Shown: one piece after another, positions 1-64,000 of the stretch
How the letters are laid out: every line of letters starts with the position of its first letter
Position numbering within the stretch: the first letter of the stretch is position 1
Source of the DNA: Obrimoposthia wandeli
Taxonomy: Eukaryota
Assembly: GCA_977020255.1 (NCBI GenBank)
Contig: CDROCS010001058.1
Coordinates: 124,001-188,000 of the forward strand
DNA length: 64,000 nt
Reading direction: 5' to 3'
Notes under the pieces: generated by a model
The model's input: the letters and a program-made list of their open reading frames with translations, nothing else
Database searches by the model: none
What the model was told of the DNA's origin: nothing
Translations under genes and position numbers: made by a program

Positions 1-3000
1 AAATTGTCTTCCAAATAATCATGATATAACCCAGTGTAAGGTGGATAAATTGTGTAGAATGAATGACTGCACCGGCAAACACCACTGGATACTACATTTT
101 AATGAAGAGCGAAATAATCAGAATAATCAAACTCCTTCTTTAAAAGAGGAACAAAAGAACAGAATATATTCGTGGCGTTAAGAACAATGCCGGTTATAGT
201 ACGGCATAGGGGTCAGGAGCTGGTGATCAAAGCGTTGTTGGATGATGCCAGCACGCAGTCATACATAGTTAAAGATCTGACAAGAACGTTAAGAGTGTTG
301 GAGTAAATGGAGGCAACGTAGAAAATATGGACTGTGCAGAAGATAAGGTAGAATTGTTAAACATGAATCACAAAGTTACGAAGTTAATTAACATATTAGC
401 AGTGCCAGAGATTATAGGGAAATTAGAAGTAATAAACTGGTCAGATGAAGCAAAAAATCGGCGGCATCTCGAAGGTATAAGGTTTGATTGGCGTGGACAA
501 CATCGAATTTCAGAGTTCTCTTAGAGAACAGCGAGGAGGGCCAGATGCACATATAGTAGAACTCACACCGTTGGGTTGGACTTGTATAGGTCGGATACGA
601 GGATCAACGAGAGGTCGACAATATACGAATTTAACCCATACATATTTGGGAACACATATCGAAACAGAGGTTTTTAATATTGGAAAATTCTGGGAAGTAG
701 AAGCCCTATCAACTATCCAAGGAAAGTTAAATCATAACGATGATAAAGTATTGCAGGAAACACGACGTGGAGCAGTAGAGGGAGAAGGGATGTATGAAGT
801 AAGTCTACTGTGGAAATATGAGAGCGCTAATGTTAAATGGGATTGTGAAATGGCTAACTAGCGGCAGAGGAACTTGAAGAGACGAATAGACAAAGACACA
901 TGGTTGAGATCGGAGTACACGGCAGTCATCGAAGCCATTTACAGAAAAGTTACATTAGAAAGGTAACGGAAGATGAAGTAAAGTTGACTAAGTGGTTGTT
1001 GCCGCATTTTCCGATCGTCAAGAAGGAAAAGGAAATAACTAAAGTTCGAATAGTGTTCAATGCAGCTGCGGAAGTGCAAGGCACAAGTTTGAATGATTTA
1101 ATTCATTGTGGGCCGAAGCTGCAAGGAAATCTAGTAACGGTCTTGTTAAGGTTCAGGGAAAAAAATGCTGTAGCATTAGTTTGTGATATGTCAAAGATGT
1201 ATCTCCAGATAAAGGTGGCATAGAAAGATAAAGCGTGCTTGAGGTTTCTATGGAAGGAGTGCGGAAAAGTGGAAATGTATGAATTTTATCTGATAGTAAT
1301 TGGAATAAAAGCGTCACCCTTCTTAGCACATTTAGTGACTCGAATAAACACGGATAAGTTCGTGGGAGTATGCGACAGGGCCATCGATACGATATTAAAA
1401 TCCACATACATGGATGATAGTTTGGATTATGTGCCGTCCGTCGAAGAGGCAATACAGTTACAATAAGATCTACTGCGGGTGTGAGACTGAGCGAGAATGA
1501 GCGCCAAAAAATGGTTAAGCAACAATGACAGAGTCAACCAACAAATCGCCACAGCAGACCAAGCGAAAGTATTACAAATCGCGGATGGCGAAACAATGCA
1601 AAGCATAAAGACCTTGGGAGAAGCGTGAAACGCACAAGCAGACGTCTTCGAAATGGCGACGAGTTTAGAAAGTTGAAGACAATCACTAAGAGGACATTCC
1701 TAAGTCTTCTGTCAAAAAGTACCCATTAGGTTTTGCGAGTTCGATAATAATATGCTGTCAAGTTTTGACTGGGATGAGAAAGTCGAAGGAAGTATTAGAG
1801 AGAAGATAATTCACTGGGTGGAAGATGTAAAGTTGTTAAATAAAGTTAAAGTTCCCAGATGGATCCGGCTGGAATGTCTAGTAAGTGTTCGTTACACATT
1901 TTTGTAGACGCTTCTGAGAAAGCGTATGGAGCAGTAGGTTACTTGAGAAATTAAGAGCAGGCATAGCGATAATAAGCTTCGTCGCGTCAAAAACAAAAGT
2001 GGCGCCCGTAAAAGTAAAACGTATACTGCGTTTAGAATTATTTGCAGCAAGAGTCAGTGTTGAATTAGCAAGAGTACTCACGATTGCGTTGGAGTTACAG
2101 TTGAAATAGGTAAAGTTTTGGTCGTACAGTCTGAACGCACTGTGGTGGGAAAGCCAGTCAGGCGTTATTATAATGCATTCGTGGTTAATCGAGTAGGCAT
2201 TATACAGGAGGAGACGAGTATAAGTCAGTGGAAGACGTACGCAGAAAATTAAATCCGGCGGACATATTGTCAAAGGGAGCCGATGTTCAGCGATTGAGCC
2301 AAGATAAGTTATGGTGGGAATGTCCCGAGATTTTATTAGGTCAAAAGATGGGGGCGCAAAAGCAACTAACTCAAAAAGTGATGTCAACAGAAGTGGAAAG
2401 GAAGCGAAATGTGATAGTGACACATGTTACGCAGAAGATCGAAGAGTTCAACATAAGTAAGTATTTTATACTAGGTTACAAAGATGCATGGCGTGGATAC
2501 TACGTTTCACAACCAACGCACGATTAGATCGAGATAATAGATTATTGAAGGAAATGGAGATCACAGAGATTCAAACTGCAACAAAGCGGTATTAAAAGCT
2601 TAGCAACAAAGATATTATAATGAAGATTATAAAAGACTAGAACAACAAAGGTCGTTAAAGAATAGCAGTGGTCTAATTAAATTGAACCCATGGATCGATC
2701 CAGATGGAATGATACGGTCAAACACAAGAAAAAGACGGTCCTTGCACAAATTTTGGATTATCAGGCCAAGTATCCTATAATCTTATCATACGAAAGTTGG
2801 GTCACAAGATTGATCGTAGATTCGCAATACTGAAAGTTGCATCATTATGCAGGCGTGCAACATGTGCGATGTGAGATAAATAAGCAATATTGGATTCGAA
2901 AAGCGAGAAAATTAATAAGAAGTGTGGAATTAAAATGTGTGACATGCCAAAAAGAGTAAAGCGAGTGGAATGTCAGCTGCAATGGCTCCATTACCGTATT

Positions 3001-3890
3001 TCCGTATTGAAGAACCATTCAGAGCATTCGCGAACGTAGGAATTGATTACGCAGAACCATTTTAACGAAGCAAGGCCGTGGATACGTCAGAATGAAATGG
3101 TACTTGTGTTTATTAACCTGCTTACAGACACGAGCAGTACATTTGGAGATCGCGTATGATTTGACAACAGATGGGGTGATCAGAGCGTTAAAACGTTTTA
3201 TTGGAAGACGAGGAAGACCGAGAATGTTATTATCAGATAACGGGCAAAAAATTTGTTGGAGCAGTAGCAGAAGTTAAAAACTTTAAGAAAGATACGTACA
3301 GTATTAAGAAAGAACTAGAAAAAGAGGAAATACGATGGGTGTTCAACTCACCTTATACTCCGAACTTGGAGGATTGCTTGAAATTATGGTGAAGTGCGCA
3401 AAAAGGGCTATTTTTAAGTTACTGAAGAAGGCGACCATAAGTGACGAAGAGTTTATTTATCAAAGCCGAATCATTGATAAACTCACGGCCGATTGGGATA
3501 ACAAGTATGGATCCAAAGGAGAGCGAGGTGTTAATACCAAATCATTTTTTGATAGGTGAAGCACACATAGAAATGTGTTTTGAAGGAGAACTGTGTGGTG
3601 GGCAACAGCGTTGGAGATTTGTACAAAAGTTGACGACAGAGCTATGGAAGCGATGGATGGAGGAAATTGTGCCAATGTGGGCACCTCATCAACATTGGAA
3701 TCAGGAATATTCGCTGTTGAAAGTTAATTGCCAAGCAAAGTGAGAGGGAGCAGTGGAAGTTGGAGAGAATTATACAGGTGAGTCCAGGAACGGATAAAAA
3801 GGTGAGAGTCACAAAGGTGAAGATTGGGACCAAGATAGAAGTAAAGTCACTATGTGTCACTGGGGTCGTTAAGAAAGGTAGGTTATGTGC
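1..3890 (+). mobile_element. Degenerate BEL/Pao LTR retrotransposon (gag Zn-knuckles, aspartic protease, RT, RNase H, integrase, C-terminal DUF5641-like region); 5' end lies outside the window
   Basis: Manual translation: CLPNNHDITQC...CRMNDCTGKHHWILH (gag knuckles, about 3-100); ALLDDASTQSYI (protease, about 232-270); PHFPIVKKEKEITKVRIVFNAA, GPKLQGNLVTVLLRFR and TYMDD (RT); LHIFVDASEKAYGAV (RNase H, about 1890-1940); TCLQTRAVHLEI...FIGRRGRPRMLLSDNG (integrase); RWRFVQKLTTELWKRWMEE. Many stops and frameshifts. Confidence 0.92.
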
Positions 3891-4539
3891 GATGATGTAG
3901 AAGCTTCCGCTGGAGTTGTATCAAAATCAATTATCTTGTTACTAGTTTCATATATGGATACATTTGATACATTCATTTTAAAAACAAATGGACATGTCGG
4001 AAAATGTATCATATGCTGCTTCATTGGTTTAAGATACCACTCCCATTCACATAATGATCCCTGACAATATACACACTTTACATTATCGGTTGAATCATCA
4101 TGTTTATAAAAGCCGGCTTTTGCTAATGCTCTTTTATCCGCTTAACCAGTAAACTTTCTTCGTAATGATCCTAATCTAGCCCGTTCGGATATCATATCTT
4201 CATTTCTTATTAAAATCTTATCAAACCAAAGTCATATAATGCTACGTTCTCCATTTCGCAAAAGATAATGTGCAACAAATTTAGTTGTCATAACAAAATA
4301 GAATGAGGAAAGTTTCAGCTTATATACTATTTGAAAATCTATTTTTAGACCGGTTTTGCGAAGTTAATACGAATGTTCAAAAATTGAAAAAAAAGTATTA
4401 AATTGCAGGTATACAAAAGGGGAATGGTATACTTAATATTTTTGTAGGATTATACAAAACATTCACTGCAATTGAAAAGGATATAAGTGCATATCTTGGT
4501 ACAAAGAGTTTCGGTAAACGGTCCAAAAATCCAAATTTT

Positions 4540-5010
4540 AAAATATGGTATTTACATAATACTTATTTTGATGAGTAGTTAGCTTGATAAAGTTTAGAAA
4601 ATTATTTAGTAAATTATTAAATACTATTATCATGGAGGAAACTACTACGGTAATGGATGACAGTGACAATATTCAGCGAGCAAGACCAGATATTACGGTA
4701 AAAGATAGAACCTAAACCCACTATGTAGAAATTAAGGTTCCCTTTGACAGTAATATGAGTCAAAATAATAGTTACAGCAAAGCAATAGACAAATATTATA
4801 ATCTAGTCGAGACTACGCAGAAAGATAATAGTGACAAAATGGTATAAATCTATCTCATTAGAGTAGGGACCCTCGGGTTCTGGAATACCGACAAAAACCA
4901 ACTTTTCCAGGCTTAAAAATATTCAGCTGCAGAAAGAAAGAATTTTACAATATGAATCGCAAGTAAAGTCATAGAACATACTTGTGTCTAGTGGAATTGC
5001 TTTAGACACC
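4540..5010 (+). pseudogene. Restriction-like endonuclease (RLE) domain of an R2/NeSL/R4-type non-LTR retrotransposon relic
   Basis: One frame, with stops, reads YLHN...RARPDITVKDRT*THYVEIKVPFD...KAIDKYYNL...RVGTLGFW...VIEHTCV*WNCF. This matches the RHN / RPD / E-x-K-x-P / K..KY / VGxLGSW signature of RLE domains. Confidence 0.78.
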
Positions 5011-5369
5011 GTGAAGTTTCAGAAACTGTGGATAAAATATCTGATCGAGTAGATGCTCTGACTGCCGACAAGTTGGAGAGGATTGAAAAGTGGATGTATA
5101 CATTATAAAAATAAATTACACAATTAAAATGTTTAACCAATAATTTTTGGAAGAAATTTAAATACCAAAAAAAATAATATTTACTTTTCCAATACTCTAG
5201 AAAAATCAGAAAATGCAATCTGGGAAATCACCAAGCAGTGTCACACAAACAATCTCCCCTGGAGATTCATTTGTCCTACATGAAGTAGAAGACACTTTAC
5301 AGTGTATTGTTATAGATAATGTTAGTACCTGCATGTGTTTATTGTGAATATAGTTTTCTTATCTTATCT

Positions 5370-5432
5370 TATCTTATCAACTTGGCAAATGTTATCAAGA
5401 GGTCACCGCACCAGAAAGGTTGGGAACCGCTG
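5370..5432 (-). mobile_element. hAT-like element terminus truncating the adjacent Polinton fragment
   Basis: Minus strand begins CAGCGGTTCCCAACCTTT, a typical hAT/MITE terminal sequence. The partner end was not found. Confidence 0.4.
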
Positions 5433-6850
5433 ATGTAGTGGTAGGCGTCGCTCTCGAGGTTGATATTACATTAGATGAAATAAAATATTGTTAAAATCAA
5501 ATATAATTATATTAAATAAAACAGTACCTCTGAAGCCAGACGGGAGAAGCATCACTGATGTTGGAGGCGCCATTAGTGATCTAGTCGCACTTGAAGACAT
5601 AGATGTTTCGGATTTTAAAAAAAATAATAATTTATTGGATAACTATAAATAAAATATATACAATAAATAAATATATCTTAAACCCAACGAAGAAGATAAG
5701 GCTGCAGCAGAAAATACAGCTTGTTGGAGAAGATCTTCAAAATCTTTTTCGGCGATGGCATCCATCCAACTGCCTCCGGTTGAATCATTAGAAATATCAC
5801 TGATAATCTCCATCCAGCTGTTGTTGCTCCACTGAAAACCTGGAGATTGTACATCCTCAAATGCCGACTGAGTGATTTGATCCATCCAGTCTTTGTGTTC
5901 ATTTGAGTAGTATGTTCCACCATCGCTGATGTTGTCTGTTCCTTGAAGTATGTTTGGCTGATGTCATCTATCACTTATTGTTGGAAAATGAGTCGCTGAC
6001 TCAACTGCAAGCACTTGAACTGGAAAAGAAACAGCTGAATCGATTTCGGGACCAAAACCGTTGTTGACTCAAAGTTAACTGCTGGAGCTGGAGCTGGGAC
6101 TGAACCATTTGAAGAAGTGTACACCAAATGGATTGTGGTCTTCTTCTTCTTGTTGGCTGTTAAGCTGGAGAGATAAGCCCGATGTTCAACAAAGAACACT
6201 GGATATTTATTTTCTTACATTGTTCTGCAGAACAGGCAGACGTAATACACCTGATCATAAAACTTTGTCCGATAGTAAGCAAACAAGGTTTTATGTCTAG
6301 CTTCTCCTCGGGCTTCTCCTCCAAAAATGTAAAGTTTTCTGAGAAAATAATTCATCATATATCACAACGCTCAGAGGGTTTACAATATATTTTGTGCTCT
6401 AAAGAAAGAAGATTATGGGTTCAGATGAAAAATACACTTACACTTTGCTTCTTTGTATATAATTCATTTTAATAAAGTCTCGTATATTACTTAAGTGACG
6501 CTGGTATGATACAATCGGTAAATGTAAGGACTTATTGTCAGGGAATTTTCAGAAACTTACTTTGATGGTAGGCCAAGAATCGTAAGCACCTGCATAAACT
6601 CGCATTGGTGGAATTCAAGTATCCTAGGCACTTCATCTTTCAATTTCAGTTCGGCACTTTGACTGTTGCACCATCCGCTGCCAGTAAACTTCTCTTGTGT
6701 GGTTGAAAAGTGTATGTATGTCTCAATTTGAACAATTCTAGACATATATAGATTTTACATACAAGCATACTACATACATACCTGCACGGTTTTAAAGGAC
6801 AGATATGCTCTCTATGAAGCATGGCTTGGACCAGAGACATCCACATACGT
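5433..6850 (-). mobile_element. Short Polinton derivative: TIR-like end plus a diverged copy of the Zn-finger/acidic-repeat leader gene
   Basis: ORF 5643-5885 (WMDQITQSAF..WSNNSWMEII..WMDAIAEKDF) parallels 17059-17443. AYYRTKFYDQVYYVCLFCRTM parallels AYYRTKSHELHFFVCPFCRTM near 16.9 kb. Exon donor sites match. TIR-like sequence at 6785-6849. Confidence 0.78.
6785..6849 (-). repeat. Diverged copy of the Polinton terminal inverted repeat
   Basis: CACGGTTTTAAAGGACAG...GGCTTGGACCAGAGACATCCACATAC aligns with the reverse complement of the left TIR, CACGGTTTTAAAGGACAG...GGATTAGACCGGACACATCCACCTACT. Confidence 0.62.
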
Positions 6851-6984
6851 ACATGTTGTATTAAAAGATGGGCCTCAGTTATTGTTTGTTACAAATATAT
6901 AATGAACGTTAAATCGAAGACAAATGTTTTAAAATTTACTAAATAAACTAAGTCATTGTTGTTGTAATATACATATTCATTCTC

Positions 6985-7080
6985 TACAGCCTCACATAAT
7001 TGCTCTCAAACATGATTTTACTCGGTGCATTGCAGAAAAAGAACATTCCGATACAGCATTCATAGCTAGAATAACCAAGG
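6985..7080 (-). pseudogene. hAT transposase C-terminal dimerization domain relic
   Basis: Minus-strand translation LVILAMNAVSECSFSAMHRVKSCLRAIM resembles the hAT dimerization motif (PATNAxSERSFSxLRRxKxYLRSTM). Confidence 0.62.
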
Positions 7081-7524
7081 TAATTTTAGAACAGCAATCA
7101 CATTTTAGTTGGTGTTTTTTTTTGCATCACTGAAATAATATATTTAAGCTCATCGGTTGAAATAGGTTTAGAATATAAATAATTAAATATATGGACTTAC
7201 TATGTGCTATTCTGGCTTCCTTGTATTGTGTATAGTTTTAAATATTAATCTTCCAAAATGGGTAACCCATTTTCAATGTTGTTTTCTCTAGTGATACTTT
7301 TAAAAATAAGGTCTTAACATTGTTGGTCAAAAAAGAGGGGACAGCTAAAATTAGAAAATTTGAATCCATCTATAAAAGAATTTAATTGAAAATTCCGTAG
7401 TAAAATATAAAATCTCTAAAGCAGATCAAATAAAAATGAAGTTTGAATTTTTTGCTCTAAAAATGACTTATTTTACCGAAGAAAAATTCATTTTATTGAA
7501 TATTTTTATAGTGCTATTGATGGT

Positions 7525-10500
7525 TTAAATGATAGAAAAAAATTGTACCGCGTAAATGGAAAGTTTCTTCTTTGAATCCAAATGATCAGAAGTGTTGTGG
7601 ATGGTCGGTTGAAGATTTGTTATGTTACTCAAATTTATCTTTGACTGGAGTACCTTTGACAGGATATCAGCATATGCCTTGGGTTTGCTGGGCGCATTTG
7701 TTGGCAACAGTGACTGTAAGTCTGGAAACGATAACAGAGTCTCCTGTTGAATTTCACTGATTTCTACCATTTTCTCCGGTTGCAAGCCGGCATCGGGGCT
7801 CTCGACAAAATCATAAGCCCGATCATCCTTTACAGTATTTAAAGTTTCTTTATTGTAGTCGGCCAGCATAGACTCGCTGAATAACTCAGAATTTTGCTCG
7901 ATAATCCTCTCTGACGTTGATATGAAACTGTTGACAGACGTCGTTTTTGAGATACTTTTAGATTTTGTAACATTTTCTTTGGCTTCCACAATTGGTGTCT
8001 TGGGTTTATCAGACTTCTTTTTATTGGATGTTATAATATCGGTTTCATCTTTTGCTTCCATGGATATTTCAGAGATTTTCGATTTTTTTTTACTAATCCT
8101 TTCTACTACTTTGTTTGTAATAGTATCATCATCCGTTTCTTCGATGAGAAAGTTAGATTCAATTTTATGTCCAGGATCTATTATATCTGCATCACTAATT
8201 TTATCATCATCTACTTCGTTTTTAATAACAAAACTAATGCTTAGTTCGTCAGTTATCAATTCCTCAAAAACATCAGATATGTTATCTTCAAAAATTGTAT
8301 ATTTTTTTATTTCATTGATAGGGTTAAAGATATTTGGGGACTTAGATTTTTTCTGACTCTTTCTCTTCGTATTTTTTTTCTTTCCTTTCTTGGAAACTGT
8401 AAGCTTTTTACTTTTTTCTTTTGCTTTAATCAGTTTACGTTTTTTACGTCTTTCATTCTTTGGAAATTGAAATTCCTCCCCGTTTATGTCTCGACCTTTT
8501 CTTTGATCACTTGAAAGTAGAACTTCAGATTTTACCATTGCGCTCTTCTGACGTCCTTCTATTTTTGGAGGTTTTCTGGTTCGTCTCTCATGAATAGATA
8601 CATCTTCTGAAAAATTGTCAGAAATTCTAGATTTTATTTGACCTATACCATTTTCAATATTAAATTTTGAAATATTTTTTTTAATCGGTTTACGTTTTTT
8701 ACGTCTTTCATTCTTTGGAAATTGAAATTCCTCCCCATCTATGTCTCGACCTTTTCTTTCATCACTTGAAAGTCGAACTTCAGATTTTACCATTGCGCTC
8801 TTCTGACGTCCTTCTTTTTTTGGAGGTTTTCTGGTTCGTCTCTCATGAATAGATGCATCTTCTGAAAAATTGTCAGAAATTCTAGATTTTATTCGACCTA
8901 TACCATTTTCAATACTAAATCTTGAAATATTTTTTTTAATCGGTTTACGTTTTTTACGTCTTTCATTCTTTGGAAATTGAAATTCCTCCCCATCTATGTC
9001 TCGACCTTTTCTTTCATCACTTGAAAGTCGAACTTCAAATTTTACCATTGCGCTCTTCTGACGTCCTTCTTTTTTTGGAGGTTTTCTGGTTCGTCTCTCA
9101 TGAATAGATGCATCTTCTGAAGAATCTTCAGAAATTCTAGATTTTATTCGACCTATATCATTTTCAATACTAAATCTTGAAATCTTTTTTTTAATCAGTT
9201 TATGTTTTTTAGGTCTTTCATTCTTTGGAAATTGAAATTCCTCCCCGTCTATGTCTCGACCTTTTCTTTGATCACTTGAAAGTCGAACTTCAGATTTTAG
9301 CATTGCGCTCTTCTGACGTCCTTCTTTTTTTGGAGGTTTTCTGGTTCGTCTCTCATGAATAGAGGCATCTTCTGAAGAATTGTCAGAAATTCTAGATTTT
9401 ATTCGACCTATACCATTTTCAATACTAAATCTTGAAATCTTTTTTTTAATCAGTTTATGTTTTTTAGGTCTTTCATTCTTTGGAAATTGAAATTCCTCCC
9501 CGTCTATGTCTCGACCTTTTCTTTGATCACTTGAAAGTCGAACTTCAGATTTTAGCATTGCGCTCTTCTGACGTCCTTCTTTTTTTGGAGGTTTTCTGGT
9601 TCGTCTCTCATGAATAGAGGCATCTTCTGAAGAATTGTCAGAAATTCTAGATTTTATTCGACCTATACCATTTTCAATACTAAATCTTGAAATATTTTTT
9701 TTAATCGGTTTACGTTTTTTACGTCTTTCATTCTTTGGAAATTGAAATTCCTCCCCGTCTATGTCTCGACCTTTTCTTTGATCACTTGAAAGTCGAACTT
9801 CAGATTTTACCATTGCGCTCTTATGACGTCCTTCTTTTTTTGGAGGTTTTCTGGTTCGTCTCTCATGAATAGAGGCATCTTCTGAAGAATTGTCAGAAAT
9901 TCTAGATTTTATTCGACCTATACCATTTTCAATACTAAATCTTGAAATCTTTTTTTTAATCGGTTTACGTTTTTTACGTCTTTCATTCTTTGGAAATTGA
10001 AATTCCTCCCCATCTATGTCTCGACCTTTTCTTTGATCACCTGAAAGTCGAACTTCGGATTTTACCATTTCGCTCTTCTGACGTCCTTCTTTTTTTGGAG
10101 GTTTTCTGGTTCTTCTCTCATGAATAGATGCATCTTCTGAAAAATTGTCAGAAATTCTAGATTTTATTCGACCTATACTATTTTCAATACTAAATCTTGA
10201 AATCTTTTTTTGAACAGACGGTGGTTTACTATTTGCATCTAAATTATTTTCCCCTTTTATTTCTTTCTTAGGAACACGTCTAGTTCTTCTTTCAATAAAT
10301 GAATCATCCTCTGACGTAAGAGTTTCCAATCTGTGAGGTATACCAACTATAATTTCTTCTATACTTGAGTTTGGTTTTCTAAGATTAGTGCCATTATTTA
10401 AAGGTTTTCGTGGGTGTTTTTCGCTTGTATTGTTGTCTTCTGTCATTAAAGTTTCAGCTATTTTAACTTTACCACTCGTACTATCCATATTTTCATATGT

Positions 10501-12285
10501 ATGTATTTTATGAAGTTTAGGAATATTGTCTTTCTTAGGTGCTTTTCGTATTCGTCTTTCAAATAAATCTTCTTCTTCTTCAGAATCAGAAGACTCAATT
10601 CTCAACAACTTACTAACATTAACCTCATCATTTTTGTTTTGATTTATTTTCGGTTTTTTGATAAATGTTTCTAAATTTGAATCTGCCTCTGAACTGTATG
10701 TTTCAATTCTATTTTTACGATATTGTTGCTGTTTTGTGTCAACTCTAGGAATTTCCGTTTTCATTTCTGCTTTTCTCTTTAATTTTCTCTTAACAATTAA
10801 GTTGTCAACAAAATTAATACCGGCTATCATTTCTCTTTTTCGAGATTCTGCAAGTTTTTTTTTTCTGTTTATTTTTTTATGCATATTTTTCTTTATGTTT
10901 CCTATGAATGAAACAGGTTCAAAAAATGAATATTGACTATTTCTTTGTTGGTTACCCAACTGAATATCTTGAATAAATTTGCTGACATGTATTTTCTCTT
11001 CATTTTCATTTGGTCTAACATTTCGTTTATTCTTATCGTCACAAGAGTCACTGCTTACGTGACTCACAATCAAACCGATATCTAACATATCTATTACATT
11101 CATATATCCAGAAGGTTTGTCCCCAGTTTTTCCCACATCTTCAAAAGACTCTTGCCAAGCTTTCAGAGATCCGTAAGAAATTATCTGTTTTGAATCTTTC
11201 ATTATGTTTTTTTTCTCTAAATTATTCACTTTCATTAGAGCCATATCTTTGCAATTCTCCGAGAATCCAAGTCTTAACCTAGTTCTCCTAAATGAAATTT
11301 TCGATCTATATGCATTTTTTAAAACACTATAGTTCATTTTATTGAAAAGTACTTCTTTTTTTTTGGCAAATCTTTCCAAAGGAGGGGAAATATAATTTAC
11401 CTGTTCATCTCCATCAACATTAGAACCACATTTGTTATGTTTACATTGATTTATATTCTGATACTCCCCATCATGTATACTGAATTGTGTTAACAGCTTT
11501 TGGTAGTTGTATGTAAATTTGCTGTCTAATATCTGTTTAGATTTAAATATACTGAGTGGTTTTAAAACTTTAGGTAATGTACGTGTTTGTGCATAAGTCA
11601 AAATCTTGTTTATTTTATCATTGAAACTGTCGGTTGGTGACAAATTTTCTACTGCCGCTTTGAATTGCTGCAAATTAGCTATTCTCGTGGTATCATAATC
11701 TTGATACGCTTTTCTCTTAAATTCTTCATAATATGCTTGATTGTTGACGACACTTGAATTAAGTTTTTCGACTCTCATATTAATCTTTTGTTTCTGCAAC
11801 TCTTGTTTAATAAAAAATCGGTCAGATTGACAGTTATGACCTAAAATACGTGATTGGAGTATTATTTTATGTTTTCTGTCTGTATTAAAACGAATATTTT
11901 CCATTTCATTTAAATTTAACTCACATTCTTCACGTAAAAACTTCATAACCCGAAAAGTACAGTTTTCTAAAGTACAACCGAATTTAGAATCCAACATACC
12001 TTCTAGCAAACACAATTGGTCTTCATGTTGGTGTTTAAATGGCGACATGAATATAATGCAATTGCATTCTATTTCAATAGAAATCATTGGGTTTTGGAAT
12101 TTTCTGAATTGATTCATGACAAGTGACATCATTGGTGTAATTGGCAATAAACTGTAGAAGTATATTCCTTCAGCTATATCTTGATTGTCACTATATTTGT
12201 AGTTACATCTGCCAATTGCAGTTTGTAAATGCTCCGGTGAATTATGCAACACCAAAATACTATCAGAATTTGAATAGTTTGACAT
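7525..12285 (-). CDS. 1586-aa Lys/Arg-rich protein of unknown function with seven 85-aa tandem repeats
   Basis: Uninterrupted 4761-nt ORF in very AT-rich DNA. No recognisable domain. The 3' end may be spliced (possible donor near 7550). Confidence 0.85.
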   Translation of the reverse strand: MSNYSNSDSILVLHNSPEHLQTAIGRCNYKYSDNQDIAEGIYFYSLLPITPMMSLVMNQFRKFQNPMISIEIECNCIIFMSPFKHQHEDQLCLLEGMLDSKFGCTLENCTFRVMKFLREECELNLNEMENIRFNTDRKHKIILQSRILGHNCQSDRFFIKQELQKQKINMRVEKLNSSVVNNQAYYEEFKRKAYQDYDTTRIANLQQFKAAVENLSPTDSFNDKINKILTYAQTRTLPKVLKPLSIFKSKQILDSKFTYNYQKLLTQFSIHDGEYQNINQCKHNKCGSNVDGDEQVNYISPPLERFAKKKEVLFNKMNYSVLKNAYRSKISFRRTRLRLGFSENCKDMALMKVNNLEKKNIMKDSKQIISYGSLKAWQESFEDVGKTGDKPSGYMNVIDMLDIGLIVSHVSSDSCDDKNKRNVRPNENEEKIHVSKFIQDIQLGNQQRNSQYSFFEPVSFIGNIKKNMHKKINRKKKLAESRKREMIAGINFVDNLIVKRKLKRKAEMKTEIPRVDTKQQQYRKNRIETYSSEADSNLETFIKKPKINQNKNDEVNVSKLLRIESSDSEEEEDLFERRIRKAPKKDNIPKLHKIHTYENMDSTSGKVKIAETLMTEDNNTSEKHPRKPLNNGTNLRKPNSSIEEIIVGIPHRLETLTSEDDSFIERRTRRVPKKEIKGENNLDANSKPPSVQKKISRFSIENSIGRIKSRISDNFSEDASIHERRTRKPPKKEGRQKSEMVKSEVRLSGDQRKGRDIDGEEFQFPKNERRKKRKPIKKKISRFSIENGIGRIKSRISDNSSEDASIHERRTRKPPKKEGRHKSAMVKSEVRLSSDQRKGRDIDGEEFQFPKNERRKKRKPIKKNISRFSIENGIGRIKSRISDNSSEDASIHERRTRKPPKKEGRQKSAMLKSEVRLSSDQRKGRDIDGEEFQFPKNERPKKHKLIKKKISRFSIENGIGRIKSRISDNSSEDASIHERRTRKPPKKEGRQKSAMLKSEVRLSSDQRKGRDIDGEEFQFPKNERPKKHKLIKKKISRFSIENDIGRIKSRISEDSSEDASIHERRTRKPPKKEGRQKSAMVKFEVRLSSDERKGRDIDGEEFQFPKNERRKKRKPIKKNISRFSIENGIGRIKSRISDNFSEDASIHERRTRKPPKKEGRQKSAMVKSEVRLSSDERKGRDIDGEEFQFPKNERRKKRKPIKKNISKFNIENGIGQIKSRISDNFSEDVSIHERRTRKPPKIEGRQKSAMVKSEVLLSSDQRKGRDINGEEFQFPKNERRKKRKLIKAKEKSKKLTVSKKGKKKNTKRKSQKKSKSPNIFNPINEIKKYTIFEDNISDVFEELITDELSISFVIKNEVDDDKISDADIIDPGHKIESNFLIEETDDDTITNKVVERISKKKSKISEISMEAKDETDIITSNKKKSDKPKTPIVEAKENVTKSKSISKTTSVNSFISTSERIIEQNSELFSESMLADYNKETLNTVKDDRAYDFVESPDAGLQPEKMVEISEIQQETLLSFPDLQSLLPTNAPSKPKAYADILSKVLQSKINLSNITNLQPTIHNTSDHLDSKKKLSIYAVQFFSII
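8425..10209 (-). repeat. Coding tandem repeat, 7 x 255 bp (85 aa)
   Basis: The anchor TGGAAATTGAAATTCCTCCCC recurs at 8461, 8716, 8971, 9226, 9481, 9736 and 9991, an exact 255-bp period. Confidence 0.97.
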
Positions 12286-12859
12286 TTAGTATATAAATGG
12301 GTACATAAATAGCATTTCTTAAATTATATTATGAATTATGTAAATCAATATTTTCAATAATTAATGAATCAATTTATTACAAAATAATAATTAATATTTT
12401 CCTATAATCCGTATGTAACATAACAGAAATTACTTATGTCACAAGTATTTAAATTAAGGAACAAATTTCTATCGTCTACCTGAATTAACGTTAACGTTAA
12501 TTTTACTGTTTTAAATCTTGTTGTTTAACTCTTAGGAATATTTTTAGAATCACAGGATATTTTAATATCAAATCTCATTATTTTTAAATAAGTATGATAA
12601 AAGTGTATATGCATTTTATTATCTTGGGAATTGTAATTCAAATTATACCAGTTAGAAATTGTAATTATTTGAAGTACGAAAAAAGGAGTTTTTTATGTAT
12701 CAATTATATCAGAAAAATATTCTATTCTGTATTTAATCAGAAATGAAAGAAAAACGTATAGAAAGAGTAGTTCAAAACATATTTTTTAAAAATATAAATA
12801 TACATCACAACAAATCGCTAAAGTAAACCCAGAGATGATTTACAAAAAATATCAAGACA

Positions 12860-13070
12860 TGGAGTCGACGAATGACGTTGCGGTATAAAGGCTCCAGTGA
12901 TCGAAACACTATCTAGCCTACAAAACGAAACCAAACTTCTACTGCCATGGGTGTGTACTTGGTCGTGTTGTGTTCATTTTGTCGACGGGACACTTGAGGT
13001 CAAAAGGATGAAGCGGCACATGATCTCGTATGCAATCCGTGAGTCTGACCGAATAACAGTATGTCGCATT
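12860..13070 (-). pseudogene. Left part of the decayed non-LTR retrotransposon interrupted by the Polinton
   Basis: GC-balanced sequence that is continuous with 28868 onward once the TSD CGCATT is collapsed. No strong motif on its own. Confidence 0.35.
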
Positions 13071-13152
13071 AGTAGGTGGATGTGTCCGGTCTAATCCACA
13101 CCCCCTCCCCCCACTGTCCTTTAAAACCGTGTATGTGTGTGGAGTGAAATTT
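13071..13152 (+). repeat. Polinton left TIR (82 bp)
   Basis: Matches the reverse complement of 28785-28867 with two substitutions and one indel. Confidence 0.95.
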
Positions 13153-13226
13153 TCTACCACCCCACCCAACACTCAAAAAAAACTAATTAACCCCATATAA
13201 CACCGTTTAAAATTGAAAATCTCATA

Positions 13227-15027
13227 ATGCTCCCAAAAAAGTGAGGAAGGTCCAGAGAGGCCGTCTAGTTGGCCAAAGCGTGCCCTCCGGGCCCGCGGTA
13301 GTTTGACGAGCAATACATATACAGGGTCGCGAAAAAATAGTACTCGCACCAGACTCAGACGAGGAGCTATTCACCGATGACGTTCCGTCAGATGGTGAGG
13401 AGGACTTGACTCCATTCATCGACGAATGCATACAGCCAAGTATCGGAGCCCCAGGAGCCAACGATTCGATGGTGGCAGAATTGGACGAGGACGAGTGGCG
13501 CCTGTTCACCGACGATTGGGATGGTCTCACTCCCTCTACAACTCCAACTCCGATAGCCGACAATACGATGCCTGATTCGTTCAAAAGGTCGCAATCTCCG
13601 ATACGTCCTGTTAGGAGAATAAAGGCGACGAATGAGGTTAGTCTATTAATTTATTTAAAATGTTTTTTATTTTCATTTTTAGAAACTTCAACTGGATTTG
13701 GCACCGTCAGTGACCACGGTGGAGAGGCTGATTGAACTGCAGTACTAGGCGAGTCAATGTAGCCAGGATGATCTCAGGAGTGAGCAGCGATACCTACCTA
13801 TTCCGGCTAAATTTGAGGTAAATTATTATAAATTAGTTAATTATTTTAATTATTCACATAGGAAGCCGAATTGGTGGAGGAAATTTGGGAGGAGGCAACT
13901 CTCAGACTACCCGTCGATAGGAAACAAGCGGCGGTTAAGAAACCTCGACGCCATCGGGTCAAAACCCACACGGTCCATCGGAAGAAGACCAAGTTGGTGA
14001 AACAGGCTAACCTGCCCGTCATCGAGGTAAATTATTTATATTTTTAAATTTTATTTATGTTTTTTGTTGCAGGAACCAATACAATTAACTGAGGAGACAT
14101 GGGGCATAATTTCTCCTTTCCCGCAGAAGCGAACGAGGCGGGCTGCTGTACGGAAGACTAGGCGTCTTAGAAAGGCGAAATCTTGTCTGCTCAAATCGAC
14201 CGAAGTAACGATAGAGCGGCAGGAAAAACTTCCGTATCAAATTATTGAGGTAAATTTTTACATATTTAAATATTTTTTAAATAAATGAACTTTATTAAAA
14301 ATTTTATAAATGTTTTCTTTTGCAGGCACCTGTCCGGATAATTGAGGAGGCTTGGGGAGAAATTACTCATTTTACCTAGAAACGGGCGAAGCGAGCAGAG
14401 GTGAAGAAGATGAGGCGCTCGAGAAAATGTAAAACCTCAATTGGCCATTATTCTGAGGCGGTGATTGGACGGCAGGAGATTATCCCATCTCCAGTGGACG
14501 ACGGTCCAATTTTATACGAGAGGATCCCAGTCTCACCGATCGAGATTAGTCCGCCATCAAGTCAACGACACCTGCAGGAGACATCACCGGCTTCTCCTCG
14601 TCCAACAACCAGCTAGAACTTAAAGAGGGCCTGGGATGAAGCTGGTTTGGACGAATTCCTGGCGGAACTGGATACACCGGCAATGCTTTCAGATTCGCGA
14701 GGGCAACAGGATGCCGTCTCACGCCAGCTTCAGCGTGAGAAGGAGGAGAAACAGAAGAAAGCTCCGCGGAAGATGAAGGCTACTGCTTCTATGTCGGGGC
14801 CATCAACATCGGCTACACCTCCTCCCAAAATGTTGCGGCAACTATTGCCAAAACCTGAGGGAATTGCTACAAACCAACCGGTGAAGGCGAAAAAGAAACC
14901 GGGCCGGCCAAAGAAGAAGGAGCCAGTACCGCTTTCTCCAATAATACTTAGTCGGAGGGATTTCGATCCGGATGATCCCAATGATGACTTCGTAAAGATG
15001 TTTAAGAATATAATTTATAAAAATTAG
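13227..15027 (+). pseudogene. Five-exon Polinton accessory gene: acidic patch, repeated basic exon modules, AT-hook-like KKPGRPKKK, conserved C-terminal RRDFDPDDPNDDFVKMF
   Basis: GT-AG introns at 13637-13682, 13818-13861, 14027-14072 and 14250-14325. All are phase 0, all follow a GAG codon, and they join the exons in frame. A few premature stops and a probable 1-nt deletion near the start. Homologous copy at 35860-36900 (-). Confidence 0.78.
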
Positions 15028-15307
15028 TTTCATATGTTTTCTTGTTAATATTTATTTAAATACCATCTTTAAGTTTATTAAAATATCAAGATGAAAAAAA
15101 TAGTTAATTTATTCGACTGTTATTGGATTAATAAGGAATCATTTAAATTTTTTTAGGTTTAAATATAAATGCAATGATTAGTTATAGATTTATTAAACTT
15201 TCATTTGATACATAAAAATATATCATTTCATGGCTTGTGATTGGATTAAAAATGTCTTAAATTTATATATATAGGTTCAAATTTATTAACCTCTTCATAA
15301 TTAAAAA

Positions 15308-15615
15308 ATGGAATTCATTAAATTGCAAAGTTTGGTAATGAAGATAGAAGCAAACATCAGAATAAATGAGAAGAAAGGGGACTTAAGAAAGAGGGTCCTC
15401 AATCAAAATTTGTATGCTGCTGTCGCGTCCGAGTGGAATCGAGGGTGGAGATACAAGATAGGAGGCTAGCAGAACGACGTCGGATCGTGGAGTGGAATAA
15501 GAAGATCGAATTGGAAAAAAGGAAGGTGGATGAAAAAAGAAGAGAAGAGATGGAAGATGTTCGGCTAGCAGCAAGAAAGAGAATCCTCCAAATTAAACCG
15601 GAAGAGTCCGTTTAA
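15308..15615 (+). pseudogene. Small charged, coiled-coil-like Polinton ORF (frameshifted)
   Basis: MEFIKLQSLVMKIEANIR... continues after a frameshift into ESRVEIQDRRLAERRR. Homologs on - at about 35280-35495 and 38500-38570. Confidence 0.55.
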
Positions 15616-15749
15616 AAATAATTTTTTTGATTATTATTTTGTCTTTATTGATTAGGTTACATAATTGTCTAAATATTTTACATAATTGTCTAAATATTTT
15701 ACATAAGCATACTAAATATAAACAATTTTATATATAATGTTTTTGTAAA

Positions 15750-15972
15750 ATGGATAATAAAAATTGGAATAAATTATACATTAAATTATCTCCAGATTTA
15801 AAGGAAGAATATAAAAAAAAATATTTTTCAGAAAATGATACTGAGGAAATTGTTGGATATAAATTATGTAATTTAATTTCGAAATATTTAGGTATGTTTA
15901 CATTTAATATAATTTATTTAAATATTCATAGGAGAATTGACAATATATACCAATCTTAACATGAAAGACTGA
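15750..15972 (+). CDS. Small two-exon Polinton ORF of unknown function
   Basis: MDNKNWNKLYIKLSPDLKEEY...KYL, then a 40-nt GT-AG intron (15892-15931), then in-frame GELTIYTNLNMKD*. Homolog on - at about 35040-35125. Confidence 0.5.
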
Positions 15973-16779
15973 ATCCTGAGTACTTTGTTATTTTAATAAA
16001 TTTTTGATTAATGATTTTTTTCGTTATAAACAACGGGATTTGCTGCAAATTTAGATAATTATGCAGGAATATATCATAGATTTTGAGTCTTTCATTAACA
16101 AAAATGGTGATTATATTATAAAATAATTATGTATTATGGATGTATGCGACGTTTTTCATCCTTTGCATTTCATATTTCAAATAGATATCCCGTTTAAAAG
16201 TTTAGATTCTAAGAAAAAATTTACTAATTTATATCTAACTAATTACTTTTATTTATTAAAATGGAAAGAAGGACATAAGGCTTTTTGTGAAATATGTATT
16301 TTCGATACAATAAAATCTAATTTTGATATAGAAAATGGAATTTTTTATGTTTTAGATGAAATGGATGGCAAAAAGTAAAAGACTTTAAAAAAATATTTTC
16401 CCAAATTGAGGTTGAATACTTTAAATATTTCACGTGATCATCTATTAAAAATTCCACGAAATATTTGCTGTCCATATCGTAATCATGGTGACCATTGCGC
16501 ATATAAAAAATGTTTAAGTCTATCTTATTATTATTTGACATGTATATAAACAATTCTTCTAATTGGAGGAATTCATTATTAAAATTGTACAACTAATTAC
16601 AAATAAGCCTTTTGATTGGAGGAATAAAAATATTTTTTTCAACCAATAACAGATAAACAATCCTTTTCAGTGGAGGGATAAATTCAATTTTTTAATCCAA
16701 TAGGAAAAGAGCATGTGTGCATAAATTTTAGTATATAAGCAAACACTTTCTTCATTTAAATCCCCGACTATTTGAAACA

Positions 16780-17948
16780 ATGAATATGGTAAGAATCTAT
16801 ACTTATTATTTCTTTATTAATATTTATTATTTCAGATTACTTGTATCCTGTTTCCAGCATATTGTGGTGCTTCATCTCCGCATGGAGGAGAGACCTGCAT
16901 GAGATAATGTCCGCCTACTATCGGACAAAGTCTCACGAGCTTCACTTCTTCGTCTGCCCCTTCTGCAGAACAATGTAGGAGAAGGAGTTTCGAGACTTCT
17001 TCGGTGAACATCGAGCTCATCTATCCTGTTTCACGGCCAACAACAAGAAGAGGGATTAATGCGTGATTCGCAGGCCGCTCCAGCACCTGCTCCAATTCCA
17101 GTTGCAGTGATTCCATCCGTTTACGGTCCTGCCATTGGTCCTTCTCTCACGGCTCCTGATTCTGCTACTGCACCATCCACTCAAATGACTAACAATGAGT
17201 GGATGAATGACATCTCCCAGGAAGATTTTGAGGAGATGGCGCCAGCAACCCAATTCTCAAACAATGACTGGATGGAAAATATTACCCAGTCAGATTTCGA
17301 GATGGAGCAGCCTCAGTGGAGCGACAACAGCTGGTTGGAGACCATAGAGGAATCCGATTTCGTCGAGTTCACGGACGATAGCTGGATGGATTCTGTCAAT
17401 GAAGAGGACTTCCAACCAGCTACAGTTGGATTGCCTTCATTAGGTATTTTTTATTATTATTTTTCAGATTATTTTTTAAAATTGTAATTATATATATATT
17501 ATTTTTAATTAAATATATATTATTGGAATTATATATATTTTATTATTATTTTTTATTCAGGAAATACCGTGATACAGCCGTCATCCGCTACGACAGCTAT
17601 GCCTCCACCATCACGAGTGCCTAGATCGATGTTAGCACGTCTTAGAGGTAATAATATTTAAAAATATATTTATTTTTTAATATATTTATTTCAGCAGCAT
17701 CAACTTCTACAACAGCCGCTTCTTCATCGGCAATGCCAGCTACTACCTCAGCTACTCCAATTTCAAATGCAGCTTCTACAACTGACATTGACTCATCATT
17801 TGCGGCAGCATCGTTTACTACAGCTGCGATTGCCTCAACATTGGCAGCACCTACTACAGCAGCTCTTTCCACATCAGCAGCGATTGCCTCAACATCGACA
17901 TTTAATATAAATAGTTGTCTTCCCGTTCAATTAGAGCGAGTTAAGTAG
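16780..17948 (+). pseudogene. Spliced leader gene: CxxC/His motif, PAPAP linker, four acidic W(M/L)xx(I/V)xxxDF repeats, Ser/Thr/Ala-rich exons; probable N-terminus of pPolB
   Basis: Introns at 16789-16835, 17444-17560 and 17648-17694. The last two join ORF 17059 and ORF 17733 in frame. Homologous exon boundaries are present in the copies at 5.5-6.4 kb and 33.0-33.8 kb. Confidence 0.72.
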
Positions 17949-20900
17949 TGGAACGACTCTAGTTAGAATTCACGATATTAGCTTTGTTATAACAAAGTTC
18001 ACTGACATGATATATCTTTCGGGGAGTTCATACATTCCTTCACCTAAATCTCTTCAACTTTCACGTTCCATTGTTAACGTACAAAACAGTGATAACCTTT
18101 GCTTTCTGTATAGCGTGTTGGCCATCCTCAAAAGGGGTGTAATTACTGAACATAGAGAGCGTGTCAGTAAATATACCCCTTTTTTAAATGAATTGCAGTA
18201 TCATGGAATAGATTTTCCTGTTAAATTAACGGTGATATCAAGATTTGAACATCTTAATAACTGGAATATTAATGTATTCAAATATAATACTGATATCCCA
18301 GTTAATGTAACAGATGAGGAAATATTTAAAAATCCTTTTGTAGATGTAATTTGTAGGAGCAAAAATGAGGCGACTCAGGTCAACTTAATTTTGCTCGAAC
18401 AGAATAAAAAATTCCATTATGCTGCAATTCCCAATTTAGATCGTCTTCTAAATTTAGATAATGGAGCCTCACCGGTTAGGATAAGGTGTAAGTGGTGTCA
18501 TAGATGTTTGCATGGGTTCCGATCCGAGCTCTCTTACAGCAAACATCTGACATTATGTTCACTGAATCCTGATGACAATACGCTATATAGCATGCCTAAG
18601 GATAAGGATTTAAAATTCAGGGATTGGGCAAAATGCATACCCGTGGAATTCAAGGTGTATGCAGATTTTGAGTCAATTCTAGCATTGCACAACTAGTATG
18701 AGAGTATTCACCTACCGGCTTCGACAGGACTACTATTCTTAGGCCCCAATATTACACAGTGTCATAAATTTTCCGGTCTAAATTGTATTTTAGATTTTAT
18801 GTTAAAATTAGAAGAATTAGGAACAACAATTGTCAAACCGTGGTATGATCTTAATGCTCATCAAGCAATGATTATGACAGGCATAGACTGGGTTAATTTT
18901 AATTCTTGTAGATTATGTTATTTGTGTGGAACCCAGTCTAAGTTAGTCAGAGATCACGATCATGTTAAGGGGCGATACTTGGGAGCGGCGTGCAACCTCT
19001 GTAACCTTGGCCGTCGTCTCCCTAAAAAACCACGAATTCCCATCCTATTTCATAACCTCAAAGGATATGATTTGCATCATATACTTAAATATGCATTGGG
19101 TACATTAAGCTCTTGGGAAATTTCATGTATACCTCAAACTTCAGAGAAATATTTATCTTTAACTGCATATACTGAATTCTGTAGTTTAAGATTCATAGAT
19201 TCTCTGCAGTTTTTGAGGGGGTCTTTAAAAAATTTAACGGCATCTTTAAATGCATGGCCAATCACACAGTCAGTGTTCCCAGCTTTGGTTAACGATAAGG
19301 GGATTTTTCGCATAAATTTGCAAAAATCTTTGCAGATTTAGAACATACTACAGAAATCCCACCCATAACTGAATTTGAAGGTGTAAGTCTTCAAGACTAT
19401 AATAAGGCCCGTACATTTTGGGCGAATATTTGTTGAAATCTTTTAGAATATATGCTTTATTATATGAAGTTAAACATTTATCTTTTAGCTGATGTTTTTG
19501 AGTCCTTTCGTGTAAAATCTTTAGCAGAAGATGGGCTAGATCCAATGCATTTCTTTAGTTTACCTGGTCTTTCATGGGCAACAGCAATAAAAACTCTTAA
19601 AATTAATATCGAGTTATGGCTAGATCCCGCGATGTATCAAATGTATGATTATGGTATACGCGGTGGAATGACTTTTGTCAACAAACATCATGTTGTCAAA
19701 AATCAATCCACGGAGATTCTGTACATCGACATTAATAATTTGTATGGGTGGGCGCTTACTCAACTTCTACCTCATGCCAACTTTAAGTGGATTTATGACG
19801 AGGAAGAGTTGAATAAGTTGATGACAGATTTGGCTACTGTTGATACAGTTTCATCAGACATCGGCTATTTGGTTGAGGTTGACTTAACAATCCCTTCCAA
19901 AGTGCATGATAAATCAGATGATCTTCCAGTAGCGCCTGTTCATCAATGCCCACCTAATTCAAAGGTTAAGAAATTATTGTTAACCCATGAAGACAAGGTG
20001 AATTATGTTGTGCATTGGAGGCTTCTTCAATTCTACTTAAAGTTGGGAGCGAAAGTTACTCGAATTCATCGTGCTATAAGCTTCAGTCAAACCTTTGTGT
20101 TTAAAGACTATATTGAGAAGAATTCTAGAAAACGTAATTTGGCCACTAGCAAATTCGATCGGACTTTTACAAGTTAAAAAGTAATAGCCTCTTTGAAAAA
20201 ACTGTAGAGGACTTGCGGAAACGTATTTGTCTACGGTTTTGCAATGATGAGCGTAAATTAATAACATATACTAGCAAGTACAACTTCAAGCGTAGTTTTA
20301 CAATTGCAGATGACTTGGTAGCAGTGCTATTAGGAAAACAGAGTATTTGTCTCGATCGACCGAGTTATATAGGTCAAACGGTTTTAGACATTTTTAAACT
20401 CAGAATCTACGAGCTTCAATACATAGAATTAGAGAAATATCGACGAGAATTCAATTGTGAGATCAAAATCGCAGCTGGGGACACTGACTCTTTCTTTTTA
20501 GAATGTAAAAATGTTAGTTTAGATAATCAATTATTACCGGCAATGTTTAGGGACAACTTACTTAATACCCATAAATATCCCGCTAACCATCCTCTACATT
20601 CTATGAGTTTAAAGGATATTATCGGAAGATTTAAGGATGAAAGCGAGGGACAGGTTTCGTATGATGATTGTATTTTCCTACGCCCTAAATGCTACAGTTT
20701 ACATGCATCTAATAATACATGTTCAATGAGAGCTAAGGGTGTGGGAAGAAACAATCTTACACATGAGGCCTACCAGAAAGTTTATGATACTGGGTGTATT
20801 GAAAGCGTTGAGCAAACTAGATTTATTTCAAGAGCCCATCAACTGTATTCCCATAAATCAACCAAAATCGCTTTGAGTAGTAATGACGACAAGCGCTTTT

Positions 20901-20989
20901 GGGTAGAAAAGAACGCTAGCCTGGCTTATGGACACTTCAGAATTACAAAAGGTTTTCATTTTTTTGATTTTTTTAGTTTAGTTTTTTAA
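17945..20989 (+). pseudogene. polB: Protein-primed family B DNA polymerase (pPolB), broken by one nonsense codon and two frameshifts
   Basis: GSSYIP..IVNVQNSDNLCFLYSVLA (terminal-protein region); YADFES (ExoI); HNLKGYDLHHI (ExoII); CYLC..VRDHDH..GAACNLCN (EndoVII-like insert); LADVFESFR (ExoIII); YIDINNLYG (motif A); KSNSLFEK (motif B); GDTDS (motif C); FLRPKCY. Confidence 0.95.
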
Positions 20990-21211
20990 AATTTTAGATC
21001 CCTATGGCACCTTGACTCTAACTTTTTGTTATTTCAAAACATTTTTTAGGTTGGACCTTATCTTTGCTGACAGATCTCATTGTGATGTTGTGTTTAATAA
21101 ATGTATTAAAAAAATTTCGTCTTATGTCTTTTATTATTTTACCCTTATATTTTTAGAGATTTAAAAAATAATTCAAAATAAAACATTAAAAATATTTATT
21201 TTTATAACACA

Positions 21212-21594
21212 CTAATCGTTTTGCAACGATAACCATAAAATACATAAATATCCACAGTTTCTCGTCGCAGGATCCTGATATTGTATCTTATTGTAAAATA
21301 CTCTTCTTCGTCCTTTTAGAATAGTTGAAACAAGTTTGATAATGGATAATACATTGCAAGTGGATCAAATACATGTATTGTCCACTCTCTAACATAAATA
21401 GCTATCCAATGTTCTCCTGGTAAATTCGAAGTATGAGTATTGATAATGTAACCTCCAGATTGAAAAAATGGAATCATATCAATAGGATAAACTCCATTGA
21501 ATTTATCACCCAGGACCTTCTCTGCTGATTCTTGTACTTGTACTGAACTAAATAAAAATTAATAAATATAAATTTAAAAAATGTCTTACTTCAT
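21212..21594 (-). pseudogene. Adenain-like cysteine protease with a 42-nt intron after codon 2 (one frameshift)
   Basis: ATG AA, then intron GTAAGA...TTTAG (21589-21548), then T TCA GTA CAA gives MNSVQVQESAEKVLGDKFNGVYPID...INTHTSNLPGEHWIAIY...FDPL. After the frameshift: QYQDPATRNCGYLC. Catalytic His, Asp, Gln and Cys are visible. Confidence 0.88.
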
Positions 21595-21595
21595 T

Positions 21596-22821
21596 CTATA
21601 ATATGACAGTTCTGTTTTTATTGATTTGTATTTCCGAATCAAACACTCCGTAAATAAGCACCGTAGTAGGATGTGTTAAAGCTGCATTGAACTTAATTTC
21701 TAGTCGTAAATTTCCATCCTTTGGTAGTTGGCATTGGTTTATATCAAAGTCTGGTACCAAAACAAATGTGAAGAAGGGGCAGCTGCTTTTAAACTCAGTG
21801 AAAGAAATACCATTGTTTATATTTTTATCTAGTTGGCTCAAATTCCAAACAATATATTGCGTATAAGCCAAAGCATAAGCATTACCTTCGAAATCTGTTT
21901 TATATGTTTCGCGATAATCAGTATTTCTTGAAAGTGTCACTGAACCTACATTAAGATTCTCAAATTGAGTTTCATCTGTCGTATAATCTCCTAGATACTT
22001 TGCAGTTTTTTGAAAAGAAATTAAAATGAATTTCGGTAATTTTACATAACCAAAATTTGATCCTTATTAAAAGCTTGTGTACCCGTACCTAATGAGTAGG
22101 ATATAAGTTTAGTTTCTCTAATAGGATAACAAGCATTGTTTTTTTCCATTCCTATATTATGTGCCATTAAAACTGATTGCTCGGTTTTAACTCTTCGGAC
22201 ATACAATTTTTCATCCAAAATATCAAGTCTAGGTTTTAGAACGTCCGTGCTTATCAAAGAAAAATTCCATTTATTACGTTTCAAACGAAGATGTACATTA
22301 ACACCGGAAATTAAATATTTCGGTTGTTCAAAGAAATTCAATCTCAAAGACCCACACATTTCGTAAGCTTTAGAACCTGCAATCCATTCTTTCCGAGTTG
22401 CGACCGTTTTATCATAACGAATGGTTGCCAAATTGGTATTTTGAGTATCAGTACTATAATTCAAAAGACTTTCAATCAAAGCTTTATGAGCATAGGAAGA
22501 ATTTCCACCTTCAATTTTGACATTATTAAGAGTAACAATGGCATCACTAAATAAAGAATTAAAGAGATAATTTACAGGTGTTACATCTGCATTTTCATCT
22601 AAATTAGTGCCATCCCGATTTAATACTTTTATTTGAACATAAAGCAAAGTATCATTCAAATCTAAATACTCACTATTGGAACCATTAATATTAAATTCTA
22701 AATCAGTTAAAGTGGTTCCTGAAACTGAGTTAACTAGAAATATTTCTTCAAAGGAAGCATTATCTACAACTACTTGTGGAAGTGGTTTATAAAAATTACA
22801 CAATTCGGTTTTGGCGGAACT
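21596..22821 (-). pseudogene. Major capsid protein (double jelly-roll, hexon-like); start codon lost and one frameshift
   Basis: SAKTELCNFYKPLPQ..LEFNINGSNSEYLDLNDTLLYVQIKV..YAHKALIESLLNYS..QPKYLISGVNVHLRLKR..LPKFILISFQ..GNLRLEIKFNAALT..VLIYGVFDSEIQI, typical of Polinton MCP. Confidence 0.92.
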
Positions 22822-23198
22822 CTTTTTGCAAATATTGTTCCTTCAGCTTTCTTACGTTTGTTTATATTGATTTTTTGCTTATTTTTACTTTTAAATCCAC
22901 TACCTCCTTGGCTTTTATTTGATTTACGTTTTCTAATCAAATTAGCAACTTCAGGTAAAACATTATCAAGTTCATCAAGCGCATGCTTCTTAAAAGTTGG
23001 TATTAGTTTATTGTCCTTAGATGAAAGGTAGTCCTTTCCTAATTTTGATATAAATCGCCCGAATCTCTTTAAAAGAGGAAAGGCAAATCTACCTAATGTT
23101 CTAAGCCAGCCAGATCCGTATTGTTTACCAACAAAATATGGTAATTCTCCACCTTGTTGGCTTTGACTATAAGCTTCAATTATTGCTGGATTCGCCAT
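22770..23198 (-). CDS. Putative virion core / membrane-active protein with QxG(G/S) protease-cleavage-like motifs
   Basis: SQQGGELPYFVGKQYGSGWLRTLGRFAFPLLKRFGRFI (amphipathic segment) and a basic C-terminus. Homolog at about 52640-53030. Confidence 0.75.
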   Translation of the reverse strand: MANPAIIEAYSQSQQGGELPYFVGKQYGSGWLRTLGRFAFPLLKRFGRFISKLGKDYLSSKDNKLIPTFKKHALDELDNVLPEVANLIRKRKSNKSQGGSGFKSKNKQKININKRKKAEGTIFAKRVPPKPNCVIFINHFHK

Positions 23199-24240
23199 TT
23201 TGTTTTCTTAAATGTATTGTTAAACTTGTCTTGGCCCCGTACGTGAAATCTATTAGTTGTCCGGAATCATCTCTAATATTTACTTCAATATTGTTTATGG
23301 AAAAGAGAGAAACTGGAAGATACATTGGTTGATCTATACACATACCGACAGTGTCCCCATCTCTAGTTTCATTTTTAGATATCCATATTGTTCTCAAAAG
23401 TGGAACTCGCTGTCCTCCTACAAGCGTTGGTTCTATTAAATTAGTATAAATATATAAATGATTAACAGCATTTAAAAGTTTTGCATTATTTTTAGCTTTT
23501 ATGGTTTTTATTTTATGGGTTTCAAAGGTATTTCTGTTTAAACCAAGGTTTTTAGCGAGTTAATCAACAAATAAAACTCATATTATATTTCTCTTTACTG
23601 TAAACGTTATTTTACCATTTCTTAATGTTACACATTTATCGAAATATTCACTACATTCCTTCTGTATTAATTTACAGAAATTCACTTCACTATCTAATTT
23701 ATAATCTTTTGAAAACATTTTCAGTTCCACTACATACTTTGGTCTCGTTTCAACTAAAAACACTTTTGTTACTCTATCAGGAACATTTTTAAACGATTTA
23801 GATGAGGCTATATCAGATCTCTTCATACCTACTACATGTCCACTGTCAAAACCGAATTGAAGAGCTTCTCTATCAGATCCAAATATAATTTGAATAGGTT
23901 TTGAAAAATGTTTTAGTCGATTTTTAAATCTGACTTTGTTTTTTTCATATATTACTTTCACTACTTTATCTATACAATTGTAATAGAATTTTCCTTTACT
24001 ATCAAACCCAATCACAACTTCAATTGATTTTTCATGATCAACTTCTTTAGTAAACGAAATATGTGAGTTTTTCTTGATAGTAATTAGAGAATAATAAAAG
24101 GAAAATTCTGTTAAAGCCGCTTCCCATTCTCCTTGGAGATTTATAGGATTTTCCCAATCGATAATAAAGCTACTAGCGTAATTATCTGGTTGAGTATTTG
24201 GACATCCGTTACTAGGTAAAACCATATACATAGACTTCAT
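23176..24240 (-). pseudogene. Minor capsid protein (single jelly-roll, penton-like), disrupted
   Basis: MYMVLPSNGCPNTQPDNYASSFIIDWENPINLQGEWEAALTEF at the N-terminus; PMYLPVSLFSINNIEVNIRDDSGQLIDF..TSLTIHLRK at the C-terminus. Confidence 0.88.
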
Positions 24241-25265
24241 ATTATATTAGATGCTGATAACCAAGTTGGATCTGAATAACCATGCCATTTAACATAGTAT
24301 TGTTTATGTTTACCGGCACCCTTAGATTTTAATATTTTTGAATACGGAAAACGCTAGGTTTATTTGATATTATTTGTAGTTTTTGCTCGTAAAATTTACA
24401 GTGAACGATATTATTGTCAGCATCTTTAATAGTATACATTATTGGATTACTCTTTTGATCAATTTTACTTATACAAAATATTTCATCGCTCCATTTCTGA
24501 TCAAAGTTTTTAATAAATGGAGTAGAGCTAATTTTCGAAATTCGGACATATTCGTTTTTCTTATATTTAGCTTTTTTAATATTTTCTTTTTTATTCCTGT
24601 CCATCCAAATATCCATAGAATTTTTATTAGTAACATCAACAGGTCTCATTCCCTTGAGACCTCTATGTTCCGAGTGATTATATGCATGTATTATTTTAGG
24701 TAAAACGTGGATCCATTTTTTTATTTCCTTCTTTTGTGAAATACTTTTTTATTCGATCTCTTAAAGTACGATTAAATCTTTCTACTACTGCTGCATTATA
24801 CTGTGAAAACACAGAGTAATGATTTATATTATTTTGTTTAAATAAAGATTGAACTTGCTTATTATAAAATTCTTTTCTTAAATCAGTTTGCACATTTTGT
24901 GGAATGTCCTCTTTTAATATTTCTTTAATGGCTTTAAGCATAGCTATTGAAGACTGTGCTTTAACTGGAATTGCACGAGCAAACCTGCTAAATACATCAA
25001 TACATGTTAAAATATATCGGTATCCCTTATTAATGGAAGAATATGAGATCATCTCCATCAAATCCATTTGCCATAAATTATTAGGGCCGCTGGTTTTGTA
25101 AGCTCTAGTTGGAAACCTTCTTCTCATCGGCTTGTTCAGACTGTAGGCTAGCTGGTCGCTCAGCCATTTCTGCGTTTTCTTGTAATTTTGTTTTGTTCTG
25201 TTTGCTAATTTTGAAACTCCTGTGTAGCCAATTGGATCTTTTGGATGGAACCATATCTTCTCCAT
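24238..25265 (-). pseudogene. Retroviral-like (rve) integrase with chromodomain-like C-terminus, frameshifted
   Basis: WQMDLMEM (D), VQTDLRKEFYN (D), AAVVERFNRTLR (E); WSDEIFCI; KQYYVKWHGYSDPTWL. Its stop codon overlaps the mCP ATG. Confidence 0.93.
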
Positions 25266-25350
25266 TACTACAATTTGAATAGAAAAAAAAATTAATTTAG
25301 GTAAAGAAGGGCTAGCACCTATATCTTTAACTGATTTTATAAATAATTGT

Positions 25351-25645
25351 TTATGAACGTGTCGCAGCTATAATACTACTGATAATTGAAGCAACAACTG
25401 GAATAACAGCCCCTATGAAACCACCATTCTGTTTTACTTTAGCAATATCTAGAAGAGGTTTTCTATATTTCTTTAATATATTTTTCCGATTTCCAACTTT
25501 TACTCGACCCAAAACTATAATATACAAAACTGCCAATAAATCATATACAACAAAAGATGGAAATGCTTTAGAATAATCGTTCTCTTATGAGAAGAGGCTT
25601 TGACTAAAGCTTTAAAATAGGGTATGCTTCTTTGTATTTCTTCAT
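25351..25645 (-). pseudogene. Conserved small Polinton protein ending QNGGFIGAVIPVVASII (frameshifted)
   Basis: MKKYKEAYPI..KALVKASSHKRTIIL..VLGRVKVGNRKNILKKYRKPLLDIA..QNGGF followed by a hydrophobic helix. Confidence 0.65.
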
Positions 25646-25676
25646 TTTAATAAAAAAGGTTCAATTTGAATATTGT

Positions 25677-25817
25677 TTATATTCGAAGCCATTTAAGTTT
25701 TTTTTTATTTCTAACTACAGATTTGATTAATTTTTTCACTTCTTTTTTCTTAATGATTCTTTTTTTTGATTTTTTAGGCTTTGCTTTACGTTTTACTATC
25801 AACTTCTTAAAATGCAT
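25677..25817 (-). CDS. 46-aa highly basic (23/46 K+R) protamine-like protein, below the ORF-track cutoff
   Basis: MHFKKLIVKRKAKPKKSKKRIIKKKEVKKLIKSVVRNKKKLKWLRI*, packed between the ATPase and the QNGG protein. Confidence 0.6.
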   Translation of the reverse strand: MHFKKLIVKRKAKPKKSKKRIIKKKEVKKLIKSVVRNKKKLKWLRI

Positions 25818-25824
25818 TGTAAAT

Positions 25825-26462
25825 TTATCTTTTATGATTGTTCTCTATTTGTTTATAAACAGTTACTCCCTTAGAATTAAATATGTCGGTTAAAACACGT
25901 AAATCATCTGGGTAAGCTTGTGTAAAGTCAATAAATATATACCCATGTGCTTGTTTAGCAGCATCGTGGAATGAATCAACTAGAAAGTTCTTATTTTGGG
26001 GAAATGCCTGTTTGGCCACGAAATCAACAACTGTTTGATCTCTAGGATTTTTAAATAAAACTAAGTAATGTGCATTAAGATTTCTTGTTCTATGGTGACC
26101 TCTTTGGTGAAAAAGATTTTGAGTGACTGTTACTTCACGATGTCTTGAAATCTTCGTAAATAAATGATTAAAGTCTGATTCCTTGTTAGCTTCTTTATAC
26201 AAATCATCAATTATTATTACATCTTCTATTTCAATCTTTCACACCAATTTGCATCAAATCCTTCAATAAATTTTATACCCTTCAACTTGCAAACTTCTGT
26301 TTTGGTTAATCTGCTTTCCCCTCCTCCACCATGATGCCAATAAATATTTTTGAAACTAGATTTGAAAAGAGATTCATTTTGCAACAATTTACATACGAAA
26401 TGTGTCTTTCCACTTCCACTGGGACCAACTATTTGAAATACAGAATTATTATTTAGCTCCAT
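25825..26462 (-). pseudogene. A32/FtsK-like packaging ATPase, frameshifted
   Basis: Walker A IVGPSGSGKT; Walker B region IDDL; SRHREV..QNLFHQ..RTRNLNAHYLVLFKNPRD..HGYIFIDFTQ. Confidence 0.93.
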
Positions 26463-26499
26463 TGCATATACTCTTTCATTTTTAATATTGTTTATATTA

Positions 26500-26781
26500 T
26501 CATAGAAGTTTCCTTATTGAAATGTACAATGTTAGAGCTATTGTAGAAGAAATACAAAAATTAATTAATGAATATTTGGTTATAATTTTATTTATTTGTG
26601 TACGATTTCTAAATTCTCGAATAACGTGCGATCTAACCAATATTTCAATGTTATCTCTTGTTATATCAGTATTTTTTAATTCTGATAAAATTTCTTTACC
26701 CCTAATTTTTCCAGAAAATATTTCGTCGGCAAGACGATCCACTTCATTGTCTCTATTTATAGTATTATTCATTTGAAACAA
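26500..26781 (-). CDS. 93-aa Polinton ORF with a C-terminal hydrophobic segment, unknown function
   Basis: Intact ORF in the same operon-like run; C-terminus YSLINFCISSTIALTLYISI. Confidence 0.45.
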   Translation of the reverse strand: MFQMNNTINRDNEVDRLADEIFSGKIRGKEILSELKNTDITRDNIEILVRSHVIREFRNRTQINKIITKYSLINFCISSTIALTLYISIRKLL

Positions 26782-26800
26782 TAAGTTTAAACGGGTTTCT

Positions 26801-27167
26801 TTATATAAAAGATAATAAGATGTAATAAGATATATTTTCTAAAATCAAATCAAAAATGTCTGGATAATCGAATCTTTTCAATCCCAATATCATAACTTTA
26901 CCACTGGAAAATATATTTACACATAGCGATTTTAACTTCAAATAACTGAGAGTAGGAAAAATTTCTGGTTCAAACATGCATTCTTCTTTTATTTTCTCTG
27001 CAGTTTTTAAAAGATTTATATGTTTCCCAAGATTAGCCAAAATCGTGATTGATTGTATTAAAATTGTCAAACTTTTCCACATATTGTCTCGGCTTCCATT
27101 CATTGAATGGTAAGTACGAAACATCATCTTCTGTTCTACCTTTATAATTTATATTTACGAGTTTCAT
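26801..27167 (-). pseudogene. TATA-box-binding protein (TBP)-like gene carried by the Polinton
   Basis: IQSITILANLGKHINLLKTAEKIKEECMFEPEIFPTLSYLKLKSLCVNIFSSGKVMILGLK aligns by eye with a TBP core repeat (IQN.V...DL...I.L...YEPE.FPGL.Y....LLIF.SGK.VITGAK). The upstream frame gives MKLVNINYKG..LPF..KPRQYVEK. Confidence 0.72.
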
Positions 27168-27416
27168 TAGACTAAAATTGTATTCTATAAAATCTTCTTT
27201 ATATATGTCTGAACCTGCTTTTTTATTGCACGTTTCTTGTAATTATCTTGCAAACCTATTATAATTGGATGATATATTTCTTCCAATAAAATTTGATTTT
27301 TAATATGGATTTAGTCCAATCAAATTCAATGCTTTAGTTATATTAACCAATGAGATTCATGTCTTTGTTAGAAATTAGTATAAAAGAATGCGCCATTGGA
27401 GGAAAAATCACAGTAA

Positions 27417-27877
27417 ATGCATTCATATCAAAGACAATTATCAACGATGGACGATAGCCAACGGGTATTAAGCGATGATAAAGATATAGAAATGTTTGAA
27501 GAATCGGATAAGGATATGTATGAAGAAGTGAAACAATATTTCAAATACAAAGTCAGATTCTTGAAGAAGGCTCAACTGATTGCTTTAGTAAATCCTGTGA
27601 CAATTGAAAGAAGAAAGTTCAGCTACTATCTATCAAATATTCAAAAATCAGATTTTCAATATCTTAAACAGAAAGTTGAAAAGGCAGCAACGAATTTTAT
27701 ATCCGAGGAGCCGATGAAGCATTTCTAGATGACTATGGAAAATATGTTGATTTTGATGCGTTTCCGAAAAAGAAGCAATGGACTCTAACAATTCGACTTT
27801 ATGGTTACAAGAAAGATGAAATGGGAACAAAGTTGCCTATGTGGAAAATTGAACGTGCTCATATTTCTATGTTTTAA
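27417..27877 (+). pseudogene. Polinton ORF, paralog A of a tandem pair (frameshift near 27707)
   Basis: LKKAQLIALVNPVTI...SDFQYLK, then after the frameshift QWTLTIRLYGYKKDEMGTKLPMWKIERA. Similar to 28027-28437. Confidence 0.6.
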
Positions 27878-28026
27878 CTTTTTTATTTTGCGTGTAATAA
27901 ATTGTAATCGGTTTTACTATGTTTCTTTCATTTGGCAATTAATAATCAGTTTTATTTTTTAAATATTTGTATATTATATGTATTTTTTTATAAACATTGT
28001 TTTTTAATCAGTTTCCTTATTTTAGA

Positions 28027-28437
28027 ATGGATTCTCTTCTGAGATGTGTAGCAAATTTTTATTATCCAGAAAGAATTTCAAAAGGAAAACTATGTAATAT
28101 ATTAAAGAGGCATCAAATTATACGAGTTAGGAATCCTGTGAAAATATCAAAAGTGGAGAATAAATATCTCATCGAAATTTTAACCACATCTGATATTGAT
28201 CAATTGAAAAATATTTTGGGAATTTACATTCCTGATTATGTATATGAAGGAAATTGTTTCCAGCTTGAAATTGATCCCAGTCTGGATTTTAAAGATGATC
28301 TAGGATATTTGATTGCTCCAATTCTAGATGAAGAACTATGGAATATCTCAATACGTCTCAATGGATATTTTGCTGATGACGGGAAAATGCAGCCTCTTTG
28401 GACTTTGAGTGACGCCAATATGTTAATTTATGTTTAA
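28027..28437 (+). CDS. Polinton ORF, paralog B; possible OB-fold ssDNA-binding protein
   Basis: LKRHQIIRVRNPVKI...SDIDQLK...LWNISIRLNGYFADDGKMQPLWTLSDA. The fold assignment is inference only. Confidence 0.6.
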   Translation: MDSLLRCVANFYYPERISKGKLCNILKRHQIIRVRNPVKISKVENKYLIEILTTSDIDQLKNILGIYIPDYVYEGNCFQLEIDPSLDFKDDLGYLIAPILDEELWNISIRLNGYFADDGKMQPLWTLSDANMLIYV

Positions 28438-28784
28438 TAAATATTTTGAAAAATAATTTTGTCTCGTATTTTGTTTTTTCTCCTCTAAATTATATAGATC
28501 TGATCAATTTTTTATCCTATAAATTCTAAAACTGACATAGATATTTTAAAAAAACATGTAGTAATTTATTAATCTAAAATCTTTCTTAAAAATAGTAGTA
28601 ATATATTATTTGAAATCTCGTCTGCGATAAGCCGCCGGGGCCAATATGGATTCCCGTGGTCTTCTCTAACCACTTTTTAGATTCGCAGTAAAATTTTTAA
28701 AAATTGTGGTGGGGGGCCCTTCCTTCCCCCTTTGGGTAGAATGGAGACATACATACACGAAATTTCACTCCACACACATGCACG

Positions 28785-28867
28785 AAATTTCACTCCACAC
28801 ACATACACGGTTTTAAAGGACAGTGGGGGGAGGGGTGTGTGGATTAGACCGGACACATCCCTCTACT
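28785..28867 (-). repeat. Polinton right TIR (83 bp), with an adjacent ~25-bp subterminal duplication at about 28752-28805
   Basis: Inverted match to 13071-13152. CAT(A/G)CACGAAATTTCACTCCACACA occurs twice in tandem. Confidence 0.95.
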
Positions 28868-30140
28868 CGCATTATTAAGGCCTGGATATCATTGAGCAGG
28901 GACCAAATTAGAGCCTAGTTAGGGCTACACTGATTCGGCGCGTGAAAGGCGCCCTACTTCTGATATCAACATTGCTAGCAGCTGTAGAACGAGTCAAGTG
29001 AGCTGGGCTCATTGTGCCTAGGAAACCACCTTTTTGGGTTCGATGAATGACACCCCACGCAAAGTAGCCTATTGAGCCGTTGTAGAGTGCTGATGAGATT
29101 ATTTTTGAAACCAGAGACGTAATTAGTGGAGATGCCAGTGGGCTTAGCTGAAACGGTATAATGCTAAAAAACGTATAGAATATAAGAAATATTATTTCTG
29201 TTCGAGAAATAATGAATTTAGTCTCAAGTTCAGTCATGAATATTTGTACTCAAAAACTGATTCCTTGCTCGTTCTAAAGAAAGGAACATAACAGCCACCA
29301 TGTCAATTTGAGGTTATAAAATCTGTCAATCAACCTGGTCCCCTACTAAGGATAGATTGTCATCATTGTCATCCTGTGTCCAGCTATTTCAAGAAGTCTT
29401 TATTTGGAGCAGACAAAGGCAGATGTTTGTGCCTTGCTGAGACGTCTTTCAGTTCTTCCAATGCAGCATACGAGATCCCTTTCAAGACCTGTGAAGGTTT
29501 GCCCAACGTGCTTGTCATGCGCAGACACAAGACCAACTGCCATCGGACTTCGAGCAGTACATATACGAGTTTACGTCAAGATTTTTGCTTTTTCATGACG
29601 GTCTTCATAACTCATCTCATTTTTATATTGTATTCTTTTTCCACTGGCACAAATCCTTCGAGGTTAATTCTCCCATGTCCATCCACCTCGGCCACGTTTA
29701 TCACGTAGTGAGTAAATCGAATCTCAGACGAGAGTGGATAAACACTCCTCATGCATCATATTTCTCACAGGTCCAGAGAGCAGTCTCTGGTCTTCTAAGT
29801 CTCACTGACATCAGTTGTGAGCAGCTCGAGCCTCAGATACATGTGTACCCATCTGTCCTAGTCAGCTTGAGGATACTTGCGCCACCGATGTAGATATGCC
29901 CATCGTTGAGAGAGTGCGCCAGATATTTCAGCATACAATCTCCACCGCACTGTCGACCATACACTGCAGGATGGAGCTTATATACATCACCAGTGCAACG
30001 CTGTCTGCTTACGAGAGACAGTCGTTAACTCTTCTGTGGAACTGATCGCCTGCAAAGGGCACTGTGCAGAATTCCTTGGTCGCATGGTTGATACCGATGT
30101 TGAAGAGCAGCATAGACAGTGAACAACTAATTCCATTGTT
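28868..30140 (-). pseudogene. Decayed non-LTR retrotransposon reverse transcriptase (host site of the Polinton insertion)
   Basis: One frame reads SCSLSMLLFNIGINHA...VNDCLS*ADSVALVMYISSILQCMVD, consistent with the LSPLLFNI and LAYADD..L...LQ.M RT motifs. Confidence 0.58.
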
Positions 30141-30539
30141 TGGCTCATCAGGATTGTGATTAAAGAGAAATAAATTAATTTTAACTTCACTGGTGCTATT
30201 CTGTACAAAGTTGGTAAATATATCGTTCACTTCACGTCTAACTCTTCGTTTGCAGTGTGTTGAAATGTAGTTGATTGAAATGTAGTAAATGTTAGTTAAA
30301 GTAATTTCCTTTCTAAGAAATTTTTTTTTTCATAGAAGTTAATTCTTTTTCAGTTTAAGACAATCCAAGTTTAATTTTTAATTTGTAAAGAAATATAAAA
30401 ATAATCGAAAATGTTGTTTCAGAATCAATAATGTCTAAAAATGACGAAATGTTTATTATTATTTAGTTTATTAACCTTTTCAGACATTATTCTTAAATTG
30501 ATGATTTTTCAAAATTAAAGAAACCAAAGGAAGCTCAAA

Positions 30540-30800
30540 TATAGAGAATATTGGGACAAAGTTCGTTGGTGGTGCTCATATGAAAATGAAATAAGTCAAT
30601 TAAAAACACTTTTGAAATTAAGTTTACCAACTTCTAATTAAAGTGTTTTTTTTTGGATTTTCATTGTTAGAATTTTTATTTCAGACAAACATGCTGTACA
30701 TGACTTAATGTTTAGCAGTAGAATAATTGAAACTCCGGTACCATTATGGAGATCGATGAATCCCTATGTTTAAGGGGAAAATTAATAGAGGTCGATTGGA
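30540..30800 (+). pseudogene. Merlin/IS1595-like transposase relic
   Basis: WWCSYENEISQLK..LSLPT and GTIMEIDESL(frameshift)FKGKINRGRL resemble the G.IVEIDES.F.KRKYNRGR motif. Confidence 0.55.
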
Positions 30801-33800
30801 GCCTCAATTATGAATATTATGAGGGGAACAAGATTCATATCCATTGAAGATGTTTCTTGAAAAATTAATCTGGAATACCCTGAAATGAAACAAAGTATGT
30901 TTTCAGCTTTTATTCCCAAGTTGAAAATTCCTAAATATCAAGACAAATAAATATTGTAATTTTCACGACATTCTTAGCCACCTTGATGATTCTTCCTGAT
31001 TTAATTTGACGTTCGAACGGGATTGGCAGTAGTTTCTGGCTTTCTGGATTTGCAATATCTTCGTTTACTTCCTTCGACATCAGTTATCTTGTTGATTCTG
31101 TATCGATTTTCTCGTATGGGTGCTTTATGCTCGCAAAATAAGGCGATAAAATAATAATTAGCTTTGCCTCTTTCACTGAACGTTCGTTCATCATTTCAAA
31201 CAATTCTTATGCATAATGTTTATGTCTGGTCTTGTTAGAAATGTTTGTATATATATTCCAAAAACATAAAATCGAGAATTTAAACAATCGATCATGCGAA
31301 GACTTACTTGGGGTTATGCATACCAGAAATGGGATTGAGCTTTAAGCATGATTCAGTACAAGCTCCCAATAGCGTTTATTCAACATACATTCATTATTTA
31401 GTGTCTTCGTAACAAATTCGTGTATTAATTTATCAGAACAATATATAACACGATATCTAACGATCTTTTGTGATCTCCCGAAAATATTCTCTCAGTTTTT
31501 GTTTATATAAATAACACTGAATGATTCAGTTTTTCACCATAAAATTTTCTCGTTTGTTTAACCAATCCATCTAGTATCTGCTGCTCATCATCATTATCTA
31601 CTAGGTACTGTTCCACTCTGCTGAAGACAATAGACTTATCTTAGTTGAAGAGTCTCCAGCTTTCTTATTTTACATAACTTGTATCATCCTTTCTTTGTTA
31701 TATATATATATATTTGTAGAAACATTCTTACGACATTGACGATGATATGCGCATTAAGATCTTACGATGGTTTGAAAATAGTGGTTCTTAATTCCTATAA
31801 TTTTAATATAAAATCTAAAAGTACAATTTGAACCAGAAATTTTATGATACTGGGTTATATTGGCCTAAGAATAATAGTCCTGCCATACTGTTGTGCAAAG
31901 CTAAATTTTTCAAAATCAGCATACACCCTAAATTCAACGATAGCACATTTTGCCAATCTCTAAATTTTATATTTTTATCCTTTGACATACTGTACAACAC
32001 ATTGTCATCAGGATTCAGTGTACATAATTTCAAATGTTTGCTGAATGGGAGCTCAGATCTGAATCCATACAAACATCTATGATACCACTTACACATTATC
32101 CTAACATGTAAGGCTGCATTGTCTAAATTTAGAAGATAATCTAAATTGCAAATAGCTGCAAATTTATTGTTGGGCTCAAGCAAAATTAAGTTGACTGGAG
32201 TCCCTTCATTTTGCTCCTGTGAATTACAAATGCAAAAGGATTTTTAAAATTTCATCCAGTGTTATATTTTCTGGAATATCGGTATTATATTTGAATACAT
32301 TAATACTCAAGTTATTCATGTGTTCAAATTTAGATATCACAATTTCATTTAGAAAAGGAGAATATTCTCTTTGCTCAGTAATTACAGCCATTTTAAGGAT
32401 GGCCAACATGCTATACGGGAAACAAAAGTTATCACTGGTTTGTACGTTAACAATAGAACGTAACACTTGAAGAGATATAGGTGAGGAAATTTATGAACTC
32501 CCCGAAAGATAAATCATATCAGTGAACTTTGTTAAAACAAAGTTAACACCGTGAATTCTAACTAGAGTCCATCCACTACTTAACTCGCTTTAATTAACAA
32601 GTTTTTCATCTAAATTTATTCCTATATTAGTTACAAAGTTATCACAAAATACTGTAGCCCTATGTGAAATTATTCAAGTTTTAGTTTCTTCTTTTACATT
32701 TTTAAACTGAACTGTTGCACAAAATTTTACCTTAGTATGTCTTAATTTAGTCACTTTTGATTTTAAAAGATTCTCAATATTTGAATCTATACTTACATTC
32801 ATTAATATTTTATTATCCATAGGCAACTTTACTATAACATATTTATTATTTCGGTGATTTTTAATATTTGTACCGTTTTTCTACGTATTTTGGGTAGGGC
32901 CATATTTAAAAAATTGGCCTCGTCTTTTTCTGCATACCATCGCCGACAAACCTCCCTCTAATTGAACTGGAAGTCCACTTGTGGTTGATGTCGAGACTAC
33001 GGTAACTAATGTTGATACTGCGGCTGATGTTGGTTCTGCAGTTGAAGAAGTGAATCGGGTCATTCTGAATGCTGTTCTAGAAGATGGTGGTGCTGCCTCT
33101 GACGATAATGTCGTTAAATACATAGCTGCTGAATAAATAAATTTCAATAAATATATTATATATTATAATTTATAACAGATTACTTCTTAATCTAATCAAC
33201 ATAGACCCTGGCGCCACCATCGATGATCGAGACTTTGGAGTTCAGGACTCTAAACCTCGGGATGTGATTGCATTTGAGGCCTATAGTGTAGATTATGCAG
33301 CTGCTGAATAAAATATATTAATTAAATTATATATTTTAAACATTACCTCTAAAGCTTGTAAACAACAACTTAAGCACTCGAGGCATCATATATGGGGGGT
33401 CATGCTAGCCGTTGCAGAGTAAGTCACCAGTGTTGACTGCTTTCCAAATAAATATATATAATATTAAATAATGTATGTGACCCATTTACTTAAATGGAAA
33501 AAACATAATAAATAATCAAATCTGAAACCCAATTAAGTAGATCCAACTGATACTGCAGATTGTTGGGGGAAAAGGTATTCTTCGTCAATGGCATCCATTC
33601 GGTTTTCATCGGTCAGCTGAAAATCGGATAAGCCGATTTCGTCCAACCAGCTGTTGTCGCTCCATGAAGATGAAGGCTCTCTATTTTGAAATCCGACTGG
33701 GTTATATGATTCATTCAGTTGTTGTTCGAGAGTTGAGTTGCTAGATCCAACTTACCGGATACTCCTTGTCTTCCATAACGAGAAGATGTAACATACCTAC

Positions 33801-33848
33801 TCATAAAACCTCGGCCGATATTAAGCGGAAGTGGTGTTAAGTTTAAGA

Positions 33849-33966
33849 AGTTTCACTTTAACTTTTACACAATTTCAATAAATTTCACTTTAACTTTTAC
33901 ACAATTTCAATAAGTTTCACTTTAACTTTTACACAATTTCAATAAGTTTCATTTTAACTTTTACTC
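33849..33966. repeat. Tandem repeat, ~3.6 x 32 bp
   Basis: Unit TTTCACTTTAACTTTTACACAATTTCAATAAG at 33851, 33883, 33915 and 33947. Confidence 0.92.
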
Positions 33967-34377
33967 AAAAAGGCGATGTTTAAATGAGACACTTTTCTCA
34001 CATGTTCTTCTACGAATGCTTTCTAATGCTGGCGTAAGTCCACGTCGAGAGTGTCGTCCTTTGACCTGTTCCTCGACGTTCCCGCGAATAGTGGCTCCGA
34101 GCTGTTCTCCGAAAACGGCGTTATGGAAATTCTGGCTTGATCTCGACTCGCTCGGTGCTCGTTCAAATGCTGGAAGTGAATAGACGATTCTACTCCTTGT
34201 TATTTCGACTTACTGATTCTGCTGTGTCCAACTGGTTTGTTGATCCGTCTCCGTTCCTCTGCTTGACGTGATACTCGGTTTCTCTTTTCTGGGAATCAAG
34301 GAAGGAAAATTCTTCTTTTTATATAATTTACCTTTTTCTTTTTATTCAGACACTAATTGGCTGTGACTGACTATTCA

Positions 34378-34508
34378 GAGCACTTAGCTGCGACTGGGAT
34401 GATTGCGAGCACTCAGTTGTGACTGGGATGATTTACAGCATTTAGTTGTGACTGGGATGATTCCGAGCACTTAGTTGCAACTGGGATAATTCTGAGCACT
34501 TAGTTACA
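34378..34508. repeat. Tandem repeat, ~4.5 x 29 bp
   Basis: Unit approximately GAGCACTTAGTTGCGACTGGGATGATTNC. Confidence 0.9.
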
Positions 34509-37500
34509 GGAATTCCGTAAAGCTGTGTGCTTCTCACACAACAATTCTTTTTAATAGACTTCTCGGGATTTTTCACCGACTGACAATTTTCTCACTGTTC
34601 CACTTATTTACAGATTTACTGTCATTGCATATACAATTTCCTTCTTGGGCCTTTCTACACAAATTCAACTCCCATACATACTCTCACATTCCACACGATC
34701 TCCTCTAGGTCCCAAATTATTTATTTTTTTAATTTTCTAATTTTAAAAAATATTTTTTTAATTCTTTAATTTAATTTATTTCGACCTCTAATTCAAGGTT
34801 CAACATTCCTCAATATTATTATTTTAACTTATTTCAATTTCCTAACTCTAACATGAGCAATGTCTGAATTTTTTCACATTTGTCTTTACATTTGCAGTTT
34901 TTACTCGATAACATGGTGTGGCTTATATTATGGAATATAAAAGTTTTGGCAATGAAAACACTCTAATTATTCGGAACTTAATTAACGTGGTGCGGCTAGT
35001 AGCGCGAAATCAGGGTAATTCATCTGCAACAGTTTCTGGAGTACCATTAATCGTTTTTTTTCTCGTATTCTTCCATTAAATCTGGAGACAACTTAATTTA
35101 TAGTTTATTCCAATTTATTTTATCCCTTATCTTATATAAACTTCCAAATATAAAATTGTTTATACTTAATAAAATTATCTCAAATATTTAGACACTATCC
35201 AGATTTCTTTACATTAAATAATATTAATGAAAAATAATAGTCACAAAAAGAAAGTCAAAAGAGACTTTTTTTAATATTTGTTAGGAGAAGGACCTAATCC
35301 AGTTTATGCTATAGGATCCTTTTTCTTTCTACCGTCGTCTATCCTGTATCTCCACTTTTCTGTTTCATTCAACTGCGACCGCGACATAATGATTCTGGTT
35401 AAGGATCTTCTTGTGAAGGTCTCTCTTCGTTATATATTTTTTCGGATATTTTCAGCTATCCACGCCATGAACTCCTTCATTTGCTGAAATTCCATTTTAT
35501 AAATAAGGAAATGAAAAATAAAATTTTAAATAATTTTAATCCAATTATTTTAAATAAAAGGATATATTTTTTTTATTTCTTTAATATACTTTAAGTAATC
35601 AATAAGTTACAATTTAATTATATGAGATGAAAAAATCTATACTTTACAAGAAATATGTACCAAAGTAATTTTATACAAAAATAGTATTTATCAAATTAAA
35701 AAAAAGTTAATAAACTAAAGCTAAATATATATATTTAACAAGCAATGCTTTTTTTATTTTAAAATAAATATAACTTTAAAAAGCACATTTAAATATTTTT
35801 TATATGATAATTTTATTGAAAAACTCAATACAAAAAATGAAAAAAAGAAAAACTAGAGGTTACTTCTTAAAAATTAAGTATTTCCTAAAACATTTCACGG
35901 AGTCATCATTGGGATCATCCTCATCAATATCCCTCCGACTTTGTGGGTGACGTTTTTGAGGAACCAGCTGCTGCTTCTTCGGGCAGTGCGGCTTCTTCTT
36001 CGGCTGTATAACTAGCAGTTGGCGTGCAGTAATTACCGTCCCAGGCAGCTTTGACAAGATTTTCCTTGACTTTTTGGGATGTGCTGCAGTTGAAGTAGAT
36101 ATGCCAGTCGATGAAGTTGACAGCAGAGGTATTAAATCTACAGGCTTCTTCTTATTTAGGCCTCGTTTTTTCTTCTACATTGGCTCCTTCTCCCGCTCCA
36201 CCTGCCGTGTCACTGCATCCTGTTACCGGTTAAAAACAGGTCACATGACTGTAGGTTGTGGCTGTGAGTGTGGAGTCTTGAATTCTGTCAAGAAATCCTC
36301 CAACCCAGCATCGAGCCAGGCCCTTTTTCAAGTTCTGGTTTGTTGATGCCACTGGAGGAAGTGATGTTTTGGAATCTTCTTACGCTCGCACCAAGTTTTG
36401 GCTCAGGATTGATTGCTACTGCATAACTGGTGACGGAATATATAAATTGACCAGTTTTGTACCCTGCAGATGAAACTGGCTTGCTTGAGAAGTAATCTTG
36501 ATAGGAGCAACTGGGATACTCTCGTACAATATCAGCGCATCGTCCACCGATGAAGAAGGTTTCTCCTGCAGTACCAACGGTACTTGTGCAGTCGCCAGTA
36601 AATTGGTGGTCACCTTCCTATTTTTTTCTGCTTGGACACCAGCGCTTCCTGCTAGCATCTTGGTGCGATAGGAGTAACCTCTCCCAGCAATTCCTGATCT
36701 TGTTCCTACATAAAAAAAATATAAATAACTTTTTTTAAATATATAGATAAATTACCTCTATTAATGGCAGTTTTGTGTGTTTCGACAACTTCAACTTCTG
36801 GCTTCTGACGGTTTTCATCTTCACCTTGTGCCTCCTTAATGTTTGCACTACTGCTAGTTTCCGATCCGCTGGTATGACAGGAGCAGCTTATCCCAGCACT
36901 TTCTTCTTGTCCTGCACCTGGTCAGGTTCATACATGAATAAAGAAAAATAAATATATGAGTTCTGTAGTGATAGGGTTTACAGATGGATGTGGCCTACCT
37001 GTTCGTGTCCTACTTAATTTTAGTCTCAATCTGAAGGTTTTGTGTTTTATTGTCTTGTGGTGTGTTCAAGAAGTTGTGTTCACAGAATAGCTAGTAGGGC
37101 CCCAAAGCTAGTGTGGTGTGATGTAACGCAGGGTGGATAGTCTATCAGCTGAGTTTGCTTTTTATGTTGGAAGGGTCAGGCAACAAGAAGACCGAATATC
37201 GATGAATCAGAGCCGGGACCCATCGACGTAGACAATACTCTTCTGAATCTGTCAGCACGTGGAATATTGTCTCTTTGGTTGTCCTTCAGCTAATCTATAT
37301 GTTAGGGGCACACGAATTTCACAAAAAATTTAACTCGGAATGAATCTTCTATCGATTTTGCTAAAATAACTATATTTAAGTTAGCACACTTAAAACTTCC
37401 TAAAATTTTTACAGAATACACAATAGGGTTGACACTTTTATATGCGTATACTTTTATACGCCTTCTGCTTTAAACACCCTTCAAATTATTCCCCGTGCCT

Positions 37501-37560
37501 TTCTACGCGTCTATCTAACTCTTTAATTTAATATGTTTTTGCCGACTTATTCAATAACGT

Positions 37561-37785
37561 CGTTTTACTCTAAATGTACTTAAAATTCAACGTATTTTAC
37601 TTGAAATATACTTAAATTTTCTATTCGTCTTTTATTCAAAATGTACTTAAAATTCAATTATTCTTTACTCAAAAATGTACTTAAAAATTCAACTCGTCTT
37701 TACTCAAAAATGTACTTAGAAATTCAATTCTTCTTTAATCAAAAAAGTACTTAAAATTAAATTCATCTTTACTTAAAATGTACTA
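37561..37785. repeat. Degenerate tandem repeat, ~7 x 32-33 bp
   Basis: Unit approximately CTTTACTCAAAAATGTACTTAAAATTCAATT. Confidence 0.85.
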
Positions 37786-38836
37786 TATGTAAGTTGCGTT
37801 TTTTGTTCACCAGTTCAATTTAAATATCAGTAGTTCCGAATTTTCAAATTTGAATATCTGTAGTTCCGAATTTTTCTGCTATTCTGATATTTTTCTGCAA
37901 TAACTGAGAATTAATTTCTCTTTATATATCAAATTTACTCACCTCTCACTTCTTGCGGTCTCTGAAAATGGGAGATGGCGGCTGCATCTCGAAGTATTCC
38001 TGTCTGAGTGCTTCTTCGCAAACTAATGGATGCACAGTATTCCTGACTGAGTGCTTTTTTACGAAATAATGGAGTCTGGGTGCTTTTTCACAAACTAATG
38101 GAGTCTGCGTTCCGCGACTAATAGGTTCCAGTTCTTCTTACTTAACTAAATCCCAACTTCCTTTTTGAAATCGACTCATCCTTCCCCACTAGATTTATCT
38201 TCCTAGACCCCTTCTCGCACTGTTCTACTCATTCCACTCACATTTCCCCACGACCCTTTCAAGGTCCTAATTTATTTTAATTCGATATTTATTCTAAAAT
38301 TAATTTATTTTTTATTTAAATTCATTTCAACCTTTGATTTTAAGGTTAAAATTTTTTAATATAAATAATTATTTTATTTATCTTATTCAATTTTCCTTAA
38401 TCTAACATAATTAAGCTAATATTATTATAGGACGCAAGATATCGCAGCTAAGTCCTCGGTAATTCTGGTTGCATTGGTTGGTGATAATGTAAGGTTCTAG
38501 CAATCTATCCATTATTTTTGATGTTTTTTTCCAATCCACGCCATAAGTTCTTTCATTTGTTGGAATGCTATTTGAAATAAATAATAAAATGAAAATAATA
38601 TTGAACTAATTTATATAAATTTCGAAATAATTTTTATCACATTATGTTCTATTAAAAAAAAAATTAAAAAAGTAAAATTTTTACTATTTGTATTTTTAAC
38701 ATACAACTAAAGTATACTTTAGTAATTAAATAAATACATTTATTGATATCAGACAAATAAATTATTTACAAGATGTATGTAAAAAACTATGTAATTATTA
38801 TAGTTATGAATTCAAAAATCATAAATATCCTACCGG

Positions 38837-39919
38837 CAATATTTGTTTATGAATTAGTATTTAAATCTGTAAAATATACATTATGTTGTGGAATCTAACT
38901 TTTGAATTATGTCTACGATAGAAAACATAACGTGCGACTACACCGAGATAAATGTAGTTACGAGAAATAAAGTAAAGAAAAATCTTCTCAAGACTATGCC
39001 AAAAGAGCAAAGAATTATGTTTCAGTACAACATAAGAAATATATTAGAACAAGTTCGAAGGAAGGTGAAAAATGGATAAAGATCTATGAGAGTGAGTCAA
39101 CGCAAATAAGACCAATATCGGGGAAGCATTTGATTTGCTGATGTCTGATGAAGATGAATTATTATGAAAGGATGCCAGTGAAGAGGTAAATTCAGAAATT
39201 AAAGTCAAAAATGGTTCGAAAAAAATTTCTTAGAAATCTATAGTTGACAAAGTTTGCGAACTCGCAAAGGTGAAGCAAGTAGAACGTTTCTAGGCGTTCA
39301 GTATCAAAGTTAAAATATTCAATAGGCCATGATTTTAAACAATGTTAGCAAACATGAGCTGACTGACGCTTTTATTAAAGATAGAGTAAGAAGTAAAAAA
39401 CTGAAGGAACAATTCATATTAAAACCGTATATGTAAAAAAATGAAGTGTTGGTAAAGGTTTATAGCAAAAGTGAGAAAAAGGAAAACCGAGATCACACAA
39501 GTTCAGAATACATTAAAAATAGAATACAACTGTTCAGACAATCGTCCTCATTTTTAAAATAATACGAAGAAACATCTAGTACCAGCACATCACAAAGAAA
39601 GAAGATATGATAATTAAGAAAAAATATACATTAAATATAGATGCACAAAATTAAAATAATATAAGACCAGTTTGAAGGCCCATATATAATAATATAATTT
39701 CTGAGTTCACGACAGTTATCAATTCAGTTTCCAAAGGTAATCCTACCCAGGATAGTCGAATGGCTGAAGAAGTTTGAATAGTGAAAGGGATAGTTATGTA
39801 ATCAGAAACCAGAAATGTCTTACTGAAAATATTTGTTTATGAATTCATATTTAAACCTTATTAACATAAGTTCTGTTGTGGAATCTAAATTTTGAATGAT
39901 GTCTACAATAGAAAACATA
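38837..39919. repeat. Pair of ~90-bp diverged direct repeats (38837-38929 and 39828-39919)
   Basis: AATATTTGTTTATGAATT...TGTTGTGGAATCTAA..TTTGAAT.ATGTCTAC.ATAGAAAACATA is present twice, about 990 bp apart. Confidence 0.7.
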
Positions 39920-40343
39920 CCTATAGTTATTTGTCAAGTTGAACGTTATAAGAATTATTTTATTCCTTTCTGGAAATACAGAGATTAATATTAAGTATTA
40001 GTTATAAAATAATTTTAAAGTAAAAATGATTATTTTTATTTTAACAATATAATGTATATTTATTACAAATATAATTTGTTTATATAAATAAACTAATTTT
40101 AATGTTTCAAAAAAGGTTTTTCAAATAAATTTTTGAAATAATTATATTTCAGTAGCTTTATAAATAATATATTTTTAGATTATTTAAACATACCTTTAAA
40201 TAGTGCAAATATTTAACATCATATTTCTTAATATTTAAAGTTTAATTTTATCTAGAATCAATTAATTAAAATCATATTACAATATTTTTGCTTTAAACTA
40301 TATAACTTTTATTTCAAGTTGTTTATTTTTTGCAGTATTAGTT

Positions 40344-43300
40344 ATGAAGCAGACTACATTGTTTGAAAATAAAGTAGAAATAATTAAATCGAAATTAGAT
40401 AGTGATCTTTCATTAAATGATTCTGGTCCTATACTGAAGAAAATTACATATAAGCCGACTGATAATGATTCAGAGAAATTAGAAGGATTTGATTCTTCTC
40501 ACCAAAAATGGATTTATCCAGTCAATTATCCCATAAGAGATTATCAATTACAGATAGTTCAGCAATGTTTATATAAAAACACACTAGTTTGTTTACCTAC
40601 TGGTCTTGGGAAGACATTTATATCGTTAGTAGTAATGTATAACTTTTATCGCTGGTATCCTAAAGGTAAACTGGTATTTGTGGCTCCGACAAAGCCTCTA
40701 GTGAAGCAGCAAATGATTGCCTGTAGACAATGTGTACCAATAATCAAACAAGATATCACAGAAATGACTGGAAGTATACATCAAACTGTGAGGTATGTAT
40801 TAAATTGTATTTTATATTCGTTAAATAAATCTTCCCTTATCTTGATTTAATTACTATTTAATAGATATGCAAAAGTGTTTGGGTTTGGTTACATAATATA
40901 TTATTTTCGAATTTAAATAAGTTTGAAACTATATCTTCCTTCTAAGTTGACATTATTAGGATTCACTCTATATGGAGTCAATATGATTAAACATTTTTAA
41001 AATCGTCATGGTTATTCTTCCACAATCATTAGAATATAGCTACAAAACAATGAATATGTGTGATTGTCACAAATTCGGAATTGCACTAAAACAAAATGTT
41101 TTCTATGAATAATTAATTAAACTAATATTTACACCCAGATTTTCGATATACAAGGAATCTATAAGAAATTAATCAAAAAGTATACAATTACTTCATAAAA
41201 ATGAAGTCCTTTTCTCAATTATCATCTTATTTTCTTTGAACTTTCTTAAACTCTTTCCTTATATGCTTAAATTGAAAGCGAAAATCCCTATAGTTTTTTC
41301 TGCAACTGTTATTCTTTTAAACCTGTTATTATCTCTACGAAACCTTTGCTATATGAAATTTATTGTAGCTGTTGTACTGATTTCGATCTGGATTTCATTT
41401 GAGATACAGATATCTGAAGGAATTCACAACAAATCTTATTCACTGCAATTCTTAATTACAATTTATTTACATTAATTTTTTAAAATTTACACTTCTATTC
41501 ACAAAATATTATTAAAAAAACCTGATATACCGTATTATTTCTAATAAATGCCTCTCTAGAAATGTGTAAACGATACTAAACGCCTTACCTTCATAAACGA
41601 TATCCCTAAATCGATTATATATGGATATGAAATTATAGATAGTCAATTTTTATGGTATTGTAATAAATAACATTACAACCAAACAAATAATATCTTTAGT
41701 GAAGACATGTGTAATCACCACCGGAACTTGATGGTTCAGATGGGCACAAAATTAAATGTTTTAGATGAGGTGAGAATAAGTTTGGGTTCACTGAATGAAA
41801 ACAGAAGCGCAGCATCTGTAACTATCACATCACCTGAAGCGAATAATGAAACGGAAGATAAAGTTTATGACGTAGAAGCGAGTGATACGGTAGACGGCCC
41901 AACATAAGATGTTTCATGTGATTCATTGATTGTAGGCAGGTGGCTAGGTATTTATACTAAATATGCATGTTTTATTCATACAATTTTGTAATTATATTCT
42001 GATGGACACAGATATATTTATCTTATTGCAATTTTTGTCATATTTTCTAAATTGGTTTTATTTATTAATGGTTCGAACTTTGAAAACATTTGTAAAAAAT
42101 CATACTCCAGAGCGAACTTGTGGATCTACAAGCGGGTGTTCTTTTTGACAGCACAAGTACTAGCCAATGATTTGGCGAATCGTATTTGTCCTGGTCGTGA
42201 TCTCGTGTTCCTAGTTCTGGATGAAGCCCATAAAGCAACAGGAAACCATGCTTACTGTGAGGTGGTACGTAATTTGACTGGGCCGCTCTACAACAACCGT
42301 CAGTTTCGTGTCATTGGCCTCAGCGCCACACCAGGAAATGATCTTGAAACTATACAAGAGGTCAGTATCATGTAATGGTTGCGAATAAAATATGAAAATT
42401 CATAAAATTGAAAGTTGAAATTACATTAATAAAATCGCTTTTCCAGTTGATAAACATCCGCATGTCGTGTAGAAAATTGTACCTTAAGTTTCAAATTCCA
42501 GTCTTTTTACCATATCTTAGTCACTTTATTTTCTTTGTTATCTTAAATGTCGATTTATAGATTTAATATTTTAGTCCTGGAAAGAAACCGAAAAGGTTTG
42601 TTAAACTTTTTTAAAATTATTTTTAACCGTATTGTATGAAATTATCATTTACGAATTTTTCATTCCTTGAAAAATGTTGCTGCTCATCCTTGAACATTTA
42701 TTTTTCAGGAGTCTTTGAAACAATCTTAATGCAGTAATTATGGATAAATATATTTTATTTTTCTGTTTAAAGGAGACATCGGTAAAGTAGAAGAGCTTAA
42801 ATGCTAGTTGAATATGGCCTAATAATTTTTGTTCATATCATAATATGTTATACAGATTTCCTCATTGAGTACTTTTTTTCGTTTATTGATTTATTTACAA
42901 GAAAATCTACTTATATTTATTTTGATATGTATTGTCCACAATCGAATTGTTAACAAAAGTCAATGACTTTGTGCATAAAGTAATCATATAAATTTAGAAA
43001 GCTTTCAAGTGTTTTGGTATATTGCAGTTTGTGGGTTGTGATTCTCATATCCTTTCTCTCTCAATATTAAGTTTATTAAAATATATTAAAAATAAACATT
43101 CAGAGTCATTTTCAAGGATTCATTTTACTCAAAAATAATCAAGATGTTGTTTAATTATCATATATAAATTTAATCTACTAAATTTAAGCATATTTTATAA
43201 AATATGCTAAATGCGCGTCCAGGTGATACAGAACCTGCTAATTAGCCACATCGAGCTGCGCACGGATGAGTGCAAAGACATTCAGGCCTATTCACACGAG

Positions 43301-46300
43301 CGCTTGGTGCAGAAGATAGTTGTGCCCGTGGGCACAGCCGTATTACAGGCCATCAACAAAATCACTGTCCTGGCGGCCCCCATAATTGCCAGACTGCGAG
43401 CAAGCGGCTTAATTCATCCCACTGGGTCTATAACCAAGTACGGCCTGTTGACACAGAAGCAGCAGCTCCGTCAGCAGCCAGGGCTGCTCGTGACTCAGAG
43501 AGCTTACACCGACTTTGCCCAGGCCATAACGTTGTACCATGCTGCGGAGTTGACAGAGCAGCACGGTCTGCGGCCGTTGGCGCTGTTTCTGGGCGGAGCT
43601 GTACCCTCAGACGCGGCATCAGGGATGTTGCACATGCTGGAACTTATGCAGAACCCTGACTTCGCGGACTTTGTCAGCCAGCTACAGTCCGAGTACACGT
43701 CAGCCGGCTCGATTGCCAGACCCTTTGTGGGTGGCCACCCTAAACTGGATAAGCTGCGGGAGATAGTCCTCGACCATTTCCAGAAGGTGACAGAGAACAT
43801 TTACTACGCTATTGTTTTAGCATGTTCTACAGTTTTTATTCTGTAATTAAACTCATAATATGTTCAGCTGTCCTTAACGAGCTATTTTAGCTCGAACAAG
43901 TGTATGGAAGTCCAACTAAATCAAAATTAACAGAGTACCAGCGAAAAATCTATAGTAGTTCTGTGTTGAATCTCATTAAAAAAAATTTAAGTAGAAGACT
44001 ATTTAAAGTTTTGATAAATGAACAGTACACTACATTTAAAGTATAAAGTATATCATTGTGCATTCGTCGTCATTTGCATTCGTTTTTAAAATTCAGTAAA
44101 TTTTGTTTCATAAATTGGATATTTTACGTGGAGATTACATCTAATATGATTTTTGTTATATGTACAGTATTACAAAATAACCCTATTAAGAGAGAAAATC
44201 TAAATTAACTTGTATTTAACTCTATATTAGACATTTTATTTTAAAAATTAAATCCTGGAAAATATCTTTATTTACAGTAATTTCTAGTAATGCTCAAATT
44301 ACATATATAAATTTAAAATTTGCAATACAAAAATATACTAATGAATGTGTAACTGGCTGAGAATTTTGTGTATTGAGTATTGCGTTCGTTAAAAAACAAT
44401 TGTACTTTTTTTAAAAATAAATATAAAATTCTTTCACTAAATAAAAGAAGTAAAATTAATTCTAAAAACGTAGTAAGTAATATAATTGTTTATTTTTATG
44501 TTAAGTAAAAATGTCGATGAAAATATTCTAAAATAAGTATTCGTTATTTAGAATCGAAGCGGATTCGTAGATCTCTACTGAATTCATCTCATACCTACTT
44601 TATTAGACAGATAAAGCCATGATTCTTCTTTCCAAAGATGGCTATCGCATCAAAGAAATGAAAATAGTCGAAGCATGTTTAGATTCACAGAGAACTCAAA
44701 TGGTATGCTGAATTTTTAAAAGCACATACATTATATTCCCGTTATAACAAACCACTAAGATACCAGTTGATTGGTTTGTTGAAATCTAAGGTTTGCAATA
44801 TCTTACTAAATTCTTAGAAAAAATAGTAAAATGACCTAGAAATTAGTTCGTTTAAATTAGTCATTATAACGGGATAATGGTGAAGCTATATCGTAATGAC
44901 TCATTTTAAAATTTAGAGACAATTTATAATCTTAGTTAAATCAATGCTCACTTGTGTATAAATTCATTTCTCTCGTGCAGTCAACGAACAGCGACACACG
45001 AGTGATTGTGTTTAGCCAGTTCCGCGACAGTGTGGAAGAGATACAATCCATGCTGGAAGCCGTGGGAGCACCGCTACGACCAGTGGGCTTCATGGGCAGT
45101 AGTGCCGGCAGACGCACCGCTCACAAGCCGCCCCCGCCCCCGCAGGTCAGAGTACTTCTGGGACTCTGGCTAGATATTTCTAATTAGAGCGTGTTCACAC
45201 ACTAATAAAGATAGAAACGTTACTGTGTTAGAATCTAACATTTTTTAAAATGTTATCAGTAAAAATTAGAATGTATCGATTCATTTTTTGAGAATTATTA
45301 TGTAATGTAACTGTCTTATCGATTTATTAAATTGTACAATGGTCTGTTTTGTCGAGCTTCAATGTCGAGTGACCGCTATATACTTTGTTTAGGAGCGGTT
45401 GCCCTCGAGGAAAAGTCGGCAAATGGCGGCCATCTCCATGTTCGCCAGCGGTACAGCCAACGTGCTAGTGTCGACATGTGTCGGGGAAGAAGGTCTGGAC
45501 GTGGGTGAGGTCGACCTCATTGTCTGCTTCGATGCGCAGCAGTCTCCAATCCGCCTAGTGCAGCGCCTGGGTCGAACTGGCAGAAAGAGGGATGGGCGCA
45601 TTGTGATGCTTCTCAGTGAGGGTCGTGAGGTGGGTATTCTTTGTCCGCCAATATTACATAGAATCTCCTTACATAGCTGTGGGAAACATATACATTGTGA
45701 TTCAAAATGACAATTTCAATTTCTGGTATTTCACGAACTACAGTTTGAATTCATGTACGAAAAATTATTTTTTGATGTCCAAACAAACTGTAATTAATGA
45801 ATTATTCGGAATTTAAATTGTAACCATTATTTTGAATCACTATGTACTTACAGTGTTTCATATTGAGTTATACATTTTAATTACATAATGTTACATTGCT
45901 TATTAAAATGCACCAACCATGTCTTTCTCATTAATGGCGATTAATTTTAATATTTTCTGTAGAATAAATTATTATGTACGACATTGTTTTGAGATGGTGT
46001 GAGTCAGAATTAGAAGCGATCTGAAAGTATCTCAGTCAACCGGAACATTAAAAAAATTATTTGGTAAAATCCTAATATATAATTTATTACTTTTATTTAT
46101 AAGTAATAAAATTATGTATTACTTGAGTTTAATTTTTCAATATTTTGCAAAATAGCAAAGTTAATTACTCCAAAAGAAATACAAAGTTAACTGAATAAAT
46201 GTTAAATGTGTAGATCAAAATTTAATAGCAATGCTGTTTGCAAAAACTGAATTGATTAAAAAAAGTTTATCAACTCTGGCCTATAAAGAATTAATAAATC

Positions 46301-49300
46301 CATAAGTGAGTCATGTATCTTGAAATGTTGAGGATTTCTGTCTTAATTAGCAAATATTTTCTAATTATCAAAAATATCTGAAAATGATCAATTTTTCGAC
46401 TTCTATTCACTAAAGCTGGGTTTAAATGCATGTAAATTTTTCGTGTCGGCCATATTAAGGTCATTTCTTGAATCACTACAGGTGTCGCACTATCACAAGA
46501 GCCTGAAGAAGAAGTCTATGATCCATTCGGCCTTATTCGAAGGTTATAAGCATCTGCAGTTCTATCCCAACAGTCCACGCATGATCCCACTCGGGTTAGA
46601 CCCTACTGTCAGTTATCAGACATTCTCAATACCAGCCTCTTGCTCCCAACCTCGTGTCACAGCAGTTGTCAGGTGAGAATACGCTTTGGGGACGTAATAT
46701 ATTATGATACAGTCCACTTCGTGAAATCCGGTCCACCGAATAGTTTATAAATTTATATAGTTAGTTTAGAATAGTAAAATATTGTAAATATATATCTAAA
46801 ATCATTAAAAACTGCACATTTAGACAAATTATTTAATTTTAGTTAAAGATTTTTACCCCAGATTCATTGAAGTATTATTATACCGAAAATCATAACATCT
46901 AAAGGTTGTTAGCTTTTCGATTTTAAATTTATTTAATAAAAAGAACAGCTGTCAATATTTTTTGAATAATTAATTAATTAATTATCAGTCTAATTATAAT
47001 TATTTTCCGAAAAAATTGGTGTTTTGAAAATAATCAAATTTAACCTTAGATCTTATGAAAATCTAAAAAAATAACAAACTCGATATTTTTCATTTTCAGT
47101 GTTGTAAAACTTCATTGAATTTATAGAGTTAGTTTAATGTTTTTCTCTTTAAAATACTTTTTTAATTGTATTGTTTATAAAATGTTTTTTTGTTTTAAAA
47201 TCACACTTAAAAATTGTTTTAAATTTTCTCTCCACATAATTGATTAAATATAAAACATTAAATTTGATTTTTTTTCTTACTATTTTCTTGTACAAATCTG
47301 TCTGTTATGTTCATCTCTTTTGAATCTTCCATATGTAATTTCCTCTTTATCAATACTTTCGGCCACTGATATGATCCTTATTTCATTTTTGCCCTAACCC
47401 GATCAATTATATTGATAAATTAATGTTTTCTTTATTTTTAGATGGTAAATCACTGGATATCATTTAATACTTTGTATTTGAAAATATAGATACTAATGGG
47501 TATAAAATGTTTGAGTAAATCGTAAGATAGTCTGATCCACACCTTATAGGAAAAAAAAATCACGCCCGAACCAAATGGAGCCTCTGGAGCCAGCAGTTCA
47601 GGATGCCATCTCGAAGTGGCCCCGTATTGGTCCTAGTCAGCTGCTCATGTGCGGACCGCTTTTTTCTCAAGTACCAGAAGAAGATCAACAGCCCACAGTG
47701 CCTCTGACTTCACGGTTTCGACTGAGTCGCTACAAGACTCCCATGTACCGCCTGACTCCGGGTGGCCTGGGTCCTTCTGTTATCACGAAGAACCTGACCT
47801 CTGTTTTGCGACTAGGCGAGGATCATCGGCGCGGCTCCATTAACATACTATTTCGCTTTTCTTCTGCCGTCAACCAGCACTATAGTAGCCAGTCAGACTC
47901 GGACTGCGTCAGCCAGCATAGCCTCGACTCATTCTCACTCTCCCCGGCCCGCTCAACCTCGTCTCTGGACCGCATGGTCAAAGAGCTCGCCGATCACGGA
48001 CCCGACCTAGCAGAAACCGTCCTTCAACACTTTGACAACAACTCCGACTCTGCTGAGTCCCCGTCACTCGACCATGTCTCCCTCCAAGGCAGCTTTGACT
48101 TTGACTTTGTCGAAGATGACGACTTCACTACTGACAGCATACCGGCTGCTATTGCTCAGTTGTCTACCGAACCACTACAACTTGCTTCATCGACATCCTC
48201 CACGTCGCTTCCCAAGTCCAATATTCTATTGCTCAAACGATTTCAAACTCCCTTCACCTCCAAGCGTCTATCTTCTTTTAGTGTGCCCATTTCAGCTGCC
48301 ACTCCCAAACTGTCTCAATCCTCAAGACATCAACAGCTACTCAGCAACTTCCATAGTGGGCGCCGCAACTCTGTTTCCTCTGTAGTCCAGTGCAATCTCA
48401 ATATCGACATCAGCACAGATCTATTTTCAGATAATGACTTCGACAGTTTGTTCAATGACAGCGAAAGCAACACAAACCTCCCTGAGCCACAGGTCCATAT
48501 CGCCACTGCTTGTTTGTCAGACGAGGATCTATTCTCCGACAATGAATTTGAGTTTCTGGTAGACTCACAGCTGAATTCTCAGAGTGATTCGGCAGGTATA
48601 GGCAACAAGACTCATGCCGAGACGCCTCAAAAAGACGACCAGTTAAACATTTCCCCCGCTCTGATGAATGAATCTCAATTCGACTTAGATCATGTATCAG
48701 TTCGAATAGAAGCAGCTAATGAATCTACTCAAGTCACATCTCAAAAAAGTCCTCTGAACAAGTCGACTATAGCTTCAGCTCGACTGAATAAATCTCAACT
48801 CAATTTGTCCAATGATGTTTGTGCTCCATATGATGTGGACTCCGAACAGGAGTTGTCGCCGAGCTTCTTGTGCAGAGATGGTCATATCAAAGAAACTTCA
48901 CCCAGTCTCTATAGTGACGTGTCGGAGTCCTTTCTTGAGTTTAGGCCAATACAGACGACAGGTCTGGTCGATGATGATGGAGACGTAATCAGGGAGCTAG
49001 GTCTATTGGGTGAGTCCGTGGCTGAGCCGTACGAATTTGAGGTGAGTCGGCAGCATACCACAGCCAGTAACAATAGACGAAGAGGAGAGAAGAATGATAA
49101 AGGAGCTCGTGACTTCTTTTTGAGTCAAGCTGACGTCTCTTCCAGTTGTGATTCTAGCGATCAGGAAGAACATGGCAGAGGTGACAATGACGCGGTGGAC
49201 GACAGTTTCATTGACAATAGCGGCTGTTGGGATGCTGTTAACACGCAGATGCATGTGGTATATCTGCAGTCTTTGCGAGCTCCAGCTCTCACAACTTCCT

Positions 49301-49527
49301 CCTCAGCGCCAGCTGTTTCAGCTGCTCCCACATTCATCTACTCTCAGCTGCCCGTCAACGACGACAACAGCTACCTCATGGATAGTTTCGTTGTACCCGA
49401 CAATTACACGTCTCCGGTAGCCGCTGGCCACAAAAGATTACGTCCTCGCAATGATACTCTTCTAGATGCAAGTACCATGGATCTGCAGAAGAAGTTCAAG
49501 AGAATACGAAGAGATTCATCTGACTAG
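40344..49527 (+). CDS. FANCM: Fanconi anemia group M helicase/translocase, 7 coding exons, ~1277 aa
   Basis: Exons 40344-40792, 42111-42360, 43223-43786, 44981-45145, 45393-45629, 46482-46672 and 47550-49527 all have GT-AG boundaries and sum to 3834 nt in frame. Motifs: [100 protein letters not shown], and C-terminal MM3-like [21 protein letters not shown]. An acceptor at 40335 suggests a possible upstream exon. Confidence 0.95.
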
Positions 49528-49830
49528 CGTCCTTTCAAGTGCTGATATATCAATACGTCTTTCTATGAATATATTTAGAGTTATCTTTGTCTACTGATAC
49601 AGAACATTATGCATCTCAATTTTAAAAAATCTACAAATGTCATATTTATTAGTTTAACTGCCGTTTTGTCACAAAAGCTTTATAAGTTATTTTTAATAAA
49701 AAACAATTGGTGGTTGAAATTAATTTATATTTCTTACAAATGAACTTCTTGACAAGAAAATAGGGATATGTGATGACTTCGACTCAATCATTAGGCCCCC
49801 GACGTAAAAGATTCTCCGAGGACGATTGCC

Positions 49831-49883
49831 GTTGCTATGGCAACAAATACACATACCGTTGCCACGCGTGTCACAATGGCAAC
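49831..49883. promoter_or_regulatory. RFX X-box-like sites in a small GC-richer island
   Basis: GTTGCTATGGCAAC (49831-49844) is a perfect X-box palindrome. There is a half site GTTGCC at 49858 and GTCACAATGGCAAC at 49870-49883. Confidence 0.45.
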
Positions 49884-50531
49884 CACTTCTCCTGAGTACG
49901 TCATTTAAAGGTTATTCTTTTGATTAAAAGCATAAATATTTGTGTGCGCAAAATTTTCAAAAATTATTTTGGGCGGATTTTTAAAATATTTTTCAAAAAC
50001 TTTAAAATATTTATATTTTGTATTACTTTCAATAACAAGTAACAAATATTTTTCAAAATTCAATCTTAGTGTTTATATTATTATTCCTACATCATAAAGA
50101 TTTGAATGTCAATTTCATAATATATTATTCAAAGCAATGTGATCCATGTATATGATAATACATAATATAATTTTATTCAGGTTAATGCATCCAGGCTATT
50201 ATATACCATGTGTATTTTATTTTAATAAAAAATTTATAATATTATCCATTGTTTTTTAAAAATATAATTTGTTTTAACACACCAATGAAATCAATTAAGC
50301 TAAGAAGAGTATATAAGAGAATTTATTTAGTTTCATTTCATTATTGATAAAATGGAATTCAAGAGAGAAATGTTATTGAACGAGCTCATGAACAGCGAGC
50401 ATTGGTGCACATTTACCGATAGTTGCAACTTTAATCGGTTCCCTACTTGCTACAGCTGTTGCCTAAAGTATATGGAAAACAACTTACCTAATTTTGATTT
50501 AAAAAGAAATTGTTGTAATAAAACGATATAG

Positions 50532-51523
50532 TACGATCCCGATGACCCAGTTGGATACAGCAGCGTTGGAACTCTATCATCAAACACCAAGCCGAGCCAA
50601 AAGAAAACTCAATCATGGCTGAGCAATCAATTGGCGTACAGTCTCAACAAATCGATTCGAAAAAGATTCTCAACATGATCGTACAAGACTAGTGGCCCTA
50701 ATAATTTATGGCAAATGGATTTGATGGAAATGATACCTTATGAGCGTATAAATAGCGATTACAAATATATATTAACATGTATTGATGTATTTATCAGATT
50801 TGGAAGTGCTGAACCAGTAAAATCAAAATCTGGTAAAGATATAGAGGCTGCCATCAAAAATATGATTGATCTTGTACCTGATAATGTACAAACAGATGCT
50901 GGAAAAGAGTTTTATAACAAACATGTTAAAGCAACTTTTAATAAATTAGGAGTAAATTATTACTCTGTGTTTTCACACTTTAAAGCGGCCTTAATTGAAC
51001 GATTTAATAGGACATTAAGAGAAAAATTAAAGAAACATTTTGTTGTAATTGAATCAAAGAAATGGATAAAGGTACTACCTAAACTGTTAATTTCATATAA
51101 TCACTCACCACATCGCGGTTTAGATGGTAAGAAACCTATTGATATTTCATTTGATGATTGGTTTTCTCGTAATAAAAATCAATAATAAAGAAATCCAAAT
51201 ACAAAGTTGAAGATTTTGTTCGCATATCACGCCTAAGTACAACACTTTTTTTTTAATTTGATAATAATTGGAGTGATGAAGTATTTGAAATAATAAAAAT
51301 CAATTTACGTGCAAACCCCGTAATGTATAACATCATAAATGAGGATAAAAGTCCGATAGAGGGAAAGTTTTATGAGCAATAATTACAAGTTATTGATAAA
51401 CCAAAAGTATATAGGATACAAGAATTTATTAAATCTAAAGATCGAGGTAAGAATAAACAATATTACGTAAAGTGGCATGGATATAAAACACCATAATTGA
51501 TAAAAGCGAACCAGATAGAGTAA
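50532..51523 (+). pseudogene. Polinton integrase (second element)
   Basis: YDPDDPVGYS..WLSNQLAYSL..DDE triad in ORF 50715-51185..WSDEVFEI..YYVKWHGY. Confidence 0.9.
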
Positions 51524-53030
51524 AATATTTCTATATTGTATTACCACCTAATAGTTGTTCAAACACTCAACCCAATAATACCGCATCGAAATTTATTGTT
51601 GATTGGAAAAATCTGTTAGAACTTCAAGATGAATGGGAAGTTGCATTGACAGAATTTACTTATAGTAATACACCCGTTATTTTACACAAGGGTGTGAAAT
51701 TAATTATAAGGAAACGGTTAGTGATAAGAAAACCGATAATGTCTCATTAATTGTTGAATTTAAAGATGAGGAAATTCATAATAATAAGCAAAATCCTGTT
51801 AAATTTATTGTAAAGAAAATTTAAAAAATATAATTAAAATCATCAAAACGCATTGCTAATCTTCATTGTGAGTTTGGTACATATGGTGAAGATAAAATGG
51901 AAAATGTACTTGTTATAAAATCTTTAAATAAACATAAATTATATATAAAACTATCTGAAAAATCATTTGGGTTTCCTAAATAATCAATTAATCACTGAAA
52001 ATTACTTGGTATCGTATAATAATGGTATTTTAACTGCGCAAAAAACCATGCATCATAAATATGTATCAACAAAATTTGAATATTATCAATTAGGAGAGTA
52101 AATATCAATTCAAAAATCGTGTTCGACAACGACTTCAAAAGTACAGATTTGAATGCATTAGTTAAATACGTTATATCTAAATGTATTCATATTTTTAGCA
52201 TGTTTGATATTGAAAAAGATAAATTCATCAAATTCAAGTTAAAATCTAATATTTCAAGTATAATGTTTAATAATCGTATGGCATTTGTACTGGGACTTAA
52301 TAAAACAGAATTTACATGTGACGGTAAAGTTATTCCTCAATTAATATGTGAGTTTGATCATATGTACCTGTATACCAATTTGATAGAGTCTATAAATGTT
52401 GATAGTGTAAAAATACCATTGTTAAAATCAATTCGGTTAGATAAAAACAAAAACAATATGGTGATACCGCAAATATCATTAGACCAATGTATCTTCCTGT
52501 AATATCAACATATATTTCCAATATTGAAGAAAATATTCGTAATGATAGTGGAATACCGATAAACTTTGCTCATAACGCAAAACTAGTTTAACAAAATATT
52601 TCCGAAAAGTTATGTATAAACAAAATTAAATAATGCTAATCGTTAATAATGTCTCTATTTGATGTATATTGTACAACCCAAACGGGTGGTGAACTTCCTT
52701 TGTTGGAAAACAATATGGTTCAGGTTGGTTGAAAATTTTGGGGTGAATTGCGTTTCCTATACTATCACGTTTAGGACGAATTGGTGCAAAAACACTTACA
52801 AATGTAGTAATGAACGATAAACCAATTTTGAGTGAACTAAAATCAAATGCAATGAGTGAAGTACCAGGTTTGTTGCCTGAAGCAACAAAAGCTGCTACTC
52901 AACTAATGACTGCAATAAAGAAAAGTCGAAAACGACCTGAACAAATTCCTGTTGAAATGAAAGAAGAAGTACAGAAAGGCAGAGGTAGTATAGACAAACG
53001 TAAAAAATAGGAACCATATTTGAGTAAGAA

Positions 53031-54253
53031 ATGGCATGTGCAAAATCTGAACTGTGTTTATTTGATCGTCCACTACCTCAAATTGCTATAGAAAATGGAT
53101 TTATTGAGAATATTTACCCGTTTAATAATATTACCGGTAGTAATATTAATACAATCGAGTTTAATATCCTTTCGAGTGAAACAGAATATTTAGATTTGAA
53201 TGATTCTCTATTATATTTGAAAATTAAAGTTTTAAAAAATAATGGAACAAACAGTTATATTGACATGGTGGAAGCAGATAAATTTATACCAACAAATATC
53301 TTTTTCCATACACTATTTAAAGATGTGCAAATTCACCTGAATAATACTCGTATTGAAGGAGGAAATGGTAATTATGCTCACAAGGCTTTGATTGAATGTA
53401 TGCTTAATTATAGCAAAGATACTCAAAGTGTTTCATTAGACGGAATTGGTTATGATAGTAATGAGAATGTATGAAAAGGAGGGATTGAAAAATCTGGTAA
53501 AAATTTGAGTTGTGCGGTTCAATTCGATTGATTTTCTTGAACAACCCAAATATCTGCTTTCCGGTATGAATGTTTGTATAAAATTGATTATTTCCAATGC
53601 AAACATGTCGCTAAAAACCGGTACAACTCATTGTAGAATAAAATATTTAGATGCTAAAATGAAAGTTAGACGTGTACGAGTTGAACTATCAGTTTTGATG
53701 GCTCATAATATTGGTTTGGAAACTCAAAATACGGTTTATCCATATAGACAAGGAAAAGTGGTACATTATTCACTACCTAAAGACGCTACAACATTTTATA
53801 AATCACCTATTTTTGATGATGAGCAATTACCTAAATTTCTTTTGATTACATTTCAACATAATCTTAAAATGAATAGGTCTAGTGAAACAGACACTTCAAA
53901 ATTTGATCATTGTAATGTCGGTTCAATTTCCCTTAGTAGAAACACTGATTTTGTTAAAACGTACACTACAAACTTTGAAAAAGATTAGTTCATGTTTGCA
54001 TATATTCAATCACTGGTTAGAAACATGGGATTATTGGATAAGAATATAAACATAGGTATAACATCTGAAAATTTTAACATTCGTATTGGCCCTTGACTTT
54101 GATATAAATCAACATCAATTACCGAGACAAGATAATATATGACTTGACGTAAAGTTTCACAAGGGATTGGAACATCCATCAAACATTATAATTTACGGTG
54201 TTTTCGATACTGAAATTCAAGTAACTAAAGGGAAACGTGCAATTGTAGGATGA
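53031..54253 (+). pseudogene. Major capsid protein (second element)
   Basis: ORFs 53031-53474 and 53512-53988 are homologous to 22042-22803 and 21596-21940. Confidence 0.9.
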
Positions 54254-54628
54254 AGTACGTGTTAAGTATTTATTGATCTTAATAAATGTAGTTCTAAACA
54301 GGTTCATACTGTGAGAATTGAATTATTGGAACAGAAATTCAAAGGAGTGTTTCCTATGGATAAAATACCGACTCTAAAGCCTGGCGGGTATGTTTTAAAT
54401 ACTCATACGAGTAATTTATCTGGTGAACACTGGATTGCGCTATTCGTGAGACGTGATAGTGTATACGTATTCGATCCTATAGGAATTTATTATCCATCAG
54501 CACTCATCAGAGATGTGGAAACTTAAGGGAAACGTCATGTATTCTATAATAAAACTCGTATGCAAAACCAATTAACTACTAATTGTGGTCCTTTATGTCT
54601 TTTATTGTTGTATCATAAAGTTTCTTAA
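54250..54628 (+). pseudogene. Adenain-like protease (second element) with a 37-nt intron after codon 2
   Basis: ATG AA, intron GTACGT...ATGTAG (54255-54291), then T TCT AAA CAG gives MNSKQVHTVRIELLEQKFKGVFPMDKIP, in frame with ORF 54311. GEHW, FDP, and after a frameshift QNQLTTNCG. Confidence 0.88.
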
Positions 54629-55707
54629 TACATTTTACGAATTTAAATGACTTATTTTATAAAAATATATATAGATTATAAATATTAATTTAAATAAAAT
54701 TTCTTACATTTTTAGAATTTGAAATTTATTTAGAAATATAAAAATATATAATATTTAAACTTATAATTTGATAATTTAGATTCGTTAGAATTTTACAAAA
54801 GTTTTCTAAATAAATTTTAAAAACCTTTACACTTGCAAATAAATTTGATATTTCCAAAGACATGAAAATAAAAGCAAACAAACAAGCATATTATGACATA
54901 CTGTATTTCACAATATAGATTTTAATCTATGAACTTTTAGAACGATAGAATGGAATCTTTTGTATCAAAAGCTGAACATTTGATATTAAGAACTTGAAAA
55001 TTACAAATTGGATACTTACAGAATCAGGCAGATATTAAAGAGTTGAAAATCAAAATTAAGAAGTGAGAACTTCTCATCTTAAAACGTCAACTACAAAATA
55101 TAAAGTTGTAAAAAAATATTTTATATTTTTCGTTGAAAATTCAAAATTGAGTATAATCATGAACTGATTTCATTATTATCTTGTTGTTATAAATTCATAT
55201 ATCATTCATTCACTTGTATATATTAATACAACTTTTGTGTTTAATCAATTTATTAATTATATAGGATTAATTTGATTAGTTGACCAATTATATTGAAGTT
55301 AGGTTTTTATATAATCGAAACACTTTAATTTTAAAATCATTTCATCATTATGACTCTAAGTACTTTAGATATGTTATGTGCTCTTCACACCAACCTTAAA
55401 GAAGAAAATTTTCAATATCATTACCATCAAAGTATCACATGAATAAATGATTTATTGATTTTATTTTAGTGTTATTTATCATATGCATAAATAACTAATT
55501 GATTTTATTATTTGTCTTTTTCAAGGTTAACTATAAACAAAAGTAATATAAAATATAATCTTTGCCAAAGGTGCTGACTGGTCTTCGGATGAAGGGCTTC
55601 CCTCTTAGGAGGCTCCGCAAGGAAGACTTTGGTCACTTAAAATCTACTTAATCTACTTTTGTTTTAAACGGTAAGATATATAGCGCCATATTTGAAAATG
55701 GTCTTGA

Positions 55708-55973
55708 AATCCCGCATACGACGCCAAAATGGTTTTGCAGTAAAGGGTACCCCCCAGGGGAACCTATTACCGTTGGCGTAGTATGCGTGATTATCAGACC
55801 AAATGTAGTTCAAGTCTCGAAATCCTGCATACAACACAAATATGGTTTTGGAGTAAAGGGTATCCCCGGGGTGACCTATTACCGTTGGCGTAGTATGCGT
55901 GATTTGTCAAGTCTCGAAATCCTGCATACAACACTAGACTTGACTTGATGTTGTATGCAGGATTTTGAGACTT
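55708..55973. repeat. Array of three related stem-loop units
   Basis: An identical 31-mer, ACCTATTACCGTTGGCGTAGTATGCGTGATT, is at 55762-55792 and 55874-55904 and is complementary to each unit's 5' arm. A 25-bp inverted repeat with one mismatch is at 55909-55933 / 55949-55973. Confidence 0.85.
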
Positions 55974-58900
55974 CATGAGTCAATTTAAACCATTTTTAGC
56001 CATTTTAACGATATTCTTTCTAAAAATGACTATATATAGACATTTAGGCATTATAGTGTTGGTTTAGTACCGACATTATATACTACTGACATAGAAGATA
56101 AATTATTGCTCTATACCTAGATGCTTCTAGAAGATAAATTTATTATACGCAGGTGGTTAAGAAGTAATTTCAGAAATGTATTATATTTAGAGGATATTGG
56201 AGACAGAAATTAACAAGGTGTTTAGGAAATTTATGAAATTTAAGGTTTAAGCTTAGATAATTAGCTAATTTTGATCTACTTAATCCTCTCAACCTTCACA
56301 TTATTTTTTCTTCTTAAACCTGTCAACCACCACGAAATTATCCTCTTCCTTATCTTCATATTACTCTTCCCTTCTTAGAGAAGAAATTATGTGAGATTTA
56401 GTGATAATCTAAGATAACATTAGCCAAATGATGGAATAAAGATGGAATATATAAATTTAGCTGTAATTTGCTCAAACATACTTCCACTATCAAGTAACAG
56501 TAATTTAGGTAAAGATTATCAAAGTAATTTCGCTTAGAGTATTAGCGGTCAAGCTGTTAGGGTAATTTTGAAATATCAGTTTCCTCATACTTGATAATTG
56601 ATTTATAATATATATCTGAAATTGATCTAAAATCCGTATCAGTTATATCTACATATTCTGTCATTATTTGTTAATTTTTATATAAATGCATTCCTGCTGA
56701 AGCCAATAAGTTATATCTAATGTCTGGTAAATAAAGAGTTTCTGAAATTGATGGATTAGAAAGTATTACGAATTATAGGAAAATGGCTAATCTGGTCCTA
56801 AAGGGATTTATTAATAGACTTATATCAATATATGAGAGAAAATTATGATATTTAGCTGATTCTAGAATAGACATTAATGATATTTTCAGGAAATTTATTA
56901 TATCTAATCCGCCACAGATGGTTTATTGATATGTTTATATCGATATATTCAGGAAATTAATGATATGCTCAAGAAATTAATGGTATTTATATGGTTCTGA
57001 AGGCGAAATTCATGATATATTTGGGAAATTAATGATATATAATCCGTCACTAAGGGATTAATATATATCAATATATTCAGGAAATTAATTATATTTTCAG
57101 GAAATGTATGATATTTAGGTGCTTCTAGAGAAGAAATGATTTGATAATTAGAGATACTTGTGAGCATTGGTTAGAATTTTTCGATTGATTAGTTAAATTT
57201 AGGGAACAGCATACATTGATGGAGTGTGTATTTGATTCAGTTTAGTAGTCTTATTGAAAATTTAGTCCATATGGCGACATCAAAGACTGTTCTCCAATCA
57301 ATAACTTCTACCAAAATGTGATGAATATGATGGAGAAAGTATGAGAATGAATCTCTTTATGTGGCTTTTTCTTGTACCTACAGATGTGTCTACAGCAAGA
57401 ATACCACCGATGACAGAACTTCTCAATTTCTCTTCTAAGTAAGATATTATCACAGGTTTGCATACGCTTTCATATCCTTACAGCTAAAACCTGAATCTAT
57501 TATGAAATTGATCCTGAGATGATGCTTGAAGAATGTTTTCGCGGGTGAAAGGACATTTATCAGTCAAAATTACTAACTATGAGGGGGATTCTATTTAGAT
57601 AACCTCAATTTTCATCGGTTGGAGATTTACCCAGATCAATTAGATTGAAATATATGAAAGTATTCAGAATGAATTAGATGATATACTTGACAATCTTAGA
57701 AAATAATATTGGAATACTTACTTTATTATACAAAGAAGATTGCTTTGATCATTTTGTTTGCAAGAGGTTATAGAAGAGAAATTAGTGATATTTAGCTATT
57801 TCTAGAAGAAACATTAATGTTATATCTAGGAAATTTATTTTATTTAGGTGGTTCTAGAAGATAAACTAATGATATGTTCAGGAAATCTATGATATTTAGG
57901 TAGAGGGGTAATTATTGATATATTCAATCAATTTGATATATTTAGAAGGTTCTAGGAGGATTCCATTGGACTTTTAACTCATTATCCAAAGAAGTACCCC
58001 CGGGATTGCTTCAGATGCAGGCTAGATTTTATACATAGAACAATTCAGTTTTCACATATGCAAAGAAGATAATTAAACATAAAGGGAACTAAGGATTTTG
58101 ATTATTATAAGTCATTTTAGATGATCAGAGGATAATCTCATAGTTGTTAGGTAAATCTCGTGGAAGTTGAGAGGTTTAAGAAGAAAAAATAACGTGGTAG
58201 TTAGGAAAATCTCGTGGTAGTTAGGGAAATCTCGTGGTAGTTGAGTGGTTTAAGGAGAGGAAAATAATGAGCTAGTTAAGAAGAGAATAATCTCGTGATG
58301 GTTAAGAGGTTTAAACTAGGAAAATAACACGGAGGAGAAAATATAACAAGTATTAGGGTTTAAGGAGATAATAGCATATAATCCATGAAATCAGACCAAT
58401 ATTAAGCACGAAACATTCAGTATTTAAACTGATAATAATTTATAAAGGTTAAACATAGTAGCCTTATTAAATACCTCATTCATCAAAGCAGACATAATGA
58501 TGGATGTTTTTAAATAACATACATCAATTAGCTTTACTTATACATCAATTTTGATTGGTTGAAATATTCTACGTTTCAGTTGTTTAAAAATAATCTACGT
58601 TGTAGTTGTTTAACTTTAAACATTTTGTTGTAAAACTAAGATATTAAGACGTATAATATTTAAGTTAGATGATTAGCTGAGGGTGTAGAAGGAAAATATT
58701 GGAAATTTTATAAAAATGAATATAACAATCAATAAATCGAGATATATCTATCCATTACTAACATGTAAATCGTTTCATGAATCTTCTATCAAAAACTTTC
58801 AACCCTAACTTTCAGAGAAATTACCAAATACCATAAATTCATATATTACCATAGATACATATTGATTATTGAAACACTGAAATTATCAATATTATTATCA

Positions 58901-60204
58901 ACATCCAGTCTCAGAATTCAGTATCATCAGCCAGCATAAAGTCGCTGATAATTGGAATAATGATATTTCTAATATGTTATTGAGATTTAGAGTATAAAGT
59001 GGAGTAATGTAGCTAATTATGGAGAAGACTTAGATGTTTTGAAAGTTAAATTGATTATTATACAAGGCCATATACAATTCATTATAACAGATCCTATATA
59101 CCCTCACAAAGAATCTTATACCAAAATTATCAATAATACGCAAATTTCATCTATATCATAACACATGTTGTAAATCTCGATAAAACCTTAAGAATTATGT
59201 ACGTAATTCATCATAAGTATTTTATTGATTCATCTGTTCTATCAAGCATATATTGATTATTGATTCATCAGTGGGAGTTAGGTATGAATTTCTAAAGATA
59301 GCATAGTTTATCATCATTTTATTAATATATATCTATTCATTACTATTGTTTCATTTGATTCAATATTTCTATCAAAATAACCTTAACTATCAGACTTCTT
59401 ATTAATAAATAATTATAAAAGAGAAAATAAAGATACGTACCCTTATTTGTTAATTCTATAGAGTCCAAACAGGAGTCACTAATCCATTGGGTCCAATCTT
59501 GTGTATCCGTTTGTAATCCAGTTGGGTAGACATATAGTTTTGATCCATTGATATTTCGGAAAAATAGCATCATGATATTGAATTTGGGTTCTTGTACGTG
59601 ATAAAATTGATTTTTGTAAGTATTTTATTAATTCTTTAATAATATCAGAAATTAAGTAATCAAATCTTTCAATCAATATATAAAATTGTAAAGCTTCTTG
59701 AGAAAATGCATATCCATGAAAAGTACGGGGACGTTCGTATAAATCGGAAATTGATTGCATGTTTAATAAAATATCTCTTTGTTTATATAGAACTGAGACT
59801 CAGGTACACCAATAAGAATAGATGCTACAATGTTACTAAAAATAGATTATTTTATAGGGTTAAGAAGAGGGAAATTACGTGGTGGTTAAGATGCTTAAGG
59901 AGAAGAGAATAGAGTTGAGGTTAAAGTAGAGAGAAATCACGTGATGGTTAAGGGTAGAATAATAACATATATTCATGGATACAATTGAATTAAAGCAATC
60001 ACAATCCTCCACCAATCAGGTTTGGTTAGATATAATATAAACAATTAACAATTCAGACATTATTTATGATCAAGATGTTGACAATGGTGACAATGTCCTT
60101 CTCTATACATATCCTTATTTTAAATCAGCTAATATGATAAACCTCATACATACTTATTAATTTTCTCTAAACTTTCTTAATTATCATTAATATTTCCTCT
60201 AAAC

Positions 60205-60258
60205 CAGTAGTGGGCAAACTACGGCCCGCGGTCAAAGGTTTTTATGCGGCCCGCCAAG
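60205..60258 (+). mobile_element. hAT (Charlie/SPIN-like) 5' terminus / MITE fragment
   Basis: CAGTAGTGGGCAAACTACGGCCCGCGG...TGCGGCCCGCC is a typical hAT terminal and subterminal sequence. The other end was not found. Confidence 0.6.
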
Positions 60259-61539
60259 TTATATACGCATGTTATTTTGGGACAAAAAGAAATTGTGAAG
60301 AAATTGAATAGATGATGATCTTGAGATTTTTTATTTTTGAAAAATATTTAATGTTATAAACTGTTTTCTTTTAACTTTTATTGAAATTTAAATTGATGTT
60401 AAAATAATTAGAGTCTAAACCATCTTAATATCACTAAATAACACATCTCAGGGAATTCTCTTTTATAAACACCACGTTAATTTCCACCTCTGAACATTTA
60501 TGAATTAATTTCAATATGAATCAATACATAATATATTTATCTGTATATTTTTTAAAATGTATTGAGTATTATAATTAATAATTAAATAAATATTTATATT
60601 AGAAATATATAAATTTAAAAATAATATAAAATTGATTTTGTTTTAAATAACTAATATTTTAAATAATCAACAAATAGTTTGCTACTATTAGTAGTAAGTA
60701 GCTAAAGATTAAAAATAGTAAAAGTAAATTAATTAATTGTACATATTAATTATTTTATATTAATTGAGGTCTTTAACATCATAGGTATATATATTTATGG
60801 AAAACAAAAACGTAAAATGGCCCGAGAAGATTGTAAAAGAAAAGCGATAAATCTAAATTGAAAAGGAATTCAGAAGTACATTCAGAAGTACATTCAGTAC
60901 AAATACCTACACAACACAACAATAGTTTTAAGGACCACCAAGTTCTCCTGGACATAGACTCTATTAACACAAAACAACAAACTTTAAGACTAGAATACCT
61001 TTAGATTTTAGAACAGGTAGGCCACATCATAAGCCTTACAGAACTTACATTGGGGTCTCCATACGAGGATTTTAAATTTTGATAGAAAACCCTAACATAT
61101 TTAATTGATGCCCCGAGATAGGATAGCTCGTCAGACATAGGGAATTCAGATAAGAATAAATAGAGAATTTGAGAAACAGTTGTTAAAGAAGTTAAAAAGA
61201 ATAAGAGAGTAAAAGTAAATAAGTGAATAAGTGAATTAAGAAATAAGGATTAATTGAGTATAAGTTAATTTGAGAATTTAGGATTTATTGAGTTTTAATA
61301 AGCGAACAAAGGATTTAAGAGATATGATAAGTGAATGGCATAAGATAATTGAATAAGATAATTAATTGAGAATAATATATATAATAAGAGAATTTAATTA
61401 AAAATAAGATAAGTAACAAGTTAATTAATAAGTGAATAATTAAATTGATATAAGAATTCGTAAGATAATAGTTGAGTAAAAAGTAATTAGAAAATCGAAG
61501 TCGTTGAGATATAAGCAATTGATAAGATAACGGATAATC

Positions 61540-62010
61540 AAAGAGGACCCGAATTTAATACTAGAACACAGAGTTCAGTTGAACAGGTTCCTCGAGTAAA
61601 TAAAGAAGTTAAAAAAGTATTTCAGGTCGAAGTTGTTGAAGAAACAGTATCTAAAAAAGACTTTAATTGATCAATAGTTTCAACCGAGAGTTTTAATTTA
61701 CCAGATTTATTTGACGAAGTAAATCAAGGAGATATTGAAGTTGCCAATTTAGGAGAGATTGAGAAAGTTAATTTGAACGATATTGAAGATATATATAAGG
61801 AGAATATGGCTAACCCAGGTAATATGAATGTGGAACAGCTTTGAATGCGACGTTGAGACCAAACTTTACAGGCTCACTGCAGATCGCGAAGTTTTAAAAG
61901 AGATGAGAAAAGTATTTGTGAATTCCTCGCAGAATATTCGAGTTGTGCAGACGTTCAGGGATGAAACAATACAGAAAATGGTGTCCACGTTCAAGCATAT
62001 TTGACAGGTC
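61540..62010 (+). pseudogene. Gypsy-like gag N-terminal relic
   Basis: FNTRTQSS..FNLPDLFDE..MANP..FKRDEKSICEFLAEYSSCADVQG* resembles the retrotransposon gag F.G..S..EFL..YE..A...GW region. Confidence 0.45.
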
Positions 62011-62039
62011 AATAACTATTTTAGTGAGATTAAGTAATT

Positions 62040-63940
62040 AACATTCATTGGTACTGGTAGCATATGATTGTAGCTTACTAAAGGTGGGTCAGAAGTACTC
62101 ATTGCTTGATAGTTAATACTGTCCAAAATCCCAACCTTCCATATTAACAGTTGAAAGCTCATATAAATATTTTGTTTATCAGAACGTCGATGAAATACAA
62201 ATACAAGTAAGAGAATATTCAGTCCATTTAAGTTATCATGAGTTCCTCTGTAAAATATAAAAGTTTCTTATCATAAATCACTTTTACTACACCCTATAAA
62301 CCAACGAACGTTCTTACAAGAGATTGCGAAAACGCATTTCGAAAAGGAAAAATACGAATAGATACGAACTACGAACCTGCATCAAAATTTGGTGTAGGAC
62401 GATATGAAACAGTCACAAGAATAGAAAAACGATGGGATGAAGGATCTTGTACAGGATTAAAAAAATATGTATGCAGTATAGAGGTCACATCTTTAGTATT
62501 ATACGCGATTTACCAGATTGAATTGAAAACATGATCAGTTAGTTTTGATAGAACTACGAAACGCATGATGAAATATCCAGAGTGTAAAATGACATTTTGT
62601 CACACAGGTGAATCTACAATAGTGTATCATGGGGACCCGCAAAAATGTTCGTTAATATTGCTAAAATAAATCAAATTTAATTAAGTAAAATATTTTCATT
62701 ATAATAAAAGAGATGAGGATTTCATAACAAAGCAGGATCAATTCCTATATCACCGACACCTACACTATTAATCGTGACATCAGCTGAAGAAGGATTGATA
62801 TTTATTTAAAAAAAAGAGAATAAGGCGCAATGCGGAATGGCAATTAGTACTACTAACTATCCTTGAAATATTTCCTAGAAACATTCAGTTATACACATAT
62901 TTTAACAACAAAATTGACTTTTATTATCATAAAGGATTAAGACAAATGGAAGAACTATATCAAATGATAGCTGAGAGAGATTGTCAGCTAAATCAAGAGA
63001 TAATAAGAACTAAGCTAGCACTAGCCTTTACGAATCCAGATATGGTAGCACCACTATTACCTTTTAACGAAGGAGTATTTTCTAAAACCATGGGAGAAGT
63101 ACTGTACACTTACATGTGTAAAAAAAGTAGTCGTAAAATGAGTAAGACGGATTGATATACGAGTAAATGACCAGTAACGTATAATCTAAAAGATAATTTT
63201 GTAGAACCAATAGCAAGAATGACACTTCCTAAAGACACTCCAACTAAAGAAATCAGTTGCCCTAACATAATTTCAAGTGATCTATGGAAAACCTTACCTG
63301 ACCGTATACGAACAATGACTCAAGAAACGATAAAATTGACAACAATTAAAGGTAGGATGAAGTTCGAAGCTGTAAAGAACGTTGAAATGCAGGTTCATAC
63401 AATTAAAGAAATCTAAAAGCGGCCTGGAACGAAATAATTTTTTCTGTAAGAAGGGCCAGGGTACTCACGGAAATGGTACATCGTTCCTTACCCAGGAGCC
63501 ACACATGTCAGCAAGTCACTTCAAAGAATCAGCACATCAGACATTTAGGAAAATTTGGGAACAATTCCTCATTTTAGGACAATTATTCTCAGGCATAATA
63601 TGAATTTATGTCATAATTAAATTTGTACAAATCATTATATCTCATGAGTCTACATATAGTTTGTACATTTTAACCGGAATCACCTGGGAGCTTATAATAG
63701 GATGTTTTCAATTTTTAGCGAAATATCTAAAGCGCCAATGAACCATGAGAATGAATTGCGAGCTCTCGGGAAGGAGCAACACCAAGTTAGAATTACACCA
63801 TGAGAACCAAGAAACCGAAGAAATGACGATGACGATGACAACGATGGTCTGGAAGACTATCCAACGATATCAAATACGGTATACGCAAAGATTTTACTTA
63901 AAAATAAAGAAGTTCCAGCATCAAACATATACCCAATGAA
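62040..63940 (+). pseudogene. Chuvirus-like (class III, gB-like) envelope glycoprotein relic
   Basis: LVAYDCS..YSLLDS*YC; RWDEGSCTG; LYQMIAERDCQLNQEIIRTKLALAFTNPD..GVFSKTMGEVLYTYMC; AGSYN*RNLKAAWNEIIF; KIWEQFLILGQLFSGII (transmembrane region). The motif order matches chuvirus-type glycoproteins. Confidence 0.7.
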
Positions 63941-64000
63941 AGAACTGAAAAAAGAAAGAAAAAGTTCAAATAGGAATTATGATGATAAGATGGCCTAGAA

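Follow-up and report, generated by a model that had tools for sequence, protein, structure and literature searches.

How the genes of animal Polintons are expressed, and whether these elements follow a virus-like programme, is the question raised by an element in Obrimoposthia wandeli DNA, for which a stretch of 64,000 nucleotides (the window) was analysed. Sequence comparison of the element's ends revealed TIRs and a 6-bp TSD. Pfam searches yielded matches to DNA_pol_B_2 for pPolB (in pieces, E 3e-11 and 1e-6) and to rve for the integrase (E 1e-12), as well as P-loop matches for the packaging ATPase; the match of the MCP to DJR-like_dom (E 6e-4) was below the cut-off. Penton and protease, which have no Pfam match, were labelled by position and similarity. 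The genes of the virion module have syntenic homologs in related elements that are 40–78% identical. Judged by TIRs and TSD, pPolB, RVE integrase, ATPase, DJR capsid, penton and protease, the element is a Polinton/Maverick. We take the gene at 22770..23299 to be PZ-type, the small gene at 16025..16549 to be exonuclease-like (exo-like) because of its D-x-E start, and the region between the N-terminal extension of pPolB and DNA_pol_B_2 to be terminal-protein/OTU-like.

The window Polinton is one decayed member of an animal Polinton family with a high copy number (Table 1). Its pPolB is broken into four ORF pieces, and the ORFs of MCP, integrase, ATPase, penton and protease are each split. Compared to sister copies, it lacks about 1.08 kb at 13337, a stretch of about 350 nt at 17930 (pPolB) and another of about 135 nt at 27059 within the TBP-like gene. 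The first-pass annotation had described a TIR- and TSD-bounded Polinton of 15.8 kb with the full virion module. The bounds were confirmed; the genes are not intact and, due to the three deletions, 15.8 kb is not the length of the family, which the sister copies imply to be roughly 17 kb.

Table 1. Features of the Polinton and their positions in the window.
Feature	Position	Strand	Remarks
Left TSD	13065..13070	+	CGCATT
Left TIR	13071..13152	+	TIR pair 96% alike
Left accessory gene	13337..15027	+	five exons in this copy; premature stops
Left-gene intron	13637..13682	+	46 nt, phase 0; GT-AG 27/27 copies
Left-gene intron	13818..13861	+	44 nt, phase 0; GT 26/27, AG 27/27
Left-gene intron	14027..14072	+	46 nt, phase 0; GT 27/27, AG 26/27
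Left-gene intron	14250..14325	+	76 nt, phase 0; GT 25/27, AG 26/27
YATAAACR box	15717..15724	+	precedes small gene starting at 15750
Candidate intron, small gene	15892..15931	+	40 nt; GT-AG 18/20 copies
Conserved small gene with YATAAACR box	16025..16549	+	common to many related Polintons; no Pfam match
pPolB upstream region	16545..16739	+	three 28-nt repeats, ATTGG/CCAAT-like cores
TATATAAG box	16732	+	48 nt before pPolB ATG
pPolB gene	16780..20989	+	N-terminal extension in four exons, then DNA_pol_B_2; stops, frameshifts, ~350-nt deletion
pPolB intron 1	16789..16835	+	47 nt, phase 0; GT 26/28, AG 28/28
pPolB intron 2	17444..17560	+	117 nt, phase 1; GT 27/28, AG 27/28
pPolB intron 3	17648..17694	+	47 nt, phase 1; GT 26/28, AG 26/28
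Maturation protease	21212..21594	-	labelled by position and by likeness to related Polintons; no Pfam match
Protease intron	21548..21589	-	42 nt, within codon 2; site shared with other families
MCP	21596..22866	-	split; YATAAACR box at 22866
PZ-type gene (assumed)	22770..23299	-	YATAAACR box at 23299
Penton-type gene	23176..24308	-	label by position; split; YATAAACR box at 24308
RVE integrase	24329..25355	-	split; YATAAACR box at 25355
pX-like gene	25351..25681	-	Adeno_PX E 0.013; YATAAACR box at 25681
Small Lys-rich ORF	25677..25857	-	YATAAACR box at 25857
Packaging ATPase	25825..26496	-	split; YATAAACR box at 26496
Compact TBP-like gene	26801..27205	-	canonical TATATAAAG at 27205; ~135-nt deletion at 27059
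Accessory ORF(s)	27417..27877	+	adjoin TBP-like gene in relatives too, conserved
YATAAACR box and accessory ORF	27989..28437	+	
Right TIR	28785..28867	+	TIR pair 96% alike
Right TSD	28868..28873	+	CGCATT

Nine AT-rich GT-AG segments (40–117 nt, GC 6–15%) were located in the window copy, seven by a GC-contrast scan and those at 13637 and 15892 by eye. The previously reported number of at least nine was thereby confirmed. A tenth intron of 35–40 nt is found in the TBP-like gene of sister copies, with both ends kept in 15 of 22 copies, and was lost by deletion from the window copy. Eight of the ten belong to TATA-class genes (four in the left gene, three in pPolB, one in the TBP-like gene). The family had also been called intron-rich. 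For the core genes this is not supported: introns interrupt just the protease and the N-terminal extension of pPolB, and none is present in MCP, penton, ATPase, integrase or the catalytic part of pPolB, so that most core genes are intronless. The weakest of the intron calls is 15892..15931, where a stop follows within about 13 codons and the upstream exon measures 141 nt in nine of 20 copies and 142 nt in another nine. On sequence grounds, splicing of this segment has somewhat better than even chances; the other nine are very probably spliced.

The introns look ancestral. Codon 2 of the protease is interrupted at one and the same site in the window element, in a second Polinton of the same window, in three families of the same genome (L321, L334 and the L326-type, matched in five of seven copies) and in the metagenome contigs L130 and L145; of nine metagenome junctions examined, seven are intronless. 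Families with same-site introns share 45–59% MCP identity. In an MCP tree, all seven intron-labelled rows (one of which, L327, owes its label to sister copies and not to a match of its own) fall into one clade of nine rows with a support of 100/100, and the four intronless rows lie outside. A single gain of the protease intron is likely. The intron sites of the protease and of the TBP-like gene are bridged without a break by intronless homologs; the intron of the latter gene also occurs in contig L150 (40 nt).

Among indels common to at least three copies, all three in exons are multiples of 3, compared to none of the eight in introns. Read in the spliced frame, the 297 codons of the N-terminal pPolB exons are free of majority stops, whereas the shifted frames have 8 and 12. 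Synonymous and non-synonymous variants number 33/42 if shared and 64/237 if private (p=1.1e-4), and the shifted frames have no synonymous excess; the variants of these exons thus show purifying selection in the spliced phase only. The left gene has no majority stop in 342 codons (12 and 20 in the shifted frames), and its shared variants are not enriched in synonymous changes (4/14 vs 62/184, p=1). The GT and AG ends are retained in most copies, for example in 27 of 27 at 13637, which is weak evidence by itself because the copies are 94–96% identical and 28 splice-site columns hold no shared variant. Apart from the weak candidate at 15892..15931, GT..AG ends, frame restoration and position relative to intronless orthologs agree with spliceosomal (U2-type) introns, and the existence of spliceosomal-type introns in an animal Polinton is supported by these features. 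Such introns imply that the element was transcribed in the nucleus; of the nucleus-replicating element proposed earlier, nuclear transcription is supported by the introns at conserved sites. Since translation of protease RNA that keeps its intron would end after a few codons, the protease gene appears tied to nuclear splicing.

It could be argued that the segments are insertions acquired after integration or artefacts of AT-rich decay rather than introns of the active element, given that introners are described to insert into integrated Polinton-like elements of dinoflagellates (PMC11957031). Same-site introns in divergent families and independent metagenome contigs, together with selection in the spliced phase only, have already largely refuted this view, which is extremely improbable. 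Furthermore, only one of 21 intron pairs was more similar than all 200 shuffles, unlike one introner family. Tandem duplication of an intron-exon module is the probable origin of three introns in the left gene. A capsid packaging limit had been put forward as the cause of intron shortness, in conjunction with the claim that element introns are about ten times shorter than the six FANCM introns of the host. All ten indeed measure at most 117 nt, many host introns reach hundreds to thousands of bases, and the FANCM introns were read by eye as about 247–1,318 nt. However, this comparison was drawn from one gene; introns of 42, 47 and 38 nt occur in CCT, TBP and proteasome genes of the host, respectively, and the element introns match this shortest host class, which deprives the packaging argument of its support. 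As related elements differ by kilobases (a second family has about 11 kb, compared to the roughly 17 kb implied here) and minimal introns would be favoured by any compact mobile element, a packaging limit is improbable.

The protein of the left gene is acidic at its start, continues with three E..I.EE.W/basic modules in tandem, with a phase-0 intron in front of each, and has a GRP (AT-hook-like) motif at the C-terminus; the 5' end and promoter of the gene lie in the about 1.08 kb missing from the window copy. Both an AT-hook-like basic protein and acidic W/F-rich repeats had been noted in the first-pass annotation, and they correspond to a GRP-cored basic motif near 14895 and to four repeats at about 17195–17415. 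The GRP motif, a single one only, was found at 15 of 29 loci scanned (11 without a motif match, three with a variant). The activator roles suggested for the two features were not borne out: neither the protein nor the repeats gave a Pfam match or homologs, and the repeats form one exon in the N-terminal extension of pPolB, beside a Cys/His Zn-finger-like part and an S/T/A linker, and are absent from a second family in the same genome.

The TBP-like gene was corroborated by a Pfam TBP match at 26804-27148(-) with an E of 2e-11; PF00352 is found in two stretches. The predicted structure of the TBP-like protein (mini-TBP; pLDDT 96.5) comprises about 150 aa without an extra domain, repeat 1 lacks its long helix, and the best Foldseek matches are TBPs (E 3e-9, TMq 0.6–0.7). 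According to this model, mini-TBP is a genuine element-encoded protein with a two-repeat TBP saddle fold. Its family consists of dozens of 50%-identity clusters and is widespread in Polintons; 41 of 80 metagenome loci contain Polinton core genes. In 39 family members, aligned in a register set by eye, three Phe residues are invariant (F41, F104 and F120, P0002 numbering) and a fourth position contains no Phe; these four are presumably the DNA-intercalating Phe positions of TBP. DNA-facing positions carry near-invariant polar substitutions. An acidic loop (EPELFP; EPE[IL]FP), which we assume to be the TFIIB-binding side, is conserved at E100/P101/E102/F104/P105 in 36–39 of the 39 sequences. Canonical as well as divergent genes of the TBP family are present in the host.

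In elements with a TBP-like gene of this family, a conserved box, YATAAACR, is found upstream of the assembly genes. It was first seen before ATPase and exo-like genes; MCP, PZ, pX, penton and INT served as independent checks. Upstream windows of 170 nt contain it for MCP (8/8), PZ (5/5), pX (5/5), ATPase (24/26), penton (6/8), exo-like (6/9) and INT (12/19, the other seven integrases having none), compared to Markov expectations of 0.2–0.8 and no antisense matches. In 299 kb, 221 sense boxes face 28 antisense ones. One of four pPolB ORFs checked has the box upstream. Before the TBP-like gene it never occurs (0/61), and canonical TATA is found in 28 of 61 cases versus 8.9 expected. No sense-strand box was detected in two Polinton contigs without detectable TBP-like gene (L323 and L324), which are incomplete and distant. 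The first-pass annotation had missed this box, which is the best evidence for retargeting of Pol II.

The explanation that we prefer by a modest degree of confidence is that of a decayed Polinton whose active ancestors would have used the host nucleus for transcription and splicing, in a two-step order. Host TBP and Pol II would start the TATA-box (early) genes; mini-TBP would then read YATAAACR, which it would prefer over TATAAAAG, before the assembly genes and thus turn on the late genes. We infer the early-to-late order. Binding of mini-TBP to YATAAACR and recruitment of host TFIIB through the EPE[IL]FP loop are predicted from sequence, with chances slightly to somewhat above even. Of the earlier suggestion that the TBP-like protein recruits or retargets host Pol II, retargeting is plausible in view of the box, which mini-TBP is predicted to bind. 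There is an even chance that a broad animal Polinton lineage possesses its own early-to-late switch, operated by a stripped-down, YATAAACR-reading TBP with host TFIIB and Pol II, and that one sub-clade is spliceosome-dependent, an intron gating its protease.

Alternatively, host TBP or a host paralog might read the box, and mini-TBP would do other work as a TFIIB decoy or a repressor of host or early promoters. This would fit a box (TATAAAC) one base off the canonical TATAAAA/T, the two types of host TBP-family genes, and a mini-TBP without the long repeat-1 helix and one Phe. It is nevertheless unlikely: the C at position 7 is strict and the TBP-like gene never has the box, neither of which would be expected if host TBP read both classes; the polar DNA-face substitutions are fixed across 39 family members, and the two TBP-less contigs, albeit incomplete and distant, lack the box. 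As the box contains ATAAA and the upstream region of one tandem gene is the downstream region of another, it might also be a 3'-end (polyadenylation/termination) signal of the preceding gene in head-to-tail modules. This is very unlikely, because 70 of 80 sites have C or T directly ahead of ATAAA and not the A of AATAAA, box-to-next-start distances have a floor at 24–39 nt, and within the window neither pPolB nor the left gene has a box at its 3' end. Likewise, we hardly expect a late promoter read by the transcription machinery of a helper virus, in the way that a giant virus serves mavirus. Promoter motifs of virophages and PLVs have been published; here, the spliced protease and probably another spliced gene belong to the box class, which suggests a nuclear setting, and the element carries its own TBP-fold gene. 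YATAAACR is, by its sequence context, quite probably a core promoter.

The pairing of box and reader, if true, argues for a regulated viral cycle over plain transposition, and it offers a cheap and direct test, involving one small protein and one 8-nt motif. A natural TBP without one long helix and with a rewired DNA face would also be a probe of TBP specificity. The conserved core-gene introns place transcription in the nucleus, and ORF-only annotation truncates the genes that contain them. Literature searches found no earlier description of the mini-TBP/YATAAACR pairing or of conserved core-gene introns in Polintons.

Like vertebrate Mavericks, as portrayed by Barreat & Katzourakis (2021, PMC8097293), the window family has TIRs, a 6-bp TSD, pPolB, integrase, ATPase, protease and two capsid genes, and most copies are mutationally degraded. 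In contrast to these Mavericks, whose intact elements are described with intronless ORFs and genes without introns, it has a split protease and pPolB N-terminus, a TBP-like gene and a shared box; TBP and TATA are absent from the main text of that paper. Nematode Mavericks (Widen et al., bioRxiv 10.1101/2022.07.12.499685) likewise have a GC-rich, intron-bearing accessory region beside the left TIR. According to that preprint, their core genes are intronless and intron-bearing genes are host-derived cargo; the window family differs by its core-gene introns and a left gene without detected homolog. Intronless core ORFs are a described, not a diagnostic, Polinton trait, from which protease and pPolB N-terminus deviate, and the conserved introns contradict the term "intronless" as used in both reports. 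Adintoviruses/MELD viruses (Starrett et al. 2021, PMC8502044) are similarly animal-associated and Polinton-like. TBP appears there as a figure label on related MELD viruses, and the text as consulted contains no family analysis, promoter box or introns. By eye, LxCxE was not seen in the ORFs of the window element.

Spliceosomal introns in genes of dsDNA viruses, taken as a sign of nuclear reproduction, are shared with mirusviruses (PMC12768974) and dinoflagellate Polinton-like elements (PMC11957031), which belong to other hosts and other virus groups. Mirusviruses are reported to be intron-rich, with introns enriched in morphogenesis genes, whereas the capsid genes of the window family have none; the dinoflagellate introns are mostly described as post-integration introner insertions. 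With respect to function, the closest likeness is to ORF24/BcRF1 of beta/gamma-herpesviruses (PMC7498053), a virus group unrelated to Polintons. There, a viral TBP-fold protein works with host Pol II, and a non-canonical TATA variant marks structural genes and a canonical TATA early genes. ORF24 is a large protein that contacts the Pol II CTD through an N-terminal domain of its own and depends on five further viral factors. The window family does not match that late system with its TATT box, CTD-binding domain and six-factor complex; mini-TBP is a bare saddle of ~150 aa with a TFIIB-side loop, and its box would be YATAAACR. If the proposed switch is true, it would parallel the late system of herpesviruses on a far smaller scale and with an independent evolutionary origin.

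The window element was identified as a Polinton by every structural test. The TIR- and TSD-bounded structure noted in the first-pass annotation was recovered, with TIRs of ~82 nt that are 96% alike and a TSD of 6 bp. A Pfam search of 33 ORFs yielded pPolB, the RVE integrase, the P-loop ATPase and TBP (E 2e-11); the match to the DJR capsid was weak. The virion module had been described as full. Its core genes are present, but the copy is decayed: pPolB is broken into four pieces, most core genes are split, and three segments are missing compared to 120 fetched loci. Coordinates are compiled in the table. In the 1.35-Gb genome, each DNA query returned 2,772-6,451 first-look candidates for the family. 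For pPolB, 26,605 first-look candidates were obtained in the host assembly, and 13 of the 150 matches listed sit in frames of at least 1,000 codons; part of this very large family is therefore little decayed.

Features of the window and of related loci (L093 and L245, fetched loci; G000, host assembly; other positions are those of the window)
Feature	Position	Strand	Remarks
Window element	13071-28867
Segment missing from window copy	13337		~1.08 kb
Segment missing from window copy	17930		~350 nt
Segment missing from TBP-like gene			~135 nt
Candidate intron	15892-15931		40 nt; doubtful
Eleventh box-led gene	26500		YATAAACR in 21/22 sister copies
ORF adjoining the insertion site	7525-12285	-	1,586 aa, Lys/Arg/Ser-rich; several ~87-aa internal repeats
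pPolB gene fragment	31747-32243	-	resembles the pPolB region of the window element (~78% alike)
Second, partial Polinton, diverged family	50300-54630	+	pX, integrase, penton, PZ, MCP, protease; predicted 37-nt protease intron at the shared site; two YATAAACR boxes
L-G-G-G motif	L093:2715-2730		between pPolB N-terminal extension and terminal-protein region; segment gone from window copy at 17930
Second own-genome family (~11 kb)	L245:644-1740		intronless TBP-like gene and pPolB head-to-head around one TATATAAAG
Host canonical TBP	G000:C238:871798-874002	opposite	two adjacent copies (L232/L233)

In a first look upstream of contig genes, the TBP-like gene was preceded by a canonical TATA and the ATPase gene by the box YATAAACR. 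The test was extended to de-duplicated 170-nt upstream windows. YATAAACR precedes the genes for MCP (8/8), ATPase (24/26), integrase (12/19), penton (6/8), PZ (5/5), pX (5/5) and the exo-like protein (6/9), compared to 0.2-0.8 expected and none in antisense. Upstream of the TBP-like gene, YATAAACR was found in none of 61 cases and canonical TATA in 28, versus 8.9 expected. The nearest distances between box and estimated start are 24-39 nt, and 47 nt for the integrase. The window element contains 13 boxes, against a mean of 3.8 and a maximum of 14 in 200 Markov runs. Ten of the 13 precede a gene start on the coding strand; sister copies add the eleventh box-led gene. Upstream of pPolB, of the TBP-like gene and, in sister copies, of the left gene, a multi-exon accessory gene by the left TIR, TATATAAG/TATATAAAG occurs instead of YATAAACR, and distant pPolB ORFs have the box upstream in one of four cases.

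The presence of a TBP-like gene, proposed from the sequence, was corroborated by its relatives and by fold. The natural second-exon ORF used as query yielded six close relatives and 77 clusters at E up to 1e-10; the top matches are mostly ~150 aa long, and 39 were aligned. Polinton core genes lie beside this mini-TBP in 41 of 80 metagenome loci, many of the remaining loci being short. A scan of viral_contigs for TBP gave one weak, unrelated-looking locus only. The structure model of the family protein P0002 (pLDDT 96.5) has no long helix in repeat 1. Structurally, the model is closest to cellular TBPs (E 3e-9), ahead of viral TBP-like proteins. When the family was placed in register with host TBP by eye, three Phe and the EPE[IL]FP loop proved to be retained, and N7, R47, M49, S73, T75 and N118 are near-fixed. 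The latter presumably correspond to DNA-facing TBP positions; changes at these sites would predict an altered DNA specificity with TFIIB contact retained. Besides its canonical TBP, the host harbors more divergent TBP-family genes on contigs C60, C1092 (intronless) and C968.

Alongside the observed anatomy, conservation, fold and motif statistics, we infer splicing, binding of mini-TBP to YATAAACR and a timing of the gene classes. In the most likely scenario, transcription of the TATA-class genes, where eight of the ten predicted introns reside, would rely on host TBP and Pol II. Mini-TBP would then occupy YATAAACR and bring host TFIIB/Pol II to the genes for assembly and integration, and it would be expected to prefer this box over TATAAAAG. 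According to the main rival explanation, YATAAACR is read by host TBP and mini-TBP is a decoy. In a small, incomplete control, sense-strand YATAAACR was absent from two Polinton contigs without a detectable TBP-like gene. Searching viral_contigs for TBP-less Polintons with ATPase, MCP and pPolB queries returned none. Four loci came from genome_contigs: L322 has a TBP-like gene, none was detectable in L323 and L324, and L325 is a weak ATPase match only. When the L323 MCP served as query against the own genome, the families recovered belonged to the same clade. L322-L324 were found within bacterial MAG records, which is probably due to binning contamination.

The first-pass annotation had further listed at least nine GT-AG segments of 40-117 nt, most of them restoring reading frames when removed. 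Nine AT-rich segments of this length were confirmed; sister copies hold a tenth, 35-40 nt long, in a stretch of the TBP-like gene that the window copy has lost. The GT/AG ends are mostly retained among 27-28 sister copies, which is weak evidence for introns because these copies are 87-96% identical. Four tests stronger than end retention argue for predicted spliceosomal introns. Among indels common to at least three copies, 3/3 in exons are multiples of three and 8/8 in introns are not (tallied with the first left-gene intron boundary one base off); private exon indels are mostly frameshifts (30/36). In the phases implied by the introns, the pPolB N-terminal exons contain no majority stop in 297 codons, compared to 8 and 12 in shifted frames. 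With CpG excluded, their shared variants are enriched in synonymous changes (syn/non 33/42 versus 64/237 for private ones, p=1.1e-4), an excess not seen in shifted frames. Read in this way, the left gene has no majority stop in 342 codons versus 12 and 20 in shifted frames; the same test gave no synonymous excess among its shared variants.

A single introner origin was rejected, as only 1/21 intron pairs scored above all shuffles. Three left-gene introns each precede a repeated module and probably spread by tandem duplication. Many GC-contrast intron candidates from metagenome contigs were left out of all counts.

The predicted intron that interrupts codon 2 of the protease gene is found at the same site in the window's second Polinton, in the own-genome families L321, L334 and L326-type (5/7 copies matched), and in the metagenome contigs L130 and L145; 7/9 metagenome junctions examined are intronless. 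Read without splicing, the protease meets a stop at codon 3 in four of five elements; the remaining element has it at codon 10. In an MCP tree of 18 rows, each a single natural ORF piece, the seven intron-labelled rows (L327 labelled after its sisters) fall within one nine-row clade (100/100), and the four intronless rows lie outside. At the TBP-like intron site, contig L150 has a 40-nt intron, and intronless homologs align straight over it. Among 83 loci, 49 junctions are contiguous, one has an intron and 33 gave no call.

The element's introns had been considered about ten times shorter than those of host FANCM, consistent with a packaging limit. Read by eye, the FANCM introns measure 247-1,318 nt, but the host genes for CCT, TBP and the proteasome include much shorter ones (42, 47 and 38 nt) and several introns in the range of 69-104 nt. 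The element's introns thus match the host's shortest class in a hand-picked sample that is not a length distribution. A packaging limit is therefore not needed to explain intron length and was rejected as main cause. Beside ordinary intron-bearing CCT genes, the host assembly contains more than 20 intronless, divergent CCT/TCP-1-like ORFs of ~550 aa on different contigs, and a comparable set of divergent intronless proteasome-subunit copies.

The acidic W/F repeats and the AT-hook-like protein are both present, but neither had a Pfam match. The repeats belong to the pPolB N-terminal extension, and a separate activator gene was rejected. No homologs were found for the Zn-finger/acidic exon or, in a search of longer proteins, for the AT-hook-like left-gene C-terminus. 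The proposed activator roles are therefore unsupported. The second own-genome family keeps the adjacent Zn-finger without acidic W/F repeats; its Zn-finger region had no usable match in Atlas. The L-G-G-G motif resembles adenain/OTU cleavage sites; cleavage may yield a free Zn-finger/acidic protein.

No description of the YATAAACR box or of conserved core-gene introns in animal Polintons was found in searches of the openly accessible literature, and the string 'tataaac' did not occur in the papers from the box search. The available portions of PMC10748475, PMC12220804, PMC11296320, 10.64898/2026.10.13.758929 and 10.1101/2024.03.25.586562 mention neither spliceosomal introns nor TBP in Polintons. 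A MELD-virus figure legend (PMC8502044) contains a TBP label, without analysis in the accessible text. The herpesvirus vTBP/TATT system, as far as described in the accessible part of PMC7498053, may be a functional parallel, albeit one to which the element does not belong. Core genes of vertebrate (PMC8097293) and nematode (10.1101/2022.07.12.499685) Mavericks are described as intronless in the accessible parts of these reports, whereas the window element has predicted introns in the protease and the pPolB N-terminus.

Follow-up and report, generated by a model that had tools for sequence, protein, structure and literature searches.

A predicted spliced leader with a Cys/His domain and acidic repeats ahead of the terminal protein and pPolB of an animal Maverick

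How the genes of a Maverick might be switched on after excision or entry is the question raised by a locus of Obrimoposthia wandeli, at which the polymerase gene appears to begin with several additional exons; a zinc-plus-acidic leader on the priming protein would be a concrete and cheaply testable candidate answer. The window analysed, i.e., the whole stretch of 64,000 nucleotides from contig CDROCS010001058.1 (positions 124,001 to 188,000 of the forward strand), contains one complete element and two older copies of the leader:

13071..28867, no strand assigned: complete Maverick/Polinton of 15.8 kb, with TIRs starting AGTAG and the 6-bp TSD CGCATT
5520..6350, minus strand: older, decayed leader copy with Cys/His domain, acidic repeats and donors
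31747..33790, minus strand: older, decayed copy with acidic repeats, linker exons, NLS-like motif, TP and vOTU region, in this order

The element that carries the leader belongs to the Polintons/Mavericks and its polymerase to the Polinton/Maverick pPolB family. The TIR arms lie at 13071-13152 and 28785-28867, and CGCATT flanks the element on both sides. It encodes a retroviral-type (rve) integrase (PF00665, E 1.3e-12, at 24696-25364) and a pPolB that matches PF03175 above the cut-off in two pieces, the gene being broken in the window copy. The match to the DJR capsid is weak (PF21738, E 5.8e-4, below its cut-off), and for the packaging ATPase a Walker A motif was read directly near 26420 on the minus strand, with no Pfam match for the piece scanned. 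In the host genome of 1.35 Gb, this Maverick family is present at very high copy number: the acidic exon gave 150/150 scored matches, at 91-100% identity, among 12,697 candidates, and the zinc (Cys/His) domain 150/150 among 21,485 candidates, both counts being lower bounds rather than copy numbers. A Maverick expansion has also been reported for a flatworm genus (10.64898/2025.12.11.693146).

The leader is predicted to consist of four exons, which would place roughly 300-350 residues ahead of the terminal protein (TP). All its features in the window copy are on the plus strand:

16732..16737, plus strand: TATA-like box about 45 nt 5' of the start codon, in a similar context in most copies; putative promoter
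16780..16788, plus strand: coding part of exon 1, 9 nt, three codons (Met-x-Met), ending in phase 0
16789..16835, plus strand: predicted intron 1, 47 nt, GT-AG, phase 0; not listed in the preliminary description of the locus
16836..17060, plus strand: 5' part of exon 2 with an unclassified Cys/His domain, broken in the window copy
17068..17184, plus strand: Pro/Ala-rich (PAPAP) linker, weakly constrained (dN/dS 0.81-0.84)
17185..17418, plus strand: four acidic W-[ML]-x2-[IV]-x3-DF repeats, predicted to be an acidic activation-domain-like region
17444..17560, plus strand: predicted intron 2, 117 nt in the window and 52-123 nt in copies, phase 1, GT-AG, GC 0.07
17561..17647, plus strand: exon 3, 87 nt, Ser/Thr/Pro-rich
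17648..17694, plus strand: predicted intron 3, 47 nt, phase 1, GT-AG, GC 0.06
17695..17934, plus strand: start of the last exon, a Ser/Thr/Ala linker of variable length ending LPVQL
17934..17935, plus strand: site of a 368-bp genomic deletion in the window copy; other copies have the NLS-like motif and most of the TP domain here
17935..18030, plus strand: remaining C-terminal part of the TP domain, with a Ser-Ser-Gly loop as the expected site of the linking residue (position inferred from PMC11071308)
18031..20989, plus strand: vOTU-like region (candidate Cys 18100 and His 18415), exonuclease and pPolB palm, interrupted by a stop at 18694 and by two changes of frame

The preliminary description had joined the acidic exon to two Ser/Thr/Ala-rich exons via the introns at 17444-17560 and 17648-17694, and both introns have GT-AG borders, are in phase 1 and leave one open frame. 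The donors it had placed in other copies were likewise recovered on the minus strand, namely TTCAGAG/GT at 5534 and TTTAGAG/GT at 33353. In some copies, exon 3 is duplicated together with intron 3.

The window copy of the leader-pPolB gene is dead. Its exon 2 is damaged by a 1-nt gap near 16901, a TAG at 16976 and a 10-nt gap near 17055, and, judged against four single copies, 368 bp have been lost at 17935. The missing segment comprises RKRR-x9-KKRR and most of the TP; the former we take to be an NLS-like motif, and this basic motif ahead of the TP is an addition to the architecture as originally drawn. A reading of the 368-bp gap as an intron was rejected, since its ends are not GT-AG and the segment is coding in other copies.

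The suggestion that the leader runs into pPolB holds, hence, for related copies and fails for the window copy itself. In the 33-kb copy, GLPVQLEGG, KVKFCATVQFK and SSGWTLVRIH are found, as had been stated, in one frame with three stops. Across the genome, the last leader exon is in frame with the TP in 20 of the 35 mappable copies other than the window, and nine of these are stop-free. The first set from which these figures derive, the 30 best acidic-exon loci, contained 23 mappable loci; without the window, 12 of 22 are in frame with the TP motif (4 stop-free), the copies not in frame being mostly off by 1-2 nt or affected by deletions. In the second set of 20 copies, picked on the zinc domain, 13 were mapped, with 8 in frame and 5 stop-free. 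A conserved stop between leader and polB, which the preliminary description had named, together with a separate promoter, as speaking against the fusion, was not seen across the mapped copies, the only stop shared between leader and TP being that of one near-identical pair.

Conservation of the splice sites points in the same direction. The donor GT is kept in 29/30 (intron 1, with one unmapped), 27/30 (intron 2) and 24/27 (intron 3) mapped loci, and the acceptor AG in 24/24, 22/24 and 25/28, respectively; in a further 20 copies, GT, AG and the length of 47 nt of intron 1 are kept in 17. Intron 2, by comparison, occurs in 15 lengths of 52-123 nt, which are spread across all three phases (7/9/8 copies). 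Exon 3 measures 87 nt in 20/24 mapped copies and in 16/16 of the second set, exon 2 has a length of 3n+1 in 16/24 and 12/17 copies, respectively, and the linker part of exon 4 one of 3n+2 in 13/15 copies of the second set. Reading through any of the introns leads to a stop within 4-38 codons. Splice sites and phases of the predicted introns are, then, conserved while intron length drifts, which is indirect evidence of splicing. The older copies, with donors recovered in only 6 of 30 loci (four of them in phase 1), are too thin a sample to be used here. In reads of unrecorded kind, from four runs of one sample, the introns of copy L007 are covered, and none of the 15 joints listed (there are 190 more) falls at an intron, an outcome from which nothing follows as to expression. 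Intact vertebrate Mavericks have been described as intronless (PMC8097293); introners are present in dinoflagellate polinton-like elements (PMC11957031), so that the mere occurrence of introns in elements of this kind has a precedent. The predicted presence of spliceosomal introns in the polymerase gene of an animal Maverick family that has reached very high copy number implies that ORF-based annotation would miss the N-terminus.

What had been described as a CxxC/His motif is present at the start of exon 2, its scope being larger than a mere motif: it is part of a whole domain of about 70 residues with eight ligands in the arrangement C-x5/6-C-x4/5-H-x4/5-C ... CPxC ... F-x3-H-x2-H. In an alignment of 16 rows, H16, C21, C41, P42, C44, F55, H59 and H62 are invariant, and two further Cys are missing only in two later-starting rows. 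The AlphaFold2 model is compact (pLDDT 77, pTM 0.63). Nothing above cut-off was found for the domain in Pfam, NCBIfam or PHROG, a blank that does not prove a new fold. Fold and profile searches likewise gave nothing clear (best E 1.0 for Foldseek against PDB, E 2.3 for BFVD, Z 3.1 for VIA, E 0.6 for the PDB profile search), the best ESM Atlas score of 0.78 was no usable match, and a scan of IMG/VR returned 12 pattern matches, 0 of which were confirmed. In an alignment search among long proteins, 0 of 8000 scored. With no family or fold match at hand, two zinc sites are deduced from the ligand pattern only. The domain constitutes an unannotated family that is worth a structure.

Independent evidence for the connection of the Cys/His domain to pPolB comes from distant relatives. 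P0001, found with a TP-region query, is an uninterrupted pPolB of 1303 residues at 39% identity, the first 70 residues of which match the exon-2 Cys/His domain (pairwise E 1e-8); behind these residues come a low-complexity linker, a basic motif and the TP. With exon 2 as query, 23 clusters at 50% identity were obtained, nearly all of them via the Cys/His domain; many have two to three tandem Cys/His domains and three have C2H2 fingers. Among 46 proteins examined, eight carry the Cys/His domain and the TP in one frame (P0001, P0010, P0012, P0021, P0023, P0040, P0043 and P0044), while a ninth protein with the domain, P0025, stops where the TP begins. A quick tree built on the TP-vOTU region places the window family and seven of the eight in a group of 13 rows (SH-aLRT 100), with P0010 outside; for five rows of this group, the recorded protein lacks a Cys/His domain.

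The region downstream was compared with published pPolBs, for which the order TP-vOTU-EXO-PALM has been described, as has a TP with a little-finger fold in which a Ser close to Gly is located between helix 2 and the last strand (PMC11071308). The TP segment, modelled from one natural copy, resembles a Y-family little finger (best Z 7.9, rmsd 2.4, 93 aligned, 4IR1); the top seven rows of the fold search are all Y-family polymerases, a Z under 8 being on its own only moderate. Ser137 of the TP is invariant in 9 rows. In the vOTU, a conserved Cys (DNLC) and His (HY) are at the expected place, with fold-search rows that span residues 29-160 only.

Taken with frame continuity, splice sites and phases, the distant relatives make it very probable that the Cys/His domain, the PAPAP linker, the acidic repeats, the second linker and TP-pPolB form one polypeptide, in the order originally proposed; the uninterrupted relatives lack the W repeats.

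The four repeats have their W at 17200, 17269, 17332 and 17383. The spacing W-x8-F occurs seven times in the six frames of the window, always inside the three leader copies; in 40 shuffles it was counted 0 times in 38 and once in 2. None of the 46 proteins examined contains W repeats, which have therefore been seen only in this genome. Neither W repeats nor a leader tile obeying the activation rule given below were found in the eight uninterrupted Cys/His-TP relatives, and hence the acidic module is not general.

Within the host, the repeats have a longer record. Among 30 older loci, at about 50-70% identity, none departs from the order zinc domain, repeats, TP; 13 loci have all three parts, 8 and 4 have two, and 5 have repeats only. 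The dN/dS, calculated over all pairs among copies, with the repeats measured in copies chosen on another region, is 0.22 for the acidic repeats (bootstrap over loci 0.16-0.31; 17 copies picked on the zinc domain) and 0.45 for the zinc domain (0.37-0.54; 28 copies picked on the repeats), as compared to 0.45 for the exonuclease, 0.51 for the palm, 0.54-0.67 for the TP and 0.81-0.84 for the Pro linker. Since the copies are related and decaying, these values are not independent and the intervals are too narrow; the low value of the repeats is owed partly to deeper synonymous divergence. As judged from these comparisons, the acidic repeats are old within the host genome and under purifying selection. 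A three-repeat variant, found in 5/20 copies, lacks exactly one 23-codon unit and has other in-frame indels.

A function of the repeats can be approached via published rules for acidic activation domains. According to the revised Kotha-Staller rule (39-residue tile, charge -13 to -8, W+F+L >= 6; PMC10550315), 33 of 107 tiles qualify; the rule is unspecific, with a published precision of about 0.2 to 0.7, and also fires in folded pPolB regions (23/1055 tiles of P0002). A second point of reference is the acidic string that binds the PH domain of TFIIH p62, in which an acidic run is followed by an aromatic residue and a Val three places on (PMC10345426). The repeat units of the window end FEEM, FEME, FVEF and FQPA, while older copies have FEDV, FEEV or FEKV at repeat 2, like ADFEDV of that report. 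A TFIIH p62 PH domain is encoded by the host genome.

In polintons, synthesis is primed by the TP, which remains attached to the 5' end, and the vOTU has been proposed to cut between the TP and itself (PMC11071308). For the window family, splicing of the four exons would give a polyprotein of Cys/His zinc domain, Pro linker, acidic W/F repeats, Ser/Thr/Ala linker, NLS, TP, vOTU, exonuclease and palm. The TP would prime via a Ser and remain on the 5' ends; with a single vOTU cut between TP and vOTU, the whole leader would stay on the DNA ends and might act there in the manner of a small transcription factor fixed to the linear genome. Its NLS could aid nuclear import, the zinc domain could bind to DNA, to chromatin or to a protein of the host, and the acidic repeats could recruit host coactivators or general transcription factors, upon which the element's own genes would start. 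Composition and selection suggest to us, with a probability of roughly 0.45, that the leader has such an activator role, i.e., that it is a transactivator or chromatin-engaging module that stays with the TP on the genome ends. A second cut could release the leader from the TP.

E1A of adenovirus is spliced. E1A and the adintovirus Oncoid have in common with the window family a zinc-binding CxxC beside disordered acidic stretches, there in a viral regulator (PMC8502044); they are, however, stand-alone proteins defined by LxCxE, whereas the leader is fused to a polymerase and LxCxE is absent from the exon-2 translations of copies. Parvovirus NS1, a replication protein linked covalently to the 5' ends of the genome and, in addition, a transactivator of a viral promoter (PMC8127782), works alike by analogy; it is an unrelated rolling-circle nuclease-helicase for which no homology is claimed. 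The adenovirus TP/pTP, which has a bipartite NLS and is believed to retain incoming genomes inside the nucleus (PMC8036708; PMC6146703), shares a homologous TP fold according to a published model, but its gene is separate from that of the polymerase and, unlike the window family, it has no known zinc or acidic repeat leader. By analogy with these two proteins, the leader might assist in import, anchoring and first transcription.

With the polinton pPolBs described in PMC11071308, the window family has domain order, TP little-finger fold, Ser near Gly, pPolB motifs, TIRs, 6-bp TSD and rve integrase in common; it differs by the predicted spliced leader with zinc domain and acidic repeats ahead of the TP. 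Extra domains on the pPolB of polinton-like elements are known as well, i.e., an SF1 helicase-pPolB fusion in OmPLV (PMC12721341) and fused HNH and VSR domains in pPolB2 (10.1101/2023.08.22.554363). These are enzymes, whereas the leader described here is a regulatory-looking zinc and acidic module that is N-terminal to the TP and would be assembled by splicing. No description of a zinc or acidic leader on a polinton pPolB was found in the titles, abstracts and passages searched; leaders of this kind might be annotated in Repbase, in the genome maps of PMC8502044 or in the figures and tables of PMC11071308. Within this scope, the putatively spliced leader with its unclassified zinc domain is undescribed.

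The alternative that survives best accepts the fusion and assigns another task to the acidic repeats, namely to serve as a docking site or decoy for factors of replication and repair (RPA, TFIIH in repair, or as a DSS1-like DNA mimic) and, thereby, to assemble or protect the protein-capped ends while strand-displacement synthesis proceeds. The repeats are on a replication protein and would sit at DNA ends; also, their W-x8-F spacing is reminiscent of DSS1/Sem1. Acidic-aromatic strings serve repair factors, too (PMC10345426). We nevertheless consider such a docking role unlikely, given that closely related pPolBs replicate without these repeats and that the distant relative P0048, in which unrelated acidic repeats together with two C2H2 fingers precede the TP in one frame, shows a pairing that is more transcription-factor-like.

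Somewhat less probable still is a free, E1A-like early regulator, either made with pPolB and then cut off by the vOTU or a capsid protease, or made alone via retention of intron 2. Read-through of intron 2 does stop after 14 codons and an ATTAAA is found at 17508 in the intron, but the read-through tail shifts frame with a variable T run and with intron length, and ATTAAA is expected by chance in an intron of 93% AT. A cut site might lie within the long low-complexity linker. Several homologues have been recorded as stand-alone Cys/His proteins of 80-133 residues; these, however, often end in intron-like tails, as might come from an intron-blind gene caller.

Very improbable, finally, is a leader that forms a gene of its own upstream, or that is tolerated as an appendage, with pPolB starting in the last exon: one Met early in this exon (in the one copy examined), the start of P0002, P0041 and P0042 just ahead of the TP, and the vertebrate Mavericks reported as intronless (PMC8097293) would fit it, whereas the mapped copies with no shared leader-TP stop beyond the near-identical pair, the eight one-frame relatives and the selection on repeats and zinc domain stand against it.

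Returning to the tethered activator, its extension to a wider principle, by which Maverick TPs carry interchangeable regulatory leaders and that of the window family activates transcription while covalently attached to both ends of the genome, is tentative and in our view rather doubtful. If true, it would account for the way in which a Maverick, once excised or newly arrived, begins to express its genes with no earlier gene product at hand. The wider principle draws on P0048 together with P0003, P0052 and P0053, which have C2H2 fingers at the N-terminus; from these leaders, the slot before the TP seems to take interchangeable nucleic-acid-binding or acidic modules.

Within the genome, the linker of the leader grows by whole exons through duplication of the 87-nt Ser/Thr/Pro-rich exon 3 together with the 47-nt intron 3, which is found in five loci (L002, L006, L022, L024 and L029). 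Among the database proteins compared, P0048, an ENA protein of 773 aa, has a pPolB N-terminus without interruption, in which acidic-aromatic repeats of its own and two C2H2 fingers both precede the terminal-protein domain (TP); this N-terminus is an independent parallel to the acidic-repeat leader. Four Cys/His proteins of 80-120 residues (P0015, P0016, P0019 and P0024) stand alone and have intron-like tails; they are possibly the first exons of spliced leaders from other hosts. A different type of leader, made of short helical repeats that we take to be HeH/Rho-N in appearance, lies ahead of the TP in P0051, P0066, P0071 and P0073; a Pfam scan of three of these four gave no match.

Further features of the window and of the same genome are the following.

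480-4000, forward: decayed retrotransposon pieces, presumably Pao/BEL-like
7525-12285, reverse: open frame of 1586 residues
13226-15027, forward: second gene with introns in the Maverick element
16040-16550, forward: 179-residue frame 5' of the leader, also at L020:324-863
about 35880-36900, reverse: relative of the second intron-containing gene
40266-49527, forward: host gene, its exons presumably those of a FANCM/Mph1-like helicase
50500-54000, forward: additional, more distant Maverick fragment
L061:1447-2445: host TFIIH p62 N-terminal region (basis, PF08567), one open frame of 332 residues

The 179-residue frame, interrupted in the window copy, gave no match in a Pfam scan; its D-x-E start resembles that of an exonuclease. 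The second intron-containing gene of the Maverick element comprises three mutually similar exons that carry a Trp motif together with runs of basic residues, as well as Trp/Leu acidic motifs close to each end and an AT-hook-like stretch, and is a candidate early regulator. Outside this element, the more distant fragment retains integrase pieces and capsid-like ones and is ~66% identical to it, and the 1586-residue frame contains about six tandem repeats of 85 residues each, which are rich in Lys/Arg/Ser and 94-97% identical at the DNA level.

Follow-up and report, generated by a model that had tools for sequence, protein, structure and literature searches.

The window, a 64,000-nucleotide stretch of Obrimoposthia wandeli DNA, contains a decayed Polinton/Maverick element with the remnant of a gene for a small TATA-binding protein (TBP)-like protein, here called mini-TBP, and several copies of a 7-bp word, YATAAAC, placed upstream of element genes. 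The features are as follows.

13071..28867, no strand assigned: decayed Polinton/Maverick (adintovirus-like), 15,797 bp, with inverted termini, a 6-bp target-site duplication and Pfam matches to PolB and rve
15717..15723, plus strand: YATAAAC box, 33 nt upstream of the ORF at 15750
18007..20989, plus strand: a further feature of the element, from the ORF list and Pfam search
21599..24240, minus strand: capsid block of presumptive minor capsid, PZ and major capsid genes, with boxes at 23293-23299 and 22860-22866
24332..25265, minus strand: rve integrase in two frames, with boxes at 25349-25355 and 24302-24308
25675..25681, minus strand: YATAAAC box, 36 nt upstream of the start of a presumably PW-like gene
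25828..26462, minus strand: packaging ATPase, split over two frames
25851-25857, minus strand: YATAAAC box inside the ATPase, encoding its terminal YKQ
26490..26496, minus strand: YATAAAC box, 34 nt upstream of the ATPase start codon
26801..27059, minus strand: mini-TBP exon 2 remnant, covering the C-lobe with the EPE(I/L)FP stirrup and NIFSSGK; the exon start is missing
27060..27167, minus strand: mini-TBP exon 1 remnant (N-lobe strands 1-3), truncated by a deletion at about 27060
27197..27205, minus strand: canonical TATA-like word TATATAAAG, 38 nt upstream of the TBP start codon
27417..27874, plus strand: conserved neighbour gene of no known family, adjoining the TBP gene in many relatives
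27989..27995, plus strand: YATAAAC box, 38 nt upstream of a 136-aa ORF at 28027

The Polinton setting proposed in a first-pass annotation of this DNA was borne out. The inverted termini of the element begin with AGTAG and are flanked by the target-site duplication (13065-13070 and 28868-28873), and both a protein-primed PolB (PF03175) and an integrase (PF00665, rve) score over their cut-offs; the TBP gene lies on the same strand as the ATPase/integrase block, collinear with it as claimed. The ATPase piece itself matches Pox_A32 weakly (E 0.015), and the cut-off of that profile is passed by three copies of the ATPase elsewhere in the genome, one of them adjoining a TBP gene. The capsid-block genes carry presumptive labels, given by position and not by a profile match; the label of the PW-like gene is likewise presumptive, as is that of the putative capsid gene of another locus (L069), which has no Pfam match. 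Since the genes of the window element carry stops and frameshifts, this copy is a fossil. Elsewhere in the window, the regions at about 29700-36000 and 50500-53400 hold inverted remnants of more Polinton copies, 70-88% alike to the main element, positions 8420-10249 form a tandem array of seven copies with a 255-nt period (86-96% alike), and 40344-40850 (plus strand) encodes a DEAH-type helicase exon, presumably FANCM-like.

The TBP repeat claimed for 26801..27167 was recovered by profile search: the ORF at 26801-27127 (minus strand) matches PF00352 over residues 22-85 with an E-value of 1.8e-11 and 44.2 bits, against a curated cut-off of 22.9. When compared with an intact natural homologue, the frame beginning at 27167 aligns with the N-terminus (46% identity, 37 aa) and the downstream part follows at 49% identity over 76 aa. 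The upstream frame had been described as a truncated first repeat; it is indeed the start of that repeat, but its shortness is native to all intact relatives. In a similar way, the deletion that had been suspected is real, whereas the accompanying frameshift dissolves into a single event. A DNA search of the genome retrieved siblings 96-97% identical that split at one query point, and compared with five of five aligned siblings the window copy is missing 130-134 nt at about 27060, a region which in the siblings runs from the end of a 44-codon exon 1 through a GT-AG intron of 34-40 nt into exon 2. Because sibling TBP genes are split by an intron at the same place, the two-frame layout of the window copy is partly native. 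By these alignments, the window carries a deletion-broken copy of a gene for a roughly 145-residue, two-lobed TBP-fold protein conserved in one Polinton lineage, and this copy cannot encode the mini-TBP protein.

The mini-TBP intron is a putative one, recognised by its GT-AG shape. Across 38 loci of the window family, counted by hand after an automatic pattern had scored three family-A loci intronless in error, both splice ends are present in 25 and one in four, with three mis-scored and six without an anchor. An intron of 34-40 nt interrupts the same glycine codon in L021, L025, L108, L150 and siblings; it measures 39-40 nt in L025, which belongs to another family, and in the metagenome contig L108. 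The TBP gene is intronless in further element families (L022, L140, L174), and the host TBP gene contains an intron of 47 nt. In four sequencing runs of unspecified kind from one sample the stretch is evenly covered, intron included, and no intron-sized joint occurs among the best 15 of 65 joints, neither of which carries weight either way on splicing.

Intact relatives of the broken gene are widespread. In a first look across the 1.35-Gb genome, the TBP profile returned 19,768 candidates, of which 150 were scored; these are candidates, not copy numbers. As a separate observation, the ATPase returned 31,069 first-look candidates, again not copy numbers, which points to a very large Polinton load. 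P0001, an ORF of 144 aa that is naturally intact and comes from another family, has 62 relatives among 72 candidates and, used as a query, matches 74 metagenome loci. Polinton core genes are present at 34 of 75 metagenome loci, a set that takes in six weak or canonical TBP matches, and the share rises to 25 of 32 among loci of at least 3 kb and to 13 of 16 among those of at least 5 kb. Conversely, ten of eleven genome stretches picked by their ATPase carry the mini-TBP gene, the eleventh being one without that region. The median dN/dS was 0.23 and the maximum 0.54 over 53 non-independent metagenome pairs, leaving out own-genome pairs with L050 as unreliable. Judged by this recurrence and these substitution rates, the mini-TBP gene is a stable member of one Polinton lineage and is under purifying selection.

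The genes around mini-TBP differ between families. The neighbour gene of the window (27417-27874, plus strand; L069:1788-2138 in a relative) belongs to no Pfam family and adjoins the TBP gene in 18 metagenome loci after dereplication; it is a possible partner of mini-TBP. In another Polinton family, a BIR (inhibitor-of-apoptosis) gene is located directly downstream of the TBP gene (L025:643-1452, minus strand), with a similar ORF in L027.

Phylogenetic comparison with eukaryotic and archaeal TBPs, as suggested in the first-pass annotation, placed the mini-TBP family in a clade of its own. In a tree of 54 rows, 25 of the 26 family rows group together (100/100), and the TBPs of the host, of other eukaryotes and of archaea fall outside this group; the single outlier is a misassigned archaeal protein. 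The shortest forms are nested within longer ones (97/86), and the tree points to no donor. Scans of IMG/VR with the TBP query, the ATPase and the PolB recovered no relatives; the sole IMG/VR match to the TBP profile (L061) was rejected as a canonical two-lobed TBP of a larger virus. The phage collection gave no match, an Atlas search with a mini-TBP homologue returned generic TBP clusters only, with taxa based on few members, and a search for a TBP-less element of the same clade as the mini-TBP Polintons found none. These data bear on another account of the locus, namely that it holds a fragment or pseudogene of host TBP, captured recently and without a role. The broken state of the window copy fits such an account, which holds for that copy only; for the gene family it is refuted by the separation from host TBP and TRF (100/100), by purifying selection and by recurrence across many element families, and we give it almost no credence. 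The host itself has several TBP paralogues (L004 and L005 on C60 and C1092, L001/L002 on C238, L003 on C968), one of which, found at two loci, is intronless, strongly diverged and 214 aa long with two repeats.

The fold was assessed on the intact 144-aa homologue. Its AF2 model (pLDDT 95.5) has helices in the C-lobe only, and Foldseek (E 3e-9) returned the two-lobed TBP saddle, in line with the earlier assignment; superposition on human TBP 164-336 takes in all 144 residues (Z 14.0, rmsd 2.4 Å). Intact mini-TBP is thus predicted to fold as a two-lobed saddle without N-lobe helices. Helix H2 of the N-lobe, with its basic patch, is absent from this model, and the segment that holds it, 43 residues long in each of 25 canonical TBPs, has a family mode of 30; longer members, with segments of 36-42 residues, may keep a short N-lobe helix. 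Compared with cellular TBP (PF00352; PDB 1cdw, 1c9b, 1mp9), mini-TBP shares the two-lobed saddle (144 residues superposed, Z 13-14), three of the four phenylalanines and both TFIIB-contacting glutamates, but is about 30 residues shorter, has no predicted N-lobe helices and has lost the N.L3 phenylalanine.

Residues were counted in 152 full-length family rows, one of them a misassigned archaeal TBP, following the position scheme laid out in the available part of PMC7221094. According to the same part, TFIIA, TAF1, Mot1 and Brf1/2 bind the L2/H2 region of the TBP N-lobe, and C.L3.2 and C.L3.4 form the acidic C-lobe pair that contacts TFIIB. The DNA-intercalating phenylalanines, singled out earlier as worth checking, are kept at three of four positions (N.L5.1 in 146 rows, C.L3 in 151, C.L5.1 in 150) and lost at N.L3, a variable position with phenylalanine in only 14 of 152 rows, so that DNA bending may be reduced. 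The TFIIB pair is nearly invariant: C.L3.2 is acidic in 148 rows (Glu in 142, Asp in 6) and C.L3.4 in 151 (Glu in 150). In N.S5, Val is replaced by Arg in 144 rows and Thr by Met in 148; in C.S1, Asn is replaced by Ser in 130 of 152, and in C.S4, Leu by Asn in 149 of 152. From TBP structures, we take these changed positions to face DNA, where mini-TBP thus presents Arg, Met, Ser, Thr and Asn in place of the Val, Thr, Asn, Val and Leu of cellular TBP.

TBP and TFIIB are a textbook, DNA-dependent pair. No element-encoded TFIIB was found, the genome as a whole yielding 29 PF00382 candidates against 19,768 for TBP, and the five TFIIB-family loci that were examined look like intron-split host genes. 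A TFIIB/Brf1-like gene occurs in multiple copies (L178, L180 and L181, on C1245 and C1124, and L179), and on C1245 two such matches flank a PolB-bearing element.

A shared motif upstream of the structural genes, which the first-pass annotation had proposed to look for, was found as YATAAAC. An unbiased count of the 6-mers that precede ATPase, PW and capsid genes found ATAAAC in 53 of 55 dereplicated windows against a 5% background that itself contains the ATAAAC sites, the relatedness of these windows inflating significance. Within 100 nt of the start, and against a background of 4%, YATAAAC precedes 18 of 20 ATPase, 16 of 16 PW, 9 of 9 MCP, 7 of 10 mCP, 5 of 6 PZ and 9 of 11 integrase genes, as compared with 3 of 18 neighbour genes, 0 of 3 PolB genes and 1 of 51 TBP genes; first-Met starts of decayed ORFs are unreliable, and the labels MCP, mCP, PZ and PW are presumptive, assigned by position. 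The TBP gene is instead preceded by a canonical TATA word, in only 29 of 51 cases (background 9.8%). The box lies about 36 nt upstream of ATPase and capsid-block genes, at 32-41 nt from the ATG in 16 of 18 ATPase matches and 33-43 nt in 13 of 16 PW matches. Relative to start codons, the boxes of the window element lie at −34 (ATPase), −36, −33 and −38, and its TBP gene has TATATAAAG at −38. ATAAAC shows no excess over the window as a whole (89 vs 77.8), so the signal is positional. L113 has 16 box sites, all on one strand, a number reached by 0 of 200 shuffles, and L140 has ten, reached by 27 of 200. Sense and antisense counts are 105/12 for the word ending in C, 39/53 for A, 44/41 for T and 29/20 for G; since the strand bias is limited to the C-ending word, the final C matters.

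The resemblance that we see between YATAAAC and AATAAA raises the alternative of a 3'-end signal (polyadenylation or termination) or a translation signal with no connection to the TBP gene; the box does often overlap or adjoin the stop codon of the upstream gene. Its distance to the downstream ATG is tight, however, while that to the upstream stop is variable; in L069 the boxes fall within coding sequence, 20-39 nt before the upstream stop. Furthermore, no listed same-strand gene ends near the window box at 15717, the nearest such upstream ORF ending some 690 nt off, as would suit a promoter better than a 3' signal. We consider a 3' or translation signal very improbable.

Gene and motif were also compared in elements without a TBP match. 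The same genome holds a further, low-copy Polinton-like lineage (L154, L156, L164, L168) with another PolB type, a DJR-like capsid, an A32 ATPase and an integrase, and the TBP profile has no match in this lineage or in two partial contigs (L138, L139) of another. In these controls the motif stands upstream of 3 of 49 ORFs, all three PolB pieces, whereas in a TBP-carrying element on the same contig as a control (L174) it precedes 5 of 10. As the controls comprise two lineages only, with a different PolB type, shared ancestry alone could explain the co-occurrence of gene and motif. The TBP-less lineage has a phospholipase-A2-like domain joined to its integrase (L154:1104-2291); in L113:9089-9490 such a domain stands alone.

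Forkhead-type factors bind a word similar to YATAAAC. The box could accordingly be a shared promoter whose reader is host TBP or some other factor of the host, with mini-TBP serving in repression of early promoters or in DNA binding during replication or packaging. The reliance of the co-occurrence on only two outside lineages is compatible with such a host reader, and in crystals host TBP does accept a TATA variant with C(-25), as recorded in the entry PDB 1qn3, with Hoogsteen pairs described in the available part of PMC4402545. Set against this are the strictly kept final C, with no comparable strand bias for A, T or G endings, the avoidance of the box by the TBP gene itself (1 of 51) and the near-invariant, family-specific changes on the DNA face, as expected of a changed reader. 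We regard a host reader of the box as unlikely.

The reading we prefer, at a probability of roughly 0.6, is that the element supplies its own late-promoter factor in the form of intact mini-TBP, which is predicted to bind YATAAAC and to bring in TFIIB and RNA polymerase II from the host. What follows on binding, specificity, timing and partners we infer. Early in the cycle, host TBP would read the canonical TATA observed at the mini-TBP gene, TATATAAAG being the putative early, host-read promoter in the window, and in some families, as the intron shape suggests, the host would splice the transcript. The ten-stranded DNA face, with its three Phe wedges and fixed polar changes, might then confer specificity for a box ending in C, while the conserved E-x-E stirrup would bind TFIIB, presumably that of the host because no TFIIB was found on the elements. 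The model-predicted loss of helix H2 could free mini-TBP from TFIIA, TAF1, Mot1 and Brf1. The term "late" is drawn from gene class, and the integrase carries the box too.

Two functions had been suggested at the outset, a late-promoter factor and a decoy for host TBP. The shared motif, the TFIIB glutamates and the three phenylalanines back the former; the decoy is the weaker, because the N-lobe surface for host regulators is lost. In a broader form, mini-TBP would act as a dominant negative in host shutoff, sequestering host TFIIB or blocking host TATA boxes, for which the near-invariant stirrup and the loss of one Phe wedge and of the activator-binding helix can be cited. Such a role leaves the DNA-face changes and the box before structural genes unexplained, would be confined to TFIIB-type partners once the surface for TFIIA, TAF1, Mot1 and Brf1 is gone, and sits poorly with the keeping of mini-TBP in very many germ-line copies; we consider it quite improbable. 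Returning to the late-promoter factor, its fullest version is an autonomous two-stage Polinton programme in which host TBP starts mini-TBP and the helix-stripped product reads a private YATAAAC and plugs into host TFIIB. We advance this version tentatively, at slightly less than even odds; within it, mini-TBP would, with the same reserve, be the smallest two-lobed TBP among those compared here.

Among known systems, mini-TBP most likely works in the manner of the beta/gammaherpesvirus vTBP, although our comparison places it outside the vPIC system. Both are virus-encoded TBP mimics with a more polar DNA face and a variant TATA on late genes; in these herpesviruses, as reported in the available part of PMC12529657, late promoters carry TATTWAA and early genes use host-type promoters. 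ORF24, the vTBP of KSHV, is described there as comprising several domains: it contacts Pol II directly, depends on five viral partners and, by prediction, excludes TFIIB, whereas the Polinton protein is a bare 144-aa core that keeps the TFIIB stirrup and has no known partner. Longer mini-TBP relatives number 2 among 5,806 candidates, a weak test for an extra Pol II-binding domain. Nucleocytoviricota TBPs share a viral TBP fold without the eukaryotic N-lobe basic signature (BFVD matches; PMC7221094, in the part available); according to that source most large-virus TBPs accompany a viral TFIIB and C.L3.2 is about 40% conserved, in contrast to mini-TBP, whose C.L3.2 is acidic in 148 of 152 rows and whose elements yielded no TFIIB.

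A TBP-like gene on an element with an adintovirus-like PolB may have been noticed before. The maps of MELD viruses by Starrett et al. (2021) include the abbreviation 'TBP' in the legend of Fig. 5 (PMC8502044), a label without analysis in the text as available, which may or may not denote the mini-TBP family; one supplement of that paper has no occurrence of 'TBP'. This label is the only mention of a Polinton TBP found in the printed sources at hand, and earlier annotation, for example in supplements or Repbase, may exist. TBP is not mentioned in the available main texts of PMC11071308, PMC10748475, PMC12220804, PMC11131425 and PMC8097293 or in the accessible portions of 2026 preprints. Vertebrate Mavericks, as described in the main text of PMC8097293, share the inverted termini, 6-bp duplication, PolB, integrase, ATPase and capsid block; they have eight intronless ORFs, and neither TBP nor TATA appears in that text. 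The elements described here, in contrast, add a transcription factor, which in some families bears an intron.

From the standpoint of protein function, mini-TBP amounts to a natural deletion experiment, in which the N-lobe helices and one phenylalanine prove dispensable and the TFIIB stirrup and three phenylalanines do not. It may also be an example of an altered-specificity TBP that arose naturally. A dedicated factor and a 7-bp box make the timing of Polinton capsid genes, and the question of self-made particles, testable. If the proposed programme is true, a single protein would constitute a promoter switch, and there would be regulatory evidence that Polinton "transposons" have a virion-making late phase without helper viruses.
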